Shown here in pieces: positions 1 to 64,000 of a DNA stretch of 64,000 nucleotides. The notes below the pieces were generated by a model. That model was not told where the DNA came from. It saw nothing but the letters and a program-made list of their open reading frames with translations, and did no database searches. Location of the stretch: the NCBI GenBank assembly GCA_002011125.2, contig MTMF02000009.1, positions 712,989 to 776,988 on the forward strand. Direction: 5' to 3'. The stretch is from Candidatus Hydrothermarchaeum profundi (GTDB taxonomy: Archaea; Hydrothermarchaeota; Hydrothermarchaeia; Hydrothermarchaeales; Hydrothermarchaeaceae). Both the position numbers and the translations under genes were made by a program. Position 1 is the stretch's first letter. Every line of letters starts with the position of its first letter.

Positions 1-2
1 AT

Positions 3-1034
3 GTTGGCGCTAGAATTCGTTCTTCTCCTGCGGTGGGCGATATTGACAAAGATGGCAATCCTGAAATCGCTATAGGTGGCGATAATAATCTATTTTATAC
101 GATAGCAATTGACAGAGATCTTGATAGAGATGGATTGTTCACTTCTGAAGAGGAGGCAATTGGAACTGACCCATATAACTATGATACAGATGGAGATGGA
201 TTGTTTGACGGTTTAGACAAATACCCCCTTGACTATGATAACGATGGCGTGCCTGATGCGGAGGACTTTCTCCCGACTATAAAAAGCGTATATGTTTATA
301 TAGGAATAGGAATAATCACTCTTCTTTTTATAAGTGCTTTATTAGCTGTGCGGAGAGTAGTTAGATGGAAGCTGTTAAAAGACCTTAAGAAAACTATCAG
401 ATACTTACCGGGTGATATCAAAAAGCATAAAGAAAGCATTTCTCGGATGCCTGAGAAGACTAAATTCTTGATAATATTATCTTTAGTTATTGGTGCGACG
501 GGTTTCATGGTTTTTAGTTTTAAGACCTACCTTTTCATAAATTATGATGAAAGATTTTGCTTAATAGGATGTCATCCCGCCACAAAAGTCATGCAGGAAC
601 CCTATTATCTTTGGCTGGAAAGTGTTCATGGAAAATATACTACTTGTCATGACTGTCATCATGCTAGTGTAACAGATAATATGATGCTCGTTTTTAAGAC
701 CATCCTAAAGAGGCCAATCGATATAGAAAAACACGCCCATATTGGAGTTGAAAAATGCTTGAAATGTCATGCAAGTGACGCTTTTCTAAAAAGAGAACAT
801 AACCCCCTTATATCTCCTTCAGTTATAGAGTTAAATAGCAGCGTTATCCCTCAGAGAAGCGGTCCGAGTATTGCTGGGCACGGGGTCCATGTTACAAGGG
901 AGAAAATACATTGTATTGAGTGTCATGCTAAGGAAGTTCACAGGTTTTTGCCTCAGAAGGAGATATGCGATAAGTGTCATTATGATCCTAGAGTTGGTCC
1001 TCCAAAAGAGTTTATAGGGGAGGGCGAGGAATGA
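3..1034 (+). CDS. 5'-truncated fusion: FG-GAP-like/Asp-rich Ca-binding repeats + 2 TM + NapC/NirT(NrfH)-like pentaheme cytochrome c
   Basis: Frame is open from the window edge (VGARIRSSPAVGDIDKDGNPEIAIG); DxDxDG repeats; two hydrophobic helices; motifs CLIGCH, CHDCH, CLKCH, CIECH, CDKCH. Confidence 0.8.
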   Translation, partial: VGARIRSSPAVGDIDKDGNPEIAIGGDNNLFYTIAIDRDLDRDGLFTSEEEAIGTDPYNYDTDGDGLFDGLDKYPLDYDNDGVPDAEDFLPTIKSVYVYIGIGIITLLFISALLAVRRVVRWKLLKDLKKTIRYLPGDIKKHKESISRMPEKTKFLIILSLVIGATGFMVFSFKTYLFINYDERFCLIGCHPATKVMQEPYYLWLESVHGKYTTCHDCHHASVTDNMMLVFKTILKRPIDIEKHAHIGVEKCLKCHASDAFLKREHNPLISPSVIELNSSVIPQRSGPSIAGHGVHVTREKIHCIECHAKEVHRFLPQKEICDKCHYDPRVGPPKEFIGEGEE

Positions 1035-1441
1035 AGGGTATTAAATATTTCTACATATCTGTAATATTCGCTACTTATTCAATGATTCTTTTTAATGGCT
1101 TTTACTATCTCTTACTATGGAATTTTGATATCTTCATAAAAGTCGCTGATGATGTCCTTATAAAGGGCTTTCTAATAGGCTTTACTGGTGCATTAGCCTG
1201 TGATAAGTTGGATGTTGCAGGTTTCATTCCTTTCGGCTGGTTCGGCGCCTTAGCTGGGCTGCAATTAGCCGACTTTATATTTATGCTTGTAACTCCCTAT
1301 GGGTCTTATTGGGAAGAAGGTGTTAATTATGTGCTTGAAATCAATTTGCATATGGCGCTTGGACTGGTCGTAGGCACGGTAATATATTATGTGCTTGTAA
1401 ATCTAACGAAGATTCGACGTTTAATGGAGGTAATAAAATGA
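1031..1441 (+). CDS. Hypothetical integral membrane protein (~4 TM)
   Basis: Hydrophobic ORF, ATGA overlap with upstream gene. Confidence 0.7.
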   Translation: MKGIKYFYISVIFATYSMILFNGFYYLLLWNFDIFIKVADDVLIKGFLIGFTGALACDKLDVAGFIPFGWFGALAGLQLADFIFMLVTPYGSYWEEGVNYVLEINLHMALGLVVGTVIYYVLVNLTKIRRLMEVIK

Positions 1442-2337
1442 TGAAAAAAGTAATCGTAATCTTAATGCTGTTAGCAGTAGCAGGAGTGTCTAGTGGATTA
1501 GAAGGAGAGCCGAGGTATGCTCCATCTTCATATGAGCTCACAGAGAGAGCTTTAAGTTTTGATGAAATCACATTCAAAGCGTTAGTAGACTGGCAAGTGG
1601 TGAAGTTTGAGGTTTTAACAGAGGATGATCTTAAAAACTTAGACTTTTTAGGCAAGGTAGGTGATGAAGGCAAGGGGTTAGTATATGGGGAAATAGTGGA
1701 GTATGAGAAAAATGCAAGAGGCCTTACGGTTGTTGTTTTGGAGTTTAAGAATGAGATTGTTAGCAAAAAAGTTTTTGCTAGTGCGCTAAAATGGGCAAAG
1801 GCGAGAGGGGTAGTGGATTCACCGGAATTTGGGGATGAAGGATATGCTACTGGAGAGAAAAGCACTTTGCCTTATATCAACTGCTATCGTATGGGAAGGT
1901 TTATGGTCTTTGTTAAAGAAAGCGGGGCTTCCTTATACGAAGTGAAAATGATGGCTAGAAAAATCATGAAAGAGTTGATCCCATTATATGAGAAGGAGAT
2001 TTTGAGGATTGGTCCGTTTAAGATAACGTCGTATCAGTTTTATCCCTATATCCTAGCGGATAGTGGTGGAATACGTATATGGGGCCTAGATTTATATGTA
2101 AATAAAAATGTGCTTATAGGTATTATTGTAGGCGTTGTGTTGCTCGTTTTTTTAACTTTTATAGTGTTATCGATATTTATAATTAGAAGGGTAGGGAAAA
2201 AAAGAGCCATTGTGCCAGGAGGGGTTGCAGTGTTTTCAAGGAACAAGAAGGTGAAGGTCTACGAACATCTTAAAGATCCTCTATATTTGGAAGAGGGGAT
2301 ATACTATAAATTGAAGAGGATTTTCTCAAGGAAGTAG
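1438..2337 (+). CDS. Hypothetical secreted protein with C-terminal membrane anchor
   Basis: Signal peptide MMKKVIVILMLLAVAG, GGAGG RBS, C-terminal TM followed by basic tail. Confidence 0.7.
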   Translation: MMKKVIVILMLLAVAGVSSGLEGEPRYAPSSYELTERALSFDEITFKALVDWQVVKFEVLTEDDLKNLDFLGKVGDEGKGLVYGEIVEYEKNARGLTVVVLEFKNEIVSKKVFASALKWAKARGVVDSPEFGDEGYATGEKSTLPYINCYRMGRFMVFVKESGASLYEVKMMARKIMKELIPLYEKEILRIGPFKITSYQFYPYILADSGGIRIWGLDLYVNKNVLIGIIVGVVLLVFLTFIVLSIFIIRRVGKKRAIVPGGVAVFSRNKKVKVYEHLKDPLYLEEGIYYKLKRIFSRK

Positions 2338-2934
2338 ATATGCGTAGTACACGAGAATATCAAAAATAGATGCTCCAATCCAGTGTGTTAAGGTAGAGGG
2401 TAGTATAGATCTTGTTTTTAAAGCGAGATATCCAAAGACTAATCCCGCAAAAAAAGAGTAGGGGATCTCAGGCCAGGGCTTACCTAAATGAATAAAGACA
2501 TAAAGTATAGAGTGGAGTAATATCGCCATTTTTCCGCCGATTTCCTTTTCTAAGCTGAAAAGTAGAAAACCTCTAAAAAAGAATTCAACATTGAAGATTA
2601 TGGCGAAAAGTACTATCCCTTCATAGAAGATAAAATTTTCAATACTTGAGATGTCCCAATAAGGGTAATAAAGCTGAAAACTCTTAAAGGTCGAAGCATA
2701 AACCATAATCGGAGATGCTAGGATAATTAATCCAATAGAATATTTTAACGATTCCTTTGAATTAAACTTTAAACCAACATTTTCTTTTTTAATACCCACA
2801 AAGTGCATGTAACCAAGAGGGAGTAATGTGAGCAAAACTATGTCCTTGAGTACTTCCAGCCATAGAATATGAAATTTAATTGCAAAATCAACAGATAATA
2901 AACCTAAAGCTAGAAAGATGGACGATTTTTTCAT
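2326..2934 (-). CDS. CPBP/Abi family intramembrane glutamic endopeptidase
   Basis: EFFFRG, 'IHLGKP..E', 'SILPSTLTHW' motifs; multi-TM. Confidence 0.85.
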   Translation of the reverse strand: MKKSSIFLALGLLSVDFAIKFHILWLEVLKDIVLLTLLPLGYMHFVGIKKENVGLKFNSKESLKYSIGLIILASPIMVYASTFKSFQLYYPYWDISSIENFIFYEGIVLFAIIFNVEFFFRGFLLFSLEKEIGGKMAILLHSILYVFIHLGKPWPEIPYSFFAGLVFGYLALKTRSILPSTLTHWIGASIFDILVYYAYLLP

Positions 2935-2972
2935 TTGCTAACTTCTTGCTTTTTTTTATTTGTTAATAATAT

Positions 2973-3686
2973 TTGTTTGGATGCATGATCGAGATTATCC
3001 ATCTCACCAAGAAATTTGGGGACTTGGTTGCAGTAGACGATCTTAATCTCAAAGTCAACAAAGGAGAGCTTTTTGGGATAATAGGGCCTAATGGCGCAGG
3101 TAAAACTACTGTTGTAAGAATCCTCTGTGGAGCATTACGACCTACGTCTGGTACAATCAGGGTAATGGGATATGATGTAGTTGAGGAGCCAATAAAGGTT
3201 AAAAGACACATAGGCTATCTCGCAGAGGAGCCTAACTTATATGAGAGAATGACTCCATTTAAATTGCTCAAGTTCTTTGGAGAATTATATGGTATGAATA
3301 GTTTTGAAAGAATAGAGGAACTGCTTGATATGGTGGGCTTATTGGATAGAGCTCACTCAAAAATCTCCACTTTTTCGAAAGGAATGCGGGAAAGACTAGC
3401 AATTGCACGAGCTCTACTCCACGATCCTGAGATCCTGGTTCTAGATGAGCCAACGATGGGGCTTGATCCAGGCACAGCAAGGACGATAAGGGAATTTATC
3501 GCTGGACAAAAAAAGCATAAAACTATTTTGATGTGCACTCATTACCTAGAAGAAGCAGAGATACTTTGTGATAGGATAGGGATCATGAATAATGGTAGGC
3601 TAGTTGCACTTGGAACTCCAAAAGAGCTGAAAGAAAAAATAGGCACGAATACACTAGAGGATGTCTTTGTACATTTTGTAAGATGA
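2973..3686 (+). CDS. ABC transporter ATP-binding protein (ABC-2/DrrA-like); no permease adjacent
   Basis: Walker A GPNGAGKT, signature FSKGM, Walker B LVLDEP, H-loop. Confidence 0.95.
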   Translation: MFGCMIEIIHLTKKFGDLVAVDDLNLKVNKGELFGIIGPNGAGKTTVVRILCGALRPTSGTIRVMGYDVVEEPIKVKRHIGYLAEEPNLYERMTPFKLLKFFGELYGMNSFERIEELLDMVGLLDRAHSKISTFSKGMRERLAIARALLHDPEILVLDEPTMGLDPGTARTIREFIAGQKKHKTILMCTHYLEEAEILCDRIGIMNNGRLVALGTPKELKEKIGTNTLEDVFVHFVR

Positions 3687-3689
3687 AAA

Positions 3690-3956
3690 TCAGGTGGGAT
3701 AGTAATAATTCACTCCATTTATCCTTTCTCTAGCGAGGTACTTATACAGCATATAGTGATAGATGAACATGTTTATATTTCCCTCATCGGCATCGTAGCC
3801 CTTACTTCTTAACCTGCGGGTGATATCCTTGCACTTTAGTTTCTCACCTTTTCTCATCACACTAAGAATTGCTTTAACCTTGTTGGCTGTATTACCAAAC
3901 TTTCTCAATTCTTTCACCCCTTGCTTGGTTTTACAGCCTTGAGTAGTTGCGATCAC
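3690..3956 (-). CDS. Small basic putative winged-helix protein
   Basis: 88 aa, helical pattern ending in a beta-wing-like 'RERINGVNYYY'; start uncertain. Confidence 0.5.
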   Translation of the reverse strand: MIATTQGCKTKQGVKELRKFGNTANKVKAILSVMRKGEKLKCKDITRRLRSKGYDADEGNINMFIYHYMLYKYLARERINGVNYYYPT

Positions 3957-4283
3957 GGGTATATATGGTCTAATATCTCATATTTATATATTTCCGAGAA
4001 ATTATTTACGCTAAAGTATTAAAAAAGTCTTATATATAACTATTTTAGTTTTTCAAAGTTTAATTATGTTCATTTTTTTAAATTGCTTTAATTTTTCCTA
4101 GTTATATATTTTAAGATATTAAAAATCAATAATTTAAGTATTTAATTGTTTCTATTTGTTTCATAGTTGTCTAATTTTCTTTTTATTATTAATTTAATGC
4201 TTATTTTCGAATTAACAGTAAATTTAGTATTATATAAAAATTTATGGAAAAATTTATTATACTGCCTTTTTAAAGCATTTGTA

Positions 4284-4892
4284 ATGATAACTTGGTTGTT
4301 AATAATCATAAATGTTGTTGTATATTTAGTAGTTGCTTACTTAAGTGGCGATTTATTAGAGATAAATGATATATACATTCGGGAGTTGGGTATCTCAAAA
4401 ATCTCCTTGTTACAGGGTAATTACTGGCAGATTTTAACTTCTATATTTATACATTTTAATCTTCCTCATCTAGGTTACAATATGATTTTTCTGATGATTT
4501 TTGGGCTGCGTGGCGAAGAGATTTATGGTAAAAAATTTTTATTGATATACTTCGGTTCTGGATTTTTCGCTGAACTGGTTTCTTTCATATACCCCCCTGC
4601 AACAATATCGGGTGGTGCATCTGGTGCTATTTTTGGCATATTAGGGGCTAATCTTATTGCTCTGAGAAATCTGTATTCTAAAGGTATATGGACTTCAGTA
4701 GTTTATGGTTTAGTGTTTTTTATATTAGCGATGTCTGAGTCTACCGGATTCCTTGCTCACCTCGCTGGGCTAATTTTTGGATTTACCGTAGGTTACTGGA
4801 TTACTCGTGATTGGTATGAAGCTGAAGAGGATGTTTCATTAGATAAAGAAGCTCTTGAAGCTCTTGAGAGAGAAATGCTTAAAGGTCTCTGA
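4284..4892 (+). CDS. Rhomboid family intramembrane serine protease
   Basis: HLGYNM, GASG, AHLAG motifs; start moved to ATG 4284 because 4167-4283 reads as AT-rich intergenic DNA. Confidence 0.9.
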   Translation: MITWLLIIINVVVYLVVAYLSGDLLEINDIYIRELGISKISLLQGNYWQILTSIFIHFNLPHLGYNMIFLMIFGLRGEEIYGKKFLLIYFGSGFFAELVSFIYPPATISGGASGAIFGILGANLIALRNLYSKGIWTSVVYGLVFFILAMSESTGFLAHLAGLIFGFTVGYWITRDWYEAEEDVSLDKEALEALEREMLKGL

Positions 4893-5748
4893 GCCATATC
4901 TTATATTTGCCCAGCTTTCCTCCATAATTTCCGGCTGAAATTTTTACTACTCCATCAACATCTCTAACACTATTAAGAGCTGCTCGCATTGCATTTTTTA
5001 CAGAGCTTAAGTCTAGACCATTTATAACAATCTCGGGTATAGAAGAAACTCCTTCAGGTACCTTAGAATCCTCTATTTTATCCCTTAATGAAGGACAAAA
5101 AGGATGATTTGTAGTGGGTCCTATCTCCGGAAACTTGGTTTCTACTTTAGACCCCGCGCTACAGACACCAAAAGGTGTAATTGCTCCGTCTACCTCACTA
5201 ACAGCTTTTAATGCTTTTTCACCCGCTTCTAGTGCCGTTTCCTCATCTTTACAGAAAAACCAGAGGTTGCCTCCCATAATTCCTTTCCCATATCCGATAT
5301 ATCGTTCTATGAGGAAGTCTCCCATCATTAATGGAATACTGATAAGCTTTCTCCTAAAAAGCTCTACTTCCTCCTCATATCCGTCTCCGCAATGTCCTAC
5401 TCTCCGCATCATATCTAATTTAGTCTTACTATCAAGCGCGTTGAAAACTCTAGTTGTTGGCACCACTAAAATTCCCTGTCTAATTCTAATTGAATACTCG
5501 TATTCGAATTTATCTAAACCATCGGTATAATTTCCCCACACTTGTATTATTGCTCCTACTCTTCCGTCAGGGGTTCTTTCTTTTTTTAGTATTTTTTCTA
5601 TTCCTCCCTCAGTTCTTCCAATAACTGTAGAAGGTAGACAGGTAGAACCATGAGCGGCTCTGTGAAGATATTTCTCGTTTTTTGCGGTTATTATTATTCT
5701 CGAGAAATAGCCATCAAAGGCCTCACAGAAAGTGTCTTCTATTTCCAT
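4879..5748 (-). CDS. ftr: Formylmethanofuran:tetrahydromethanopterin N-formyltransferase
   Basis: EIEDTFCEAF N-terminus, TPDGRVG, GGNL, SAGSKV, TTNHPFCP, ISAGNYGGKLG motifs. Confidence 0.92.
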   Translation of the reverse strand: MEIEDTFCEAFDGYFSRIIITAKNEKYLHRAAHGSTCLPSTVIGRTEGGIEKILKKERTPDGRVGAIIQVWGNYTDGLDKFEYEYSIRIRQGILVVPTTRVFNALDSKTKLDMMRRVGHCGDGYEEEVELFRRKLISIPLMMGDFLIERYIGYGKGIMGGNLWFFCKDEETALEAGEKALKAVSEVDGAITPFGVCSAGSKVETKFPEIGPTTNHPFCPSLRDKIEDSKVPEGVSSIPEIVINGLDLSSVKNAMRAALNSVRDVDGVVKISAGNYGGKLGKYKIWLRDL

Positions 5749-5755
5749 ATCCCAC

Positions 5756-6412
5756 TCAACTTGATGAAGATTTTTTATATGCCTCGATTACCTTCTCAAG
5801 GAATTCTGTTTCTGGCACGGCTCCTAAGATTTCAATGTTTTCGTTTATTATTGTCTTGGGAGTAGCTGTAACTTGGTATTTGAGTGCCTGATCAGGAAAT
5901 TCTTGAGCTTCAATCGCTTCGCCCTTTATATATTCGTTTTCAATTGCAAATTGGTGAGCAATCCGAACTGCCGAAGGGCAGTAGGGGCATGTGGGAAGTA
6001 CAAAGACTTTTATATTTATGGGTTTATCTATTGCTTTCAGCTTTTCTTTTATATCCCGGGCTAGTGTACTTTCCCCTCTGGAAACATCTAAGAGGGCTTC
6101 AAGGAAGGCAGCGTATTCAAAGCCGGCAGGTATTCCGTAGAATCTGATGCCATAATCCTTTGAACTCACTGGTACTATAGCAGGGATTCTTTCTATTCCG
6201 TATTTTTTCACTTTGTCGCCGTCTTTTTGGAAATCATAAATTTCCATATCCAATTTCTCAGAGAGGTTGCTTGTCTCCATAAGTATGTTTCTTGTTTCAC
6301 TACATGTTGGGCATTCAAATTCTTGAGTAAAAAACAGGATCTTTATATCTCTGTCTAAGTTTTCCAGTTTTTCCTTTATCTTTTTTTTATCTTCATCAGA
6401 TAGAAGTCCCAT
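5756..6412 (-). CDS. Protein disulfide oxidoreductase (two thioredoxin folds, PDO/AhpF-NTD type)
   Basis: CPTC and CPYC motifs, 'IRFYGIPAGFEY'. Confidence 0.92.
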   Translation of the reverse strand: MGLLSDEDKKKIKEKLENLDRDIKILFFTQEFECPTCSETRNILMETSNLSEKLDMEIYDFQKDGDKVKKYGIERIPAIVPVSSKDYGIRFYGIPAGFEYAAFLEALLDVSRGESTLARDIKEKLKAIDKPINIKVFVLPTCPYCPSAVRIAHQFAIENEYIKGEAIEAQEFPDQALKYQVTATPKTIINENIEILGAVPETEFLEKVIEAYKKSSSS

Positions 6413-6512
6413 TAAAATTACCTAAATTAGATTTTGGCGTTAATCCGTTTTATAATTTTTTAAAGCTAATCCCTTTTACTTTTAAATTAGAAAGTGGTCT
6501 CCAAAAACGGAG

Positions 6513-7904
6513 TTATTTTTTAGACTTTATTAGGAGCCAATTCTTTTCCCCAGCTTTTTTAAACCTTAGAAGTACGTATAAACCTCGCATTTTACTGCCT
6601 TTAACATTGAATTCTATCTTATTTTCTTTCCAACTTAATTCTTCATAGCTTCCCTTATCCCATATCTTCACTATGCCAGCACCATACTCATCTTCAGGTA
6701 TTAAGCCTTCGAAATTACTATACTCTATTGGATGATCCTCGGTCTCTATGGCAAGCCTCTTATCTCCAGTCTCCAAAGGCGGCCCTTTAGGTATAGCCCA
6801 GCTTTTAAGAACACCGTCTTTCTCTAACCTAAGATCATAGTGTAATCTGCGTGCATGATGTTCATGTACTACAAAATATTTATTATGCTGTTTTCTCGAC
6901 TCGCCTACGGGCTCAGAGGTTTTATTGAATTTACTCTTAGAGCGGTATTCTTGTAGTGTATCTGGTTTTATCTGATCTAAAGTACATTCTCTCGGCATCT
7001 TATCCAATCTGAGTCTAATGAATCTTGGCATTCGTAGCTTGCCTTCCCTAGTAATTGACTGATATCCCACTTCACAGACGAGTTCTGGTTTTAGCCAGGT
7101 AATATCCTCAGGGAGATCAGCTCCGCTGAGTATTCCTTCTTTAACCTGCAACTCTTCAAAAACTTTTATCAACTTTCTCATTTCCGCTTCTGAGAAACCG
7201 GTTCCAACTTTCCCTACGTATAAGGGCGTGGCGTGGCTATAGAGACCTAGAATTAGTGCGCCAAAAGTTTCTCGCCTACTCTTTTTCCCTTTGGTGTATC
7301 CGAAGATTACACAGTCGCAGGTTTTAATTTTCTTTATTTTAAGCCAGTCACTACTCCTTCTCCCCGGTTTATATGAACTCTGCTTCTTCTTCGCGATTAT
7401 ACCCTCCATGCCTCTTTTTATAGCTGCTTCGTAATATGCCTCACCTATCTCTTCTACATATATCGACAATACAACATATTTTCCTTCCTTAACGAACTCT
7501 TCCAACATCTTCTTTCGCTCGGTAAGAGGTAAGTCGAGCAGGGGCTCTCCTTCTTTTTCCAAAATATCGAATATCACATAGGTTGCAGGGAATTTTTTAG
7601 AGAGGAGTTTAATGGTCTTTGCTGAGTTAGTCTGGGCTCTTTCTATGAGTCTTTGAAAGTCGATTTGTCCTTCAGTCAGTACAATTATCTCCCCATCGAG
7701 CACTATATCCTTCGCGAGTTTTTTCAACTCAGCTAATTCAGGGAAATTGTACTTTAGTTCGCGTTGTGTCCTGCTTCGTATGCTAAATTCTTCATTGATG
7801 TAGCTTATGGCTCTAATCCCATCCCACTTTATTTCAAAGATCCAGTCTTTAGAGGAAAAAGGAGCTTCTGCAGATTGAGCCAGCATAGGCTTATAGTATC
7901 TCAT
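6513..7904 (-). CDS. ligD: NHEJ ATP-dependent DNA ligase fused to C-terminal LigD 3'-phosphoesterase (PE) domain
   Basis: KWDG adenylation motif, EGIIAK, VGKVGTG; PE motifs HHARRLHYDLRLE, SWAIPKGP, TEDHP, YGAG. Confidence 0.93.
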   Translation of the reverse strand: MRYYKPMLAQSAEAPFSSKDWIFEIKWDGIRAISYINEEFSIRSRTQRELKYNFPELAELKKLAKDIVLDGEIIVLTEGQIDFQRLIERAQTNSAKTIKLLSKKFPATYVIFDILEKEGEPLLDLPLTERKKMLEEFVKEGKYVVLSIYVEEIGEAYYEAAIKRGMEGIIAKKKQSSYKPGRRSSDWLKIKKIKTCDCVIFGYTKGKKSRRETFGALILGLYSHATPLYVGKVGTGFSEAEMRKLIKVFEELQVKEGILSGADLPEDITWLKPELVCEVGYQSITREGKLRMPRFIRLRLDKMPRECTLDQIKPDTLQEYRSKSKFNKTSEPVGESRKQHNKYFVVHEHHARRLHYDLRLEKDGVLKSWAIPKGPPLETGDKRLAIETEDHPIEYSNFEGLIPEDEYGAGIVKIWDKGSYEELSWKENKIEFNVKGSKMRGLYVLLRFKKAGEKNWLLIKSKK

Positions 7905-8701
7905 TTTTTCTCAAGCTGTTTTATGGTTTCCTTAAGTGCTACCATAAGCTCTTTAACTTCCTCTTTCTTAGGCTTCTCTACTACCACCTTCTCGCCCTTC
8001 ATTTTCTTTTCTATAAGCTCCTCAATTTTTTCCTTAAAGGAGTCTTTATATCCTGTAATATCGAACTCACCGGAAAGATTTTCAATTATCTTTATAGCTA
8101 AATCAACCTCTTCGGGGTTAGGTTCCTTTAGCTCTTTTAGCTCTTCTATACCCCTTGGGTCGACGACTTCGTATGGGTATCTTAGGGTTGTAAGTATGAG
8201 TGCTCCTTTATACTCATACACAAGTGCAGGATATTCCTTTGTTCTCAAAGTTATCTTCCCCACTCCAGCTTTTCCAAGTCTTTGAAGAGCTGTAAGTAGA
8301 AGACTATAAGCCTCTTCATTCTTATCTGGTGCTAGAATATAGGACTTATCAAAGTATACCGGATCTACAGATAGAAAATCGATGAACTTGTCTATATGTA
8401 TCTTCTTATCAGATTCGGGCTTTATAGCCTCGAGTTCGTCCTTTTCAAAAACAACGAATTCATTTTTTCCTACTTCATATCCCTTCACTATTTCACTCCA
8501 GCTGACTTCCTTCTCATCTTTTGAGCATATTCTCTTATATTTCAATGGATGTCCATTTTCTTTGTGAAGGAGTTTGAATGAAAATGCGTGTTCTTTTATC
8601 ATAGGATAAAGCTTCACAGGGACATTAACTAGACCAATGCTAATATTTCCGCTCCAAATAGCTTTTCTAGGCGTCGGGGTCTTTTCTTCCTCTCTGCCCA
8701 T
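7901..8701 (-). CDS. ku: Ku protein (NHEJ end-binding)
   Basis: AIWSGNISIGLVNVPVKLY, IVKGYE, DPVYFDKSYIL motifs. Confidence 0.95.
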   Translation of the reverse strand: MGREEEKTPTPRKAIWSGNISIGLVNVPVKLYPMIKEHAFSFKLLHKENGHPLKYKRICSKDEKEVSWSEIVKGYEVGKNEFVVFEKDELEAIKPESDKKIHIDKFIDFLSVDPVYFDKSYILAPDKNEEAYSLLLTALQRLGKAGVGKITLRTKEYPALVYEYKGALILTTLRYPYEVVDPRGIEELKELKEPNPEEVDLAIKIIENLSGEFDITGYKDSFKEKIEELIEKKMKGEKVVVEKPKKEEVKELMVALKETIKQLEKK

Positions 8702-9562
8702 TTAATTGACCTCCAATTTTTGATTCTCCTTTAATATCCCCTCCCAGGGATCTTTTTTTCTTTTAGGGACATTAAATATATTTAACTTTTCAGGTCTTAA
8801 TGTTTTCTTTAGCTCCTTCCATTCTAGTGGAGTTGAAACAGGAGCGTATTTTGTTGCTCTTAAGCTATAAGGGCATATCATCGTCTTTCCAAGCGAGTTC
8901 TGTAAGTAATCTATGAAAACCTTTCCCGGGTCCTTGGATTGTTTAAGTTCTGATACTACGAGGTCTGATTTTTTGGCGAGATATCTCCCTATACTGTAGG
9001 CAAATACTCTCGTCTGTTTAAAAGTATACTTTGGATAGACTGGTATGACTACGTGAAGTCCTTTCTTTCCAGAGGTCTTTACATAAGACTTCAGTCCTAT
9101 GTCTTCTAGAACCTCCCTGAGTAGGAGAGCTACCTCGACTGCATTAGCGAAATCCGCTGGTGGCTCCGGATCTAAATCAAACAATACCAACTCTGGGTTT
9201 TCATAAGAATAGATTCGTGATAACATCACGTTTATTTCGATAGCTGCAATATTTGCAAGCCAGAGTAAAGCGTCGAGGCTGTTACAAACAATATAATTTA
9301 TAGTCTTCTTAGTCGTTTTAGAATACCTAGGGAAAGTCTGGATCCATGAAGGCTTTTCCTTCGGGGCGTCTTTTTCATAAAACCCTTCTTCTTGGATTCC
9401 ATCTGGAAATCTTTTAGTTACAACTGCCCTATCCTGCAGATAATTTAACATCCTAGGAGCTATCTTAATATAATATTCAATAATTTGAGACTTTTTTATT
9501 CCATTGTCTGGATAGAGTATCTTATCGAGGTTGGTGAATTCTACTCTCGTGAGTTCGCCCAT
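8702..9562 (-). CDS. ligD: Stand-alone LigD primase-polymerase (POL) domain
   Basis: TNLDKILYP, RFPDGI, FYEK, FDLDP, KTSGKKGLH, IDYLQN, PYSLR, VSTPLEW. Confidence 0.93.
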   Translation of the reverse strand: MGELTRVEFTNLDKILYPDNGIKKSQIIEYYIKIAPRMLNYLQDRAVVTKRFPDGIQEEGFYEKDAPKEKPSWIQTFPRYSKTTKKTINYIVCNSLDALLWLANIAAIEINVMLSRIYSYENPELVLFDLDPEPPADFANAVEVALLLREVLEDIGLKSYVKTSGKKGLHVVIPVYPKYTFKQTRVFAYSIGRYLAKKSDLVVSELKQSKDPGKVFIDYLQNSLGKTMICPYSLRATKYAPVSTPLEWKELKKTLRPEKLNIFNVPKRKKDPWEGILKENQKLEVN

Positions 9563-9683
9563 TATTTAACTTTATAGAACTCCATGAGATTTAATTTCTT
9601 TTTCCGGACATATCCTGCGCTTTGTGCTTACAGTTATAAGTTCAATACTAGCGAGTTTCCATGAGATACCTATAACTTTGAAA

Positions 9684-9717
9684 TATCGTTATTCTTTCTC
9701 TTAATTATCGTTATTCT
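9684..9717. promoter_or_regulatory. Direct repeat TATCGTTATTCT x2 (22-bp period), candidate operator
   Basis: Exact 12-mers at 9684-9695 and 9706-9717 in the divergent intergenic region between the NHEJ operon and the cytochrome gene. Confidence 0.4.
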
Positions 9718-9746
9718 CATATTCCCCAGAAACTTATAAGGAATAA

Positions 9747-10535
9747 GTGGAGGCTATGAAAATGACGTCATCTAAAAATTTTTTATGGGCGGCATTCCTG
9801 CTTGTAGGATTATTAATTGGGGGGGTATTCGGTTTTACTTTATCACAGGCTAAGACACCCCCTATCGAGGAATATGAGGAACGGCTTAAAGAATTGGAGG
9901 AAGAAAATACTGCGTTAAAAGCGAGGATCCAAGGAGGATTCATGATTTTTTCACAATTAGAGAAAATGTCTCACGCCCTTACCCATGTAAGAGCAGCTCT
10001 TTTAGTAGGTGACTACGAGACAGCGAGCTTTAGGGCAGGCCAATTTAAGGATGCAGTGATGGAATTAGGAGAGTATTTGGAGGCAGAGGATAGGGACAAC
10101 TTGATAATGCTAATGGATGACTTACTAATAGCAATTGATGAAAAAGACGAGGCATCTATAGAAGAAAAAACTAGAGCACTGTATCTCTTGGTGCAGATAC
10201 TAGAGTCTGAATTTGGAGTTCGAGAAGAATCAGAGTTATTTGATGAACTAGATATTAAAACTCATATGAGAGATCTGAATCATGAATACTCAAGGATAGT
10301 TTCGGCCGTGAGTAATAACGACTTTGAATCCGTTAGTAAATCTTTTGAAAAGTTTAAGGAAACTTATCTGATTTTATCAAAAAAGGCGCCTGAATCTTGG
10401 AAACCCTATTTTAGAGAGGATATTGTTGAAGACGCTGAGATAAATCTCAAAAATAATGAAAAAATTAGGTTCCTTATTGCGTTAAATGACCTCGGACTTG
10501 AGAGCTGTGACAAATGTCACAGGGTATATAGGTAG
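9747..10535 (+). CDS. Membrane-anchored helical-bundle c-type cytochrome (cytochrome c'-like)
   Basis: N-terminal TM + coiled coil, all-helical, single CDKCH five residues from the C-terminus. Confidence 0.7.
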   Translation: MEAMKMTSSKNFLWAAFLLVGLLIGGVFGFTLSQAKTPPIEEYEERLKELEEENTALKARIQGGFMIFSQLEKMSHALTHVRAALLVGDYETASFRAGQFKDAVMELGEYLEAEDRDNLIMLMDDLLIAIDEKDEASIEEKTRALYLLVQILESEFGVREESELFDELDIKTHMRDLNHEYSRIVSAVSNNDFESVSKSFEKFKETYLILSKKAPESWKPYFREDIVEDAEINLKNNEKIRFLIALNDLGLESCDKCHRVYR

Positions 10536-10579
10536 GGAAACCGGTTCAGATAAAAAATAAAAAAAAATTAGGAGAAGAG

Positions 10580-11008
10580 TTATAGTGCGACTATTTTACC
10601 AACCATATTTGGGTGATATCGGCATTTCAAATCAAAACTGCCTGCTTCATTGAACTTTACTAGTACAGAGTCAGCACTAGAAAGCTCTATATCTATCAAA
10701 GGTTCATCATGGCCTGCTTCGCTTATCGTTACTGTGTGGACTCCCTCTTCGTTTTTGAATTCTATTATTTGACCTTCTTCGACATCTATGTTTGATGGTG
10801 AAAACTCGAAGTTCTTTAATACAACAGTAACAGACGGCACTCCCTCTGAGACGATAGTCGCTTCTTCATGCGCTTCTCCTGCTTCTTCATGTGGCTCTTC
10901 TTCAAGTGTACTAGTCTCAGGTTGCGGGGTAGCTTCTTCAGCTTGCTGTTGAATGCACCCTGCAAGCAAGAATAGAGACAGTAGTAGTACTAGAGGGGCA
11001 TATTTCAC
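10580..11008 (-). CDS. Cupredoxin (type-1 blue copper) lipoprotein
   Basis: Lipobox LAGC; His-Glu linker; ligands H...CRYHPNM. Confidence 0.85.
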   Translation of the reverse strand: MKYAPLVLLLSLFLLAGCIQQQAEEATPQPETSTLEEEPHEEAGEAHEEATIVSEGVPSVTVVLKNFEFSPSNIDVEEGQIIEFKNEEGVHTVTISEAGHDEPLIDIELSSADSVLVKFNEAGSFDLKCRYHPNMVGKIVAL

Positions 11009-11012
11009 TTTT

Positions 11013-11492
11013 TCACCTCCTTTCTACTTTAAAGAATTCAGGATCTCCCATAATGAGTTTAGATGGATTAGGTCCAATGTAGGGTATAACACTATACCTC
11101 CCGGAGGGAGCATCCCCTTTAATTTCCAACTCAAATTTAACTTTTTGTTTTTCACCTATTGTTCCTTCTTTAATCTCGTATACTTCAGCATAAGGCGTAT
11201 AAACCTCAACTTTAGCTAAATATCCTGAGTAATCCATCTTCATTTCCATCCCCGGGGCTAAAGCAATTAGGGTTATAGTAACTTTTGAGGGCTTAGTTAC
11301 AGCATTTTTATCGACTAACACAGTGGGCTCCAGCATATCAATCATCATCTGTTGCATTTCCATCATTTCACTATTCTGTACAGTTCCCCCCAGGATTGTG
11401 TAAGCATTTACGACTATTGCCCCGATTATTATAACAGTATAAAAAAGGATAGGTGGGAATGTTAGTAGACTCTTCATTTTACTCTTCCTCAA
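11013..11492 (-). CDS. Membrane-anchored Met-rich hypothetical protein with Ig-like domain
   Basis: TM, MMEMQQMMIDM and GMEMKM segments. Confidence 0.6.
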   Translation of the reverse strand: MRKSKMKSLLTFPPILFYTVIIIGAIVVNAYTILGGTVQNSEMMEMQQMMIDMLEPTVLVDKNAVTKPSKVTITLIALAPGMEMKMDYSGYLAKVEVYTPYAEVYEIKEGTIGEKQKVKFELEIKGDAPSGRYSVIPYIGPNPSKLIMGDPEFFKVERR

Positions 11493-11880
11493 CTATAATT
11501 TTGCCTTTCATGAAATTGTGCATTGGGCTGCACATGAGAGTACATTTAAATACATATACTCCTTCTTTATCGGCTACGAATTCTATAGTTTTCTTTTTCC
11601 CAACCTCTATTGAACCAAGATCTATTCCTAGACCTTCAATTGCGAATCCATGAGTAACGTCCATGCCTTCAACAATGAGTTTTACCCTATCCCCTTTCTT
11701 TACATGGATTACTTCAGGCTGGAAACCACCTGCTTCTTTAACATATGCCCTAATTATAATAGTCTTCTGCTTTTCTTCAGCCTTTAAAACGTCAGTAAAA
11801 AGAGGCAGTGCAATCATGGCGATTGACATGATTACAAGGACCAATGCAATGAATTCAAACAAATATTCCTTATCTCCCAT
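11479..11880 (-). CDS. Membrane-anchored CuA cupredoxin (COX2/NosZ-CuA-like domain)
   Basis: DVTHGF...CTLMCSPMHNFM binuclear CuA ligand set. Confidence 0.88.
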   Translation of the reverse strand: MGDKEYLFEFIALVLVIMSIAMIALPLFTDVLKAEEKQKTIIIRAYVKEAGGFQPEVIHVKKGDRVKLIVEGMDVTHGFAIEGLGIDLGSIEVGKKKTIEFVADKEGVYVFKCTLMCSPMHNFMKGKIIVEEE

Positions 11881-11891
11881 TATTTATCACC

Positions 11892-13916
11892 TCATCCTGC
11901 AATCACCCAGGCAAATACAAGCCCAGCCATGGTGTGTAGAACTCCCATAACAAATGTTGCCCTAAATGCCTGCCTGTGATTATTGAAAATTTGTTCAGCT
12001 ATGTTATATGTAGCATTAATTGCTATAGCTAATCCCAATAGGAGCAATGGAGTCTGGATATATGGCAGTGCTTCAGGTGAAAATGGTTGCCATTCAAACT
12101 TTGTTCCAAAAAGATTCCATCCGTAACCAAGTGGATCTGAAATGGCGGAAATTGGATAAGACCAGTTAACTAATAGGAGTGAAAAAGCAAACGCAATCCA
12201 TAGAAAAATACCATAGGGAGCAAGAGCATAGCTGAAGGAGAGGAAAAGCTGTTTTGTTGGGATATCATTAACTCCTGAAAGCTTTTTGGATATCCACGAG
12301 AAAATATAAAACAGGCCAGGGTAGCCGATTAGAGCTATGCCTGCTACCATTAGAGCCCATTTAAACCAGTAGTTTAAAGCCTCCAAGGTAGGGGACAGCA
12401 GTCCTATTGTAGCTAGGTTTGCTCCGTAAATTATTCCCATGTTGCCCCAGTCTTTTATCCAGAAATATGGACCGAAAAATACTAGCTCATAAAAAATGGC
12501 TACTGTGAAGCGTATAAATCCGGTATATGCTTCATCAAACCTATTTTTCGCCTTTGCTCCTATCCTCGCTAGATCTTGCCCCACCATTCTTAGCTTAAGA
12601 GTCATATTATCCAATGGGCAGGATTTCAAGCATTCGTAGCACTGCCCACAATAAGTGTTTTCTTTATGTCCTCCCGGGTATAGTTTCCATGGGCACCCAT
12701 ATCCTTTTGGGCTTCCTCTAATGCACTCTTTGGGAGTGTGCTGGTTGCACGTATTTATGTTTCTACTCCTAACGGCTAAAATGGATGCGTTAGAATGGTA
12801 TCCAATATATCCATTGGCAGGACATATATTTCTGCAAAAATTGCGCTTAGGATCAAATACAAGGTAGATTATCAAGGCAAGTATGAATAAGAATCCAAAT
12901 ACTATGCCTGTAACAACAGGTCTGGTCACTAGCCATGGCACGAAAAGAGACATGGTTAAGAAAAATAGAGCCGGAATCCACATATTATTTAGCTTATTGG
13001 GCCATTTTTTCCCAATAGATGTCCATTTTCTAATTTTATGGACACCATAAAATCTCCTTCTAGCGAGCCATTCACCGAAAGCCGGGATTGGACAAAGGGT
13101 GCACCAGGTTCTTGCTCCAAGGAGTATTAGTATTTCTACTGCTGCAAGCCAGAGAATCCATATTATTACTATTGAAAAGTTCATGTTTCCTGTGGGGTTT
13201 CCAAAGAACCCAGAAGTTAGCACAACCATGAAAATTAGTAGATTGGGAACGATAAGAGCAAAGTGTACTCCTCTCCACTGAAGGAACTTTTTAAGGATTG
13301 GCCCTATAAACCTCACTTTTAATAAATCAATATCCCTGTCGAGGGGTATTCCAAGCATTTTATTTTTTGGAGCACGGCTGACATATAACAAAGTCATTGC
13401 TGAAACAACTACTGTGATAATTAATAATACCGGGAAATAGGTATTTGGCTTAACGATTAAGTCCGCCACCATGAACGGGTGAAGCGGTCCACAGGTCTCA
13501 GAGCACCTGAGCTTAAATTTACCCGGGTCATCAAAGAAGATTGGTCCGACCTCTATTATCTCGCCAGGCTTAATAAGAATCTTATTATCTTTAACTGCAT
13601 CCGGAGTATACCCATCTATATAAAAGCCATGAGTTACATCTGCGCTGATGATCCTGAATACTACTTTTCCTCCCTTTTCTACCTCCATGATACTTGGTTC
13701 TTTGCCGTCTGGGAAAATTCTTTTTTCACCGTCTTCTTGAATTGCTTTAACAGCGTATCCGAACTGATAGGCTTTTAAATATATTATCTTTGCATCTCCA
13801 TGGTCATGGGGATCGTTAAGCCATTCTTTTTCACTAACAACGTGGGCATTCACATTCTCTATCGGGATCAAAAATAGTAGTGTAATTAAGATCGTTATTC
13901 GTAGTTTGTTAATCAT
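11892..13916 (-). CDS. CuA domain fused to NapH/NosH/MauN-like polytopic 4Fe-4S membrane protein
   Basis: DVTHGF...CSETCGPLHPFM; WCTLCP, FCRNICP, CGQCYECLKSCP; many TM helices. Confidence 0.85.
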   Translation of the reverse strand: MINKLRITILITLLFLIPIENVNAHVVSEKEWLNDPHDHGDAKIIYLKAYQFGYAVKAIQEDGEKRIFPDGKEPSIMEVEKGGKVVFRIISADVTHGFYIDGYTPDAVKDNKILIKPGEIIEVGPIFFDDPGKFKLRCSETCGPLHPFMVADLIVKPNTYFPVLLIITVVVSAMTLLYVSRAPKNKMLGIPLDRDIDLLKVRFIGPILKKFLQWRGVHFALIVPNLLIFMVVLTSGFFGNPTGNMNFSIVIIWILWLAAVEILILLGARTWCTLCPIPAFGEWLARRRFYGVHKIRKWTSIGKKWPNKLNNMWIPALFFLTMSLFVPWLVTRPVVTGIVFGFLFILALIIYLVFDPKRNFCRNICPANGYIGYHSNASILAVRSRNINTCNQHTPKECIRGSPKGYGCPWKLYPGGHKENTYCGQCYECLKSCPLDNMTLKLRMVGQDLARIGAKAKNRFDEAYTGFIRFTVAIFYELVFFGPYFWIKDWGNMGIIYGANLATIGLLSPTLEALNYWFKWALMVAGIALIGYPGLFYIFSWISKKLSGVNDIPTKQLFLSFSYALAPYGIFLWIAFAFSLLLVNWSYPISAISDPLGYGWNLFGTKFEWQPFSPEALPYIQTPLLLLGLAIAINATYNIAEQIFNNHRQAFRATFVMGVLHTMAGLVFAWVIAG

Positions 13917-13927
13917 GTTTTCCCTCG

Positions 13928-14347
13928 TTAATTTGATCTGCAGACGTCGAAAATTCTTGAAGATATAGAATCAGCGATCTCTTGGCATTTTCTTTTATCC
14001 GTTCCTTTAACTTCTATTTCATCCCAAATTGAAGACGCAAAGTCTTTCCCTGCTTTGAAAAGCTCATTAGCTTCTTTAACGTCGGAACTGACTCTTCTTC
14101 CGGTTAAGGATAATACGGAGTATAGTAGTATTGAGCCACAGTATGCAACTTCGCTTTTTTTATCCAGTCCCTTCTTTTTAGCTTCGCAGACGTATTCTAC
14201 TACATCTCTGACAGGCTTAATTGCTACATCTCTAGATATCCCATTTTTCCCTGCCCAGTACCATTTATCTAGAGCCTTACATATGTTTTCTATAGCATCA
14301 TTTTTAGGAGAAACCCTTCTTTCAACTTGTTGAATTTCTGCGCTCAT
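13928..14347 (-). CDS. Hypothetical all-helical protein
   Basis: 139-aa ORF, first gene of the minus-strand Cu operon. Confidence 0.6.
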   Translation of the reverse strand: MSAEIQQVERRVSPKNDAIENICKALDKWYWAGKNGISRDVAIKPVRDVVEYVCEAKKKGLDKKSEVAYCGSILLYSVLSLTGRRVSSDVKEANELFKAGKDFASSIWDEIEVKGTDKRKCQEIADSISSRIFDVCRSN

Positions 14348-14472
14348 TGAGTTAAAAGGAGAGTATCCTTTTATATTTCGATTATGATAATTAAGCGTTA
14401 AAATAGAGTAATAGCATAAGCAATCTTATATCTTATTACAAATTTTTCTTGGCTGTCTTGAAGTGTAAATAA

Positions 14473-16488
14473 TTAAGTTGTGATCTGAATAAGAAACTGC
14501 CTACCCTTTTCACCCACTTCTAATACTTTGTACCTACCGGAACGCTCTACTTTTACAAGCCCTTCATTTACAAGTTTGTTAATTCTCTTTCGGGCAGTTA
14601 CTCCAGTTATCGAAAATGCTTTTTCTACGTCACTGAAGGTAGGCTTTCTCCCTTGAGTATTTTGTTTATCAATATATACCAACAGTTCTGTTAGTGCTGG
14701 CTCTAGTGCAAATGTTTCTTTTGGCACCATTTTCAAGTCAGATTTCTCTACTGTGGATACAATACCCTTCTCGCTCATCTCATGGTTTATCACCATAATC
14801 GCGAACTCCCGAGCGATATCCAAATTAACTGGGTTCACTACTTCTGAAGCAATTCCAAATAGACACGCCTTATCTTCATAGAGGAGTTCATTTAACTCTT
14901 TAAAAAACATCCTTACTTGCTCAGTATCATTAATAGATAGGACAGGGTTTAAATCCGCTACGACAATTATTGAGCTTAGAGGAAATCCCCTAATGCAGTC
15001 TTTGAGTACGAAAAGAAGATCTTTTGGACTCTCTCGTATTTGGAAAATATTATCCTCCACAGGGTATTCTGATCCTTTTAACCCTATTGCTATGATTTTG
15101 ATCCGATTTTCTTTTATATAATCTTTTAAACCTCCCAGTTCTAAGAATATTTTATTTAAGGGATCGGAGGAAATATAAATTATATTCCGCCATTGAGATA
15201 CATTCTCTTTTATCAGTGGTAGGGCTATCCATTTTTTATCGATCTTAGTGCTTTTAATATTGAGAATTATCCCCCGCGAGGGAATAAGCCCTGTTAACGC
15301 ATCAAGTTGCGAGTTGCCTGAGGGGTGTCTTTTCTCAAAATATGCGTAGTTTTCTGACGGGCTCCACTCTTTTAATAGAGCAATCATGTCTTCTGGAATC
15401 TCACCTAGCTCCCGGAGTATAGTAGATAGTCCATCCCAAAGCGTAAGGCTCACTTGTTGAGGCGTAGAGGATATTTTTTTATTTAAAACAATTGCTTGGA
15501 TAAGATTATACACAAGGAACTCCTTAATCAATTCTGGGTGCCGTGTGAAAAAAGCCAGAAGCCCCTTAATAATTTTAGTTGAAAAATCTTTCTCCGAAAA
15601 AAGTTTGGCCTGAAACTTGGAAGGTTTTATCTCCATTTTTCGAATATCTACCACTTCAGCGAGGTTAGTTAGCTTAAAGAACTCGTTTAAAAGAACTTCT
15701 TTCTCCCCTACTCCTAAATCGATAGGTCCATAGTAAATGTGCCGAAGTATATGGTTTAACGTGTCTATTAATCCCTCTCTACCCCCAAAGACCTCAAACT
15801 CTTTAGGTATAGATCCCCAGCCTGAATAAATACTCTTTATTCTAATAAAAATAATAAAAATCGCTCCAAGAGAAAAAACATTTAAAATGTTTTCAAAAAC
15901 CTCGCCTCCAGAACCCACTAGTACAAAAATGTGTAATATTACAGATATCATCCATAAAACGATTGCTACCCCGAATGGATAACGTCTATAAATGTATGTG
16001 GGGTTAAATGGTGACCCTATCTCTCTAAGCCGTTTAATTATAAAACCGGTCACAACAATAAAAACACCGAGTTCAAAAAGATGTGAAAGGATTGCAGCGT
16101 TGAGTATATTAGCTTGCCAGTCGAATAATGCGAAATATAATATGAAGACGGTTGTCAAGACAAAGATAAGTATTCTATACCCTTTCTCTATTTCTTCGCG
16201 TTGGTTAACATAAGTAAAATTTAAAACCCCAAGAGATCCTACTAGTAGGAAAAATATAACACCAAAATAGTGCTCGATATAAGATAAGAGCCCTGAATAA
16301 TCTGGGAAAACTGTGCTAAATATTTCGCTCAACCGGTTTAGGGAGTAAATCCAAAAGGCAGCCTCAAATAACCAAAGGTTGGTAGCATACTCCGTCTGTC
16401 TTTTTCTAATAAGGGATATCATTGAAGCTACTAGAACGCAGAGTAAGAGTTGTAAAGAGACTAGGTACAGGTGAGCCATCCTTATCAA
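14473..16488 (-). CDS. Membrane sensor (~7 TM) + degenerate KaiC/RecA-like domain + C-terminal winged HTH
   Basis: 'SGNSQLDALTGLIP' KaiC-like start with no intact GKT; C-terminal 'PTFSDVEKAFSITGVTARKRINKLVNEGLVKVERSGR'. Confidence 0.7.
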   Translation of the reverse strand: MIRMAHLYLVSLQLLLCVLVASMISLIRKRQTEYATNLWLFEAAFWIYSLNRLSEIFSTVFPDYSGLLSYIEHYFGVIFFLLVGSLGVLNFTYVNQREEIEKGYRILIFVLTTVFILYFALFDWQANILNAAILSHLFELGVFIVVTGFIIKRLREIGSPFNPTYIYRRYPFGVAIVLWMISVILHIFVLVGSGGEVFENILNVFSLGAIFIIFIRIKSIYSGWGSIPKEFEVFGGREGLIDTLNHILRHIYYGPIDLGVGEKEVLLNEFFKLTNLAEVVDIRKMEIKPSKFQAKLFSEKDFSTKIIKGLLAFFTRHPELIKEFLVYNLIQAIVLNKKISSTPQQVSLTLWDGLSTILRELGEIPEDMIALLKEWSPSENYAYFEKRHPSGNSQLDALTGLIPSRGIILNIKSTKIDKKWIALPLIKENVSQWRNIIYISSDPLNKIFLELGGLKDYIKENRIKIIAIGLKGSEYPVEDNIFQIRESPKDLLFVLKDCIRGFPLSSIIVVADLNPVLSINDTEQVRMFFKELNELLYEDKACLFGIASEVVNPVNLDIAREFAIMVINHEMSEKGIVSTVEKSDLKMVPKETFALEPALTELLVYIDKQNTQGRKPTFSDVEKAFSITGVTARKRINKLVNEGLVKVERSGRYKVLEVGEKGRQFLIQITT

Positions 16489-16771
16489 CTATGCAGAATA
16501 TATTAACCTCTTAAATAGTTAGTTTCCAGCAAAGTTTTTTAAGCCTATACTAAAAAAAGAATTTTTTTTATCGATAAATATATACATATAATATCAATTA
16601 CAGATAATTTATAAAAAAACATCTTATTTATGTTTATATTCTTTTATTAGACGATTATTATGGACATTTATTATTTCTGGACTTTTTTTATTACCCTACG
16701 GCTTATTGTCACTTAAGCAAATTCTATCATCTTTGGTGTCAATTAGTTTTTAAAAACGAGGTGATGTTAAA

Positions 16772-17530
16772 ATGAAAAAGAAATCTGTTGCAATTGGATT
16801 GGCCATGGCCGTACTCTTTGCAAGTAGCGTGTATGCAATGGGTATGGGTTGGCCAGGCAGATTTGGAGGCCAGATTATGGGCTATGGGTATACAGATGTT
16901 AGCCCTGAGGGGAGTAGATTTGATGCTTTTCTTGTTAACGGATGGAATATGCCACAGCTAGGCATGATGGGTTATGGAATGGGCTCAGGCATGATGACTG
17001 GATACGGTATGATGGGGCCTGGAGGGTGTGAATGGCACGCAGGTTATGGTTGGCAGGCTCCATCTGCTGACATGACTATTGAAGATGCTGAAAAGCTTGT
17101 TGAAGAGTACATTTCGGGTACCAACCTTGAAATAAAAGAGATGATGAATTTCGAGTATAATTATTATGCACAAGTAATTGAGAAAGACACGGGCATAGGA
17201 GCTATGGAATTATTAGTGGATAAATATACTGGGGCTGTTTATCCAGAACCAGGGCCAAACATGATGTGGAATACAAAGTACGGCCATATGAGCTGGGGAG
17301 TAGACAAGGAAAATACTGTCACGGAAGATGAGGCATTAAGATATGCGCAGGAATATTTGGACAAATATCTTCCGGGATTAGTGGTTGAAGAGCATGCAGA
17401 TGAGTTCTATGGGTATTACACAATACATGTTACTACTGAAGGCGAAATTGTAGGAATGCTGAGTGTCAATGGCTTTACTGGGCAGGTCTGGTATCATACT
17501 TGGCATGGCGACTATTTAGGGGAAAAATAA
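16772..17530 (+). CDS. Secreted Gly/Met-rich protein with PepSY-like domains
   Basis: Signal peptide, GMMG repeats, 'ELLVDKYTGAVYPEPGPNMMWNTKYGHM', 'LSVNGFTGQVWYHTWHG'. Confidence 0.8.
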   Translation: MKKKSVAIGLAMAVLFASSVYAMGMGWPGRFGGQIMGYGYTDVSPEGSRFDAFLVNGWNMPQLGMMGYGMGSGMMTGYGMMGPGGCEWHAGYGWQAPSADMTIEDAEKLVEEYISGTNLEIKEMMNFEYNYYAQVIEKDTGIGAMELLVDKYTGAVYPEPGPNMMWNTKYGHMSWGVDKENTVTEDEALRYAQEYLDKYLPGLVVEEHADEFYGYYTIHVTTEGEIVGMLSVNGFTGQVWYHTWHGDYLGEK

Positions 17531-17573
17531 GAGGGCCATTAGAGTTTGGCCCGTTTTGATTTATTTGAGGTGA

Positions 17574-17819
17574 TTGTATATGAAAGAAAAAGATTTGATT
17601 ATAATCCTTGGAGTTCTTTTTTTTATCCCAGGATTTTTGCATGCAGGTATGATGGGGTTTGGACTGCCGATATGGATAATAGTATTAGCAGTCGTTTATT
17701 TTGTCTTAAAAGAAAAGTCCGATGACAGCAGCCTGGAAGAACTGAAAAAAAGGTATGCGAGAGGGGAAATAACTAGAGAAGAATATATTAGGAAAAAAGA
17801 GGAGATAACAAAGCCATGA
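17574..17819 (+). CDS. SHOCT domain membrane protein
   Basis: LKKRYARGEITREEY. Confidence 0.85.
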   Translation: MYMKEKDLIIILGVLFFIPGFLHAGMMGFGLPIWIIVLAVVYFVLKEKSDDSSLEELKKRYARGEITREEYIRKKEEITKP

Positions 17820-18166
17820 GAAATTATTGGGCTTACATAATCTTTGGGTTTCTAGCAGTAATACTAGTGTTGACTTATGGATATGAAAGCGGATACCGGG
17901 CAGCTCCATATAGGTATTGGGGAGGCATGATGCATCATAGCGGCGTTGGCATGATGCATGGGCCTATGATGGGAGGCTATGGTTTTGGAGGTTTTGGACT
18001 ACTTTTCTGGATATTGGTAGTTGTTTTTGTAGTGTTAATACTAAAATGGGGTAAGTCGGAGGAAAGAATAAAGGAGACCCCGATAGATATTCTTAATAAG
18101 AGATTTGCGCGTGGAGAAATAACTAAGGAAGAGTACCTTCGAATTAAAGAGGATATTCTAAAGTGA
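17816..18166 (+). CDS. SHOCT domain membrane protein, Met/His-rich
   Basis: GMMHH/GMMHG; ILNKRFARGEITKEEY. Confidence 0.85.
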   Translation: MRNYWAYIIFGFLAVILVLTYGYESGYRAAPYRYWGGMMHHSGVGMMHGPMMGGYGFGGFGLLFWILVVVFVVLILKWGKSEERIKETPIDILNKRFARGEITKEEYLRIKEDILK

Positions 18167-18224
18167 TAGCATCGCATAAACCTTTTTTTATTTGTTAAAA
18201 AAATAGATAGTGAGGTGAAGAATA

Positions 18225-18494
18225 ATGATTGAATCACAGATGATGGATTGGGGATATGGGGGAGGATATGGGATGATGGGTTATGGCTGGGCTATCTTCA
18301 GCTGGATATTTTTTATCGTCTTCTGGGTGGCGATAATTCTGCTTATTATCTGGCTTTATAAGCAAATAAAGGGCTCAGATACCAGACATACAAGCCCTGC
18401 TGAAACTCCTCTAGAAATTTTGAAAAAGAGATATGCCAGAGGAGAAATAACTCGGGAGCAATATGAGGAAATGAGGAAAGAGATTGAAAAATGA
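18225..18494 (+). CDS. SHOCT domain membrane protein
   Basis: GMMG; ILKKRYARGEITREQY. Confidence 0.85.
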   Translation: MIESQMMDWGYGGGYGMMGYGWAIFSWIFFIVFWVAIILLIIWLYKQIKGSDTRHTSPAETPLEILKKRYARGEITREQYEEMRKEIEK

Positions 18495-18985
18495 TCAAAG
18501 CAATCGTATTCCTCATTATACTGACATATTTAAGTGGATGTCTATATCCTCCTTCACCTTTTGACATGTTTGGTGGACAGACCGCACCGCCAATTCAAGA
18601 GGTTAAAGAAGAATTTGAATCCAATGGTGAAATGATTTACTATACTGGGTTTAATGAAAAAGGTGAGAGAATCCAAAGTGATGGCGGTCCACACTGGCTC
18701 TATATGCATGGAGGGGCCTGTGTAAGTTGCCATGGTCCAGATGGTAAAGGAGGAGGGGTACCACACATGTGCACTGAAGTTGTGCCTCCGATAACGTATC
18801 ATGATCTTACTGAGGAAGAACATGGCGAAAGAGAAGAGCATCCACCTTATACCGATGAAGACATAAAAAAAGCTATCACTGTGGGTGTAGATCCTTCTGG
18901 AAATCAGCTAGACCCATGCATGCCTCGGTGGAAGATGTCTGACAAAGATCTTGAAGACTTAATAGAGTATCTTAAGACGCTGTAA
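18491..18985 (+). CDS. Monoheme cytochrome c lipoprotein
   Basis: Lipobox LSGC, CVSCHGPDGKGG, distal MP. Confidence 0.88.
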   Translation: MIKAIVFLIILTYLSGCLYPPSPFDMFGGQTAPPIQEVKEEFESNGEMIYYTGFNEKGERIQSDGGPHWLYMHGGACVSCHGPDGKGGGVPHMCTEVVPPITYHDLTEEEHGEREEHPPYTDEDIKKAITVGVDPSGNQLDPCMPRWKMSDKDLEDLIEYLKTL

Positions 18986-19196
18986 TATGAATATAGTTTA
19001 TTTCATTTGTAATATTCTTTTTCTTTTGAGAAGTTGAGTCTGTACTCTATGGAGATTACTAGGCAATTTGTAAAAAAGAATGCTACCATCTTCTCAGAAC
19101 TCTCTATAGGGGTTGCTCCCGACTTTTTTCAGTAAAACACTCTATTACATTATGCACTAAAAATTTTCATATACTATTTTATTTGCATAGGTTTCT

Positions 19197-20297
19197 ATGG
19201 AATTCGATGCAATAATAGTTGGCGGTAGTTTCGCAGGTTTGACTACAGCTTATTATACGAGGGCTGAAAATCTATTAGTATTAGAGAAAGAGAAGGGTCT
19301 AGGAATCAAGCAGAAGTCTACATGTTGCGCTCCGGTAGACTGGGTAAGTAAGCTAGGAGCTAGGAAAAGTATTCTCAGTAAATTTGATAAAATCGTATTC
19401 CACTCTCCTAAAGAAAGGGCTGAAATCGATCTGCCTATTTACTACTGCACTATCGACTACAAGGTGTTTTGCGAGTCTCTCGCCTCTCAATTAAGAAATA
19501 CTACGATAATGACCAATACAAAAGTAACTGGAGTTAAAGAAAATGGAGTTAAAAAGGTTGTATGCAGTGAAAAGGAGTTTTCCTCTGATATCCTTGTTGA
19601 TGCTAGCGGATGGAGAGCGGTGCTAGCAACAAGTCTCTCTCAGGGGTTGCATGATGTAAAATTCAATATTAGGGGTATAGAGTCCGAGGTGGAATATGAT
19701 ACTGACTATATACACATGTTTTTTGGTAGGCGATTTATCCCGGGAGGCTACGCTTGGATTTTCCCAACTAAAGATGGTCTTTCTAGAGTTGGGCTGGGTA
19801 GCTTTAGAAGGCTGAATCTTTTAGAATTTCAGAGGGGTTTCCTAGAGTTTTTAGGAATCAAGGCGAAAGATTTGCGATATCATGGCGGTATAATCCCCTG
19901 CCTTGGCCTGAGGGACCCAGTAGTGGATAATATTTTCGTCGTTGGTGATGCAGCTGGTCAAGTCCTTCCGGTATCAGGTGAGGGGATCAGAAAAGCTTTT
20001 ATCTATAGCAAGTTATGTGGTGATCTTATATCTAAAGTTTTGTTGGATGATATAAGTCTTAGTGAGGCTTTAAGAGTATATGAGAGAGAAGTTCTACAAG
20101 GAAAGAAATTTTATGATGCCCTCCTTTTCCTTCAAAATATAGTATTTCGTGCACCAGATTGGGCGTTAAACAGGGTGATAAGAAAAGCCGCTAGGGATAG
20201 GTCGATACCGAGAGAGCTTCTAAAAGTATACTACTCGGAAAGTCATGAGTATACCAAGACTAAAATCTTGCAGCAACTTTTGAAAATCTTGCTTTAA
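19197..20297 (+). CDS. Geranylgeranyl reductase-family FAD oxidoreductase
   Basis: GGSFAG, PGGYAWIFP, VGDAAGQV..GEGI. Confidence 0.85.
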   Translation: MEFDAIIVGGSFAGLTTAYYTRAENLLVLEKEKGLGIKQKSTCCAPVDWVSKLGARKSILSKFDKIVFHSPKERAEIDLPIYYCTIDYKVFCESLASQLRNTTIMTNTKVTGVKENGVKKVVCSEKEFSSDILVDASGWRAVLATSLSQGLHDVKFNIRGIESEVEYDTDYIHMFFGRRFIPGGYAWIFPTKDGLSRVGLGSFRRLNLLEFQRGFLEFLGIKAKDLRYHGGIIPCLGLRDPVVDNIFVVGDAAGQVLPVSGEGIRKAFIYSKLCGDLISKVLLDDISLSEALRVYEREVLQGKKFYDALLFLQNIVFRAPDWALNRVIRKAARDRSIPRELLKVYYSESHEYTKTKILQQLLKILL

Positions 20298-20330
20298 ATA
20301 GGGAATTTTGGACATGGGTAAAAGAATTGA

Positions 20331-21146
20331 TTGAGGGATCGGATGAATATAACTAAAATAGGTAGAAGATTGTTGAATTTAACCTTATATTTATTTATAT
20401 TACTTCTTTTATTGAATGTGCTATCTTTTAGCCTCTTAATGCCATTTCCAAAAATTATTCCGCAATCTTCTAACGATCTCTATGCATATGGCAATTGGGC
20501 CGCAGTTGGAATAAGCCTTTTGATTTTTTCTCTTTTTGTTTTAAGCTATATTTCTCCTTTAGAAAAAAAGCATTGGAAGGCATTAGGAATATACGAGGCC
20601 TTTTTGGTTGCACTCTTCACAGAAATGTACGGGTTTCCTCTAACTATATTTCTCCTCTCATCATTCTTAGGACTAGACCTTTCATTTGACCACGTAGGCG
20701 GGCATCTATCCGCAGTATTATTGTCAAAGCTAGGGGTCATGCAAATAAATACTGCGTGGGCTTTAGTCATGGTGTTAAGCAACTTACTCATTGTTGTAGG
20801 CCTAATTTTGATTATCAAAGGATGGAAGAAAATCTATAGATCAAATGGGCTACTTGTAAAAGACGGTGTGTATAGATATATGCGTCATCCACAGTATACG
20901 GGTATCCTCTTAATAACTGTAGGATTTATTGTCCAATGGCCAACTATTATTACAATCATTATGTGGCCTATTCTACTGGTATCTTACTATAGGTTGGCTA
21001 AAAAAGAAGAAAAAACATTGATAAAAGAGTTTCAGGATGAATACTTACAATATGTCAGCGAAACCCCTATGTTCTTACCAAAATTAAATGTATTTGGCTT
21101 CATAAGCGTAGTTATGAACAAACTAAAGAAGCTGAATTCTAGGTGA
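20331..21146 (+). CDS. Isoprenylcysteine carboxyl methyltransferase family membrane protein
   Basis: ALFTEMYGFPLT, GVYRYMRHPQY, EE motif; start may be ATG 20343. Confidence 0.88.
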   Translation: MRDRMNITKIGRRLLNLTLYLFILLLLLNVLSFSLLMPFPKIIPQSSNDLYAYGNWAAVGISLLIFSLFVLSYISPLEKKHWKALGIYEAFLVALFTEMYGFPLTIFLLSSFLGLDLSFDHVGGHLSAVLLSKLGVMQINTAWALVMVLSNLLIVVGLILIIKGWKKIYRSNGLLVKDGVYRYMRHPQYTGILLITVGFIVQWPTIITIIMWPILLVSYYRLAKKEEKTLIKEFQDEYLQYVSETPMFLPKLNVFGFISVVMNKLKKLNSR

Positions 21147-21793
21147 CAATCCAGGAGGTCATATTGTTGAGTGGAAAAGAATTTGTTGAAAGAAAGTATG
21201 ATAGTATATCCCGTTTTTATGACTTTTTCGAATTACCGATGGAGCTACTTTTCTTTAAAAGATGGAGGCGCCTTGCGATTTCAAGGTTAAAAAGTGGTAG
21301 AGTTCTTGAAGTTGGCGTTGGAACGGGAAAAAATCTACCTTATTATGATAGTTCTTTTGAAATATATGGGATAGATATAAGCGAAAAAATGCTATTAAAA
21401 GCCAAAAAAAGAGCTAAAAGATTAAATATATCTCTAAAAATTTATAAAATGGATGTTCAGAATCTCGAATTCCCAGATAATTACTTTGACGGTGAATTTT
21501 CTACGTTTGTATTTTGCTCTGTGCCCGATCCTATTGCTGGCCTTTCTGAATTGATGAGAGTTTTGAAAAAGGATGGAATAGCAGTATTTTTAGAGCATGT
21601 TAGGCCAAAGGGTTTATTAGGTCTTATATTTGATTTTTTTAATCCTATTAGTGTGAGGCTAATAGGAGTTAATATAAATAGAAATACGGTGGAGAATATC
21701 AAAGAAGCGGGCTTTGAAATACTAGAGGAGAATGATCTCTTATTTGATGTTTTCAAATTAATAGTTGCTAAACCATTAGGCAAAGAAGTTTAA
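21143..21793 (+). CDS. Class I SAM-dependent methyltransferase
   Basis: VLEVGVGTGKN, FVFCSVPDP, LEHV. Confidence 0.9.
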   Translation: MTIQEVILLSGKEFVERKYDSISRFYDFFELPMELLFFKRWRRLAISRLKSGRVLEVGVGTGKNLPYYDSSFEIYGIDISEKMLLKAKKRAKRLNISLKIYKMDVQNLEFPDNYFDGEFSTFVFCSVPDPIAGLSELMRVLKKDGIAVFLEHVRPKGLLGLIFDFFNPISVRLIGVNINRNTVENIKEAGFEILEENDLLFDVFKLIVAKPLGKEV

Positions 21794-21866
21794 AAGGAGA
21801 CACGGGATGGGTCCAAAACCGAGGAAGTAGGAGGTGAGAGAGGAATGGACCCATCCTGCAGCTTCT
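21790..21866 (-). ncRNA. Candidate small RNA: 11-13 bp stem with 30-nt CU-rich (anti-Shine-Dalgarno-like) loop
   Basis: Inverted repeat GGATGGGTCCA (21805-21815)/TGGACCCATCC (21846-21856); minus-strand TATAAATA at 21895-21888; U-run right after the stem; ends approximate. Confidence 0.55.
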
Positions 21867-22091
21867 AAATAATAAACTAGTTGTCATTATTTATATCTCT
21901 ATTGCTTACAAATCGCAAAAAATAAAAAATAAAATCTTACTATATGTAATAATAAAGAACCATATCCATTATAATTATCACACTAATTTTGGATGAACGC
22001 TTATCAATTTGCCAAAAAAAGAGTACCTACCTTTACCCCAAATGAACCCTAAAACTTATTAAAAAAAGGAAAAAGAGTAGAAATGTACTTT

Positions 22092-22160
22092 TTACATACA
22101 ACTCTTGTGACATTTACATGTTGAATATTTATCTTTTTTTTCAAGCTTTTTGATTTTCAT
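22092..22160 (-). CDS. 22-aa Cys/His microprotein MKIKKLEKKDKYSTCKCHKSCM (copy 1)
   Basis: ATG..TAA read manually; RBS GGTGAGGTG; upstream BRE/TATA motif; T-rich tract downstream; paralog at 25528-25596. Confidence 0.85.
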   Translation of the reverse strand: MKIKKLEKKDKYSTCKCHKSCM

Positions 22161-22196
22161 CTATAACACCTCACCTTATGACTATAAGTCTAGTTT

Positions 22197-22215
22197 TATA
22201 TAGTTTTTTACTGCA
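22197..22215 (-). promoter_or_regulatory. Promoter motif TGCAGTAAAAAACTATATA (BRE/TATA-like), copy 1
   Basis: Identical 19-mer at 25635-25653, at nearly the same distance from each peptide ATG. Confidence 0.75.
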
Positions 22216-22337
22216 GAAATACTATATATTCTAATATAAATTTTTAATAAAGCATACACATATATGAATTATTTATCAAAGTGAAGAAAATTAAATTCTG
22301 AATCCTCAATCCTCAAGCCTTCTCAAAGAATCTGGCA

Positions 22338-24776
22338 TTATTTCTCTTTAATATACTTGGTATCAGATAAAATTGTCATAATTATGCCAAGGATGAAAAA
22401 TATTATGCCTAACCAGATTTCATTTATAAGAGGTTTCAACTTCACAGTTATAGGAATCTCACCTTCTCCATATACTCCATCGAATATAACGAAAACGTCC
22501 CTCAATAAGCTTCTATCTATTAGAGGTCTTCTAGCAATTCCATTTTTATAAGTTTCAACTTTTGCTACACCTCCTCCAATTCTGTTATAACCTTTGTAAA
22601 CATCTATTTTTATTTGTTGGATGGTCTTATATGGACTACCCTTAAGATTTTGTTGAAACTCTTCAAATCGGGGCGACAAAACTATTATATCAAAAGTTTT
22701 ATTCAGAGTCTGACTTGTAAAATTTAGCAGCAATGTGGCATCATAAACTACTAACTCAATCCCCCTCGGGACGTTGGCTTTATTGACAGCGACCCATAAA
22801 GTCTTGTTATCTCCTACAAGCTTGATATAGGTGTTATGTTCCAATTGTATTACTTCCTCAACTATGCCTCGAATAGTATAGGAATCTCTATAACTGCCTT
22901 GGGCAATTTCATTATATAACTCAGAAACGCTTATCCCTGGAGGAGAATAATACTCTATTTTCTCTTCACTTCCATAATCTACGATTTCTTTATAGTCTAA
23001 TAGCATAATAGAGTAGGGGCTCCATCCTTCTCCGGAATGCACGCCCCAGGTTCCAAGCCTACCAAATCCTTCATGTACTTTTGCGGGTTCAATGCTTATA
23101 AGTTGGCCCTTATTATTGAGGCTTAAAGTAGCTGAAAAGTTGGAAGTAAAGAGACTGGAAAACACGATTCCAAGGCTAATTAACACTACCCCTAAATGAA
23201 TAGAAATTATTCCCAACTCTTTAATCTTGTATTTTTTCCTACTACCTTCTGAAATTCTCAATCTCCATCTTTCTATTGCAGCAAAAAAAATATAAATTGA
23301 GGGAGGTATTATGCTAAGTGCAGAGGTAGATCCTATAACTCGATATAATAAGGGTTTTGAAGAACTTACTATTGCTGTGTAATCAATTATGTTGAAATTT
23401 TCATTGGGTTTTATTATACCGGCTATTAGTGTAAAAACTGAGAACCCTATGAAAGCTAACATTGCTCGCCTCCTGATTGATTCATGGTAATGTAATCCTA
23501 GGCCTACGAGAAGGAGCATTATTATGAAGAATGGAAAAATCCAAAGATTGAAGAACTGGACGGTGACAGCGTATTTCTTCGTAGTAAGTGATTTAATTAT
23601 TGGGGGGTAAGTTATACCAAAAAAAGAGATAAAAGTAATTATTAAAATGACTAATATTGCTGCATAAAAGATGTTAGTCCTATTCAATATGCGATTTTCC
23701 TCTTTTTCTATTTTTTCTGTTTTCAAATATTTTATTATTCCTAACACCAGAGGAAGAATAAAAGATCCTACAGCCAATATTATGATGAACTTCCCAACGT
23801 TTCCTGAAATGAAAGAGTGTACAGATTCAAAAATACCACTTCTAGTAACCATAGTCGCATATACTACAAAAGAAAATGAAAACGATACAAGCACCGGTGC
23901 TAGAATATTATATCTCTCCTTATTTCTTCTTAGTTCTACTACTGTATGTATTGCCCCGGTCAGCATCAGCCACGGGAGGAGCATAGCTGTCTCAACCGGG
24001 TCCCATGCCCAGAATCCTCCCCATCCCAAGGTCTTATAAGCCCAGATACCTCCAAATGCCATAGAGAGGGTCGAGAAAAGCCAAGAAACCCTTAGCCACT
24101 GGATACCTTTTTCTATCCATATCCTATGCGCGACTTCTTCGTTCTTCCCCCTAAAGGTAAGGTATAGGTAGACCAAAGCGCCGGCAAACGGTACAGTAGT
24201 ACCTGCATACCCAAGAAAGGTGGTCAAAGGGTGAGTAGCCATCCATGGGTCAAGCAATAAGGGGTTTAGACCATTACCGTCTTCAGGGATAAAATCCTTA
24301 GGTAATTCGAGGTAGAGTTGATGAATAGTCTTGAAGGGAGAATCAAGTAATGTTAGAAAACTAAAATACAATGCAAGAAAAATAACTATTATCTGCGTTT
24401 TCTTGACAAAATCCGATGTACTATCCTTAGTTTCATTAAGCCAAAGGCTACCAATACCTATAAGAGCTGCCCAGAAAAGGAGAGTGCCCTGTTGACCCGC
24501 TAAAGCTCCTGAGAGTCGATAGTATAGTGGATAATACTTACTAGAAAATGCCCATACGTAGTTTAAGCTAAAATCACTAACTGCGAAGTAATATGAAAGC
24601 AATATAAAGTCTAAGAAAAGCACTGTGGAGAATCCTCTAATAAGCCATTTTACATAATTGCTAAATTTTAAAAGGAAATTCAGTTGCTCGCATATTAAAC
24701 CCGCAAGTGCTACTACAGCTAGAATAACACTTATATAGAGTAGTAAGTCGCCTATCGGAGTTGTGAGGTTAAGCAT
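22338..24776 (-). CDS. ccmF: Cytochrome c heme lyase CcmF/NrfE family, long form with C-terminal insertion
   Basis: AGQQGTLLFW, GNGLNPLL, HP, LGWGGFWAWDPVE (WWD), SVHSF, HLG. Confidence 0.92.
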   Translation of the reverse strand: MLNLTTPIGDLLLYISVILAVVALAGLICEQLNFLLKFSNYVKWLIRGFSTVLFLDFILLSYYFAVSDFSLNYVWAFSSKYYPLYYRLSGALAGQQGTLLFWAALIGIGSLWLNETKDSTSDFVKKTQIIVIFLALYFSFLTLLDSPFKTIHQLYLELPKDFIPEDGNGLNPLLLDPWMATHPLTTFLGYAGTTVPFAGALVYLYLTFRGKNEEVAHRIWIEKGIQWLRVSWLFSTLSMAFGGIWAYKTLGWGGFWAWDPVETAMLLPWLMLTGAIHTVVELRRNKERYNILAPVLVSFSFSFVVYATMVTRSGIFESVHSFISGNVGKFIIILAVGSFILPLVLGIIKYLKTEKIEKEENRILNRTNIFYAAILVILIITFISFFGITYPPIIKSLTTKKYAVTVQFFNLWIFPFFIIMLLLVGLGLHYHESIRRRAMLAFIGFSVFTLIAGIIKPNENFNIIDYTAIVSSSKPLLYRVIGSTSALSIIPPSIYIFFAAIERWRLRISEGSRKKYKIKELGIISIHLGVVLISLGIVFSSLFTSNFSATLSLNNKGQLISIEPAKVHEGFGRLGTWGVHSGEGWSPYSIMLLDYKEIVDYGSEEKIEYYSPPGISVSELYNEIAQGSYRDSYTIRGIVEEVIQLEHNTYIKLVGDNKTLWVAVNKANVPRGIELVVYDATLLLNFTSQTLNKTFDIIVLSPRFEEFQQNLKGSPYKTIQQIKIDVYKGYNRIGGGVAKVETYKNGIARRPLIDRSLLRDVFVIFDGVYGEGEIPITVKLKPLINEIWLGIIFFILGIIMTILSDTKYIKEK

Positions 24777-24794
24777 TCTGCCCTCCCCTATAAG

Positions 24795-25265
24795 TTATTG
24801 TATGTTGTCATAGTAGAAATCCCGCACTTCTTTAATTATACTATAAAACTTCTCCTTCGGCACGTAACCAGGGACCTTCGTTATAACTTCTCCTTCGGGC
24901 GTCAGAAAAAGCTCATAAGGAGGTGCTTGTACATTGAATCTACGGGTGTCTTGCTTATTAACGTCCATATCTACGGCTATGAGTACAAAGTCCTTCTCTA
25001 ATATCTCAAAAGTAGGCTCATAAGGAAACACTTCAACTTGCATTTTCTCGCAATAGGTACACCAGATGGTCCAAAAATAAACAAAGATGGGTTTATTAAG
25101 TTCTCGGGCCACTTTAGCTCCTTCATCGTATGAGTTATACCATCGGAGTCCACTTAGGTATGTGTATTTCTCGTCGCTCACCATTGGAGTCGCATTAACT
25201 GCGTAATATACATAGACACCGATCACAACTAGTGCGGCAATAGTGAGTAGTTTTTTAGTTTTCAC
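24795..25265 (-). CDS. Membrane-anchored thioredoxin-fold protein (SoxW/DsbD-gamma-like)
   Basis: N-terminal TM, WCTYC. Confidence 0.85.
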   Translation of the reverse strand: MKTKKLLTIAALVVIGVYVYYAVNATPMVSDEKYTYLSGLRWYNSYDEGAKVARELNKPIFVYFWTIWCTYCEKMQVEVFPYEPTFEILEKDFVLIAVDMDVNKQDTRRFNVQAPPYELFLTPEGEVITKVPGYVPKEKFYSIIKEVRDFYYDNIQ

Positions 25266-25281
25266 AGCTGATCTAGCCTCG

Positions 25282-25470
25282 TTATTCTGTTTTCTTTTTC
25301 ATTGCGAAGTGGTTGCCGTGGGAATGTTTCCCCATTAATTTAAGATCTCCAACTAGACCAAAGATGAATCCTAAGCCCGGGGCGATATAGGTATACGGAC
25401 CTCCCAAGTATTGACCGATTACCAGTCCGCCAAAAAATCCTACACAGCACATCATGTCAAGATCCCTCAC
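25282..25470 (-). CDS. Small 2-TM protein with CC motif and His-rich tail
   Basis: MMCCVGFFGG..., HSHGNH; true start probably the ATG of MMCC. Confidence 0.6.
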   Translation of the reverse strand: MRDLDMMCCVGFFGGLVIGQYLGGPYTYIAPGLGFIFGLVGDLKLMGKHSHGNHFAMKKKTE

Positions 25471-25527
25471 TAGACGTTATAATGGGCTTTTGCACTTTTG
25501 TCGATCCTTTTATCTTATAGAGGCCTG

Positions 25528-25596
25528 TTACATACAACTTTTATGGCATTTGCAGGTCGAATACCTGTTTTCTTTCTCAACTTTTTTGATTTTCAT
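25528..25596 (-). CDS. 22-aa Cys/His microprotein MKIKKVEKENRYSTCKCHKSCM (copy 2)
   Basis: ATG..TAA read manually; RBS GGGTGA; shared promoter motif; paralog of 22092-22160. Confidence 0.85.
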   Translation of the reverse strand: MKIKKVEKENRYSTCKCHKSCM

Positions 25597-25634
25597 CTAT
25601 CAATCACCCTAAAGCTCTACATACATGAACAGAA

Positions 25635-25653
25635 TATATAGTTTTTTACTGCA
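25635..25653 (-). promoter_or_regulatory. Promoter motif TGCAGTAAAAAACTATATA, copy 2
   Basis: Identical to 22197-22215. Confidence 0.75.
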
Positions 25654-25752
25654 AAAAATAAGTATTTATTTATATTAATCTTACAAAATGCAAAGATCAA
25701 TTTTTTTTTAATTATACTTAAGAAAGTCTTTACTATTGAGGATTAGAGGCTA

Positions 25753-26250
25753 TCAGGTAATAGAAGTTAGGGTTTTTAAAAAATCTTTCGCATCGATAAA
25801 GCCTACAATCTTTTTGATGATTTTTCCTTCCGGATCAACGAACACTAAGGTGGGGGTTCCTCGAACACCGAATTTTATTATTATTGGGATGTTCTCTCTA
25901 TCATTCACATCAATAGATGCTAGTATGAAATTCTCTTCTAGAGCAGATTTTACTTTTTTGTCTGATAGTACATCTGAGTCGAATTTCATACACCATACAC
26001 AGGACTCTGATCTGAAGTAGACTAGCGTTGGTTTTCTGGACTCGCCGGCTATCTTAACTGCTTTGTCATAAGATGTATAAAATGGTAGTCCGGAGATTAG
26101 GATGATTTCTTCATTCGGATCTGAAATATTCCCTAGAGAGCCTATTTCAGTTATTTTCTCGGTATCACCTCTGATTCCATAGATTCCCCAAAAAATAGCA
26201 AAGGATGCTAGTAACACTACAGCTATAATGAGAATTTTCTGTATCTCCAC
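25753..26250 (-). CDS. Membrane-anchored thioredoxin-fold protein
   Basis: N-terminal TM, CVWC, GVRGTPT. Confidence 0.85.
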   Translation of the reverse strand: MEIQKILIIAVVLLASFAIFWGIYGIRGDTEKITEIGSLGNISDPNEEIILISGLPFYTSYDKAVKIAGESRKPTLVYFRSESCVWCMKFDSDVLSDKKVKSALEENFILASIDVNDRENIPIIIKFGVRGTPTLVFVDPEGKIIKKIVGFIDAKDFLKTLTSIT

Positions 26251-26544
26251 GTTGCATCGCCTTTTCTATTAAAAAACGTAATACCAAGTTTTTATTCTCT
26301 TTCCCAAATTTCACCCAAATCAGCTGAGATAATTAACATTAAGTTTGCTGTTTAATCTAAAAAATAACTCTAATATATAATTATAAGTCTTCTTCAAGCT
26401 TTAATAATTCTAATTTCATGTAATTAGACGATATTTTATCTTTTTTATTAAAATTAAAATAGAAAAATATGAAGACAGCAAACGGTATTGGAGGCAAAAT
26501 ATTACAGTAATTGTGGGTGAATACCTGAAAAAGGAGGATAAGAT

Positions 26545-27054
26545 ATGAAAAAAAATTTAATATTCGCCGTGGTTTCCGCAATGGCTACGGGATTAATTCT
26601 CATGTTTTTTATTCTATATCTTACAAATACTCCGAGTGAAGCTATAAGCGAGGCAGATGTTACAAAGACGGTCAATGGTAATCAAGAAAAGACAGATGAG
26701 TACTACACTAGAGTAAGTCCTGGAAATATTGAAGTAACCGCTATTTTTTTAAATCCAAATTATGGTGATAAATTCGAGAGTTCTATAGCCTTTTATATTC
26801 GGTTAGATACCCACTCGGGGGATCTCTTCTCATATGATATAGAGGAATTAACTGAGTTGATTGATAATGACGGCAGGAGATATAAGCCAATAAAATGGTC
26901 AGAATCAGAGAATTCATGGGGGCATCATAGATCTGGACTATTGGAATTTGAAAGATTCGATAAAAGCGGGAGGGATCTTCTAAGTCAAGAGCGTTTGAAA
27001 CTTGTAATTAAGGGGATAGAGAGAGACATAGAGTTTGTGTGGGACGTGGAGTGA
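26545..27054 (+). CDS. Membrane-anchored hypothetical protein with His motifs
   Basis: AGGAGG RBS; LDTHSGDL and GHHRSG motifs. Confidence 0.7.
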   Translation: MKKNLIFAVVSAMATGLILMFFILYLTNTPSEAISEADVTKTVNGNQEKTDEYYTRVSPGNIEVTAIFLNPNYGDKFESSIAFYIRLDTHSGDLFSYDIEELTELIDNDGRRYKPIKWSESENSWGHHRSGLLEFERFDKSGRDLLSQERLKLVIKGIERDIEFVWDVE

Positions 27055-27634
27055 TAAAGTGGATAGGAGGTACATCTACGCATTCTTAGGGAGTTTTTCT
27101 TTAACCATTCTCTACATTGGTATAACCTCCTTAGGTGGAGGAGTCGAGCTTTTTAAGGCAGAGTTTAGAGAGTTGTGGTATTTTTTGCTACCCCTCATAG
27201 GAGGTTTTGGGCTACAAATATGGTTGTTTAGCCATATCAGACTATATGGGAAAGGCGAAGGGAAAAAAGAGGTTGCTACAACAGGCTGTGTTTCGACAGG
27301 TTCTATGATTGCATGTTGTGCTCACCATGTCACAGATATATTGCCCTTTGTTGGTTTGACTGCAGCTGCGGTAGTTTTAGCCGACTATCAACGCCCCCTC
27401 CTTTTGATAGGGAACCTCTCTAATGTAATAGGAGCGATATGGATGCTAGATATAATTCAAAAGTTTCATCTATACAGCGAGGAAAGCAGGTTTAAGGCCC
27501 TTGAGAGAATTCATTTTGGAGCGTTAAAGTGGCATATTATACTTTCTGCCATAGCGATATTTATAGTATATCTTATAATTTATAATCCATCGAAAATAAA
27601 TGTGGAAGAAATGCTAAAATTAGCAAGTTCCTGA
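27035..27634 (+). CDS. Membrane protein with CCAHH motif (putative metal binding)
   Basis: 'STGSMIACCAHH', several TM; start uncertain. Confidence 0.7.
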   Translation: MCGTWSDKVDRRYIYAFLGSFSLTILYIGITSLGGGVELFKAEFRELWYFLLPLIGGFGLQIWLFSHIRLYGKGEGKKEVATTGCVSTGSMIACCAHHVTDILPFVGLTAAAVVLADYQRPLLLIGNLSNVIGAIWMLDIIQKFHLYSEESRFKALERIHFGALKWHIILSAIAIFIVYLIIYNPSKINVEEMLKLASS

Positions 27635-27696
27635 TGAAACATATTACGCACTGAGTCTATTCGTAATTCCCTGAGACAATGGTTGTATATCGTCCT

Positions 27697-27888
<192 letters not shown>

Positions 27889-28842
27889 TCATAAGTATCT
27901 CCATTTAAATATTTTTCTCATTTTTTCAACTTCTTCTTTGACAATATTTTCTACATCCGGCACTGCGTTTTTTTCTATTTCCATATTTGCTAGTACAGCG
28001 GATCTTATACTACTTAGAAGTTTTACACCAGTTATCTTAGTTACTTCAGGGTCGACATTTCCAAAGGGGGAGACATCAGCAATTGTAATGTTACAGGGCT
28101 GTATAAGCATATCGGGTGTAAGTCTGTTATGAGACGCTAAAGTAGCGCATATCAATAGGTCAGCTTTTTCCACAGCTTTCATCAAATCTCTGTAGAGTAT
28201 GGATCTACCTCCCACTTCTGCCGCTGTAAGTTTAGCGATGTCAAAGTGCCTATGAGCAACTGCTATCTCTGCTCCAAGCTTTCTAATCTTTTTCGCAATC
28301 CTTCTCCCCAGTAGGCCCGCTCCTAGTAGTATGACTATTCTCCCTTCAAAAGTCTGGAATTCCTTTTGAATAGAGGATAACACTAATTTTTCGACAGTAG
28401 GACTTCCTCCAATATTAGTTTCATTCCACGCTCTCTGGGAGACTTTGAGAGCTCCTTTAAATAGAGATTTTAGGAAGGGGTGGAGGGTGGAATTCTTCTC
28501 TGCGCAGTCTAAGGAGCTTTTCACCAGCCGAGGGATATAGGTCTCACCATAAACCTTTGATTCGATCCCCCCTACTAGTCTCATTAAATGCTCCACAGCC
28601 TTTTCATCGTAGTATATAAGGAATTCCTTTCTTCTCTCGTTATATAACACTTCTAGGATATCATCGATCTCTTTTTCTTCTTCCACTAACGCGTAGACTT
28701 CAATCCTCGTACCACTTTGAAATAAAATTGTTTTCCCATCGCTAAAAAGCCTATAGAATTCTGCGGGATTCTTAAAATAAAATCCGAGAAAGTCGGCGTA
28801 AGGAATTTTAATGTGATGTAGAGATAAGCATACAAGACGCAT
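27889..28842 (-). CDS. Glutamyl-tRNA reductase-like protein, catalytic Cys absent and dimerisation domain missing
   Basis: AVEHLMRLVGGIESKVYGE, GAGLLG Rossmann motif; SGTRIE in place of TCNRxE. Confidence 0.75.
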   Translation of the reverse strand: MRLVCLSLHHIKIPYADFLGFYFKNPAEFYRLFSDGKTILFQSGTRIEVYALVEEEKEIDDILEVLYNERRKEFLIYYDEKAVEHLMRLVGGIESKVYGETYIPRLVKSSLDCAEKNSTLHPFLKSLFKGALKVSQRAWNETNIGGSPTVEKLVLSSIQKEFQTFEGRIVILLGAGLLGRRIAKKIRKLGAEIAVAHRHFDIAKLTAAEVGGRSILYRDLMKAVEKADLLICATLASHNRLTPDMLIQPCNITIADVSPFGNVDPEVTKITGVKLLSSIRSAVLANMEIEKNAVPDVENIVKEEVEKMRKIFKWRYL

Positions 28843-28973
28843 AATTTTTTACTCTTTCAAAACATTTTAAAATATATCGTAAGCCCAAAGTATGGTTGTG
28901 CAGGGGTATGCTCAAAAAAGTAGCATATATTGGATTATATATAACATAATCTTAATTACTCAAGGTAGGAGGT

Positions 28974-30134
28974 GTGAGAGTGTCGGATACTCCCCTTTTG
29001 GATGAGGCTGAGAAAGGTCCATGGCCGAGTCTTGTCACAGAGATAAAGAAAACGGGATTTAAAGGCCTACTCAAAATATATGAGCTGGCTTATGAGGATA
29101 AAGTAACTCACTGGACTCATGGAGGGATGGTAGGCTACCCCGGATATGATGCGGGGGTAATAGGCAGGCTTAGCGATCGGCATGACATTCTTAGAGATTG
29201 CCATACTATACGGATGATACAGCCAGCGGCTTGGTTTTACAGCACAAAAAAGTTGAGAAAGCTTGTTGAGATCTGGAATAAGTACTCATACGGCTTGATG
29301 AACTTTCATGGAGCGACCGGAGATTTTCAATTAATCGGCATAGAAACAGATAAAATAGAGCCTTTCTTCGATGAAGTCTCGAAGGAGCACTGGGATATAG
29401 GGGGCTCTGCCGGTGACTTTAGGACTGCAAGCTGTTGTATAGGTCCCGCTAGGTGTGAGATGGCCCTGATAGATACTTTGGATATCTATCAGACGCTGAT
29501 GAGTGACGAAGAGATATTGAATGATATGCATAGACCAAGGTTTCCATACAAATTCAAAGTAAAGATAGCTGGTTGTCCAACTGATTGCATTGCTGGTGTA
29601 GCTAGGGCAGACCTATTGGTCGTAGGAACATGGAGGGATAATATTAAGATAAACCAGGAGGAGGTAAGGAAATACGCTGAGAAGGGAGTAGATATTGGTT
29701 TAATAGCTTCGAAATGTCCTGGAAATGCTATGCAGTGGGATGGAGAGGAGCTTAAGATTGATAATGATAACTGCATGCGTTGTATGTTCTGCCTTCAAAA
29801 AATGTCTAAGGCTCTTAGACCTGGAGATGATAGGGGTGCTACCCTGGTTATGGGTGGTAGGGCTAGGGGGAGATATGGAGCCTTTTTAGGATGGGTTTTA
29901 ATGCCCTTTATCAAACTCGAAAAGCCCTATGAAGAGCTTAAAGACCTCATATACAAGCTCATTGACTGGTGGGATGAGAATGGCAGAACAAAGGAGAGGA
30001 TCGGCGAGACTATATACAGGTTGGGAGCAGGTAAGTTCTTAAAAGAGACTGGTTTGAAGCCGCATCCAGCGATGGTTCAAGCTCCTAGGAATAATCCTTT
30101 CTGGTTCTATTGGCCTGGAGAAGTAGAAGAGTGA
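28974..30134 (+). CDS. dsrA: Dissimilatory sulfite reductase alpha subunit
   Basis: TPLLDE..KGPWPS, THWTHGG, NFHGATGD, CIGPARC, FPYKFK..GCPTDC, CMRCMFC; likely start GTG 28980. Confidence 0.93.
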   Translation: MRVSDTPLLDEAEKGPWPSLVTEIKKTGFKGLLKIYELAYEDKVTHWTHGGMVGYPGYDAGVIGRLSDRHDILRDCHTIRMIQPAAWFYSTKKLRKLVEIWNKYSYGLMNFHGATGDFQLIGIETDKIEPFFDEVSKEHWDIGGSAGDFRTASCCIGPARCEMALIDTLDIYQTLMSDEEILNDMHRPRFPYKFKVKIAGCPTDCIAGVARADLLVVGTWRDNIKINQEEVRKYAEKGVDIGLIASKCPGNAMQWDGEELKIDNDNCMRCMFCLQKMSKALRPGDDRGATLVMGGRARGRYGAFLGWVLMPFIKLEKPYEELKDLIYKLIDWWDENGRTKERIGETIYRLGAGKFLKETGLKPHPAMVQAPRNNPFWFYWPGEVEE

Positions 30135-30145
30135 GGTGAGGAGAG

Positions 30146-31228
30146 ATGGCTTTAACTATGGATGAGCTTGACTTTGGACCGCCTGATTATAAGGAAATGC
30201 TACCGGAGACCCTTAAAAGGAACTATGGAAAGTGGATATACCACGAGCTAATAAAGCCGGGAGTATTTAAGCATGTTTCGAGTACTGGGGACGAGGTGTA
30301 CACGGTTAGGTCCGGGCAGCCTAAGTTTATAGCGTCTTCAACAGTTCTTAAGCTGTGTGACTTAGCTGACAAATACTGTGAGGGCTCTTTAAGGTTTACC
30401 AGCAAACATAGTATTGAGTGGATAGTACCGAAAAAAGATGATGTAGATAAGCTGATAGAAGAGTTAAAGAAACTCGGGTTACCGATAGGAGGAACAGGAA
30501 ACGCTATGCATAGTATTGTGCAGTGTACCGGCTGGGTGCACTGTCATACCCCTGCAACTGATGCTCCCGGAATCGCCAAGGCAGTTTATGATGAGTTAAT
30601 CTCTTACTTCCAGAGGGATGACTTGCCTGCTAGACTGAATATAGCTGTCTCTGGGTGTTTGAATATGTGTGGCGCTATTCACTGCTCGGATATAGCGGTT
30701 CTCGGCGTACATAGGCGTCCGCCAAAGGTGAATGATGAGGTAGTATCAAAAGCATGTGAGATTCCTACTATGATAGCTTCGTGTCCTACCTACGCTATCA
30801 AGCCCAATCCAAAGGCGAAAAGCATTAGGATTGATGCTAATAAATGCATGTATTGTGGAATCTGCTATAGTATTTGCCCGGGGGTACCTATTGCAGATGC
30901 GAAGAACGATGGAGTTTCTATTTGGGTAGGTGGGAAGGTATCTAATACTCGAAGTGGTCCAGCGTTTTCACGTTTAGCGGTTCCTTATCTGCCGAATAAT
31001 CCTCCTAGGTGGCCGGAGGTAGTGGAGGTAGTAAAGAAGATAGTGGAGACATGGGCGAGTGAAGCTAAGCCTCATGAGAGAATGGGCGAGTGGATTTCAA
31101 GGATAGGATGGCCTGCTTTCTTCGATAAGACGGGTCTAGAGTTTACGGATAAACACATTGATGACTATATCTTTTCTATTAGAGATATGAGAGTTGGTGC
31201 TAGGATAAGGGGACGTGAGATGAAGTGA
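30146..31228 (+). CDS. dsrB: Dissimilatory sulfite reductase beta subunit
   Basis: GPP..NYGKW, GWVHCHTPATD, CLNMCGAIHCSD, CEIP..CPT, CMYCGIC, PNNPPRWPE. Confidence 0.93.
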   Translation: MALTMDELDFGPPDYKEMLPETLKRNYGKWIYHELIKPGVFKHVSSTGDEVYTVRSGQPKFIASSTVLKLCDLADKYCEGSLRFTSKHSIEWIVPKKDDVDKLIEELKKLGLPIGGTGNAMHSIVQCTGWVHCHTPATDAPGIAKAVYDELISYFQRDDLPARLNIAVSGCLNMCGAIHCSDIAVLGVHRRPPKVNDEVVSKACEIPTMIASCPTYAIKPNPKAKSIRIDANKCMYCGICYSICPGVPIADAKNDGVSIWVGGKVSNTRSGPAFSRLAVPYLPNNPPRWPEVVEVVKKIVETWASEAKPHERMGEWISRIGWPAFFDKTGLEFTDKHIDDYIFSIRDMRVGARIRGREMK

Positions 31229-31272
31229 GGGTAGGGCAATAATATTTTATCAAGTATTATTGACTATCGTAT

Positions 31273-31860
31273 ATGCTTGTTAAGATCGGTGGGAGCCTGT
31301 TAGAATATTCAAGGGAAATCTTGAAGATACTAAAGAAATATGATCCCGTAATAGTTCCGGGAGGAGGGGTATTTGCAGAGTTAGTTAGGAGGATATATTC
31401 GGGTTATGGTATCTCTGAAAAGGCTGCTCACCGTATGGCTATTTTAGCCATGGAACAATATGGACTTTTTCTATCAGATATCTCAGGTATTCCCTCAAGC
31501 TATGAGTTAGGAAATAGTCGCCCTTTTATCTTTTTACCCTCAAGGCTACTGGAAGAAGAACCTCTTAAAGCCTCTTGGGATGTAACTTCGGATACGATAG
31601 CCTGTCATGTAGCCAAGCTTTTGGGGGAAAGGATCTTCATCAAATTAACGGATGTTGATGGGGTACTTGTCCGAGGAAGGTATGTTAAGGAGATATCAGC
31701 CACAGAGCTTCTTAAAATTGGAACTACCTGCGTAGATAAAGAGTTGCCGAAGTATCTTATGAAATACGGTATAAATTGTTGGGTGGTAAACGGCAAAAGG
31801 CTGGAGAATGTGGATAGGGCGATGAGAGGCAACATAAAAGGTACATTGATTTCTCATTGA
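31273..31860 (+). CDS. Amino-acid kinase family protein (MfnE-like, methanofuran biosynthesis)
   Basis: VKIGGSL, PGGGVFA, AHRMAILAMEQYG, SWDVTSD, TDVDG. Confidence 0.8.
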   Translation: MLVKIGGSLLEYSREILKILKKYDPVIVPGGGVFAELVRRIYSGYGISEKAAHRMAILAMEQYGLFLSDISGIPSSYELGNSRPFIFLPSRLLEEEPLKASWDVTSDTIACHVAKLLGERIFIKLTDVDGVLVRGRYVKEISATELLKIGTTCVDKELPKYLMKYGINCWVVNGKRLENVDRAMRGNIKGTLISH

Positions 31861-32178
31861 GCACTATGTTTACTTTTGTTTAATAAGGATTTTTATAAGG
31901 TATTTTAGCGTGTAATGTTTAAACATTCATTTTTTGAATAGAATGATGCATAAATGTAACCAAAAACATATATAAGGCCTTATCTATAGTAGTGGGAGAA
32001 TAGGAGTGAGTTAGAAGGAGGTTAAGGCTAAATTGGGGATTATTAAATATTTTTTTAAGAAACCCTTTTATATGAGTGCTTTTTTTGGTATGGGGATAAG
32101 AAATGTTGGGGCAATTAACAAATAGCGTAACAATATGCAAATATGATTTAGTTAATTTTAAACAGAGGAGGTAGGAAG

Positions 32179-35100
32179 GTGAAATTTAGTTTTTGGAAGC
32201 TATTTTTCATGTTTTCTGTGTTACTTGTTGGGATGTCAAACGTCTATGCTGCTGAGTATGCTATTTTCGCAAGTTTAGATTCTCATAAATACTTGCCGGG
32301 GGAATATGTAAATTTAACTGGTGAAATCTATAGCGGTACTACGTTAGCCTCGGATGTTAACGTAGGGGTTAGTATTTACTTTGGGGAGTCTATTGTTTCT
32401 TCTGACTCAGCTAAAACAGATTCTTCTGGCTCTTTTAGTTTCACTTTTACCGATGCCACAGCTAATAAGGGTGATTATACTGTAAACATAACGGTTGGCT
32501 CCTCCTCTGTGGTGATACCCTATACTGTTAGTTCAGCTGAAAACTTTATGCTTATCCTTGTAAATGAAACTATACCGGTCTCTCTTGCTCCTTTCTCTCT
32601 GAATGATGTTAATTCAGGTAATATCGTGTTTGTAGACTCCTCGATTGACATCAGTAGCGCGGTAGCAAAGAATTTCACTTATAATAATACCGAGTACTGG
32701 GTTCTTTTACCTAGAGCTTCAAGCGGAAAGTACGAAGAGGCGTTTATTGATGATGATGCGAACTTCTCTTTAAGTAGCGATAGCAGCGGTAGCCCGGTTA
32801 TAAAGTACTTGAAAGAAGGCTCTAAGGTAAAATTGAGCGATAAGAACTTTATAATAGCATATATTGATCCATTTGGCTCTGAAATAATATTTGCGGAGGA
32901 TATCCCTGCTAGGTTCTCTGGAGGGGAAGACGCAAAACTTTTATGCATTGCAACAAATGCATCCGGCGGGCCTGTTAGCGATGAAAATCTCACTCTTAAG
33001 AAGTTCTATGATAACGGAACTATAATAAAGAATTATGGGGTTATAGGAGTTTCAAATAGTGGTGGCTACTATATTTATAGCATATCTGTGGATACAGATG
33101 GGGGAAGAAAACATTATATACTCAACGATGCAGGCCATGCTTCGTATGAAGTATCTACATACACTCTTAATGTCCTCATAACAGATAGTGAGGGTAACCC
33201 GGCTTATGTAGTTAAACCTGGTCAAGACCTAAACATTACCGTAAGCATTCTTGACTCTTCTAACCAGCCTATATCAAATACTTGGGTGAATGTTTCTATC
33301 ACCGGAACAGAATACAATAGTAGGTTTAGCATGAACCTGCCAAATGGGACCATTACCCAAACAATTTCAGCTCCAACTAAGCCTGGGTCCTACACCCTTG
33401 AGTTTATTTCAAACTATAATGGCGAGAAAAAGAAGATAATCAATAAAATCGTAGTTAAACAATACAATCTATTTATAGCTCCTCTAGCAAAGGGTAAGGG
33501 TGCTTCTCAGGGATTTGCTCCAGGCGAGTATGGAGCAATTTTTGTTGCAGCTACAGACTTATCTACCGGCGATTTTCTGAATCTCTCAGATTTAACTGGT
33601 GATGGGGTCAATGTTTCTCTGGAAGGATTTTATGATTCATCTGGAAACAACAAGTTCACAGGTGACACGGTTCTCTCGGATACGACAGAAGCGAATGTAT
33701 CCCAGATAATTGCAAATGGAAATGCAGCAGTGATGAATATAAGCGGATTCTTCCATTTCCTTACAGATACCGGAGAGATCATGCCTGAGGAAGAACAGAC
33801 TTGGCTGGAGGAAAAATTCGGCGAAAAGGCGATTGTCATAATCTTCCAGGCTCCATTTGAGGAGGATACCTACAAAGTAAAAGTTAGTGCAATAATAGAA
33901 GGAACTGATCAATACGCCTTCAATACGATAGGAGTCCAGAGGATATTCGTATGGGGCGAGCCAGTAGATGCGGAGAGCAAGAGCTTTACGTGGGGAATAA
34001 GTCCCGGTAGCGATATTTGCTTAAATATAAGAGGATATGATCCGGGTAAAGGACCTATTGATGGAAGTAAGATAAATGATGCTACACTGATAGAGGTTAT
34101 AGCTGAGAGCGGAGCTAGTGTAACAAGTTCTATGGTGAATGAGAATTTCACCAAGGAAGAAAACAATGCATATCTTTGCTTCACAGTAAACGATAGCGAG
34201 ATGGGTGGTCATTTTGTTAGGTTCAGAGTAAACGCTACGGTAGAGAAGTGGAATGGAACAGAGTATGTTCAAAACTATACGACGGCGATCGGAGACGGAT
34301 GGTTCCAAGAAAAACTATACCAAGTATGGGCATATCCCTATGTAGAAGGCTCTGAGACGGACGGCGGTAGAAAGGCCGTGTTTGGTTCTAATAGCAATAT
34401 CATCTTGAGGGTAGAAGTTAGGAATGCTCAGGGTGGTCAACTGGGCCAAACGCAAGCAGAGGGTATAACGGTTTCTCTGGTAGAGGTTAGAAATGATAGG
34501 ACTTGGCAGACCGTTGATGCTACTGCATCGTCTACGACAACAGATTCAAATGGCACAGCAACACTTAATATAAGTAAGACTAGTGGGTCTTGGAGTAGTG
34601 GGGGCTATGTTGTTAAGGTAAAAATCGTAGATACTAATGACCAAACCGATTATGGTTATGGTTGGTTTGAAATAAGAAACTTCAATTTCTGGGCTTGGAC
34701 AAATAATTGGGAGGTCTCTCTCAATAAGGATATAAGCGTCACATTAGAAACAAAAGAATTTAATTTCACTGGTATTTCTGCTACTATCACAGCTGAGAGA
34801 CTCATGTATATGGGCACTTTCGACAAGTGGCAGCCTCCAGTATTGGTGAATGATTCACTAGGAGTAACAGGGCAGACGGATTCTAGCGGCTCTGGTAGCT
34901 TAACTATACCTGCAGGTACTTTGAAAGAGGAGGGCCAGTATATGCTTACCTTAAAAGCTACAACTACAGATGGCAGGACGGATAATACCGATGTCTGGTT
35001 CTATGCGAAGTCATTTGTTCTTGACGTGAGAGATGAAAATCAAGATACTTGGCCTCCCCGGTATGGGTTAACGGATATAGCTAATATAACTGTGAGAGGA

Positions 35101-38100
35101 TATGAGGACTATGATTTCTGGAGTGGAAGCGGAGGGACACCGCATAATTTGAGTTCTGCATGGGTTAAGTCTGTTAGAAAGTTTGGAGGCATGTTTGAAG
35201 AAGAGGTCATGGACAGGAAAGACCTTGAAAATAATAATGACATGAAGGCACAGTGCTCTGGAAACACCTGCTATTTAACATTCAATATGACTAACTTTAG
35301 ACAGGGAGAGTATATCCTTTCAATTGCTGCGAACGACTCCAATGGGAGAACAGCCACCTTAGACTGGTTTAACATCCGAGTAGAGAGGCTCTCGATCTCC
35401 TTACCGGATCTTATGAGGAAGAGGGTTCAGGAATCCAATAAGTTGTATAGAAAAGTAAACTTCTCACTGATGGCTGATGGATCATCGGTTCCCAGACCAA
35501 GTGGGATAACCTCAACTTCTAAATATGATGCGATAAAAGTACTAGATGTTGTCAATAATAGTTTTGAATACTACCCATACCCAGAAACGCATTTCCTGCT
35601 TGTATATAAAGACGCTAACACTGGTACCCCAGCACTCTATGTTAATACCACTGGAAATAACTTCACTAATGCTCCAAAGTATTACGAAGGAGATGTTTTC
35701 ACTGATGCATACGGTTTTAGATGGAATATCACTAAACTGGATGCTACTAACTCGGAAGAAGGGAAAGTTACTCTAAAATCTATTGACGGTGTTGTCGCAA
35801 CACGAGATGAGTGGAGTCAAGAAAAATTTCTTATCCAGATAAACTTATCCTTATCAAAATCAGGGATCTTTCTCAGAGGAGAAAATCTGTGGGACGATGA
35901 GTGGAGAAATATAGATCTGAACGGCGATGGAGATTACGATTATAACGATCAATACCTAGTTATCCTAGCGGATACACAAGAAGCAGGTAAGTATGACCGT
36001 GTTTACATATCGAATACTACGAACTTCACTAGAGATGGGATAGATGCGAGCAGTGGTTCTCCTATTACTTTCGGCAGTAATATGCCAATATATCTCGTTA
36101 ACTTAAGATACTATGCTAGTCTCTCAGGAGCTACAAACTATTATGAGGTTTCGTTTACATCTAATACCCCAAGCTGGTGGGGTGTAGACCTTGGAACTTT
36201 CAGGCCTGGGAGTATAATTAGAGTACCTGTCATGATTACTGCTCCAGGGAATAAATCACAGTTTATAAATGCAACTGTGAGGGTGGATAATCTTATCGCT
36301 TTTGACTTTAGCGGACCATTTGGCGGAATTAAAAAGATCCCATTAGATAATCCTGCTATCAACTCCACGAACTGGTCAGGCAAGCCAGGTATTTTGGTAT
36401 TGGATATAAATACAAGCGGGATAAAGAATGGGGAATATAGGATACCTTTAAAAGTACAGGAGTTTGGGGCTACTGATTGGGTAGTTATTGACGATATCTG
36501 GCAGTATCCTGTTGTACAGCTTAGGACTTTCATCGTTAATGGAAAAATAGGTGACCATGGACGAATAACCAACTTGAGAGAATGGAGCGTAAAGGCAGGA
36601 AACCTTAGAATAGAGAACGCAGATATGGTGCCAAAGAGCGGTACACTTGGAATGGAGCATATGGGCTGGGCTGGTTTACCAGATATGTTTCATGTGTGGG
36701 ATTGGGAGTTCAGAGATATATGGTACAATTCGACAAATGGCTCGATTTATATCGATAACACGCCAGGTGATAGTGATATCTCAGACGGCAATTATACACA
36801 CGTAAATTATACTACTCAGTCTATCCATGGGATGAATGTTAAGAACATCTCTGTTGGACCAGTTAATGTTACTATATCACTTAATAATGGAAGTGGAAGC
36901 ACAGAGTTCTGGAACTTTAACTTCACAATAACAAACGCTGATCCTTCAACTGGTACAGCTACTGTGACCATTATTAACCTGCAGTACAACTTCAGAGAGG
37001 CGAATAATGAACTGACATCTGTCGGAGAAAACATTGGATATACGGACTTCCGCCTGATTGATGTCACTAGTAGTAGCGCTGTAATCGAGTGGAATAGGCC
37101 GGTTATCGTGCTTGATTCTCCATGGGAAGTTGTGACAGAGGGAGAAGCGATAATAAGAAAATTAGAATTAAATGATACTCATACTCTGCTCATATACAAT
37201 TCTCCAGACACTAAGACAGCTGAGGATCTCCAGGGTTGGTATGGAACGATGGATACGGTGGCTATTGGAAGAAACATTGATGGAAAAATATTGAAAACCT
37301 ACTCTATAGGCGAGCCCATACCCGAGTTGAATGACAATTGGAATTTAATAGGTAGCTGGGCGGTAATTCAAGCTAGGCCTTGGGAAGATAAAGTGTATTT
37401 GTCGAATTTAACGATTAATTCTAGGAATGTTTATCCACTTCCGTGGGTGGCTGATGACTACTATACTTTCTACTTCGCAAACTTCACGGAAAGCAGCGTA
37501 AAGTCGATAGTTAACTGGTATCTCGCAAGCCTTCGATCAACAGATGGCCCACCGCAGCTTGATAATACTACGCAATATTATGCTTTATTCTTTGATGGAA
37601 CCTGGGATGGCGTAGGTGAGATAACCAATGCCATCGTGGACGATGATACTATACTTGATGAGCAGTGGGTTGACCTTGGAGGTGATTGGGCTCCTTACGA
37701 CTTCGACCAAGTAGAGCTTGGTAACTCTGATGGATATATGAACTTTTCAGAACGGTGGCATATGATTGGGGAAGAATGGGGCGAGCCTCAGATGGTGAGT
37801 ATAGATTTGGATAATAAGGTAGTAGATACTTTCAGCGAGAAATGGGATATAGAGAGCGGTACAAACGTTACTTTATGGGTTACAGCTAAGGATCTCTATG
37901 GTAAACCAATCAATGGAACAGTAAGTATCAAAGAAGTTATACATAGATACTGGGATTATTCGGGCCCAGTTGAGGAGAAGTTAAATCAAACTGCTAGTGC
38001 ACCCATAATAAAAGGCGTTGGGTATCTCACGCTAGACTTTACAAACGCAAGTTGGGGCGACTATTCCTATACATTCCTTATCCAAGATAATGAGGGTAAT

Positions 38101-38214
38101 AAAGAAACACTGAAGAGGGGTATATTTGTCATGTCAGAAGAGGAAATGTTTGGACCAGCACCTGGAGAATGTCCGCCAGATGATCCAACTTGCGGTGGAG
38201 GAGGTGAATTCTAA
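32179..38214 (+). CDS. 2011-aa secreted surface glycoprotein (multi Ig/MG2-like beta domains; S-layer/adhesin candidate)
   Basis: Signal peptide, strong RBS, numerous N-x-S/T sequons, beta-rich composition, DxNGDG motif. Confidence 0.8.
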   Translation: MKFSFWKLFFMFSVLLVGMSNVYAAEYAIFASLDSHKYLPGEYVNLTGEIYSGTTLASDVNVGVSIYFGESIVSSDSAKTDSSGSFSFTFTDATANKGDYTVNITVGSSSVVIPYTVSSAENFMLILVNETIPVSLAPFSLNDVNSGNIVFVDSSIDISSAVAKNFTYNNTEYWVLLPRASSGKYEEAFIDDDANFSLSSDSSGSPVIKYLKEGSKVKLSDKNFIIAYIDPFGSEIIFAEDIPARFSGGEDAKLLCIATNASGGPVSDENLTLKKFYDNGTIIKNYGVIGVSNSGGYYIYSISVDTDGGRKHYILNDAGHASYEVSTYTLNVLITDSEGNPAYVVKPGQDLNITVSILDSSNQPISNTWVNVSITGTEYNSRFSMNLPNGTITQTISAPTKPGSYTLEFISNYNGEKKKIINKIVVKQYNLFIAPLAKGKGASQGFAPGEYGAIFVAATDLSTGDFLNLSDLTGDGVNVSLEGFYDSSGNNKFTGDTVLSDTTEANVSQIIANGNAAVMNISGFFHFLTDTGEIMPEEEQTWLEEKFGEKAIVIIFQAPFEEDTYKVKVSAIIEGTDQYAFNTIGVQRIFVWGEPVDAESKSFTWGISPGSDICLNIRGYDPGKGPIDGSKINDATLIEVIAESGASVTSSMVNENFTKEENNAYLCFTVNDSEMGGHFVRFRVNATVEKWNGTEYVQNYTTAIGDGWFQEKLYQVWAYPYVEGSETDGGRKAVFGSNSNIILRVEVRNAQGGQLGQTQAEGITVSLVEVRNDRTWQTVDATASSTTTDSNGTATLNISKTSGSWSSGGYVVKVKIVDTNDQTDYGYGWFEIRNFNFWAWTNNWEVSLNKDISVTLETKEFNFTGISATITAERLMYMGTFDKWQPPVLVNDSLGVTGQTDSSGSGSLTIPAGTLKEEGQYMLTLKATTTDGRTDNTDVWFYAKSFVLDVRDENQDTWPPRYGLTDIANITVRGYEDYDFWSGSGGTPHNLSSAWVKSVRKFGGMFEEEVMDRKDLENNNDMKAQCSGNTCYLTFNMTNFRQGEYILSIAANDSNGRTATLDWFNIRVERLSISLPDLMRKRVQESNKLYRKVNFSLMADGSSVPRPSGITSTSKYDAIKVLDVVNNSFEYYPYPETHFLLVYKDANTGTPALYVNTTGNNFTNAPKYYEGDVFTDAYGFRWNITKLDATNSEEGKVTLKSIDGVVATRDEWSQEKFLIQINLSLSKSGIFLRGENLWDDEWRNIDLNGDGDYDYNDQYLVILADTQEAGKYDRVYISNTTNFTRDGIDASSGSPITFGSNMPIYLVNLRYYASLSGATNYYEVSFTSNTPSWWGVDLGTFRPGSIIRVPVMITAPGNKSQFINATVRVDNLIAFDFSGPFGGIKKIPLDNPAINSTNWSGKPGILVLDINTSGIKNGEYRIPLKVQEFGATDWVVIDDIWQYPVVQLRTFIVNGKIGDHGRITNLREWSVKAGNLRIENADMVPKSGTLGMEHMGWAGLPDMFHVWDWEFRDIWYNSTNGSIYIDNTPGDSDISDGNYTHVNYTTQSIHGMNVKNISVGPVNVTISLNNGSGSTEFWNFNFTITNADPSTGTATVTIINLQYNFREANNELTSVGENIGYTDFRLIDVTSSSAVIEWNRPVIVLDSPWEVVTEGEAIIRKLELNDTHTLLIYNSPDTKTAEDLQGWYGTMDTVAIGRNIDGKILKTYSIGEPIPELNDNWNLIGSWAVIQARPWEDKVYLSNLTINSRNVYPLPWVADDYYTFYFANFTESSVKSIVNWYLASLRSTDGPPQLDNTTQYYALFFDGTWDGVGEITNAIVDDDTILDEQWVDLGGDWAPYDFDQVELGNSDGYMNFSERWHMIGEEWGEPQMVSIDLDNKVVDTFSEKWDIESGTNVTLWVTAKDLYGKPINGTVSIKEVIHRYWDYSGPVEEKLNQTASAPIIKGVGYLTLDFTNASWGDYSYTFLIQDNEGNKETLKRGIFVMSEEEMFGPAPGECPPDDPTCGGGGEF

Positions 38215-39699
38215 ATGAACTTTAAAATCTTCATCACAGTACTTTCGGTCTTTGTGTTAATTCCTACGGCGTTCGCTGCAACATTATCTGTGACAATAGG
38301 TGACTACGATACAGAGGTTTACAAGGGCGCTCAAATAACTATCCCGGTTGAAGTACAGCTCCAGCAGTCTAGTGGAACAACAAGCGTCTCGGTAACTATC
38401 ATACCCAAAGATGGAGTAAGCTGTGACACGTGCACAAAGACCATAACATTCACTTCTGATGGCTCGCAATCTACATCCTTCATCCTCAAAGGCGATACTG
38501 TAGGTACTTATCAGAATCCATTCACAATAACCGCAACAGCTACAGGTGCGAGTGCAACGTCAACTGCATCTAATGCGTTGATAGTGCTTGAAAGCCCAAA
38601 TATGCAGATAAACTTCTACAATACTAGTTCTCCTGTAAAAATTAGTGACAATTTGTGGACCATACCTGCTAAAATGGAGATAACTACTTTCGATGTGCCC
38701 TTTGAGGACGTAGTGGTTAACATTTCTGAGTTATTATCAGCCCATGATATGCAGATTGCGTCTGGACCGCAGATGTATTATGTTGGCAGTATTCCTGCTT
38801 ACAGCACTGTGACGCTAACATGGGTTTTCAATGTAACGGGATTTAGCGTTTATGGGGTAAGTGGTACCGTTATAACCGACAAGGGCTCATTTTATCCCTC
38901 GTTTACAGATACATATACTACGGGTGTGACAGAAACCTCTATATCGCCTGCTGGAGGGGGCGGTGGAGGAGGTGGAGCTGCTGAGGGTAATGTCATCTCA
39001 ATTTCATCTATTTCGATAGGCGTGCCGGTAGTCTTTGATTTTACCAAGTTTGCGGATATCATCTCCGATATAGTCGTAACTGCTAAGGATATCGCATATA
39101 ACGTGAAGATAAGCGTGCAATCGCTTGCCGCTAAGCCTTATGCGAGTATGCCAGATCCTCCCGGGCAGCCATATAAGTATCTTAAAATCACCGTTACTAA
39201 CCTACCTGCTAGCAAGCTTGATAAGGCGGAGATAAAATTTAGGATAGAGAAGTCTTGGTTAAAAGAAAATAATGTTAATCCTGCCACTGTGGTTCTTTTG
39301 AGAAATGTGCAAAATAGCTGGGAGTCGCTGGATACAAGTGAGACATCTAGAGATGCCACCTATATCTACTTTAAAGCAATTACGCCCGGCTTCTCTTACT
39401 TTGCAATAACAGGCGAAAAGGACTCAGGCTATGTAGAAGAAGAGGCTCCAGCGCCAACAGAAGCGCCTGTGCCCACGGAGACTCCCGCACCTACAAAGGC
39501 ACCAGCTCCCACCGAGACCCCTGCGCCAACAGCTCCTCCAACAGAAGCGCCTGTGCCCACGGTTTCACCATTACCAACAGCGATGCCAGTATCGCCTGAG
39601 GGCGGAATTGGTACTGGGATTATCGCAGCAGCCGTTATTATTGTTATAGCTATTGCGGCAGTTCTTGTAATTAAGAGAGAAGAATTGTTCGGTAAATGA
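38215..39699 (+). CDS. PGF-pre-PGF domain surface protein with Pro/Thr stalk and C-terminal TM anchor
   Basis: Gly run, 'AITPGFSYFAI', APAPTE repeats, TM + KREE. Confidence 0.88.
   Translation: MNFKIFITVLSVFVLIPTAFAATLSVTIGDYDTEVYKGAQITIPVEVQLQQSSGTTSVSVTIIPKDGVSCDTCTKTITFTSDGSQSTSFILKGDTVGTYQNPFTITATATGASATSTASNALIVLESPNMQINFYNTSSPVKISDNLWTIPAKMEITTFDVPFEDVVVNISELLSAHDMQIASGPQMYYVGSIPAYSTVTLTWVFNVTGFSVYGVSGTVITDKGSFYPSFTDTYTTGVTETSISPAGGGGGGGGAAEGNVISISSISIGVPVVFDFTKFADIISDIVVTAKDIAYNVKISVQSLAAKPYASMPDPPGQPYKYLKITVTNLPASKLDKAEIKFRIEKSWLKENNVNPATVVLLRNVQNSWESLDTSETSRDATYIYFKAITPGFSYFAITGEKDSGYVEEEAPAPTEAPVPTETPAPTKAPAPTETPAPTAPPTEAPVPTVSPLPTAMPVSPEGGIGTGIIAAAVIIVIAIAAVLVIKREELFGK
39454..39562 (+). 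repeat. Coding 25-bp direct repeat in the PT-rich stalk
   Basis: CCAACAGAAGCGCCTGTGCCCACGG at 39454-39478 and 39538-39562. Confidence 0.8.
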
Positions 39700-39732
39700 G
39701 GCCCCCCTCTTTCAGCAGGCGCCTCCTTAATA

Positions 39733-40446
39733 TCAGCTGATATCTCTTAGTTTCAACATTGTTCCGTCAAGCAGATATGCTTTAGCGTTTTTCAAGTCGA
39801 CTACTCCTTGCCTGAATAGTGGACCAAGCAATTTTTCTTCTTTGTTGAAGGGTGTCCCATAAATTAGATCATTGAATGCTGGCATCACTACGATCTCTGG
39901 ATTTCTTTTAACCTCGTAGAATTCGTCTGCTCTACGGTTTAATCTCGCTCTGATCCATGCGCTCTCCCTTATACTTCTACCGAACTCGTCTGTGAACTCT
40001 ACGCAGGGGTGATTATGCCCCATTATTATATATTTGAAGTCTATTGGTGACCGAATTTTTAGGTGGCCATGGGTTAGTAGTGCTTCTTCGAGTTCAAGGT
40101 TCTTTACTATCCTCATATCTGGGAGTAATTTCTCAAGATCTCCATCATGGTTGCCTTTTATCACGGTTATATCAGCTAACTCTGAGAGACTTCTAAACAT
40201 CTGCGGGATCTCCGAGTATTCCATCCACGATGTCTTAGGTATGTTATGCTTAACATCCCCAAGTACTATAATCCTGCCCACACCGGATTTTTTTATGAGA
40301 TTGGAGAGCTTAATTTCCATGGTTCTCGCTTGGGAAGGTATCTTGACTCCCTTACTAAAGAGCTCGTATTCTAGTCCGAGATGTAAGTCTGCTACCACTA
40401 GGGCATCAGATAAAATAAGGGCTTTCTCATTGTATATGGGCATCAT
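39733..40446 (-). CDS. Calcineurin-like metallophosphoesterase
   Basis: DLHLG, GDVKH, GNHD, HGH, GHNHP. Confidence 0.9.
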   Translation of the reverse strand: MMPIYNEKALILSDALVVADLHLGLEYELFSKGVKIPSQARTMEIKLSNLIKKSGVGRIIVLGDVKHNIPKTSWMEYSEIPQMFRSLSELADITVIKGNHDGDLEKLLPDMRIVKNLELEEALLTHGHLKIRSPIDFKYIIMGHNHPCVEFTDEFGRSIRESAWIRARLNRRADEFYEVKRNPEIVVMPAFNDLIYGTPFNKEEKLLGPLFRQGVVDLKNAKAYLLDGTMLKLRDIS

Positions 40447-40925
40447 CTAATTTTACCGCCCTGATATCTACCGTTATACCCTTCGGATTCCCCCTGTACT
40501 AAGGAGAAGACTACCTGGGCGATTCTGGCTCCTTTCTCAAGTCTTATTTCGAATTCTGACTCGTTTTTTATTCCAATGGTAAGAGCGCCTTTGTATCCTG
40601 GGTCTATCACGGCTGTTTTTAGTGAAGCACCACACCTGAAGATAGTTGACCTAGGGAAGATGAAAGCTACTAGGTCTAGCGGCATTCTCAGCTTCTCTTT
40701 GGTTGTACATAGGTAATATCTCCCCGGTTTTAGGGTGAATTCTTCTACCTCTTCTATCTCAGGCAGCTTCCTATTTTCCTTGCCTACAAAGGCACCTGAG
40801 ACTACCTCGTATAGTTTTTCTATCCTGAGGTCTACCCCTGCCCCTTGGATATTAGCTTCCTCATAGTCTATGAGTAAGGCCTCCTCTTTTATCCTCTTCA
40901 ATATCTGGCTCTTACCGAGGTACAT
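40443..40925 (-). CDS. dUTPase / dCTP deaminase family
   Basis: GVDLR, PRST, VIDPGYKG, RIAQ, YNGRYQG. Confidence 0.88.
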   Translation of the reverse strand: MYLGKSQILKRIKEEALLIDYEEANIQGAGVDLRIEKLYEVVSGAFVGKENRKLPEIEEVEEFTLKPGRYYLCTTKEKLRMPLDLVAFIFPRSTIFRCGASLKTAVIDPGYKGALTIGIKNESEFEIRLEKGARIAQVVFSLVQGESEGYNGRYQGGKIR

Positions 40926-40930
40926 GGGGA

Positions 40931-42787
40931 TTACCTAAACCGTGGTCTTTTTGAGAGCTTTGCAGGTAAAGTAAGCTTTTTGAAAGGTCTTCCCTTAGTC
41001 TCTTTTTTAATCCTATCTATGAGTTCTCTCATAGTCATAGTCCTCTGAGCCCCTCCTTCTGATCTTACCCTAACGGAGAGAGTATTCTCTGCTATCTCTT
41101 TGTCTCCCACCACAGCTATAAATGGGATCCATTCTTTTTCAGCATTCCTTATCTTCTTTTGTAGAGTGAGGCTTTCGTCGTCCAGGTCTGCTCTAATCTC
41201 GTTTTCTTGAAGCGTTTTTAGAAGTTTCTCGCAGTATTCTATATGGCCCTCGGCAACGGGTATAAGCCTAACCTGTGTTGGAGACAACCATAAGGGCAGC
41301 ATAGGCTTTTTCCCCTCCTTGGCCTTTATCCACTCCCTCTCGAGGATAGCGTAGAGATTCCTATCAATGCCTCCGGAAATGCTGGCGTGAAGCATAAGGG
41401 GGTGTTTCCTCTCTCCATTTTCATCTATATAAGTAATGTCGAATCTCTCTGCGTTCTCTACGTCAATCTGCACCGTAGAGAGGGTTGCCGCTTTATTAAG
41501 GGCGTCGTTTACGCTGAACTCGAACTTCATCACGAAATAGAAGAACCTCTGCTCCCATAGCTCTATGAGTATGGGTTTTCCCACAAGCTTGGATAGCTCT
41601 CTAATAAAAGTCTCATTTTCTTCGTAAAAATCCTTAACAAGCCTAATAGCGACATCATATTCCAGATCTAGATCTTTCATCCATTTCATGCTCAGCTTAT
41701 ATTGGTTTATGAACTCTTCTTTTGCCTGCTCCATGTCCTTGCATAGAGTATGCATATCAGGCATAGTGAAAGCTCTTAGCCTTTTTAATCCTGAGAGTTC
41801 TCCACTCTGCTCTCTTCTGAAGGAGTAGTGAGTTAGCTCGTATAGTCTAACTGGCAGGTGCTTATATGAGATGGTCATGTCATGTTTTATTAGGTACTGC
41901 CCGAAGCATGCTGCGAATCTAAGGAAGTATTCTTTTTTATCTGATTTTACTACATACTGTCGAGCTGGAAATCTGTGTAGATACTTGCTTAGCTTTGGAT
42001 GTTCGAAGTCATACATAACCGGAGTTTCGACTCGCATGGCTTGGTAGTCCGCGTGTATATTATTGACATGCTCCTCTAGTAGTGATTTTATGAGTTCTCC
42101 TTTTGGGTACCATCTCAGGTTTCCTGGATCTGATCCTGGCTCGTGATCTACCAGCTCGTGTTCCTTCATCAGCTTTATATGAGGCGGCTCTTCCTCAGCT
42201 ATTCTACTACCCGAGGTCTCGTATTCGTAAAAGATTTTCAGGCTGGGATATTTTGAAAAGTCGAACTCGCTTGCTGGAACTAGCCTGCCGTCTAAGTCTA
42301 GGATATAGTATTCTTTCTTAAGCTTTTGCTCTGCTATCACCGCTTTTGATATCTCTTCTTTGCCTGCTCCAACAGTGATCTCTCTTGATAGCTCTGAAAG
42401 AGGGTGCCCTTTGCACCGTAGCTCGAAGGCTTTATACCAGCCAAACGGCGCTCTCTTCACCTCATATTTTTCTGAGAGTTTTCCTTCGATCCCTTTGAGT
42501 ATGTCTACTGCTATCGCGGGCTTAGCTAGTGAAGAACTCAGGTGGGCATAGGGGTAAACGACTATGTTCTTGGCCTTTACCTCTAAGTAAACCCTCTCGA
42601 TTTCTTCGCAGGCCTTCGATATTACCTGCTTTGGGTCTTCTTCGTCGCTCTTTTCTACTGCAATGAAGGCTACGAGGGACTCCTCTGCCCTCTGGTTTTT
42701 CATGCTTTCAGGCACTTCTTCAGCCAGTTTTGTCTTAGATTTGGCTTGGTATTCTATGTAATCCGCATGTATTAAGAGAAGCTTCAT
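40931..42787 (-). CDS. thrS: Threonine--tRNA ligase, archaeal type
   Basis: [29 protein letters not shown] editing domain; [16 protein letters not shown]. Confidence 0.97.
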
Positions 42788-42852
42788 GGCATTCGCATTA
42801 AATCCAAAAAAACTTAAATCTTTCTACTGGTAGAATGTAATGGGTGGTGTAG

Positions 42853-43263
42853 TTGAGCAGAGAAATTATTGAGGTTAGGACTTCTAGGAGGGTTGAGTTT
42901 ATAGATATCACTTCTGAGGTAGAGGAGGTAGTATCTCGCATGGGTGTTGATGAGGGCGCTGTTAACGTATTTACAATGCATACTACGACAGCTATAATCG
43001 TAAACGAGAATGAGTCTGGCCTTTTAAGGGATCTTGAGGAACTGATGGAGAAGCTGGTTCCTCGGGGGGGAGGATATGCTCATGATAGGGGGTTTGAAGG
43101 GAATGCGGATGCTCATTTAAGGTCTATATTGCTGGGTCCTTCTAAGCTTATACCTATACAAGGTGGGAGGTTGCAGTTGGGCACTTGGCAGAGGATTTTC
43201 TTTGCAGAGTTTGATGGGCCGAGGAATAGAAAGGCGGTAGCACAGGTTTTAAGAGAAAAGTAA
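42853..43263 (+). CDS. yjbQ: YjbQ/UPF0047 family protein
   Basis: HTTTA..NE, HD, NADAH, LGTWQ, EFDGPR. Confidence 0.92.
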   Translation: MSREIIEVRTSRRVEFIDITSEVEEVVSRMGVDEGAVNVFTMHTTTAIIVNENESGLLRDLEELMEKLVPRGGGYAHDRGFEGNADAHLRSILLGPSKLIPIQGGRLQLGTWQRIFFAEFDGPRNRKAVAQVLREK

Positions 43264-43295
43264 TATTTTTAAACCTTAATGTCTTAAGTATAAAC

Positions 43296-43613
43296 ATGGC
43301 TAAGCTAAAAAAAGTTAGCATGGAGGGAAACGATATCTTGATATCGTTAGAAGTGGCTCACGACGAGTATAAGCTTCTTGGATCTGAGAAGGACTTCTTA
43401 GTTGTGCCCAAGGGTGACAATTTTTTGTCTTTAAGTCTTACTACCGGAAAGCTTGGGCATGGTAATAGGATTATGGTTCCTACTAGGCTTCTTAGGAGGC
43501 ATGATATCATGCTTCCAAAAAAGGTTCCAGCTTCTCTATTTGAAGCTGGCGGCGAGAAATATTTGCTTATAAAGCTGCAGAAGTCTCGCCTTATACCAGA
43601 GTATGAGGAATGA
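43296..43613 (+). CDS. Hypothetical protein, possible AbrB-like beta fold
   Basis: 'GKLGHGNRIMVP'; ATGA-coupled to the KaiC-like gene. Confidence 0.55.
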   Translation: MAKLKKVSMEGNDILISLEVAHDEYKLLGSEKDFLVVPKGDNFLSLSLTTGKLGHGNRIMVPTRLLRRHDIMLPKKVPASLFEAGGEKYLLIKLQKSRLIPEYEE

Positions 43614-44272
43614 CTATGGCTAGGATTAAAACGGGTTTGCCGGGCTTGGATTCTCTCATTCAAGGAGGGTTTCCTGAGAACACTGTTGTACTGCTTTCCG
43701 GAGGAGCTGGTACTGGCAAGACTTTATTTGGATTGAATTTCGTAGTAAAGGGAGCACTACAAGGCGAGAAGGGCTGTTATATCAGCTTTAATGAAAGTGA
43801 AGGCGATTTGGTGAGGGCGTGTAGGGGCATAGGATTGGATTATGAGAATAAGAACTTAATTATTAAAGGGATAACTTTGGGAAAGGATATCAATGTTGAT
43901 GGGTTTATAAGCATGATAGAGAAGTACCCGAAGATAGATAGGCTGGTGATAGATAACCTCAATAAGCTTCTCTTATTCTCGGTAGATAAGAGAGACTATA
44001 GATATCAGTTAACTCTTTTGGTGAGGTATCTGCGTGAGAAGGTGAGATGTAGCCTACTAATTTGCGAGACTGATAATGGGATAGATTCAGGTAATGGAGA
44101 GTCCTTCGAGTGTGACGGCGTATTGCATTTAACCTTCTCAGAGTTTGAAGAAAGGCCAATGAGGACTTTGACGATAGATAAGATGAGATATACTTCTTTT
44201 GAGCCTAAAATTTCATATGAGTTGAAAATTGATAGTAAAGGGCTACGGTTAAGTAAGAGAATGATAATATAA
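43610..44272 (+). CDS. KaiC/RAD55-like single-domain ATPase
   Basis: KTGLPGLD, GGAGTGKT, RLVID, KMR. Confidence 0.9.
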   Translation: MTMARIKTGLPGLDSLIQGGFPENTVVLLSGGAGTGKTLFGLNFVVKGALQGEKGCYISFNESEGDLVRACRGIGLDYENKNLIIKGITLGKDINVDGFISMIEKYPKIDRLVIDNLNKLLLFSVDKRDYRYQLTLLVRYLREKVRCSLLICETDNGIDSGNGESFECDGVLHLTFSEFEERPMRTLTIDKMRYTSFEPKISYELKIDSKGLRLSKRMII

Positions 44273-44282
44273 AATAATATTT

Positions 44283-45305
44283 ATGCGCCTTTCAACTTCT
44301 CTTAAAAGGAATATAATGGAAGTCACGGTAGGGGGGATATTGTATAAATTTAAGATTAGAAAAAGGAGGCATGTTCTCTTTTTTGAAGATATTATTGCGA
44401 ATTATATAAAAGAATGTGAAAAAGCAGGTTTCAGTCAAGATTTAAGGGATATCGGGAGAGAATGGGGGGGATTAATAACAAAGCAATTAGTTCCCACAGT
44501 CTTTAAGAAATTACCGCCCCATATATTCTTAGATTTGGTTATGTCTGGAATTTGGATTAATTTGGGATTAATGGATGAGTTATCGGCGTCAAAAAATAAG
44601 AGGATTATAGAAGTCAAAACAAAAAATGAAGCCGTAACAAGGATAATTGGAAAAAATCAAGTTTTAATTGGATATTATGAAGGAATATTAAGTTTATTAA
44701 AAAAACAAAGTGCAGAATGTATTTATTCAAAGCAAACCAAGAAGTATTGTATTTATAAATTCCAATACAGAGATGTCTATTTTGATTTAGAATCTAAGGA
44801 TAAAAAAACCTATCTAAAATTAAATTACTTACCTGAAATTAAAGGTTTTTCATTAAGCGATTCATTAAAATCAAATATTTTACAATTAGATCATAAAAAC
44901 CGTTTACTCTTTAGAGGAAAAATGTTGCCTCCTGTGGAAAATACAATTTTTCATTTATTAAGCAATTGGGGGAGATTAAGTGAAAGAATACCCTTCATTG
45001 CTAAGGAATTTTTTGAAGAATTAGTTCAAAAAAGCAGTAGTCTAGAAGAAAAACTTAAATTGCTTAAAACACTTATGCAAGTAATGGGATGGGGGGTTAT
45101 AAAAATATCTCTATTTGGAAAGCCTAAATGGATAGTTATAGAAATAAGAAATCCTCCTTACGGTCTACAAAAGGATAAGGATAATTGGGATTTTTTAATT
45201 AAGACTGTCGAGGGCTACTTGTGGTTGTTAAACACGAATCTCAGAGTAACTAAAGTCAGAAGAAGCTATAAAAAAATCAGTATAGTGTATTCTGAAAAAA
45301 TTTAA
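44283..45305 (+). CDS. Hypothetical protein with tandem V4R-like domains
   Basis: 'GYYEGILS...C.....KYCIY', 'MGWGVI' patterns; AT-rich. Confidence 0.55.
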   Translation: MRLSTSLKRNIMEVTVGGILYKFKIRKRRHVLFFEDIIANYIKECEKAGFSQDLRDIGREWGGLITKQLVPTVFKKLPPHIFLDLVMSGIWINLGLMDELSASKNKRIIEVKTKNEAVTRIIGKNQVLIGYYEGILSLLKKQSAECIYSKQTKKYCIYKFQYRDVYFDLESKDKKTYLKLNYLPEIKGFSLSDSLKSNILQLDHKNRLLFRGKMLPPVENTIFHLLSNWGRLSERIPFIAKEFFEELVQKSSSLEEKLKLLKTLMQVMGWGVIKISLFGKPKWIVIEIRNPPYGLQKDKDNWDFLIKTVEGYLWLLNTNLRVTKVRRSYKKISIVYSEKI

Positions 45306-46396
45306 GCTGGTATTATTAGTGGTTTAATTCCTATGTTAAATTTGTTACACCAGTAGTCTTTATTTTCCTCTGAATATTCACGTCTTATGACACATCCTCC
45401 TCTACATTTTTTAAAACTATGACACCCGATACAATTAGAAGGATACTTATAGAATTTATTATAATGTTCTTTTAATTTCATTTTGTGAAATTCATCGATT
45501 GAACCTGTTTCTAAATTATCAAATATATTATACATAGGATCTCTCTTCGCACAGCAGAAATAAACGTCGCCATGGGTAGATATAATTAAAACTAATCCAG
45601 CCATTGCTACACAAAAACCTCCGGATATTTTAAGCTCTGTTTTCAGTTCTCCAGGAAATAAAGGATCAGCTGATTCTATGTTCGTAGCTCCAGTACTTAC
45701 TGCGAACTCATATAACTTTTTTAAAGTACTGATATAGTCTGTTGGTTTTAGATAAAAGTTATCTTTAGCAATTCCATCTGAAGGAGCCATATCCCAGACT
45801 CTACATCTCTGAATACCGATACTCCTTGCAAATTTAAAAATATCTAATATTTCTTTTTCGTTTTCTTTAGTTAATACAGTTTGCGAAACACAAGTTAACC
45901 CTACTTCCATGGCATTATATAAAGCTTTAACTGTCCTCTCAAATGACCCTTTTTTTCCGCGAACTTTATCATGTTTATTTTTATCAAGGCTGTCGATATT
46001 CGTTTGAATCTGAGTTAAGCCTGACTTATATAATTCCTTAGCCCTACTTTTGTTTAGATAATAGCCATTTGTGTTCATATGTATGATCAATCCATAGTCT
46101 TTAGCATATTTTACGAGATCCGTAAGATGAGGATACAGCGTTGGTTCTCCTCCTGAAAAAGTAATTTGTTTTACTCCTATATCGCTCAAGGTTTTAATGA
46201 GAATTTTAGCTTTTTCTAATTTGAGGTACTTACCATTACCTTGATTATTACCCGCGTTAGCATAACACCATTTGCAACTGAAGTTACATGCTTCTGTAAC
46301 TTCCATTACAGCCCAAGATATGGATTTCTTCTTATTAAATGTTTTAAATTTTTCAATTGCATCATTTTTTTCCCAATCAAAAGTTACTACACACAT
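45302..46396 (-). CDS. Radical SAM protein with SPASM domain
   Basis: CNFSCKWC, SGGEP, C..GDVYFCC, CIGC....CRGGC...C. Confidence 0.92.
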   Translation of the reverse strand: MCVVTFDWEKNDAIEKFKTFNKKKSISWAVMEVTEACNFSCKWCYANAGNNQGNGKYLKLEKAKILIKTLSDIGVKQITFSGGEPTLYPHLTDLVKYAKDYGLIIHMNTNGYYLNKSRAKELYKSGLTQIQTNIDSLDKNKHDKVRGKKGSFERTVKALYNAMEVGLTCVSQTVLTKENEKEILDIFKFARSIGIQRCRVWDMAPSDGIAKDNFYLKPTDYISTLKKLYEFAVSTGATNIESADPLFPGELKTELKISGGFCVAMAGLVLIISTHGDVYFCCAKRDPMYNIFDNLETGSIDEFHKMKLKEHYNKFYKYPSNCIGCHSFKKCRGGCVIRREYSEENKDYWCNKFNIGIKPLIIPA

Positions 46397-46398
46397 TT

Positions 46399-47247
46399 TT
46401 AAATTACCTCCAAAAGATTTTTTAAAACTAAGAAAATAGGTAAAAACATAAACGAAGACAAAATTAAGATTCTAGTTTTGAGGATATCATTTTTTATTAG
46501 AAAAAAAAGTGCAAGAAATACAAAAGGAAGTATAGAATAAAATACTATATACCTTAAGTAAAATAGCCAACCTATGAATATCAATAGGCAGAATAGTGCT
46601 ATTTTCTTTGTTAATTCATACCCTAAAACAACAGCAACAGTAGGTATACCTGCGCTTTTATCACCTTTAAAATCCCTTAAATCACCAATTAAACTTACAA
46701 CAAATACTAAAACTACAATAGTAAGGAACACTTTTGCTATTTCTAATGTAAATTCCGAATTAGATAAAGCTCCAACAAGGAAACCAAGAGGCATAAATAA
46801 AGCAGTGTAAATATTTTTTAGAGGAAATATCTCTTTAATTCTAAAGATAGAATATGACATCCCAATTATAATCCAGCTTATATAAATTATTAGCGATTTA
46901 GTAGACAAAAAAAAGGCAGGAACAATGCTTAAAAAAAGGAAACAAAAAATAATAGTCAATGCATGATTATTTAATATAAAAAAATTTAATCTCTTTTTAT
47001 TTAACAAATCTTCTTGTTTATCTGTAAATTGATTAAATGTATAAACAGCCACAGCTGCAAAAAAGGAGGAAAATGCTACATAAAAAAATGTGGTATTTAT
47101 CGGGTTAAACAGTAGATATCCCGTAACTGCAATTCCAGTAATAAATAAGCAAATTTTTGGTCTTATAAATCTAATGAATTCTTCCAGGTAGTTTATATTC
47201 CCCTCCGATTCCCATCGGATTAAACACTTTTGTTTAAAATTATACAT
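46399..47247 (-). CDS. UbiA family prenyltransferase
   Basis: NQFTDKQEDLLN and DLRDFKGD Asp-rich motifs, GIPT, multi-TM. Confidence 0.88.
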   Translation of the reverse strand: MYNFKQKCLIRWESEGNINYLEEFIRFIRPKICLFITGIAVTGYLLFNPINTTFFYVAFSSFFAAVAVYTFNQFTDKQEDLLNKKRLNFFILNNHALTIIFCFLFLSIVPAFFLSTKSLIIYISWIIIGMSYSIFRIKEIFPLKNIYTALFMPLGFLVGALSNSEFTLEIAKVFLTIVVLVFVVSLIGDLRDFKGDKSAGIPTVAVVLGYELTKKIALFCLLIFIGWLFYLRYIVFYSILPFVFLALFFLIKNDILKTRILILSSFMFLPIFLVLKNLLEVI

Positions 47248-47367
47248 TTCTGTATAATTACACAGTAAAATATTAATATAAAAAATTTTCCATGTTGTAT
47301 AAACAAAAGTTAATTTATTATATACATTACCGAAAAGTATTTAATATATTAGCACTATGATACATAA

Positions 47368-47721
47368 TTGAGGTGGAGAAGAGTGAATAATAAGGAAAAA
47401 GAGCTCCTCCGCATTATAAGACGTGATGGCAGAGTTAAAACAGTAGACATAGTAGAACAAGCCGATATGTGCAAAGTAACGGTTCTTAAATACCTTAATA
47501 AGCTTAAGGACGCTGGGCTGGTGGATTACGAACTCGTGGGACCTACCAAGCTATGGTACGCTGTGGAAGATGGAGGCCCCAGGGGGAGGGGGCCTCTTAA
47601 TATCCTAGACGTAGAGATCTCCGAGCTGTTAGATAGGTTCGAGGCGGCAGTAGGCAAGAGAGCGTTCGTGATAATGACCGACGACAGAGATTTGATTAAT
47701 ATCCTTAGTAGGAGAGGATAG
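47368..47721 (+). CDS. Winged-HTH transcription regulator
   Basis: 'KVTVLKYLNKLKDAGLV'. Confidence 0.75.
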   Translation: MRWRRVNNKEKELLRIIRRDGRVKTVDIVEQADMCKVTVLKYLNKLKDAGLVDYELVGPTKLWYAVEDGGPRGRGPLNILDVEISELLDRFEAAVGKRAFVIMTDDRDLINILSRRG

Positions 47722-47726
47722 GGTAT

Positions 47727-47972
47727 TTGAATAAGGTATATTATATGAACCTAGTGATATGGGTGATGTTAGCAAATCTGTTTTCCATCTCGCTGGTGGA
47801 GAACAGATATCAGAATACTGTAGTACCTGCTATAACGGAGAGATATGAGCATGAGATATCAGTTCTTAAGGCCGAGGTTGAGGGGGAACCTGAAAAGTAT
47901 ATCTGCTTCTCTAAGACTGAGATTATTGGGATGCTAAAAGATAATGAAACGGGGGAGGTTCAAAATGGCTAG
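47727..47972 (+). CDS. Small hypothetical protein
   Basis: Fills operon gap; N-terminal hydrophobic stretch. Confidence 0.4.
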   Translation: MNKVYYMNLVIWVMLANLFSISLVENRYQNTVVPAITERYEHEISVLKAEVEGEPEKYICFSKTEIIGMLKDNETGEVQNG

Positions 47973-48339
47973 GATTATGGTGGTGGACGATGATAGTGAT
48001 GTTATCTACGTCCATAAGCTTATTTTAAGTAGAGCCGGATTTGAGGTTGTTGGTGTTGAGAGCTGCGAGGAGTGCTTAGAGAAGCTTGATGAAATCTCAC
48101 CAGATTTAGTTGTTATGGATATTATGATGCCGGGTATGGATGGTTGGGAGGCATGTAGGAAGATTAAAGAAAGGAACTCTCACAGCCCGCCTGTTGTCAT
48201 GGTCTCTGTTAGGAGAGATGAGGAGGATATAAGGAAGAGCCTAGAGTATGCCAGAGCGGATGCTCATCTTCCCAAGCCACTCAATAAAGATGAGCTAGTT
48301 AATACTATTAGGCAGTTGCTCGGATCTTTAAACGAATAG
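47944..48339 (+). CDS. Single-domain response regulator (receiver)
   Basis: VVDDD, MDIMMPGMDG, KP; likely start ATG 47965. Confidence 0.93.
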   Translation: MKRGRFKMARIMVVDDDSDVIYVHKLILSRAGFEVVGVESCEECLEKLDEISPDLVVMDIMMPGMDGWEACRKIKERNSHSPPVVMVSVRRDEEDIRKSLEYARADAHLPKPLNKDELVNTIRQLLGSLNE

Positions 48340-48409
48340 GTTTAAATTCTTCTTTAAGCGCGTTTTTCCATATTCTTTTTATTTTATAAGCGTATATTTT
48401 CTAATATTT

Positions 48410-48775
48410 ATGACTAAAATAATGATAGTAGACGATGAGCAGGATATAATATTCCTGATCTCGAAGATTTTGGAGAAGGAGGGGTATGAAGTGGTTGGGG
48501 CTATAAGTGGTGAGGAATGCTTAGAAAAGTTAAGGGAGGAAAAACCTGACTTAATCCTTATGGATATCATGATGCCTGGAATCGATGGCTGGGAAACTGT
48601 GAGGAGGATAAAGTCCGACCCTGAGATGAGCGGCATTCCGGTAGTAATGTTAACTGTTAAAGGGGAAAGAGAAGACAAATTGAAAAGCTTTCATTATTCT
48701 AAGTGTGATGGGTATCTCGTTAAGCCGGTGGAGAGAACAGAGCTGGTTAAGGTTATTAAATGGGTTTTGGGATAA
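48410..48775 (+). CDS. Single-domain response regulator (receiver)
   Basis: IVDDE, MDIMMPGIDG, KP. Confidence 0.93.
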   Translation: MTKIMIVDDEQDIIFLISKILEKEGYEVVGAISGEECLEKLREEKPDLILMDIMMPGIDGWETVRRIKSDPEMSGIPVVMLTVKGEREDKLKSFHYSKCDGYLVKPVERTELVKVIKWVLG

Positions 48776-48788
48776 TGGAGGAAAGTGA

Positions 48789-50054
48789 ATGGATAACCGG
48801 GTTTCTCTCTGCGGGATTAACTGCGGGCTCTGTGATCAGTATCTAGCTGGCGAATGTGAAATTTGTGCTGCTGAAGAGAGCAAGAAAACCTGTGAAGCAT
48901 TGACCTGCGTATTGGAGATAATGAAGGTGGGCAGCTGTCCCGAATGTTATAGAGTAGCTTATTGTGCTAAGAGGATGAGGTCCATAGAGAATTGTCTTGT
49001 TTTTAAGCCTAGGAAGGAGTTTTCTCCTGGAAGCATTCTTTTAGTGGATTCGTGGAAGGATGCGATGACAGCCTTTTCGAAGCATGTTTTTATGGGTAAA
49101 AAGGGCCTGGCATTAACATTCACCGATCCAGAGCAATTAGCGAGGGAATTTATGTTAGAGGATGCGGAGATAAAGGGGCTGAGCAGGGTTAAGAAGGATG
49201 ATGCGGTGTATGTTAAGGACATAGAGGCGATCAAAGAAGCTTTTACTGAAGGGGTTAGAGGAAAAGATATCGTGATTATAGATGGAACTAGGGATTTCAT
49301 AGAGGTACTATCTCTTCAAAGAGCCCTTGAATTAATCAACTGGTTTTGTGAGAAAGTTCTCCAGGAACATGCTGTTCTGCTACTCATCGCAGAGGGTTTA
49401 ACTCATGAGGAGAAGGATCAGATTAAAGCTATTATCACAGATTTAAAAGTTAAGGACGTTATGAGAACTATATCTAATCCTAAGAGAATGGAAATTCTAG
49501 GCTATCTCAGGAGGAAAGGGAAGTCTACCTTCACTCAGATATATGATGAACTCGGCTATAACGTGCCTCCTAAGCTGAGTTTTCATCTTAGAGTGCTAAG
49601 GTCCTCAGGTATTATTGATCAAGACGAAGAAGGAATCTACTATGTCTCTGAGTTAGGTAGAAGCATCTCTGAGATTATCGATAAAATAGGAGAGAGAATA
49701 TTTGCCTTATTTGCTGTGGAGACATCTAGTGTCGTAGATAAAGCCGATATTAGTAAGGAATGGCATGAAAAATATGATTTATATTTGAGAAATATGAGGA
49801 GATTCGATTCTATTTCAGTGGATGTTATTCGGGATGTAGAGGATTCTCTTAGGCTGATTTTTGGTAGAAAAAAAACTGAAGAGACTTTCCAGATAATTAT
49901 GGGGGACTACATTTGGGCTGAGAAGAAGATGACTCGAGAGGACCTTAAAAGGATGATCAGCGAGATTGCTTTTGTTTTTTTGGCTGAGGAACTCCCTCTG
50001 GTGGATGCTATAGAATGGGCTGATGAGCTGATGAAAAAACACGAATTGAAGTGA
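48789..50054 (+). CDS. Multidomain regulator: Cys-rich N-terminus + DUF835-like inactive ATPase + ArsR-like HTH
   Basis: CGINCGLC...CEIC...CPEC; IVIIDG; 'SNPKRMEIL...LSFHLRVL'. Confidence 0.7.
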   Translation: MDNRVSLCGINCGLCDQYLAGECEICAAEESKKTCEALTCVLEIMKVGSCPECYRVAYCAKRMRSIENCLVFKPRKEFSPGSILLVDSWKDAMTAFSKHVFMGKKGLALTFTDPEQLAREFMLEDAEIKGLSRVKKDDAVYVKDIEAIKEAFTEGVRGKDIVIIDGTRDFIEVLSLQRALELINWFCEKVLQEHAVLLLIAEGLTHEEKDQIKAIITDLKVKDVMRTISNPKRMEILGYLRRKGKSTFTQIYDELGYNVPPKLSFHLRVLRSSGIIDQDEEGIYYVSELGRSISEIIDKIGERIFALFAVETSSVVDKADISKEWHEKYDLYLRNMRRFDSISVDVIRDVEDSLRLIFGRKKTEETFQIIMGDYIWAEKKMTREDLKRMISEIAFVFLAEELPLVDAIEWADELMKKHELK

Positions 50055-50121
50055 GTTATGAATTGTTTGCCATCCATTTTTCTTGATTCAATTAAAAAAA
50101 ATTTAAAAAAGCCTTCTTACA

Positions 50122-51051
50122 ATGTATTTTATGATGAAATATCGAGGGGTTTACCTAATAGCTATCTCAGGTATAGTTTTAAATGCTTTTTACTTCATAT
50201 ATTGGTATAAAAAGTTTGGAAAAGAGTTTATTGGCCATCTTTTGGAAATAGCTCCATTGGAATTCGCTCTTGTATTATCTACTGTACCTCTTGGGTTGCT
50301 CTTTGCCTCTCTTTATGCCGAAGAGTTACGTTCTGCGGAGAAGCTGAAAGCTGCACTAGGCGTGAAGGATCTTTTCGCTGATATAATGAGGCATGATTTG
50401 CTAAATTCAATTGGCTTAATAAAGGGGTTATCCGAGCTAATGAAAGATGACCCTCGCTTTGCGGATGTCGATGATGTAGATATCATCCATAGAACCGCGA
50501 TTAAGCTTGAGGACCAGGTGAAAATGGCGGCGAAATACGCTAAGCTGGAGGCGCTAGACAAAGTAGAATTAGAAACGGTTGATGTTGCTTCTATGATAGA
50601 CGAGGCTATTGAAAGCCTGAGGTACCAGTTCAGTTCGAAGAAAATCACTGTTGAGAATAAAATCGAAAGGGGGCTTATGGTAAAAGCCGCTCCTTACCTT
50701 AAGGATGTTTTTTATAACATACTTTCTAATGCGGCGAAATATAGTCCAGAAAGAGGCAGAGTAGTTATTGCCTCAGAGGATTCTGGAGAAGAAGTGGAGA
50801 TACTCGTAAAGGACGAGGGGCCTGGTGTAAAAGACGAATATAAAGAGAAGATATTTCAAAGATTTACCCGGGGCGGAAAAGAAGGCGTTCAGGGAACCGG
50901 TCTTGGGTTGGCTATCGCTAAACGTATAATTGAGTTGCATAATGGCAGGATATGGGTAGAAGATAATTGGGTAGAAAATCGTGACAAAGAGGGCCAGATA
51001 CATAAGAAGAAGCAGGGCAGTGTCTTTATTGTATCGATCCCAAAAATCTAG
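50122..51051 (+). CDS. Membrane sensor histidine kinase
   Basis: RHDLLN H-box, NILSNAAKY, DEGPG, GTGLGL. Confidence 0.93.
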   Translation: MYFMMKYRGVYLIAISGIVLNAFYFIYWYKKFGKEFIGHLLEIAPLEFALVLSTVPLGLLFASLYAEELRSAEKLKAALGVKDLFADIMRHDLLNSIGLIKGLSELMKDDPRFADVDDVDIIHRTAIKLEDQVKMAAKYAKLEALDKVELETVDVASMIDEAIESLRYQFSSKKITVENKIERGLMVKAAPYLKDVFYNILSNAAKYSPERGRVVIASEDSGEEVEILVKDEGPGVKDEYKEKIFQRFTRGGKEGVQGTGLGLAIAKRIIELHNGRIWVEDNWVENRDKEGQIHKKKQGSVFIVSIPKI

Positions 51052-51260
51052 AAATTCCTGTAGCTCTATCATGCGTTTTGGCCATTTTTAGCTGTTATAT
51101 TGATCTCCTTCTTGTTGCTGTCTTAAAGTCGTAGAATATTATTTTTAAGCGAGAATTCATTATCGATTGATTATTAAGCGATTAGTAATATAAAATCGGG
51201 GGGTTTGTTGACTTTTGGTGGCATTGTTCTATAGAATTAAGGGGAAGATTATTATCTATA

Positions 51261-52505
51261 GTGGATAGACTTATTTATAATATGGAAAAATTTACTCATA
51301 GGATTAAAGGTCATCCCAAGGGCAAGATTATTAGAGACTCTATTCATGGTGATATTTTTCTTTCGGATCTTGAGTTTCGAGTTATAGATACCCCTGAGCT
51401 TCAGAGGCTTAGAAGGATCAAACAGCTTGGAATGACCCAGCTTGTTTATCCGAGTGCTAATCATACACGATTCGAGCATTCTCTTGGCTCGCTTGAGCTT
51501 GCAGGGAGGCTCGCAGAAAGACTAGGGCTCAGTGATGAAGAGAAGATCAAGGTTAGGCTGGCAGCGCTTCTTCACGATGTGGGTCATGGGCCTCTTTCTC
51601 ATACCTCTGAGGAGCTTTTAGCGAGATATCTGGAGGAGCCTCATGAGAAGATCAGCAGGGAGATTGTTGAGAAGTCGAATATAGCTGAGGTTCTTAATGA
51701 TGAAGGTATTGATCCTAGGGAGATCGGAGAGATAGTTTTTGGTGGAAGCGGATACCTCGGTAAGATAGTCTGTGGCGACTTTGATGTTGATAGGATGGAC
51801 TACCTAGTTAGGGATGCTCATCATACCGGCGTGGCTTATGGGATTATAGACTTGGATAGGATTCTCAACACAACTGAGATCAGGGATGGCTCATTGGTTA
51901 TCTCCGAGAGAGGTTTGAGGGCCGTGGAGGCTCTTCTTGTAGCGAGGTTTCTTATGATCCCTACGGTTTATCTTCATCATGCAAGCCGGATCGCGGATGC
52001 GATGTTCTTAAAAGCGACTGAGAAGGCTATTGAGGAAGGACTAGACTACCGGATGCTTTATAAGATGGATGATTATGACATTCAGAATCTTTTCAGGAAT
52101 TCTGAAGGCTATGTGAGAGATATTGGGAGAAGATTTGACGAGAGGCGGCTCTTTAAAAAAGCCTATGTTAGGAGCTGGACAGAGCTGTCTGAGGACCTTA
52201 GGTCTAGGCTTATGTTGCTGAGAGAAGATGTAGAGAAATGGAAGAACATAGAGAAAAGTATTGCGGGGGACTGCGGATTGGAGTATGGCTATGTTCTTTT
52301 GGATGTTCCCCCTCTACCAGAGTACAAGGAGGTAGATGCGGAGATATATATAAATGGGAAGATTTCAAGGCTTGCTGACGAGTCTGCCTTGGTCGGGATT
52401 CTTATGGAGGCGCAGAAGAGACAGTGGAATATAGGAGTTTATGCTCCAAAGGAGAACTTGAAAGAAGTTAGAAAAGCATGTGAGAATCTTGGGAGTTATC
52501 TTTAA
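51261..52505 (+). CDS. HD-domain phosphohydrolase (SAMHD1/dNTPase-like)
   Basis: RDSIHG, QRLRRIKQLG, HTRFEHSLG, LLHDVGHGPLSH, DVDRMDY. Confidence 0.92.
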   Translation: MDRLIYNMEKFTHRIKGHPKGKIIRDSIHGDIFLSDLEFRVIDTPELQRLRRIKQLGMTQLVYPSANHTRFEHSLGSLELAGRLAERLGLSDEEKIKVRLAALLHDVGHGPLSHTSEELLARYLEEPHEKISREIVEKSNIAEVLNDEGIDPREIGEIVFGGSGYLGKIVCGDFDVDRMDYLVRDAHHTGVAYGIIDLDRILNTTEIRDGSLVISERGLRAVEALLVARFLMIPTVYLHHASRIADAMFLKATEKAIEEGLDYRMLYKMDDYDIQNLFRNSEGYVRDIGRRFDERRLFKKAYVRSWTELSEDLRSRLMLLREDVEKWKNIEKSIAGDCGLEYGYVLLDVPPLPEYKEVDAEIYINGKISRLADESALVGILMEAQKRQWNIGVYAPKENLKEVRKACENLGSYL

Positions 52506-53728
52506 AGAAGGATAGCAGTTTTTCTATTTAGTAGGTACTTCTGGATTGTCCCATTTTTTAAGGCTCTGAGCGTATTCTCCATTTTTTCTTCGCTGTCCGC
52601 TAGTATTACTAGTACGTTTCTCCTATCATCCTGGTTTAGATAGATTAGGGAGGTGTCTTTTCTCTTTATCTTTCCAGCTTCTCCGATACTTATCTCTTGG
52701 CTTGTTATTGTTATATTCTCTTCTTCGAGGTACTTTGATACTTCTACGAAACTGTCGTATAGTCCTAGGATCACCATGTCTTTATTGGTTTCCTTAGATA
52801 TTATCCTGCTCTTTTTACCTAGGATCTCCTTTATCTCAAAAGCGTATTTAAATAGCTTTGATTCAGTGTAATAGATGTCGACCTCGTCTCTGAAGAAGTA
52901 TGGAAAATCTTCCAATAGGAAGCTACGTTTTGCATGAGTCAAAAAGTCTGCTATATTGCTTATCAGCTGAGGGTTATCCTCTATATTGTCGTAGGGTTCC
53001 AGCATGAAAGTCAGGTCGCATAGAGCCAGTATGTTGCCGACCAGCGCAGCTGGTGAATACTGTTTTCTTACCTCGCTTCTAGATGAAAAGGTGTTCTCGT
53101 CTCCAAAAATAACTCCATTTTGGGAATCTATTGGGCAGGAGGAGTAAAAAACCACCTTTTTAAGGCCGTGGGTTACATTGGTATCTGCGAACTCTTCCAA
53201 ATATATGTTTCTGAAGTTTCCGTCATTCACTTTCATGTTATATAAGTATCCCTCTTCGAATATTATTCCGAAATATGTGGAAAGGGAGTTTATACTGCTG
53301 GGTCTCTGGGGATCGGATATTAGAAGAAGTCTTCCTCCCTTATCTAGGAATTTTTGTATTTCTTCGGCTTCTTCGCTGTCGAAGGGTGTACCAGGTAAGA
53401 TGATTACAAGAGAATCAGTGTACTTAAGCTTTTCAGCTAGAAGGTTTCTATCGTCTAGAAACTCCGAGTAAAAGCCTCTAGATGTGAGCCTCGTGATTAA
53501 TGGGGTTATCTCTTGAATAGTATAGCTCGAGTTCACATGGTAGAACACCACAGTTCCATTACCTAACTCGTACTTGTCTGTGAAAGCCTCAGGCTGAACC
53601 ATTGGTGCCTCTATTTCTTCAATACGATAGCTCTCAGTTGAAGGCGGCTGGTAGTAGCCCTGGTAGTATGAGAAGAACTGGATGATAAACAATCCTGCGA
53701 TTATAGCTAATACCCATTTATACTTCAT
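52502..53728 (-). CDS. Membrane-anchored GldG/DUF4350-like extracellular protein
   Basis: N-terminal TM; 'FLDKGGRLLLISDP', 'DNPQLISNIADFL'. Confidence 0.6.
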   Translation of the reverse strand: MKYKWVLAIIAGLFIIQFFSYYQGYYQPPSTESYRIEEIEAPMVQPEAFTDKYELGNGTVVFYHVNSSYTIQEITPLITRLTSRGFYSEFLDDRNLLAEKLKYTDSLVIILPGTPFDSEEAEEIQKFLDKGGRLLLISDPQRPSSINSLSTYFGIIFEEGYLYNMKVNDGNFRNIYLEEFADTNVTHGLKKVVFYSSCPIDSQNGVIFGDENTFSSRSEVRKQYSPAALVGNILALCDLTFMLEPYDNIEDNPQLISNIADFLTHAKRSFLLEDFPYFFRDEVDIYYTESKLFKYAFEIKEILGKKSRIISKETNKDMVILGLYDSFVEVSKYLEEENITITSQEISIGEAGKIKRKDTSLIYLNQDDRRNVLVILADSEEKMENTLRALKNGTIQKYLLNRKTAILL

Positions 53729-54582
53729 TCTTCAAACTCCATATATAGGTAGTAGTTCACCGGCACTGTATTGGTTATAGCGAAATAGCTTTCATTGACG
53801 TAGGTTGAGAAGAATAGGAAGAAGTTTATCCCCAGCTCCTCGTTTATATCTACAATCCCGTATCTAGCTATTCCTGCCAGCTCAGCTGCCTTTGCTATCG
53901 CATCGCTTGTAGAGCCAATATTGTCTACTAGTCCAAGGCGGTAGGCTTCGAGCCCCATGTATATTGCTCCTTTTGCAAGCTCTTCCTTTGTGATGTTCAG
54001 CTTACTGCCTCTTTGCAGCATTACTGCATGGAGAAAGGTTTCTTGGGCGAGTTTTATGTTGTAAATGTGGTCTCTCCGTGAGAAGCCTGTCCTCTTAAAT
54101 GGTCCCGTTGATATGGTTTCTTCGTCCAGTTTTTCAGGCTTCGGTAGCCTTGATATCACTCCTATGCTACCTACGAAGGAAGCAGGCTTAGAGTATATGA
54201 GGTTTGAGGCAGATGCTATGTAATATGCCCCGCTCGCACCGATCTGATCAATGGAGGCTACCACCGGCTTGACCTTTCGCAACTCCAGCACGTTGAGGTA
54301 TACTTCTTCAGTAGCTGTGACTTCGCCTCCCGGGCTGTTTATCTCGAGAACCACTGCCTTAATATCGTCCCTGTCTCTCGCGTACCTCATCATCTCGGCT
54401 ATCTTGCTGGCAGTATCCATGCTCATTATCGAGGTATCTATTCTGATTATACCTACTTTTGGTTGCTCTATAATTTTTCCGGCTATAAAGTAGCCCGATA
54501 CTATGATTAAAATTATAAAGATATAGGATAGGCTTCTCCTGTGCTCGGAGTAGGCCTCCTTTATTTTATCAAGTTTCCCCAT
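53725..54582 (-). CDS. sppA: S49 family peptidase (SppA-like)
   Basis: INSPGG, GASGAYYIA, VGSIGV, LGLVD. Confidence 0.88.
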   Translation of the reverse strand: MGKLDKIKEAYSEHRRSLSYIFIILIIVSGYFIAGKIIEQPKVGIIRIDTSIMSMDTASKIAEMMRYARDRDDIKAVVLEINSPGGEVTATEEVYLNVLELRKVKPVVASIDQIGASGAYYIASASNLIYSKPASFVGSIGVISRLPKPEKLDEETISTGPFKRTGFSRRDHIYNIKLAQETFLHAVMLQRGSKLNITKEELAKGAIYMGLEAYRLGLVDNIGSTSDAIAKAAELAGIARYGIVDINEELGINFFLFFSTYVNESYFAITNTVPVNYYLYMEFEE

Positions 54583-54673
54583 TTGATTTAACTATGCTGG
54601 GGCGTATTTAAAATGTTTTTTCCTCATTAATGATACAAAAATATAAAAACTTAGGGAGATTCCTTTAAATCAT

Positions 54674-55210
54674 ATGATATTGGTTGCAATAACAGGTGCT
54701 AGCGGCACTGTTTATGGTGTAAGGTTGCTGGAGGTCCTCAGGAAGCTGGGTGTTGAAACTTCCTGCGTGGTCTCTGATGCTGCAAGGAAGCTTATAAAGC
54801 ATGAAGTTGGTGAGGCGAACATACTTAGGGACTGTTATAGTGAGGATGACCTTGAAGCTCCTTTCTCCAGCGGCTCTTATGGCTTGGATGCGATGGTTAT
54901 AGTCCCATGCAGCATGAAGACTCTGTCAGCTATTGCTAATGGGTACTCCTCAAGTCTGATAACTAGGAGCGCGGATGTCCTTATAAAAGAGAATAGGAAG
55001 TTAATCCTTGTGCCTAGAGAAACGCCTCTTAACGCTATTCATCTGGAGAATATGCTGAAGCTCGCAAGGCTCGGGGTAACTATCTTGCCGGCTATGCCTG
55101 CCTACTATCATAAGCCCGAGAAGGTTAGTGACCTGGTGGATTTCATAGTTGGCAAAATCCTTGACTCCCTTGGTATAGAGAACAGTCTTTACAAGAGATG
55201 GGGGAAATGA
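54674..55210 (+). CDS. ubiX: Flavin prenyltransferase
   Basis: ITGASG, SSGS, PCSMKTL, RETPL. Confidence 0.95.
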   Translation: MILVAITGASGTVYGVRLLEVLRKLGVETSCVVSDAARKLIKHEVGEANILRDCYSEDDLEAPFSSGSYGLDAMVIVPCSMKTLSAIANGYSSSLITRSADVLIKENRKLILVPRETPLNAIHLENMLKLARLGVTILPAMPAYYHKPEKVSDLVDFIVGKILDSLGIENSLYKRWGK

Positions 55211-56460
55211 GGAGATTTCTGAGGAAAGATTTGGTTATTAAGGATGAAGTCTCTACAGAGTATGAGGTATCTAAGATACTCTTCCATAACCAGGATAAGA
55301 CTGTATTTTTTGAGAAGCTCAGAGGGTACCCAGAGTTTAAGATGGTAGGCAATTTGGTGCCGTCTAGGGAGAGAATGTGTGATGCCCTTGGAACCACTAA
55401 GAATGGGTTTATAGCTCACGTGTCTAATGCTCTTAAAAACCCCGTGGAGCCAGTGGTGGTTGAGGATATGAGGGCTACAATTGAGAAAAAAAGCCTAGAT
55501 GACTTGCCTATCCCCAAGTATTTCGAGAAGGACGCAGGGAATTATATAACCTCTGGTATAGTTATAGCCGAAGATGAAGAGTTAGGCAGGAATGTCTCTG
55601 TGCATAGAATGCAGGTTATTAGTAAGCGGAGGTTCGCAATTAGGCTGGTCGAGCGTCATCTTTACGAGTATTATAAGAAGGCAGAAGAAGGGGATAGGCC
55701 CCTTGAGGTTGCGGTGGCGCTGGGGGTTCATCCTGCTGTGATGTTCGCATCCTCATACTCTGTGCCAGCGGGTTATGACGAGTTTAAGCTTGCGTCTTCG
55801 CTTTTAGGCAGAGCCCTTGAAATTGCTAGGTGCGAGACTGTTGATCTCTACGTGCCTGCTGAGAGCGAGATCGTTATTGAGGGCCGGATACTTCCCTATG
55901 AGAGGGTTGATGAGGGTCCATTCGTTGATATTACAGGCACGTATGATGCTGTGAGAAAGCAGCCAGTATTAGAGGTAACTCGGATTGTTCATAGAGAAGA
56001 CGCTATATACCATGCTCTTCTTCCTTCTGGCAGGGAGCACAAGGTCTATATGGGCATGCCGCAGGAGCCTAGGATATTCGAGGCAGTATCTAAGGTAGCT
56101 CGTCCTGTTAGCGTCTGTCTAACTGAAGGAGGATGTAATTGGCTTCACGGTGTTGTCTCGATTTCCAAGGAGAGGGAGAATGATGGGAGGAGGGCTATTT
56201 ATGCTGCTTTAGAGGGTCATCCAAGTATGAAGCATGTTGTGGTAGTGGACGAGGATATAGATGTTTTTAATCCTGCCGAGGTAGAGTTCGCTATAGCGAC
56301 AAGGTTCCAAGGCAATAGAGATATCGTGATGATAGAGAATGTTAGGGGCTCTTCTCTTGATCCAAGCGCTAACAAGACAGGGCTTACCACCAAGCTGGGA
56401 TTAGATGCTACTATACCTCTTAGCGGCCGGGATGACTACGTTAGGGCTAAGATTCCTTGA
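55198..56460 (+). CDS. ubiD: UbiD family decarboxylase (probable anhydromevalonate phosphate decarboxylase)
   Basis: HR, EIVIEG, EGPFVDITG, VVVDEDID, SSLDPS; context with ubiX and AcnX. Confidence 0.9.
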   Translation: MGEMRRFLRKDLVIKDEVSTEYEVSKILFHNQDKTVFFEKLRGYPEFKMVGNLVPSRERMCDALGTTKNGFIAHVSNALKNPVEPVVVEDMRATIEKKSLDDLPIPKYFEKDAGNYITSGIVIAEDEELGRNVSVHRMQVISKRRFAIRLVERHLYEYYKKAEEGDRPLEVAVALGVHPAVMFASSYSVPAGYDEFKLASSLLGRALEIARCETVDLYVPAESEIVIEGRILPYERVDEGPFVDITGTYDAVRKQPVLEVTRIVHREDAIYHALLPSGREHKVYMGMPQEPRIFEAVSKVARPVSVCLTEGGCNWLHGVVSISKERENDGRRAIYAALEGHPSMKHVVVVDEDIDVFNPAEVEFAIATRFQGNRDIVMIENVRGSSLDPSANKTGLTTKLGLDATIPLSGRDDYVRAKIP

Positions 56461-57596
56461 GGTTTAAGATGTATTTGACTAAGGAAGAAGAAAGGATACT
56501 GGATGGAGAAGAAGGGGAAGGCCTTCAAAAGGCCATGGAGATACTTGTAGCTCTGGGTGAAATTAACGAGGCGGATAGACTTATGCCCATTTCTAGTGCT
56601 CAAGTGAGCGGTGTGTCTTATAAGACTATTGGTGATGCTGGACTAGAGTTTCTATCTGATATGGCCTCGACAGGTGCTAGGGTAAGAGTGCTTACTACTC
56701 TCAATCCGATGGGTGTAGATCCCTCTATCTGGAGGGAGCTGGGTTATAGGGAGGATTTCGTAAATAAGCAGATGAGGATTGTTAACGCGTATAAGGCTAT
56801 GGGGATACTGCTTTCATGTACATGTACGCCTTATCTGATAGGTAACCTGCCTACAAGAGGGGAGCATATAGCTTGGGCGGAATCCAGCGCTGTTGTGTTT
56901 GCTAACTCTGTGTTAGGTGCGAAGACTAATCGGGAGAGCGGGGTCTCTGCGTTGGCCTCAGCTTTGATCGGGGAAGCCCCCTGTTATGGCCTTCACTTGG
57001 ATGAGAATAGAAATCCGACCATCACTATCGAGGTTGATGCGGAGTTAAAAAATCAATCCGATTATGCCGCTCTAGGATACTATGTTGGTAAAAGCTTTGG
57101 TGGGATACCTCTATTCAAAGGGATTAAGCCTGGCATGGAGGAGATGAAGGCGCTTGGGGCAGCGTTAGCTGTAGGCTCTATATCAATGTTTTATGTAGAT
57201 GGTATAACCTATTCGGGTAGTGCGCTTGGCGATAAGATAAATGTGGGTATAGAGGAGCTCAGAAATTCCTATGAGTCCCTTACTAATACGGAGGACGTGG
57301 ACGTGGTCTGCGTCGGATGTCCTCATTACAGCTTAAAGGAGATTCAAGAGGTCTTGCAAGCGAAGCCGAGTAGGGATATATGGATTTTTACTTGCAGGCA
57401 GAATAAGGTGCTCTTTGAAAAGAAGTTAGATGAAAATATCAAGATTATAGCTGACACTTGCATGGTGGTTTCTCCCTTAGAGGATCTTGGCATATCTAGT
57501 ATAGGAGTAAATTCTGCTAAAGCAGCTTTTTACTCTGCTAATCTTTCTGGCCTTAAAGTTAGGTTTGACTCTCTAGAGAATATGCTGAAGCTTTAA
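56457..57596 (+). CDS. Aconitase X large subunit (probable phosphomevalonate dehydratase)
   Basis: MYLTKEEE, SGVSYKTIG, CTCTPY, WAESSA, GCPH, DTCMVVSP, NSAK; likely start ATG 56469. Confidence 0.9.
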   Translation: MRFKMYLTKEEERILDGEEGEGLQKAMEILVALGEINEADRLMPISSAQVSGVSYKTIGDAGLEFLSDMASTGARVRVLTTLNPMGVDPSIWRELGYREDFVNKQMRIVNAYKAMGILLSCTCTPYLIGNLPTRGEHIAWAESSAVVFANSVLGAKTNRESGVSALASALIGEAPCYGLHLDENRNPTITIEVDAELKNQSDYAALGYYVGKSFGGIPLFKGIKPGMEEMKALGAALAVGSISMFYVDGITYSGSALGDKINVGIEELRNSYESLTNTEDVDVVCVGCPHYSLKEIQEVLQAKPSRDIWIFTCRQNKVLFEKKLDENIKIIADTCMVVSPLEDLGISSIGVNSAKAAFYSANLSGLKVRFDSLENMLKL

Positions 57597-57742
57597 AATC
57601 TATTTATTGATATCTTGCCGAAAAATATAAATTCTCGGTAGGTCTTTATAAAGGATGGTGCAAAAAGGAGACTCACCTGAGAAGCCTTCTGAAAGGAGGA
57701 AAATCAGGCGAGTTTAGGCGAAAATAAGGAATTTTATAGCCT
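57597..57742 (+). promoter_or_regulatory. CRISPR leader
   Basis: Non-coding A-rich region with TATA-like elements, abutting the first repeat at the end opposite the degenerate repeat. Confidence 0.65.
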
Positions 57743-59123
57743 GTTGCAGAAGTCGATCTAGTAAAACAAGGATTGAAACATTCTCTGTCGGTGCTATTGG
57801 TGTTAGCTATTTCGGTTGTTGCAGAAGTCGATCTAGTAAAACAAGGATTGAAACCTAATATGTTGTAATGTAACTCAAAACCAACTTTTAAGTTGCAGAA
57901 GTCGATCTAGTAAAACAAGGATTGAAACGTTTCTAACTGGGATTTATCATTTACAAGAACAAAAAGTTGCAGAAGTCGATCTAGTAAAACAAGGATTGAA
58001 ACTTAACAAAAGAAGTAGGTGGTGAGCTTGTTGTTTAGTAAGTTGCAGAAGTCGATCTAGTAAAACAAGGATTGAAACATTTCCCCATGGAGGCAATGGT
58101 TAGAGAGGTACGGGTGTTGCAGAAGTCGATCTAGTAAAACAAGGATTGAAACATCATCATAGAGTACCTTACCCTGAACTCTATCCTTGGCTCAAGTTGC
58201 AGAAGTCGATCTAGTAAAACAAGGATTGAAACTTGTAATTCGTTCCACATATAGGATAGATACATGTCTGGTTGCAGAAGTCGATCTAGTAAAACAAGGA
58301 TTGAAACAGTCGCAGTGTATCTCTGTATTCAATGTCTAAATCAAGTTGCAGAAGTCGATCTAGTAAAACAAGGATTGAAACCTTGCTGATGTCTTTCTTA
58401 TGTATTTCTTTTGTCTAATTCGTTGCAGAAGTCGATCTAGTAAAACAAGGATTGAAACTTGTAATTCGTTCCACATATAGGATAGATACATGTCTGGTTG
58501 CAGAAGTCGATCTAGTAAAACAAGGATTGAAACCCAACAATCCTTACAACATTTCTCACAAATAAATGTGTTGCAGAAGTCGATCTAGTAAAACAAGGAT
58601 TGAAACCTAACAGTGCAACGGTATATATTATATCGCCTAACACGTTGCAGAAGTCGATCTAGTAAAACAAGGATTGAAACATGTCTTTTCGGTAAATTCG
58701 GCGATATGCGGCGTCGAATGTTGCAGAAGTCGATCTAGTAAAACAAGGATTGAAACCCGAGGATCTCGCTACGATGAGCCGGGAAGAAGTCAGTTGCAGA
58801 AGTCGATCTAGTAAAACAAGGATTGAAACCCAGATATCGCCCCGGCTCTCTTCCCAAAATGGAAGGTTGCAGAAGTCGATCTAGTAAAACAAGGATTGAA
58901 ACAATTGATATCTCCACGGTAAATTATTGAGAATTTTCTGGGTTGCAGAAGTCGATCTAGTAAAACAAGGATTGAAACCTAAGCTTGTATGTCTTCATAA
59001 AAAAACATTAATATTGTTGCAGAAGTCGATCTAGTAAAACAAGGATTGAAACGAGTAGATAGGGTCTTCAGCTGGAGCCTTCAAGGCGTTGTAAAAGAGT
59101 AAATAGCGGATGGGAATTGAAAA
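57743..59123 (+). CRISPR. CRISPR array: 18 identical 37-bp repeats GTTGCAGAAGTCGATCTAGTAAAACAAGGATTGAAAC plus a degenerate terminal repeat; spacers 35-43 bp
   Basis: Repeats counted from 57743-57779 to 59016-59052; degenerate GTTG...ATTGAAAA at 59088-59123; no cas genes in window. Confidence 0.98.
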
Positions 59124-59186
59124 ATGGCCTTTAGGGCCTACTAAGAATGGCATGGAAATATATGTTATGATATATACTCTCCTTTT

Positions 59187-59594
59187 TCATAGATTTTCAG
59201 GATGCTTGTAACCTAGCTTTTTCATAACGAATCTTCTTACTTCTTTAGTCATTTTTATGGCTTCTTCTGCTTCTTCATTAGTTGGTTCGAGGAGAGTAGG
59301 ATACCTGAACTCTGCCGCATACTCTTTAAACTTTTCTAGGTTCAATTGACGAAGCTTTTCAAAATCTCTTTCACTTTCTATGCACAAGCTCAGTAGGTCA
59401 AGTATATCATGCGTCTTTCTAAATCTGATTTGTTTTGATATCAAATATGCTTTTAAGTACTTTTCTGCGGCTTGCTGTGCGTGGAATGTTATAACCCATG
59501 GCTCTTCTCCATAATTAAGGAGCCTTCTTGCTACTCTCAGCTCTGTTTCCGCTCTATTGAACCATCTATCTACTTCCTCCTTCACTTCGTTCAA
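59187..59594 (-). CDS. HEPN domain protein (toxin)
   Basis: FHAQQAAEKYLKA, KTHD, RYP. Confidence 0.92.
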   Translation of the reverse strand: MNEVKEEVDRWFNRAETELRVARRLLNYGEEPWVITFHAQQAAEKYLKAYLISKQIRFRKTHDILDLLSLCIESERDFEKLRQLNLEKFKEYAAEFRYPTLLEPTNEEAEEAIKMTKEVRRFVMKKLGYKHPENL

Positions 59595-59941
59595 AGCGTT
59601 ACACCTTCCTCAGATGCCTCATTTGCTATAGTGTTTACAACATTTTTTTTTCTCTCAAAAGTTTCTCTATCAATTATTATTAAATCAACTTTAATACCAT
59701 ATTCACGTAGTCTTCTTATTGTTTCAATGTAAAAATGCCAGAATGTGTTTCGGTCCACCTTCTCGTTGGTTGTTACCAGTATATCCCAGTCAGAATATTC
59801 TTTAGCCTCCTCACTTGCTCTTGAACCAAACAGGATTATCCTATAAATCTTTATATTGTATTTTTTTGCGGCTTTTAAAATGGTAGTCCTTATTTTCGTA
59901 ATGGCATCTTTATCTATTTCTCTTATCATAGAATTTTCCAT
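59591..59941 (-). CDS. Minimal nucleotidyltransferase (MNT antitoxin)
   Basis: ILFGSRA...SDWDILV, VDL. Confidence 0.92.
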   Translation of the reverse strand: MENSMIREIDKDAITKIRTTILKAAKKYNIKIYRIILFGSRASEEAKEYSDWDILVTTNEKVDRNTFWHFYIETIRRLREYGIKVDLIIIDRETFERKKNVVNTIANEASEEGVTL

Positions 59942-59990
59942 ATTGTAGGCCCATTATGTTAACATTGGGTTAAATATATCAAGCTTACGT

Positions 59991-60100
59991 GAAGTTACCG
60001 AAAAATTTCAAGTCACAATCCCTAAGTTGAGGAAGGCATATAATCTCAAGACAGTTACGCTTGTCTCTTTTATTCCTAAAAAAGATGAAAGAAAAATTCA
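59991..60100 (+). pseudogene. AbrB/MazE-type antitoxin remnant
   Basis: Reads EVTEKFQVTIPKLRKAYNLK..LVSFIP with no in-frame start nearby. Confidence 0.55.
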
Positions 60101-60301
60101 TCGATACCATAATTACCAACAAAACTCATTTTGGAAAGGTGGAGACATAAAAGTAATACCGAGGGGATACCGATGAATATTCTTAAGGCTCTTTAGCTTA
60201 TTGATCTGGTTATATTAAAATTTAATCAAGAGGTTTTTATAAACATCTATCTTTGATAAGATTATAATTATAAGTTAGTTCATAGTATATGGAAAGAGAA
60301 A

Positions 60302-61010
60302 ATGGGAGTAGTTGAAACTGAGAGTTTCAGTCCAACTTGCACAGCAAAGTCAGAGGCTGTTTTAAATAGTATCAGTGCCCTCATAGATTTAAATACTAAG
60401 AAAGGGAACACTCTCAATGAAGAAGAGGACCAGATACGTAAGTTTATTTTATATAAATTTCCAGAGCTCTGCAGAGCTCCCACTGCTGAAGAAATTGGCA
60501 GAGCTTTTAATATGCCTTTAAATTCCATCGTAAAAATCTTGAGAAGGTTAAATGAGTTAGATATCATCTATTTGGATATTAACTCAAACATGATTCTTGG
60601 AGCTTACCCTTTTTCTAGTACCCCTACTGCACATCAAGTTATCCTAAAAGGCGAACATCGAGAGGGCCGGGTATATGCTATGTGCGCTATTGATGCTTTA
60701 GGAGTGCCCTTTATGTTTGAGAAGGATGTGGATATCCATTCTTCGTGCGGTTTCTGCAGTAAGGAAGTGTCACTAAAAGTTTGTGATGGAAAGATCGTGT
60801 CATAATAAGCCTAAAGGGACTGTTATATGGATAGGTTTTGAGTGTAGAGAGCGAGCCGCTACATCTATCTGCACAGTTTTAACCTTTTTATGTACTGATG
60901 AACATCACAAAAAATGGATTGCTGCGAATCCATATGAAAAGAGGGAGATTCTTAATTTATCAGAAGCTCTTTACGTGGGGAAAGAAATTTTTGAGGATTT
61001 CTTAAAGTAA
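60302..61010 (+). pseudogene. merB: Frameshifted organomercurial lyase (MerB)-like gene
   Basis: GAYPFS..PTAH, YAMCAIDALG, SSCGFC in ORF1; C-terminal half (AATSIC..F) continues in another frame at ~60803. Confidence 0.75.
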
Positions 61011-61337
61011 ACAGTTTTTTATTGAGAAATTTTGGTTTTTATATGCTTTGAGGCACGTTTTTGTGAGAAAATAATGTTTTTTGCATCGAGGTATCTGTCA
61101 TGGCTTTCCTAGTATACTTAGGATATTCTCTAGCGTGCTTGTCCTGCAATCTATGCTGAGCAAGCATATTTAACGATAGATAGAGGTTTGATCGAGTACT
61201 TAGGAAACGTGCTAAAGAGAAGAGGATAATTTCGTAGAAAAATATGATGGTATAACCTATTTACATAAGGTAGAAGTTAATTTATCCCAAAACATGTGAC
61301 TAAAACTTTATTTAGCTGTGTTCGAGGGTGATATAAA

Positions 61338-62420
61338 TTGAAGCTCCTCTTAATTGCTCCTACTACAAGGGCTATGGCAGAGTCCGCTGTTAAGGCTGGC
61401 TATGATTTTTTTACTATAGACTTCTTTGGGGACTTAGATCAAAAGGCGATTTGTTTGAATTACTCCCTTAGAGAAAAGAACTTGAATTACACAATAGAAG
61501 AACTCTACAGGGTGTCTGAGCCTCTTGATTTCACGCATGTAGTTTACGGTGCAGGATTTGAGAATCATCCTGAGTTGGTAGAAAAGTTTGAGGAAAAATG
61601 TACCGTGCTCGGCAATGACGCTAAAACCTTACGCAAAGTTAGAAATTGGAGGTATTTTTTTAAGAAAGCGAGCAAACTTGGGATATCAACTCCTAACACC
61701 GAGATAGTATCTGCTGAAGAGCTACACGATCTGGAAGGAAGAATAGCTAAGTCGGTTAGGAGTGGTGGAGGACATCACATATTTACATCTAAGGAAGAGA
61801 TTATGGAAGGGGAGTTCTTAGTACAAGAGGTCGTGGAGGGTATGCCTGTTTCTTCTTCTATTATATGTTCTCCTACCGAGTGCCGATATCTGGGAGCGAA
61901 TGAGCAGCTCATAGGGGATGAGACTGGCAGGTTCAAGTATTGCGGCAATATCTCGCCAGCAGATGTTGACCTTGAGGAAGTCTCCCTAAAGATAGCTGAT
62001 GAGTTTAATCTCAGAGGACTAAACGGTATAGATTTTATTTGTGGTGATGAAGTTTACTTGCTAGAAGTGAACCCTCGGATAACCGGTGCTATGGAGGTTA
62101 TGGAGAAGGCGTATAACATCAACCTCCTAGACCTACATATTAAGGCATGCCTCGGAGAGCTAGCAGTAGGCGATATCGGTAGCATGGGATATTATGGAAA
62201 AAAAATTATATATGCACCGAGGGACTTGTTTTTTAATATAGAGGCAGTTGCTTTCATCAAAGACATTCCACATCAGGGCGAGTTTATACCTGAGGGTAGC
62301 CCGGTATGCACAGTGATAGGTCACGGGAGCACTAGAGATGAATGCTATAAGGATCTCATAGCAAAGGAGAAGATGATACGTGAGAGTCTACGGGAGAGTT
62401 ATCTCAAGAGGCAAGGCTGA
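61338..62420 (+). CDS. ATP-grasp protein (type linked to methanofuran/methanopterin C1 pathways)
   Basis: DFFGDLD, GFEN, GGG, LVQE, GLNGIDF, LEVNPR. Confidence 0.82.
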   Translation: MKLLLIAPTTRAMAESAVKAGYDFFTIDFFGDLDQKAICLNYSLREKNLNYTIEELYRVSEPLDFTHVVYGAGFENHPELVEKFEEKCTVLGNDAKTLRKVRNWRYFFKKASKLGISTPNTEIVSAEELHDLEGRIAKSVRSGGGHHIFTSKEEIMEGEFLVQEVVEGMPVSSSIICSPTECRYLGANEQLIGDETGRFKYCGNISPADVDLEEVSLKIADEFNLRGLNGIDFICGDEVYLLEVNPRITGAMEVMEKAYNINLLDLHIKACLGELAVGDIGSMGYYGKKIIYAPRDLFFNIEAVAFIKDIPHQGEFIPEGSPVCTVIGHGSTRDECYKDLIAKEKMIRESLRESYLKRQG

Positions 62421-62775
62421 GGGAGAAGCTATACTAACAAGGGAGCCTATCACTTTTCTGGGAGGCGTAGATCCTGATACGGGTGTAGTTGTGGAAAAGG
62501 GCCATGAGTTGGAAGATAGGAGTGTAAGCGGTAAGATACTTGTGTTTCCATGGGGCAAGGGGTCTACAGTTGGCTCCTATGTGTTATACAGGATGAAGAA
62601 AAGTGGCACCGCTCCTTCTGGCATAATAAACCTGAAGGCTGAGGAGGTAGTGTCTGCTGGTGCGATAATATCCGGTATCCCCATGATGGATTCTTTGGAG
62701 AAGGACCCTTTTGAGATACTTGCAGACGGTGTAAAGATCTTTATGAATGCGGACGAAGGATACTTGGAGGTGTAA
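62380..62775 (+). CDS. Aconitase X small (swivel) subunit, DUF126
   Basis: ITFLGGVDPDTG, GKGSTVGSY, APSGII. Confidence 0.9.
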   Translation: MRVYGRVISRGKAEGEAILTREPITFLGGVDPDTGVVVEKGHELEDRSVSGKILVFPWGKGSTVGSYVLYRMKKSGTAPSGIINLKAEEVVSAGAIISGIPMMDSLEKDPFEILADGVKIFMNADEGYLEV

Positions 62776-62777
62776 GA

Positions 62778-63890
62778 GTGGGGCTCCGCGATTTATTTAA
62801 AAAGGAGAAGCCGCGGCTCTTCCAATACGATGATATAGAGGCATTCAGGGAGAGAGTTGAAGAGGGATTTTTGATACTGGGAGCCGAATTCTCGGAGGAA
62901 GCAATAACCTATATTGTAGAGCCAAGATATTCCCATGAAAGGTCCTTTGGCCTAGTCTGGAAAGAGTTGAGAAATACCGAGTTTGCTCCCTTCTATAGGA
63001 AATCAGAATCAGGGTATAGGCTCATAATTACCCAGCGTAGGAGAAGGAAAGTCAAGGTAAGTCCTCTTGGTCATATAGCGCTCCTCATACTTACCGCTGG
63101 GACAGTAACTTGGGCTGGCTACGAGTGGTGGACGGATCACAGGTTTGTGGATAGCGTATTCTTTGCAGTGGCTTTAATGAGCATATTAGGCATTCATGAG
63201 CTGGGACACGCGGTTACTGCTAGGAGCAGTGACATCGAGTCTACGTTGCCCTTCTTTATCCCTGCTCCACCTTACATATTCCCTTTAGGCACCTTTGGAG
63301 CTGTTATATTCATGAACTCCCCGGTTCAAAGCAGGAATTCTCTTCTAGATGTGGGTATAGCTGGGCCTCTGGTTGGGTTCTTGCTTTCTATACCTGTGAC
63401 TCTTTTGGGGCTTACTATGTCTAATGTGACCGTGCTTGAAGAAGCCTTGAAGGAAGGTGGAGTTATATTCTCTCCTTCATTGATGTTTCAATTTCTTGCT
63501 AGGATTGTTTTCGGCAAATTACCTGAGACAGCGGCGATAAGCATTCATCCTCTCGCTATAGCTGGATGGGTGGGAATGTTTGTGACTTCCCTGAACCTCC
63601 TGCCTATGGGTCAGCTTGACGGCGGTCACATTATTCGAGGGCTATTCCCGAATCATTATAGGAAGATTTATAGATTCACTGCCCTTGTACTGGTATTTAT
63701 AGGATTGTTCTGGCCGGGCTGGATTTTTTGGGCTCTTTTAGTTTATTTCATGACGAGGCTTGAGCATCCTGGCCCTTTGAATGATGTCACAGAGCTAGGT
63801 ACCCGGGGGAAAGTGCTTGGGATATTAGCGGGGATCATACTTATACTGTGCTTCACTCCAGTGCCTATCATAACTGTATCGCCATCGTAG
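62778..63890 (+). CDS. Site-2 protease (M50)
   Basis: HELGH, GTFGA, AGP, NLLPMGQLDGGH. Confidence 0.93.
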   Translation: MGLRDLFKKEKPRLFQYDDIEAFRERVEEGFLILGAEFSEEAITYIVEPRYSHERSFGLVWKELRNTEFAPFYRKSESGYRLIITQRRRRKVKVSPLGHIALLILTAGTVTWAGYEWWTDHRFVDSVFFAVALMSILGIHELGHAVTARSSDIESTLPFFIPAPPYIFPLGTFGAVIFMNSPVQSRNSLLDVGIAGPLVGFLLSIPVTLLGLTMSNVTVLEEALKEGGVIFSPSLMFQFLARIVFGKLPETAAISIHPLAIAGWVGMFVTSLNLLPMGQLDGGHIIRGLFPNHYRKIYRFTALVLVFIGLFWPGWIFWALLVYFMTRLEHPGPLNDVTELGTRGKVLGILAGIILILCFTPVPIITVSPS

Positions 63891-63927
63891 CCTTAATATA
63901 TAAGGAGTTCTAAAAATTTTCTTTGAG

Positions 63928-64000
63928 ATGAAGACTTCAATAGGATATATAGACCGGCGTGACCTGACGCCTGAGGAGACTGACATCTGTGCTGATTGCA
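63928..64000 (+). CDS. Start of a gene running off the window (MKTSIGYIDRRDLTPEETDICADC...)
   Basis: Open frame from ATG 63928 after a TATA-like region. Confidence 0.4.
   Translation, partial: MKTSIGYIDRRDLTPEETDICADC

What the first reader, a model, noticed from the sequence alone, without database searches (positions are those of the whole stretch)
21790..21897. Candidate anti-Shine-Dalgarno sRNA whose loop matches the dsrA, dsrB and surface-protein translation starts
Seen: perfect 11-bp inverted repeat (13 with G-U) enclosing a 30-nt loop. On the minus strand it has TATAAATA ~25 nt upstream and a U-run directly after, i.e. a self-contained ~75-nt transcript exposing UUCCUCUCUCACCUCCUACUUCCUCGG. 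The complement GTAGGAGGTGAGAGAG (21827-21842) matches 15/16 nt of the dsrA RBS/start region GTAGGAGGTGTGAGAG (28965-28980). It also matches dsrB GAGGTGAGGAGAG (~30133-30145, one bulge) and the 2011-aa gene GAGGAGGTAGGAAGGTGA (32165-32182, one G-U, one bulge). RBS-masking trans sRNAs are established in Methanosarcina. Inference: a regulator of sulfite reductase translation. Caveat: the SD core inflates such matches.
Basis: partly seen in the sequence, partly recalled or inferred. Interest (0 to 1): 0.75.

Follow-up and report, generated by a model that had tools for sequence, protein, structure and literature searches.

The report
Hairpin with ribosome-site-like loop
A very stable hairpin sits just after a methyltransferase gene in a heat-loving, sulfite-reducing archaeon, and its large loop is either a perfect ribosome-binding site or, on the other strand, its mirror image, which could block the start sites of the sulfite reductase genes; sequence alone cannot decide.

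Summary
An 11-bp perfect, GC-rich stem (21805-21815 / 21846-21856) encloses a 30-nt loop. It is the most stable of 1500 intergenic 60-nt windows. All quoted matches to dsrA, dsrB and the 2011-aa gene are at the stated coordinates.

- For it: among 61 gene starts in the window, those three rank 1-3 as predicted targets. Among 1891 pairs of start regions, hairpin-dsrA is the only 15/16 match.
- Against it: loops shuffled with the anti-SD core kept reach the same best energy in 23-26% of trials. The sum of the top three is reached in 5-6.5%. dsrB matches almost any such loop (316 of 400).

On the + strand the same loop is a canonical start site: the full 9-nt SD, 7 nt, then ATG. It heads only a 7-codon ORF.

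Transcription could not be tested. Conservation could not either, because no close relative is within reach.

Best reading (about 0.4): a roughly 74-nt minus-strand RBS-masking sRNA acting on the strongest start sites, not shown to be specific for dsr. Main rival (about 0.3): a 3'-UTR stem-loop of the methyltransferase operon.

The parts
21792..21865 (-). Predicted ~74-nt hairpin RNA (candidate sRNA). Its ends are inferred, not mapped.
   Evidence: The TATA-like box ends 23 nt upstream of 21865 and a U4 run lies at 21795-21792. The fold is -23.6 kcal/mol, z -3.3. Loop unpaired probability is 0.87-0.93.
21805..21815 (.). Left arm of the perfect 11-bp inverted repeat
   Evidence: pair I6: 100% complementary
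21846..21856 (.). Right arm of the perfect 11-bp inverted repeat
   Evidence: pair I6
21816..21845 (.). 30-nt loop, purine-rich on + and CU-rich on -
   Evidence: It is one of 9 purine-rich tracts on the + strand of the window (at least 23 of 26 purines, at least 10 G).
21829..21837 (.). AGGAGGTGA: the full 9-nt Shine-Dalgarno on +, and its complement (anti-SD mimic) on -
   Evidence: It occurs 3 times on both strands of the window. The other 2 occurrences are at real gene starts, 11008(-) and 38215(+).
21888..21895 (-). TATAAATA, a candidate archaeal TATA box for the minus-strand RNA
   Evidence: Sequence. It resembles the TATA-like boxes upstream of other genes in the window. It carries little weight in a 25%-GC spacer.
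21792..21795 (-). U4 run after the hairpin on the minus strand; a weak oligo-T signal
21845..21868 (+). 7-codon mini-ORF (MDPSCSF, stop) that starts 7 nt after the perfect SD. It is in frame with the methyltransferase gene.
   Evidence: The spacing is the same as at gene 38215.
21807..21830 (+). A first 7-codon mini-ORF (MGPKPRK, stop), 7 nt after AAGGAG. Its stop codon overlaps the second SD.
   Evidence: read
21143..21793 (+). Class I SAM-dependent methyltransferase, the last gene of a geranylgeranyl-reductase-family / ICMT-like / methyltransferase operon. The extended hairpin helix on the + strand begins 9 nt after its stop codon, the perfect stem 11 nt.
   Evidence: Pfam Methyltransf_11, E 1.8e-22; NCBIfam; homologues end at the same place
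28963..28982 (+). dsrA translation start region: SD AGGAGGTG and the GTG start at 28980. Predicted pairing site.
   Evidence: The start is confirmed by alignment to the N-terminus of A. fulgidus DsrA.
30117..30148 (+). dsrB translation start region: a purine-rich tract with ATG at 30146. Predicted pairing site, but unspecific.
   Evidence: It is in the top 3 of 316 of 400 shuffled loops.
32161..32182 (+). Translation start region of the 2011-aa gene (GTG at 32179). Predicted pairing site.
   Evidence: There is a 14/16 ungapped match to loop positions 21817-21832.

Best explanation
The hairpin is the body of a small (~74-nt) RNA transcribed from the minus strand. The proposed unit starts about 23 nt after a TATA-like box, near 21865, and ends at the short U-run at 21795-21792.

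Its stable GC-rich stem holds open a 30-nt CU-rich loop.

The loop would pair with purine-rich translation start regions, cover the SD and start codon, and keep the small ribosomal subunit off. In this window the best predicted sites are dsrA, the 2011-aa gene next to the dsr genes, and (unspecifically) dsrB.

I read it as a masker of the strongest ribosome-binding sites rather than a dedicated dsr regulator. It would also be perfectly antisense to the 3' tail of the methyltransferase mRNA.

Shown: the structure, the loop content and the in-silico ranking. Inferred: transcription, strand, ends, and any effect on translation.
For: The structure is real and looks selected.
- z is -3.3 to -3.7 with 0 of 200 shuffles as good.
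- It is the most stable of 1500 intergenic windows.
- GC is 57% inside a 25%-GC spacer.
- The organism's proteins suggest growth at about 74-82 C (the regression is recalled from memory). The stem is still folded at 80 C.
- The loop is predicted unpaired, 0.87-0.93.

The loop content is not chance.
- AGGAGGTGA occurs only 3 times in 128 kb of both strands. The other 2 occurrences are at gene starts.

Target ranking.
- Top 3 of 61 starts, with a gap of more than 5 kcal/mol to the fourth after accessibility is added.
- Duplexes stay favourable at 80 C: dsrA -9.9 and the 2011-aa gene -11.4 kcal/mol.
- Two genes with the perfect 9-nt SD but AT-rich flanks (11008, 38215) score far worse, at -18.7 and -22.5. 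The flanks, not only the SD core, carry the match.

Specific likeness to two start regions.
- Of 1891 pairs among 62 start-region sequences, hairpin-dsrA is the only 15/16 pair. Hairpin-2011-aa gene is one of four 14/16 pairs.
- No pseudo-sRNA made from a real start region has a third-best target as good (0 of 61).
- The energy on dsrA is reached by 0.3% of 300 shuffled loops.

Gene-like layout on the minus strand.
- Three strong T-runs lie upstream. Then come a TATA-like box, the hairpin and U4.

Precedent. RBS-masking loops or linkers are described for Methanosarcina sRNA154, sRNA41 and sRNA162 (passages read in PMC5867862, and PMC3510493).
Against: No expression data.

With the anti-SD core kept, shuffled loops do nearly as well.
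- Best energy reached in 23% of 300, 102 of 400 at 37 C and 42 of 400 at 75 C.
- Third best reached in 5.3%.
- Sum of the top three reached in 26 of 400 and 19 of 400.
- The same top-3 set appears in 5 of 300.

dsrB is a top-3 hit for 316 of 400 shuffles.

In a scan of the whole window, internal coding sites score as well as the start regions: 47553 at -33.4, 15761(-) at -31.6 and 29649 at -30.2.

The targets were picked from the only 64 kb available.

The U-run is only four U. The TATA-like box lies in a 25%-GC spacer where such octamers are common.

On the + strand the loop is a canonical SD with ATG at 7-nt spacing, which the sRNA reading leaves as coincidence (my estimate is about 1 in 4).

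The + strand fold is somewhat better (-27.9 against -23.6).

The methyltransferase gene has no T4 run for 194 nt after its stop, so the + strand copy of the hairpin is almost certainly transcribed as well.
Confidence: 0.4

Rival explanations
1. Plus-strand element. The hairpin is the 3'-UTR stem-loop of the methyltransferase operon mRNA. It is made by read-through from the gene and blocks 3'-to-5' decay or marks the mature 3' end. Its loop shows a perfect SD with an AUG at the stem base, so small ribosomal subunits could dock or translate a 7-codon mini-ORF. A variant: the loop acts as a decoy that titrates whatever binds the similar dsrA and 2011-aa gene start regions.
For: - The extended + strand helix starts 9 nt after the stop codon, and the perfect stem 11 nt, with no T-run before it. 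The first T4 is at +194 and the first T5 at +296. By contrast, 16 of 22 genes with free downstream space have a T4+ run within 70 nt of the stop.
- The + fold is the stronger one (-27.9 against -23.6).
- Of those 22 genes, 3 have a strong sense-strand hairpin in the first 120 nt after the stop, and this is the strongest.
- The full 9-nt SD plus ATG at 7 nt has the same spacing as gene 38215.
- A second SD-like AAGGAG plus ATG at 7 nt sits in the left arm.
Against: - A 3' protective hairpin needs no 30-nt loop and no SD. The ORF is 7 codons and nothing follows on that strand.
- No known class of archaeal 3'-UTR SD hairpin came up (searches, listings only).
- It gives no reason for the loop to be the best match in the window to the dsrA start region and a top match to that of the 2011-aa gene, unless it is a decoy.
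- The link between missing T-runs and hairpins is weak: 2 of 6 genes without an early T-run against 1 of 16 with one.
Confidence: 0.3
2. Relic. The loop and ATG are the leftover start site of a gene that once followed the methyltransferase gene and was lost by deletion. The stem once coupled its translation to the upstream gene. It has no present function.
For: SD and ATG are at canonical spacing, followed by only 7 codons and then AT-rich non-coding DNA. The stop of each short frame overlaps the next SD, as at real operon junctions such as dsrA/dsrB.
Against: An unselected relic should not keep a perfect 11-bp GC-rich stem that is the most stable intergenic structure in the window. Only 2 of 61 real starts have the full 9-nt SD. 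No remnant of a gene body follows.
Confidence: 0.12
3. DNA-level palindrome: a protein-binding site, a recombination site or the footprint of a small mobile element, with no RNA role.
For: Perfect 11-bp inverted repeat.
Against: No second copy of the arm in the window beyond chance: 4 matches at 2 mismatches or fewer, including both arms themselves, with 32 of 100 shuffles reaching 4. I saw no flanking direct repeats. No match in the plasmid or phage collections. It does not explain the SD content of the loop.
Confidence: 0.05
4. Recoding. The hairpin, whose extended helix starts 9 nt after the TAA, stimulates stop-codon read-through. That would extend the methyltransferase by 24 in-frame codons that end just after the stem.
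For: The methyltransferase frame stays open for 24 codons, to the TAA at 21866-21868. The spacing to the hairpin resembles known recoding stimulators (recalled from memory).
Against: An open frame of 24 codons in purine-rich sequence is expected by chance about one time in three (my estimate). Of the 10 closest homologues, 7 end within 3 residues of the shared ...IVAKP motif, and the 3 longer tails look unrelated in the alignment. 5 of the 7 best genome loci also end within 7 residues. TAA read-through is not known in archaea (recalled from memory).
Confidence: 0.02

Closest known systems
Methanosarcina mazei RBS-masking sRNAs (sRNA154 loop 2, sRNA41, sRNA162)
   Same: These are archaeal intergenic small RNAs with an unpaired stretch complementary to ribosome-binding sites. 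sRNA41 is proposed to mask RBSs within polycistronic mRNAs. sRNA162 masks an internal RBS and also acts as a cis-antisense RNA. (Passages read in PMC5867862, and PMC3510493.) The dsrA/dsrB pair and the antisense overlap with the methyltransferase mRNA tail would parallel this.
   Different: Those RNAs have mapped ends, homologues in sister species, and gel-shift and genetic evidence. Here nothing is mapped and no relative is available. sRNA162 is 191 nt with three stem-loops and a 39-nt single-stranded linker. This candidate is a single hairpin of about 74 nt, from a likely hyperthermophile related to Archaeoglobus by its DsrA. There is no sequence or Rfam similarity.
C-rich or UCCC-loop sRNAs of Firmicutes (RNAIII / Rsa family, RoxS / FsrA)
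   Same: Hairpin loops rich in C and U pair with SD sequences of many mRNAs and block initiation (recalled from memory; only the listing of the review PMC9266662 was seen).
   Different: They are bacterial. Their loops are short (roughly 7-14 nt, recalled), whereas this loop is 30 nt and carries the full 9-nt anti-SD. No homology.
Ordinary translation initiation region of this genome (for example gene 38215, or dsrB)
   Same: AGGAGGTGA followed after 7 nt by ATG, inside a purine-rich tract about 30 nt long, as at dsrB.
   Different: The reading frame is 7 codons long. The start codon sits at the base of a 13-bp helix, and no gene follows.
3'-terminal stem-loops that stabilise mRNAs (bacterial and plastid type)
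   Same: A stable GC-rich hairpin just after a stop codon at the end of an operon, with no nearby T-run.
   Different: Such hairpins normally have small loops. A role in archaea is not established here. The 30-nt SD loop is unexplained by this reading.

Membership tests
RBS-masking trans-acting sRNA (Methanosarcina sRNA154 / sRNA41 / sRNA162 type) | Discrete small transcript with its own start and 3' end | not testable with these tools
   Only a TATA-like octamer and a U4 run can be read from the sequence. No expression data.
RBS-masking trans-acting sRNA (Methanosarcina sRNA154 / sRNA41 / sRNA162 type) | Unpaired segment complementary to the SD and start codon of a target mRNA | tested here: met
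   Loop unpaired probability is 0.87-0.93. There is a duplex of 12 bp, one mismatch and 5 bp over the dsrA SD and GTG.
RBS-masking trans-acting sRNA (Methanosarcina sRNA154 / sRNA41 / sRNA162 type) | Target match above the background of SD-bearing genes | tested here: inconclusive
   The three targets rank 1-3 of 61, and hairpin-dsrA is the best of 1891 start-region pairs. Core-preserving shuffles reach the best energy in 23-26% of trials and the sum of the top three in 5-6.5%. Only 64 kb of the genome was seen.
RBS-masking trans-acting sRNA (Methanosarcina sRNA154 / sRNA41 / sRNA162 type) | Conserved in related genomes, with the stem kept through compensatory changes | not testable with these tools
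   The genome scan gave at most 49% identity for the neighbouring gene and no hairpin homologue in 56 loci. The nearest proteins have 65-69% identity.
Bacterial-type intrinsic terminator | Short-loop GC hairpin directly followed by a U-run | tested here: not met
   0 sites on either strand in 21000-22600 (that scan accepts only loops of 3-8 nt). On the + strand no T-run follows. On the - strand only U4 follows.
Archaeal oligo-T terminator of the methyltransferase gene | Run of T shortly after the stop codon on the sense strand | tested here: not met
   First T4 at +194 and first T5 at +296. 16 of 22 comparable genes have a T4+ run within 70 nt.
Translation initiation region of a protein-coding gene | SD complementary to the 16S 3' end, at 4-9 nt from a start codon | tested here: met
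   AGGAGGTGA, 7 nt, then ATG at 21845.
Translation initiation region of a protein-coding gene | An open reading frame of plausible length follows | tested here: not met
   7 codons, then TAA. No + strand ORF of 20 aa or more starts in the spacer.
Any curated RNA family (Rfam 15), including C/D and H/ACA guide RNAs and SECIS | Match to a covariance model | tested here: not met
   0 matches at gathering score in the whole window. In 21700-22400 at E up to 10 there are 4 weak matches (E 4.3-9.5), none over the hairpin. No tRNA or tmRNA.

The most novel reading that the evidence does not exclude
A hyperthermophilic, Archaeoglobus-like sulfite reducer makes a one-hairpin RNA whose 30-nt loop imitates the 3' end of its own 16S rRNA. 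The loop is tuned, beyond the SD core, to the start regions of dsrA and of the giant cell-surface gene beside the dsr genes. Translation of the key enzyme of dissimilatory sulfite reduction would then be throttled directly by an RNA. The listings showed no sRNA regulator of Dsr. It would also be a rare case of RBS masking at about 80 C. The + strand copy in the methyltransferase mRNA tail could act as its built-in sponge.
Probability: 0.18. Interest if true: 0.7.

Novelty: new member of a known kind. Interest (0 to 1): 0.4.

Why it matters
If the minus-strand RNA exists and acts as proposed, it would extend RBS-masking riboregulation from mesophilic Methanosarcina to a hot, sulfite-reducing archaeal lineage. 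It would also give a handle on post-transcriptional control of dsrAB, which is usually studied only at the level of transcription.

If instead the + strand is the functional one, it would be an odd 3'-UTR element that displays a perfect ribosome-binding site. No such class came up in my searches.

Either way, one strand-specific RNA experiment settles the question. As it stands this is an attractive candidate, not a finding.

Tried and rejected
- **Comparative genomics.** The best had 49% identity (a Chloroflexi MAG). blastn-short of the hairpin and of the spacer against all 56 loci (850,899 nt) gave only 12-21-nt chance hits, with E of 0.024 or more. The protein search shows the gene on a 1.9-Mb contig, with the next relatives at 65-69% identity. 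Loop conservation and stem covariation therefore stayed unchecked.
- **Rfam.** Nothing.
- **tRNA and tmRNA.** None.
- **Plasmid and phage collections.** No match to the 561-nt spacer.
- **Truncated or read-through C-terminus of the methyltransferase.** Rejected, because homologues end at the same place.
- **K-turn, C/D box and H/ACA boxes, archaeal SECIS.** Looked for by eye and not seen. There is no in-frame TGA in the operon.
- **Small protein on the minus strand.** The 39-aa ORF at 21768-21887 has no SD, overlaps the methyltransferase gene, and looks spurious.
- **RNAcofold of the full RNA with 100-nt leaders.** It opens the stem instead of modelling a loop-target contact, so I drew no conclusion from those energies.
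- **CRISPR link.** One spacer (58003-58041) matches the loop at 14 of 15 nt, E 0.36, which is chance level.
- **Shared 12-mer.** AAAAGGAGAC[A/T]C sits in front of this hairpin and of the hairpin at 57669. 6 of 100 shuffles give as many matches, so I treat it as chance.
- **Wobble pairs as a strand indicator.** Each strand gains two G-U pairs in the outer helix, so this is uninformative.
Full report
**Where it is.**

The window comes from an archaeon. The evidence:
- An archaeal-type threonyl-tRNA synthetase (844 bits, cutoff 484).
- A PGF-pre-PGF surface protein, an archaeal SbcD-related phosphoesterase, and methanofuran-pathway enzymes.
- True dsrA (28980-30134) and dsrB (30146-31228), both above their equivalog cutoffs.
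- DsrA is closest to the solved Archaeoglobus fulgidus enzyme (3mm5_A, E 3.5e-130).

Amino-acid composition suggests growth at about 74-82 C (the regression is recalled from memory).

The finding lies in a 544-nt, AT-rich spacer between two convergent genes. One is a SAM-dependent methyltransferase (21143-21793, +), the last gene of a geranylgeranyl-reductase-family / ICMT-like / methyltransferase operon. The other is ccmF (22338-24776, -). On the + strand the extended helix begins 9 nt after the methyltransferase stop codon, and the perfect stem 11 nt.

- The arms 21805-21815 and 21846-21856 are 11 nt, 100% complementary and 30 nt apart.
- Both strands fold far better than shuffles: z is -3.3 for the minus strand and -3.7 for the plus strand, with 0 of 200 shuffles as good for the 71-nt versions.
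- The region ranks 16-17 of 6393 (+) and 23-24 of 6393 (-) among all 70-nt windows.
- It is the most stable of 1500 intergenic 60-nt windows.
- It is a GC island, 57% against 25% for the rest of the spacer.
- The stem stays folded at 80 C.
- The 15/16 match to the dsrA start region and the dsrB and 2011-aa gene strings are at the stated coordinates.

Two small corrections. The U-run is only four U. The TATA-like octamer ends 23 nt before 21865 and 31 nt before the perfect stem.

**What the loop is.**

Gene starts in this window use a strong SD. 28 of 61 crude gene calls have 5 nt or more of AGGAGGTGA at the right distance, and 10 of 61 have 7 nt or more. The full 9-mer occurs only three times on both strands. 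Two are real gene starts and the third is this loop.

So the loop is not a random purine tract. It is either a start site (+ strand) or the complement of one (- strand). Given the loop's own base composition, I estimate the chance of the 9-mer at about 0.2% (my arithmetic, not a tool result).

**Test of the sRNA reading.**

*In favour:*
- Against the -30..+15 regions of 61 genes, the loop's best duplexes are the 2011-aa gene (-32.1), dsrA (-29.9), dsrB (-29.3) and gene 62778 (-29.1). The median is -13.3.
- Adding the cost of opening the target puts dsrA, the 2011-aa gene and dsrB at ranks 1-3 (-22.0, -21.9, -21.7; fourth -16.4) at 37 C. At 75 C they rank 2, 1 and 6.
- Two genes with the perfect 9-nt SD but AT-rich flanks score poorly, at -18.7 and -22.5. 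The match is therefore not just the SD core.
- Reverse complements of real start regions, used as mock sRNAs, never have a third-best target as good (0 of 61). 2 of 61 have a better best target.
- In an ungapped comparison of 62 start-region sequences (1891 pairs), hairpin-dsrA is the only 15/16 pair. Hairpin-2011-aa gene is one of four 14/16 pairs, and it uses the other half of the loop.

*Against:*
- Shuffling the loop flanks while keeping the 9-nt core gives a best energy as good as the real one in 23% of 300 trials. In the second run it does so in 102 of 400 trials at 37 C and 42 of 400 at 75 C.
- A third-best energy as good arises in 5.3% of trials.
- A sum of the top three as good arises in 26 of 400 trials at 37 C and 19 of 400 at 75 C.
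- dsrB is among the top three for 316 of 400 shuffles, so its match says nothing. dsrA (46 of 400) and the 2011-aa gene (62 of 400) are more specific. The dsrA energy itself is reached by 0.3% of shuffles, before any correction for 61 genes.
- A scan of all 15,990 40-nt windows on both strands finds coding-internal sites as good as the start regions.
- The window is only about 3% of the genome, so the targets were picked where the light was.

My reading is borderline statistical support for a specific relation to dsrA and the 2011-aa gene, and none for dsrB.

**The + strand reading.**

- AGGAGGTGA is followed after 7 nt by ATG (21845), the same spacing as at gene 38215. The frame ends after 7 codons.
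- A weaker AAGGAG plus ATG (21807), also with 7-nt spacing and 7 codons, sits in the left arm.
- The methyltransferase gene has no T4 run for 194 nt after its stop. 16 of 22 comparable genes have one within 70 nt. The + strand hairpin must therefore be part of that mRNA.
- Strong sense-strand hairpins after stops are rare (3 of 22 genes) and this is the strongest.
- This reading explains the ATG and the location. It does not explain the 30-nt loop, the 7-codon frame, or the special likeness to two particular start regions.

**Other readings tested and set aside.**

- Read-through or a truncated C-terminus. The methyltransferase frame is open for 24 more codons. But 7 of the 10 closest homologues end within 3 residues of the shared motif, and the three longer tails look unrelated.
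- Bacterial-type terminator: none found.
- Known RNA families: none.
- Mobile element or plasmid/phage DNA: none.

**What could not be done.**

- Transcription cannot be tested with these tools.
- Conservation cannot be tested either. The one genome scan found at most 49% identical homologues of the neighbouring gene and no hairpin homologue in the 56 loci it returned. The protein database shows no relative closer than 65-69%.
- Three literature searches (listings only) showed no paper on an sRNA controlling dsrAB in archaea. I read passages of PMC5867862 and PMC3510493 for the Methanosarcina precedents.

**Verdict.**

The structure is real and very likely selected. Its loop is SD-related by design or by descent.

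I put about 0.4 on a minus-strand RBS-masking sRNA that acts on the strongest start sites, with dsrA and the neighbouring giant gene as the best in-window candidates. I put about 0.3 on a + strand 3'-UTR stem-loop that displays an SD. About 0.12 goes to a relic start site, and the rest to minor readings.

The narrower claim of a dedicated regulator of sulfite reductase gets about 0.18. If real, it would be a new member of a known kind. As a candidate without expression or conservation data, its interest is moderate.

Noticed in passing
It has 18 identical 37-nt repeats ending in ATTGAAAC and 17 spacers of 36-43 nt. One spacer occurs twice (58233-58270 equals 58459-58496). No cas gene is seen in the window. 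Rfam gave no CRISPR-DR hit at gathering score.
   Followed up: partly
window 22092-22160 (-): A 22-aa Lys- and Cys-rich ORF (MKIKKLEKKDKYSTCKCHKSCM) in the same spacer. It has GAGGTG 6 nt before its ATG, a TATA-like box about 30 nt further upstream, and T5/T7 runs right after its stop. It looks like a real small-protein gene.
   Followed up: partly
window 57669-57716 (+) and 47776-47808 (+): Two more strong + strand hairpins in spacers. One lies in the CRISPR leader, and its inner stem pairs AGGAGG with CCUUCU. The other is a continuous 14-bp stem (some G-U pairs) with a 5-nt loop between gene 47383-47721 and the response-regulator gene at 47965. The 12-mer AAAAGGAGAC[A/T]C precedes both the CRISPR-leader hairpin and the hairpin under study. 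6 of 100 shuffles give as many matches.
   Followed up: partly
window 6513-9562 (-): A bacterial-type end-joining set in an archaeon: Ku (267 bits, cutoff 150), a LigD ligase plus phosphoesterase gene, and a separate LigD polymerase-domain gene.
   Followed up: no
window 28980-31860 (+): dsrAB is followed by an MfnE-like kinase gene, with no dsrD-sized ORF between them. hemA is divergent upstream. DsrA lacks an 18-residue insert that the A. fulgidus enzyme has.
   Followed up: no
window 24776 (-) and 1031 (+) start regions: The start regions of ccmF and of the unrelated gene at 1031 share TATAGGGGAGGGC (14/16). Long matches between start regions therefore do occur in this window.
   Followed up: yes
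window 22338-26250 (-): An 812-aa CcmF/NrfE-type haem lyase is followed on the same strand by two thioredoxin-fold proteins. This is a cytochrome c maturation cluster next to the dsr genes.
   Followed up: no
window 58003-58041: CRISPR spacer 4 matches the hairpin loop (21824-21838) at 14 of 15 nt, E 0.36. This is chance level.
   Followed up: yes

Follow-up and report, generated by a model that had tools for sequence, protein, structure and literature searches.

Two copies of a conserved 22-residue cysteine peptide beside a ccmF-thioredoxin cassette in Candidatus Hydrothermarchaeum profundi, probable precursors of a radical SAM-modified, metal-binding product

Bufferins and methanobactins are copper-binding RiPPs made by MNIO enzymes, according to the available text of PMC11626156. 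In the available portion of PMC12538549, the radical SAM (rSAM)/SPASM enzyme SbtM converts Cys of the peptide SbtA into a heterocycle without O2, giving a thio(seleno)oxazole RiPP (Lewis et al. 2021), and SbtM thereby offers an example of how rSAM enzymes may produce counterparts of MNIO metallophore chemistry. CzcN and NccN are ICMT-family membrane methyltransferases of metal-resistance operons, with a substrate given as not established in the accessible part of PMC7563307.

The locus compared with these systems lies in a 64,000-nucleotide stretch of the Candidatus Hydrothermarchaeum profundi genome, here called the window, and its features are listed in Table 1. Both 22-aa minus-strand ORFs proposed in an earlier note were present, and both are genes of a deeply conserved peptide family, here termed CKC peptides. 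The 11-codon cores of the two copies differ at six codons, all synonymous as had been claimed (TCA/TCG, ACA/ACC, TGT/TGC twice, CAC/CAT and AAG/AAA), and the N-terminal halves carry the four expected residue differences (L6V, K9E, D10N and K11R) plus two synonymous changes. A GGTGA-type RBS was found at each copy, 6-8 nt 5' of the ATG, and both ORFs are predicted to be translated; no RNA run was found to contain the locus. The identical 19-bp promoter-like motif TGCAGTAAAAAACTATATA ends 36 nt (copy 1) or 38 nt (copy 2) before the ATG and is unique to this pair, with exactly two sites in the 2.19-Mb genome and still two when up to two mismatches were allowed; a near-identical motif was found 5' of one peptide copy in a relative (G015). 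Copy 1 is a stand-alone gene, convergent with the operon of the GGR-like, ICMT-like and UbiE-like genes and followed by T-runs, which were not seen 3' of copy 2. Copy 2 is the first gene of the run previously described, followed by the 62-aa membrane protein, the thioredoxin-like protein and the CcmF-like protein. The family peptides are unannotated, since none of eight (three from this genome, five from other genomes) was present in a collection of 15 billion proteins.

Table 1. Positions of the peptide genes, their upstream motifs and neighbouring genes in the window
Feature	Coordinates	Strand	Remarks
GGR-like (geranylgeranyl-reductase-family) flavoprotein	19197..20297	+	
ICMT/PEMT-family membrane methyltransferase	20331..21146	+	
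UbiE-like class I SAM methyltransferase	21143..21793	+	
CKC-peptide gene, copy 1	22092..22160	-	22 aa, MKIKKLEKKDKYSTCKCHKSCM
19-bp promoter-like motif, 5' of copy 1	22197..22215	-	TGCAGTAAAAAACTATATA
CcmF/NrfE-like heme lyase paralog	22338..24776	-	812 aa, WWD motif present
Membrane-anchored thioredoxin-like protein	24795..25265	-	WCxxC
62-aa membrane protein	25282..25470	-	N-terminal MMCC, His-rich C-terminal tail; no family match
CKC-peptide gene, copy 2	25528..25596	-	22 aa, MKIKKVEKENRYSTCKCHKSCM
19-bp promoter-like motif, 5' of copy 2	25635..25653	-	TGCAGTAAAAAACTATATA
Second membrane-anchored thioredoxin-like protein	25753..26250	-	CxxC
199-aa membrane protein	27035..27634	+	Cys/His motif GCVSTGSMIACCAHH; no family match

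Members of the family are 20-22 residues long and follow the pattern M-x-I-x-K-[VIL]-x-K-K-x3-5-C-K-C-[HK]-x-S-C-[x], with a basic N-terminal half and a C-terminal Cys core; archaeal members end with one variable residue, and the second Cys is followed by H or K, but also by S, C or Y in some members. At E<=0.01 the peptide was found in 20 of 61 Hydrothermarchaeales relatives; it was also found in 43 of 53 Methanoperedenaceae genomes, in 23 of 81 genomes of a Nitrospirae-labelled class, and in Syntrophaceae, Desulfobacterales and Dehalococcoidia MAGs. This census is to be read with the caution that related genomes are not independent and that many flanks end at contig ends. Among 34 distinct archaeal gene copies, synonymous sites were saturated (pS 0.93 vs pN 0.23 overall, and pN 0.14 in core codons 12-22), and for the three copies in this genome pS was 0.91 and pN 0.064, with a core pN of 0. 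The purifying selection first suggested by two copies holds for the family, with conserved homologs in archaea and bacteria. A GGTGA or GGAGGTGA RBS preceded all 32 Hydrothermarchaeales-type copies with enough upstream sequence.

The third copy in this genome lies on another contig, where it heads a cassette with p46, a 46-aa protein with three invariant Cys, and an rSAM/SPASM gene (G000:C8:96423-97792); the peptide stop codon TAA abuts the p46 ATG, and the p46 stop codon overlaps the rSAM ATG. The window pair is far beyond chance, given this third copy and the cross-phyla conservation under strong purifying selection. The peptide-p46-rSAM cassette is conserved across archaea and bacteria: the peptide usually lies beside p46 and rSAM, p46 is always just upstream of rSAM, and peptide-rSAM adjacency was seen across phyla in both gene orders. 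An rSAM ortholog was found in 16 of the 61 relatives, 15 of which also have the peptide; in the sole exception the rSAM gene is truncated by a contig end. The 53 Methanoperedenaceae genomes divide into 37 with both genes, six with peptide only, one with rSAM only and nine with neither. Of 80 loci from many phyla fetched via rSAM, a biased sample since rSAM was the bait, 52 had a peptide within 3 kb (51 of these on the rSAM strand), and p46 was detected by tblastn in 59. A peptide-first search of the Nitrospirae-labelled class placed the end of rSAM 39-100 nt before the peptide in 13 of 20 loci. No rSAM ortholog was detected in five of 20 peptide-bearing relatives and six of 43 peptide-bearing Methanoperedenaceae, all incomplete MAGs, and given these genomes an rSAM-independent role of the peptide is possible.

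The rSAM enzyme has a Radical_SAM domain with an invariant CxxxCxxC and seven invariant C-terminal Cys in SPASM-type spacing. Its AF2 model (pLDDT 91.5) has an N-terminal strand-and-helix, RRE-like domain, and its best PDB matches were the RiPP maturases CteB (5WHY), SkfB (6EFN) and SuiB, with about 20-23% identity to the CteB and SkfB structures. No NCBIfam equivalog cut-off was reached, and all NCBIfam matches, MftC and PqqE among them, fell far below their cut-offs (MftC, 89.9 bits against 265; TIGR04082 for SbtM, 80.8 against 350). For p46 the structure prediction gives a folded helical hairpin (pLDDT 88). Neither the peptide nor p46 was covered by any Pfam or NCBIfam model, database entry or paper found, which agrees with the earlier statement that no such archaeal system was described.

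We therefore favour, with moderate confidence, the reading that the peptide works as the small partner of a dedicated rSAM/SPASM enzyme and most likely serves it as substrate, in the manner of a RiPP precursor, and that the product acts in the handling of copper or another thiophilic metal; on this view a new, modified metal-binding peptide is probably made from it. The core is nearly invariant across phyla, as would fit a RiPP with a housekeeping or cofactor-like role and not a bacteriocin. The precursor idea had been put forward from the basic leader and invariant Cys core, and it gains support because the third copy heads the conserved peptide-p46-rSAM/SPASM cassette; only its likening to methanobactin is lost. 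In the proposed sequence of events, the basic leader would be bound by the RRE-like domain, the Cys core would be modified by the rSAM enzyme into a thioether (as with CteB and SkfB) or a thiooxazole (as with SbtM), and the product would bind or buffer Cu(I) or another thiophilic metal; in some lineages GGR-like, ICMT-like and UbiE-like enzymes might add tailoring and a MacB-type ABC transporter might export the product. The window copies would be extra precursor genes with a common promoter element in a copper, thiol-redox and cytochrome island. Several points weigh against this reading: the cluster lacks a conserved protease, a RiPP leader of 11 residues would be unusually short, p46 rather than the 22-mer could be the true substrate, and conversion of thiols to thioethers, if that is the reaction, would lose the simplest metal-binding chemistry.

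The metal assignment draws on peptide copies away from the rSAM cassette, which recur beside CopA ATPases, CopZ, PadR-TRASH regulators and Met-rich proteins, as well as thioredoxins, cytochromes c and GGR-like, ICMT-like and UbiE-like proteins; the same set of genes is present in the window. Within 3 kb of 34 Hydrothermarchaeales-type copies there were eight CopA (rough chance expectation about 1.5%, from four CopA-like genes in the 2.19-Mb genome), six PadR-TRASH, six thioredoxin-like and five GGR-like genes; the rSAM count in this census is biased by loci fetched via rSAM. Individual loci include a tight Trx-CopZ(HMA)-peptide-GGR operon (G011), a Nitrospirae MAG locus with an ICMT-like protein, the peptide, a Met-rich protein and a YHS-CopA, and a Methanoperedens copy located after a P-type ATPase gene; p46 is fused to a YHS domain in two among 120 homologs listed. 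The window also encodes cupredoxin and CuA-like proteins, Met/His-rich SHOCT proteins and a Met-rich secreted protein. Against the metal assignment, both window copies are distant from any CopA, the closest one in this genome being about 54 kb away. The GGR-like flavoprotein was the commonest common neighbour of off-cassette copies (13 loci); its gene is directly 3' of the peptide in L128, L131 and L133, and in Methanoperedens it is fused with the UbiE-like methyltransferase into one protein. ICMT-like homologs with 43-57% identity adjoin the peptide or rSAM in Methanoperedens and a Nitrospirae MAG, a UbiE-like gene adjoins the peptide in two genomes (G026 and G032), and the family of the 199-aa membrane protein is a recurrent neighbour, adjoining peptide copies in L122, L136 and L153. 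The thioredoxin-like protein recurs near peptide copies in Hydrothermarchaeales; for the 62-aa membrane protein no homolog was found in the relatives' loci at E<=1e-5.

The copper chelator suggested earlier as an alternative has contextual support from the CopA, CopZ, PadR-TRASH and Met-rich neighbours and the YHS-p46 fusion, and is compatible with the RiPP reading. Its stricter form, in which an unmodified mini-metallothionein or metallochaperone passes Cu(I) through Cys3(His/Met) to CopA or CopZ while rSAM and p46 are merely co-regulated, is unlikely. It would account for peptides placed like CopZ or CopT directly 3' of CopA or CopZ genes and for the peptide-only genomes, and p46, with its invariant Cys and fixed place before rSAM, offers the enzyme another target. 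However, the same-strand rSAM adjacency in both gene orders across phyla and the RRE-like domain, typical of peptide maturases, argue against it, the predicted p46 fold is unlike a typical precursor, and conservation extends to the basic N-terminal half, for which a bare metal site would have no use.

Rather improbable is a redox cofactor of the PQQ or mycofactocin type, with the peptide as precursor, p46 as partner, and the GGR-like protein and methyltransferases as later steps. The three-gene unit, the sub-threshold MftC and PqqE matches and the lack of a universally conserved protease or exporter would suit it, as would the near-invariance of the core across phyla; but those matches are far below cut-off, the genes that recur nearby are metal-handling genes and include no dependent dehydrogenase family, and cofactor precursors are not usually encoded by several dispersed copies in one genome.

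We consider it very unlikely that the peptide serves the adjacent CcmF paralog, as had also been offered, as a non-canonical CxCH substrate or regulator and would be a micropeptide carrying covalent heme. Of the four CcmF-like paralogs in the genome, that of the window lies outside the canonical ccmC-ccmE-ccmF cluster; the order peptide-Trx-CcmF-Trx-peptide recurs in G015 (CcmF paralog, 51% identity), in G025 and G011 the distance between CcmF and a peptide is 4-7 kb, small c-type cytochromes adjoin peptide copies in several lineages, and H or K after the second Cys recalls the heme-attachment motifs CXXCH and CXXCK. Against this, System I heme attachment is extracytoplasmic and the peptide lacks both a signal peptide and a hydrophobic segment, the residue that follows the second Cys varies, and to our knowledge a one-residue Cys-Cys gap is no heme-binding spacing. 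The CcmF ortholog (>=55% identity, nine relatives) shares the peptide's contig only in G011 and G025 and is on a separate contig in G026 (20 contigs); a CcmF paralog near a peptide was found in only four genomes (this one, G011, G025 and G015) and none outside Hydrothermarchaeales. The bracketing of the ccmF-thioredoxin cassette is real and recurs once, in G015, but is not the defining association of the family.

That the ORFs are non-protein, as a leader or attenuator uORF or a structured or regulatory RNA, is highly improbable: their small size and the place of copy 2 ahead of an operon would suit this, but the amino acids are kept across phyla despite saturated synonymous sites, copy 1 stands alone before T-runs, no Rfam family reached threshold, and folding was no better than that of shuffles (z -0.05 and -0.01). 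A methanobactin- or bufferin-type chalkophore made by an MNIO (MbnB/DUF692), suggested by the Lys-rich leader and core ending SCM that MbnA also has and by the copper-related context, has a negligible chance of being correct and, within the reach of the genome search, is ruled out here, because PF05114 had no match in the 97.65%-complete genome; MNIO chemistry moreover requires O2, the hosts of the family are anaerobes, and the conserved partner is instead an rSAM/SPASM enzyme.

Set beside known systems, the peptide-p46-rSAM unit resembles PqqA/D/E and MftA/B/C in being a compact unit of a very short, highly conserved peptide, a small partner and an rSAM/SPASM enzyme, but p46 is a 46-aa helical hairpin rather than a PqqD-type RRE of about 90 aa, the rSAM scores lie below the PQQ and mycofactocin equivalog cut-offs, and Cys takes the place of Glu/Tyr or Val/Tyr in the core. 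CopZ/CopT chaperones and small metallothioneins are likewise small Cys products beside copA, copZ and metal-sensing regulators, but the CKC peptide has no HMA or TRASH fold, is 20-22 residues long and is rSAM-coupled. The window's ICMT-like protein and its homologs beside the peptide or rSAM in three phyla can be likened to CzcN and NccN, as the accessible text portrays them, by family and context alone; we know of no link between CzcN and a Cys-terminal peptide. With bufferins and methanobactins, as far as the available account goes, the family shares a ribosomal Cys peptide, a copper-stress or copper-handling context and a wide distribution, and differs in having no MNIO or signal peptide, an rSAM maturase and anaerobic archaeal and bacterial hosts; if the favoured reading is true, it would be their O2-independent counterpart. 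From SbtM/SbtA it differs in precursor family and in the low TIGR04082 score of its enzyme. The sactipeptide and ranthipeptide systems CteB/CteA (SCIFF) and SkfB/SkfA also place an rSAM enzyme with an RRE-like N-terminus and a SPASM C-terminus beside a short Cys-rich peptide; unlike them, the system described here has a precursor no longer than 20-22 aa whose basic leader spans 11 residues, a conserved partner with three Cys in p46, a core invariant across two domains of life, and a context of metal handling, not sporulation or antibiosis.

Both 22-codon open reading frames that the earlier note had placed on the minus strand of the window (copies 1 and 2) were confirmed, with the features described there: the core YSTCKCHKSCM is unlike at 6/11 codons between the two, every change being synonymous, and the N-terminal half carries four replacements, beside which two synonymous changes were found. 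Each ORF is preceded by a GGTGA-type ribosome-binding site, and a GGTGA or GGAGGTGA site was present in 32/32 Hydrothermarchaeales-type copies with enough upstream sequence. The 19-mer TGCAGTAAAAAACTATATA lies upstream of both copies, its 3' end 36 and 38 nt ahead of the ATG, and has exactly two sites in the 2.19-Mb genome with two mismatches tolerated; a near-identical element, TTTGCAGCAAAAAACTATAT, stands ahead of one peptide copy in G015, a related genome of a different family. The 19-mer was taken as a conserved promoter or operator, and from its position and composition we infer a BRE/TATA element. T-runs occur 3' of copy 1 and none 3' of copy 2, which is followed by genes for a 62-aa membrane protein, a thioredoxin-like protein and a CcmF-like protein (gaps of ~70, 16 and 18 nt).

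A six-frame scan of the source genome returned a third copy, MEIKKIEKENRYSTCKCHKSCM, on contig C8, and a protein search at E<=0.01 returned the peptide from 20 of 61 relatives within Hydrothermarchaeales, often with 2-4 copies each. Purifying selection, previously read from two copies, was borne out across 34 distinct 22-codon archaeal genes (pS 0.93, saturated, vs pN 0.23 for the whole gene and 0.14 over the Cys core) and among the three copies of the source genome (pS 0.91, pN 0.064, core pN 0). The window ORFs are almost certainly real, conserved coding genes. No Pfam or NCBIfam model matched the peptide or its partner p46 (a 46-aa tri-Cys protein), and none of eight family peptides (three from the source genome, five from other genomes) was present in a collection of 15 billion proteins. 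A search of public sequencing runs found the locus in two DNA runs, one of them possibly from the source sample itself, and in no RNA run. A variant peptide, MKISKINKKVLYSCAQCHKGCM, was observed in the related genome G021 (contig C2; L043/L027), directly 5' of a p46-rSAM pair; its first Cys is displaced by one position, giving C-x2-C-H rather than C-x-C-H.

Locations of the peptide genes and of the features discussed with them. G000 is the source genome, with contigs C8 and C9; L numbers are loci fetched from other genomes.
Feature	Location	Strand	Remark
Cupredoxin and CuA-like proteins	window 10580-13916		upstream
CuA-like proteins	window 11479-11880 and 11892-13916	-	C-x3-C-x3-H-x2-M motif in both
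Met-rich secreted protein	window 16772-17530		upstream
Three tandem small SHOCT membrane proteins	window 17574-18494	+	two with Gly/Met/His-rich stretches
Monoheme cytochrome c	window 18491-18985		directly after SHOCT genes
GGR-like	window 19197-20297		converges on copy 1
ICMT-like	window 20331-21146		converges on copy 1
UbiE-like	window 21143-21793		converges on copy 1
Peptide copy 1	window 22092-22160	-	
CcmF/NrfE-like paralog	window 22338-24776		
Peptide copy 2	window 25528-25596	-	
Protein	window 26545-27054		no Pfam/NCBIfam match
Protein	window 27035-27634		no Pfam/NCBIfam match
NIR_SIR-domain (sulfite/nitrite reductase-like) gene pair and HemA-like glutamyl-tRNA reductase	window 28974-31228; 27889-28842	+; -	just past the island
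2011-aa ORF	window 32179-38214	+	weak Ig-like/invasin-type domain matches; probably a giant surface protein
Peptide copy 3	G000:C8:96423-96491		
Peptide copy 3, p46 and 387-aa rSAM/SPASM	G000:C8:96423-97792 (= L001:8424-9796)		outside window
CcmF/NrfE-like paralogs	C9:1023316-1025622, 1044274-1045647, 1642475-1643593		
Canonical ccm cluster	C9:1.643-1.645 Mb		
GGR-like/class I methyltransferase fusion	L159:2940-4775	-	611 aa; Methanoperedenaceae; divergent from peptide gene
Protein replacing p46	L110, L113, L092, L090: ~2520-3000		~120-150 aa; Desulfobacterales and relatives

The decisive context for the window peptides is outside the window, on C8, where copy 3 precedes p46 and a radical SAM/SPASM enzyme (rSAM). 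The peptide stop abuts the p46 ATG (TAA-ATG) and the p46 stop overlaps the rSAM ATG (TAATG); the three genes are translationally coupled, and the cassette was found again in many relatives. A ferritin-like gene lies divergently upstream of it. An rSAM ortholog is encoded by 16/61 relatives, 15 of which also encode the peptide, the exception being an rSAM cut by a contig end; five of the 61, with genomes 70-96% complete, have the peptide without the rSAM. Among 53 Methanoperedenaceae genomes, 37 have both, 6 the peptide alone, 1 the rSAM alone and 9 neither. Related genomes are non-independent, so these co-occurrence tables overstate the statistics.

Radical SAM genes, proposed in the earlier note as possible neighbours, were found beside the peptide in its own genome and from both directions of search. 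A pattern scan based on the rSAM alignment, run over 185,579 species genomes, gave at least 599 matches, 469 of them confirmed by tblastn, and the best 80 were examined. These carry the MAG labels Hydrothermarchaeales, Archaeoglobaceae, Methanoperedens and Asgard among archaea, and Syntrophaceae/Thermodesulfobacteriota, Desulfobacterales, Dehalococcoidia, Thermoleophilia and Nitrospirae among bacteria. p46 adjoins the rSAM in 59/80 of these loci by tblastn, inspection showing further cases, among them two-repeat forms in Desulfobacterales, and a family peptide of 20-22 aa lies <=3 kb from the rSAM in 52/80, on the same strand in 51/52. Hydrothermarchaeales and Desulfobacterales have the peptide 5' of p46; in Syntrophaceae and others it lies ~35 nt 3' of the rSAM. 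The 28 peptide-less loci are mostly from Methanoperedens; when five such genomes were searched whole, four had copies elsewhere (two clear, two weak-scoring with convincing sequence). In a peptide-first search, which is unbiased as to rSAM, the class of the Nitrospirae-labelled MAG had the peptide in 23/81 genomes, and the rSAM ended 39-100 nt 5' of it in 13/20 fetched loci. The association is repeated across several phyla, in either of two gene orders. The peptides are very probably tied functionally to the p46-rSAM pair. Beyond p46 and the peptide, no gene was universally conserved around the rSAM in the best 80 loci; 18 had an ATP-grasp protein and 12 an FAD amine-oxidase-like protein.

The rSAM has a Radical_SAM domain (PF04055, E 1.7e-23), and across 14 orthologs C101, C105 and C108 of the cluster motif CxxxCxxC are invariant, as are C299, G310, C315, C350, C353, C359, C363 and C381 of the C-terminal part, in SPASM spacing. 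The SPASM domain is a 7-Cys motif with characteristic spacing; the Pfam SPASM model gave no match to the rSAM at E<=0.01. In the AlphaFold model (pLDDT 91.5), strands (residues 3-28) and then helices (31-64) lie N-terminal to the barrel. The closest PDB structures by Foldseek were the RiPP maturases CteB, SkfB and SuiB and then anSME, all SPASM enzymes. Alignments of the full-length model reach CteB and SuiB, which bear a PqqD-like RiPP recognition element (RRE) that binds the leader, and the PqqD Pfam model had no match in the rSAM. CteB binds the cysteine of its substrate to an auxiliary cluster, at an iron with a free coordination site, and the presence of seven, not eight, conserved Cys in the rSAM is compatible with a similar site. 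The peptides are likely substrates of the rSAM, which may install a thioether, a thiooxazole or another modification. One main rival is that the peptide is instead a cofactor precursor. Against the NCBIfam equivalogs, rSAMs of five lineages (Hydrothermarchaeales, Syntrophaceae, Desulfobacterales, Methanoperedens, Dehalococcoidia) scored below the curated cut-offs of AhbD, NirJ, ScmE, MftC, PqqE, PapB, CcpM, SbtM, TIGR04083 and others; the source-genome enzyme was below every cut-off, its highest score being 116 bits vs 500, for AhbD.

p46 carries three invariant Cys and is modelled as a helix-loop-helix (pLDDT 88), to which Foldseek found nothing in the PDB at E<=10. An ESM Atlas search returned unnamed 'hypothetical protein' clusters alone (top score 0.89), and a search with the p46 alignment likewise gave 'hypothetical protein' names only. 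Among 1.84 billion proteins, just 133 representative clusters match p46. Two of the 120 homologs listed, both from Methanoperedens (P0010, P0062), have a YHS metal-binding domain fused to the p46 N-terminus. Prediction of a p46-rSAM complex scored 0.02 vs a mark of 0.32. In Desulfobacterales and relatives, the protein that replaces p46 carries two p46-like tri-Cys repeats, its gene lying between those of the peptide and the rSAM.

The Cu-rich island that the earlier note had seen around the twin genes proved to hold the same gene set as recurrent peptide neighbourhoods. Among 34 distinct Hydrothermarchaeales-type copies, the following were found <=3 kb away: rSAM (13), CopA-type ATPase (8), PadR-TRASH regulator (6), thioredoxin-like (6), CcmF-like (5), GGR-like (geranylgeranyl reductase) flavoprotein (5), UbiE-like methyltransferase (3) and a homolog of window 27035-27634 (3); among 25 Methanoperedenaceae copies they were rSAM (6), GGR-like (6), UbiE-like (3), ICMT-like (3) and CopA (2). 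The genomes behind these counts are fragmentary MAGs and related to one another, many flanks are truncated, and part of the set was fetched via the rSAM. With four CopA-like genes in the 2.19-Mb source genome, a random 6-kb stretch of it would be expected, as a rough guide, to touch CopA in ~1.5% of cases, vs 8/34 observed. Several copies begin right behind a CopA C-terminus, and one Methanoperedens copy follows a P-type ATPase gene. One Nitrospirae MAG locus groups an ICMT-like gene, the peptide, a Met-rich protein and a YHS-CopA; in G011, a relative, a cytochrome c, a small Trx and a CopZ (HMA, MHCGAC) are followed 24 nt on by the peptide and then by a GGR-like gene. Clusters of 137- and 177-aa ORFs, tried as unknown neighbours, were dropped as antisense frames inside CopA genes. 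Homologs of the SHOCT proteins recur near relatives' peptide copies, and Methanoperedens loci L087 and L160 have homologs of the CuA-like proteins close to the rSAM or peptide; in the 674-aa CuA-like protein, a cupredoxin-like head is fused to a polytopic membrane part that bears a ferredoxin-type Cys motif. The 62-aa membrane protein has no Pfam or NCBIfam match.

On this gene neighbourhood and the one domain fusion, the chances that the product works in the handling of copper or thiophilic metals appear evenly balanced, and the combined reading, of a precursor to an rSAM-made RiPP for metal handling, is modestly favoured. Another main rival, an unmodified chaperone, would share the copper neighbours and leave the adjoining rSAM without a role on the peptide; no HMA (MxCxxC ferredoxin-like) or TRASH/YHS domain was matched by Pfam or NCBIfam in peptide or p46.

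The third main rival is a heme-lyase substrate. The source genome has four CcmF/NrfE-like genes in 2.19 Mb, one CcmC and one CcmE, which suggests several specialised heme lyases; given the canonical ccm cluster on C9, the window CcmF, with its WWD motif intact, is an extra paralog. The bracketing of ccmF-Trx by twin peptides is repeated once, in G015 (51% paralog). A CcmF ortholog (>=55% identity) occurs in nine relatives, with a peptide on the same contig only in G011 and G025 (4-7 kb away); in the other seven, including the near-complete, 20-contig G026, CcmF and all peptide copies are on separate contigs. No CcmF lay near the peptide in the loci examined outside Hydrothermarchaeales. The motif C-K-C-H has a single residue between its two Cys and is neither CXXCH nor CXnCH/K with n>=2, and the 22-mer has no export signal or hydrophobic segment. 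The earlier proposal of a CxCH substrate for a dedicated heme lyase appears unlikely; with a Cys spacing that is not known to bind heme and no export signal, CcmF and the thioredoxins are read as belonging to the same envelope metal/redox island and not as the peptide's enzyme.

A further reading, improbable and drawn from gene context, makes the CKC peptides the natural substrates, long missing, of prokaryotic ICMT-family (CzcN-like) membrane methyltransferases and of orphan GGR paralogs via S-isoprenylation. The polybasic, Cys-ending peptide would be S-isoprenylated, its lipid saturated by the GGR-like enzyme and the C-terminal Cys carboxyl methylated, giving a membrane-anchored, rSAM-tailored Cys cluster that could catch Cu(I) beside CopA, in a prokaryotic parallel to the maturation of K-Ras, Rab or a-factor. 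Peptide copies of both Hydrothermarchaeales and Methanoperedens have GGR-like, ICMT-like and UbiE-like genes as recurrent neighbours, as the Nitrospirae MAG has an ICMT-like gene. An ICMT-family gene is <=3 kb from 5/101 peptide copies, and occurs in further loci. A module repeated in Methanoperedens runs from an ICMT-like gene through a GGR-methyltransferase fusion (divergent from the peptide) to the peptide, and on to a secreted protein, two MacB-type permeases, an ABC ATPase and a Met-rich protein. The peptide ends in C in bacteria and C-x in archaea, and is not CaaX. In L159, the GGR-like and methyltransferase parts form a single protein; the window has them as two genes side by side. ICMT-family proteins with no assigned substrate occur in metal-resistance operons, for example CzcN (PMC7563307).

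The methanobactin analogy drawn earlier is excluded for the source genome and the MNIO (methanobactin/bufferin) route was rejected there, as MbnB/DUF692 (PF05114) gave 0 matches at E<=0.01 in this 97.65%-complete genome, with a control genome positive. An RNA element was likewise rejected, folding being no better than that of shuffles and no Rfam family reaching threshold at the peptide loci (the lone match, bantam, at 28 bits vs 61, is a sub-threshold chance match).

If the reading of the peptide as an rSAM-modified, metal-handling precursor is true, a gene of 20-22 residues overlooked by gene callers defines a RiPP-like system common to anaerobic archaea (Hydrothermarchaeales, Methanoperedens, Archaeoglobaceae) and bacteria (Syntrophaceae, Desulfobacterales, Nitrospirae-labelled, Dehalococcoidia and Thermoleophilia MAGs). 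It would offer an O2-independent path to a Cys-based metal-binding peptide, filling the gap left in anoxic habitats by the O2-dependent MNIO chemistry of methanobactins and bufferins, and would give copper homeostasis a new component, both in Methanoperedens, which oxidises methane, and in archaea of the subsurface. Orphan enzymes would gain candidate substrates, namely this rSAM family, the tri-Cys p46 protein, GGR paralogs and ICMT-like methyltransferases of CzcN type, and the peptide-p46-rSAM unit is minimal, small enough to test biochemically.

The earlier statement that no such system had been described agrees with the literature searched, from which the peptide family, p46 and the copper-locus context are absent, although supplements of genome-mining papers might list the rSAM cluster. 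No text searched contained the peptide core strings, and the topics of rSAM/SPASM/ranthipeptides and of Methanoperedens yielded other systems only; the motif is absent from the main text of PMC10288494, whose supplements could list the rSAM cluster. CrpA/CrpC of Methanococcus voltae (PMC13692751) is a different system. The minimal, phylum-spanning precursor, its 46-aa partner and the copper-locus context are absent from Pfam and NCBIfam and unnamed in the protein collections searched, within a class that is known already, that of a radical SAM/SPASM enzyme acting on a Cys-rich peptide.
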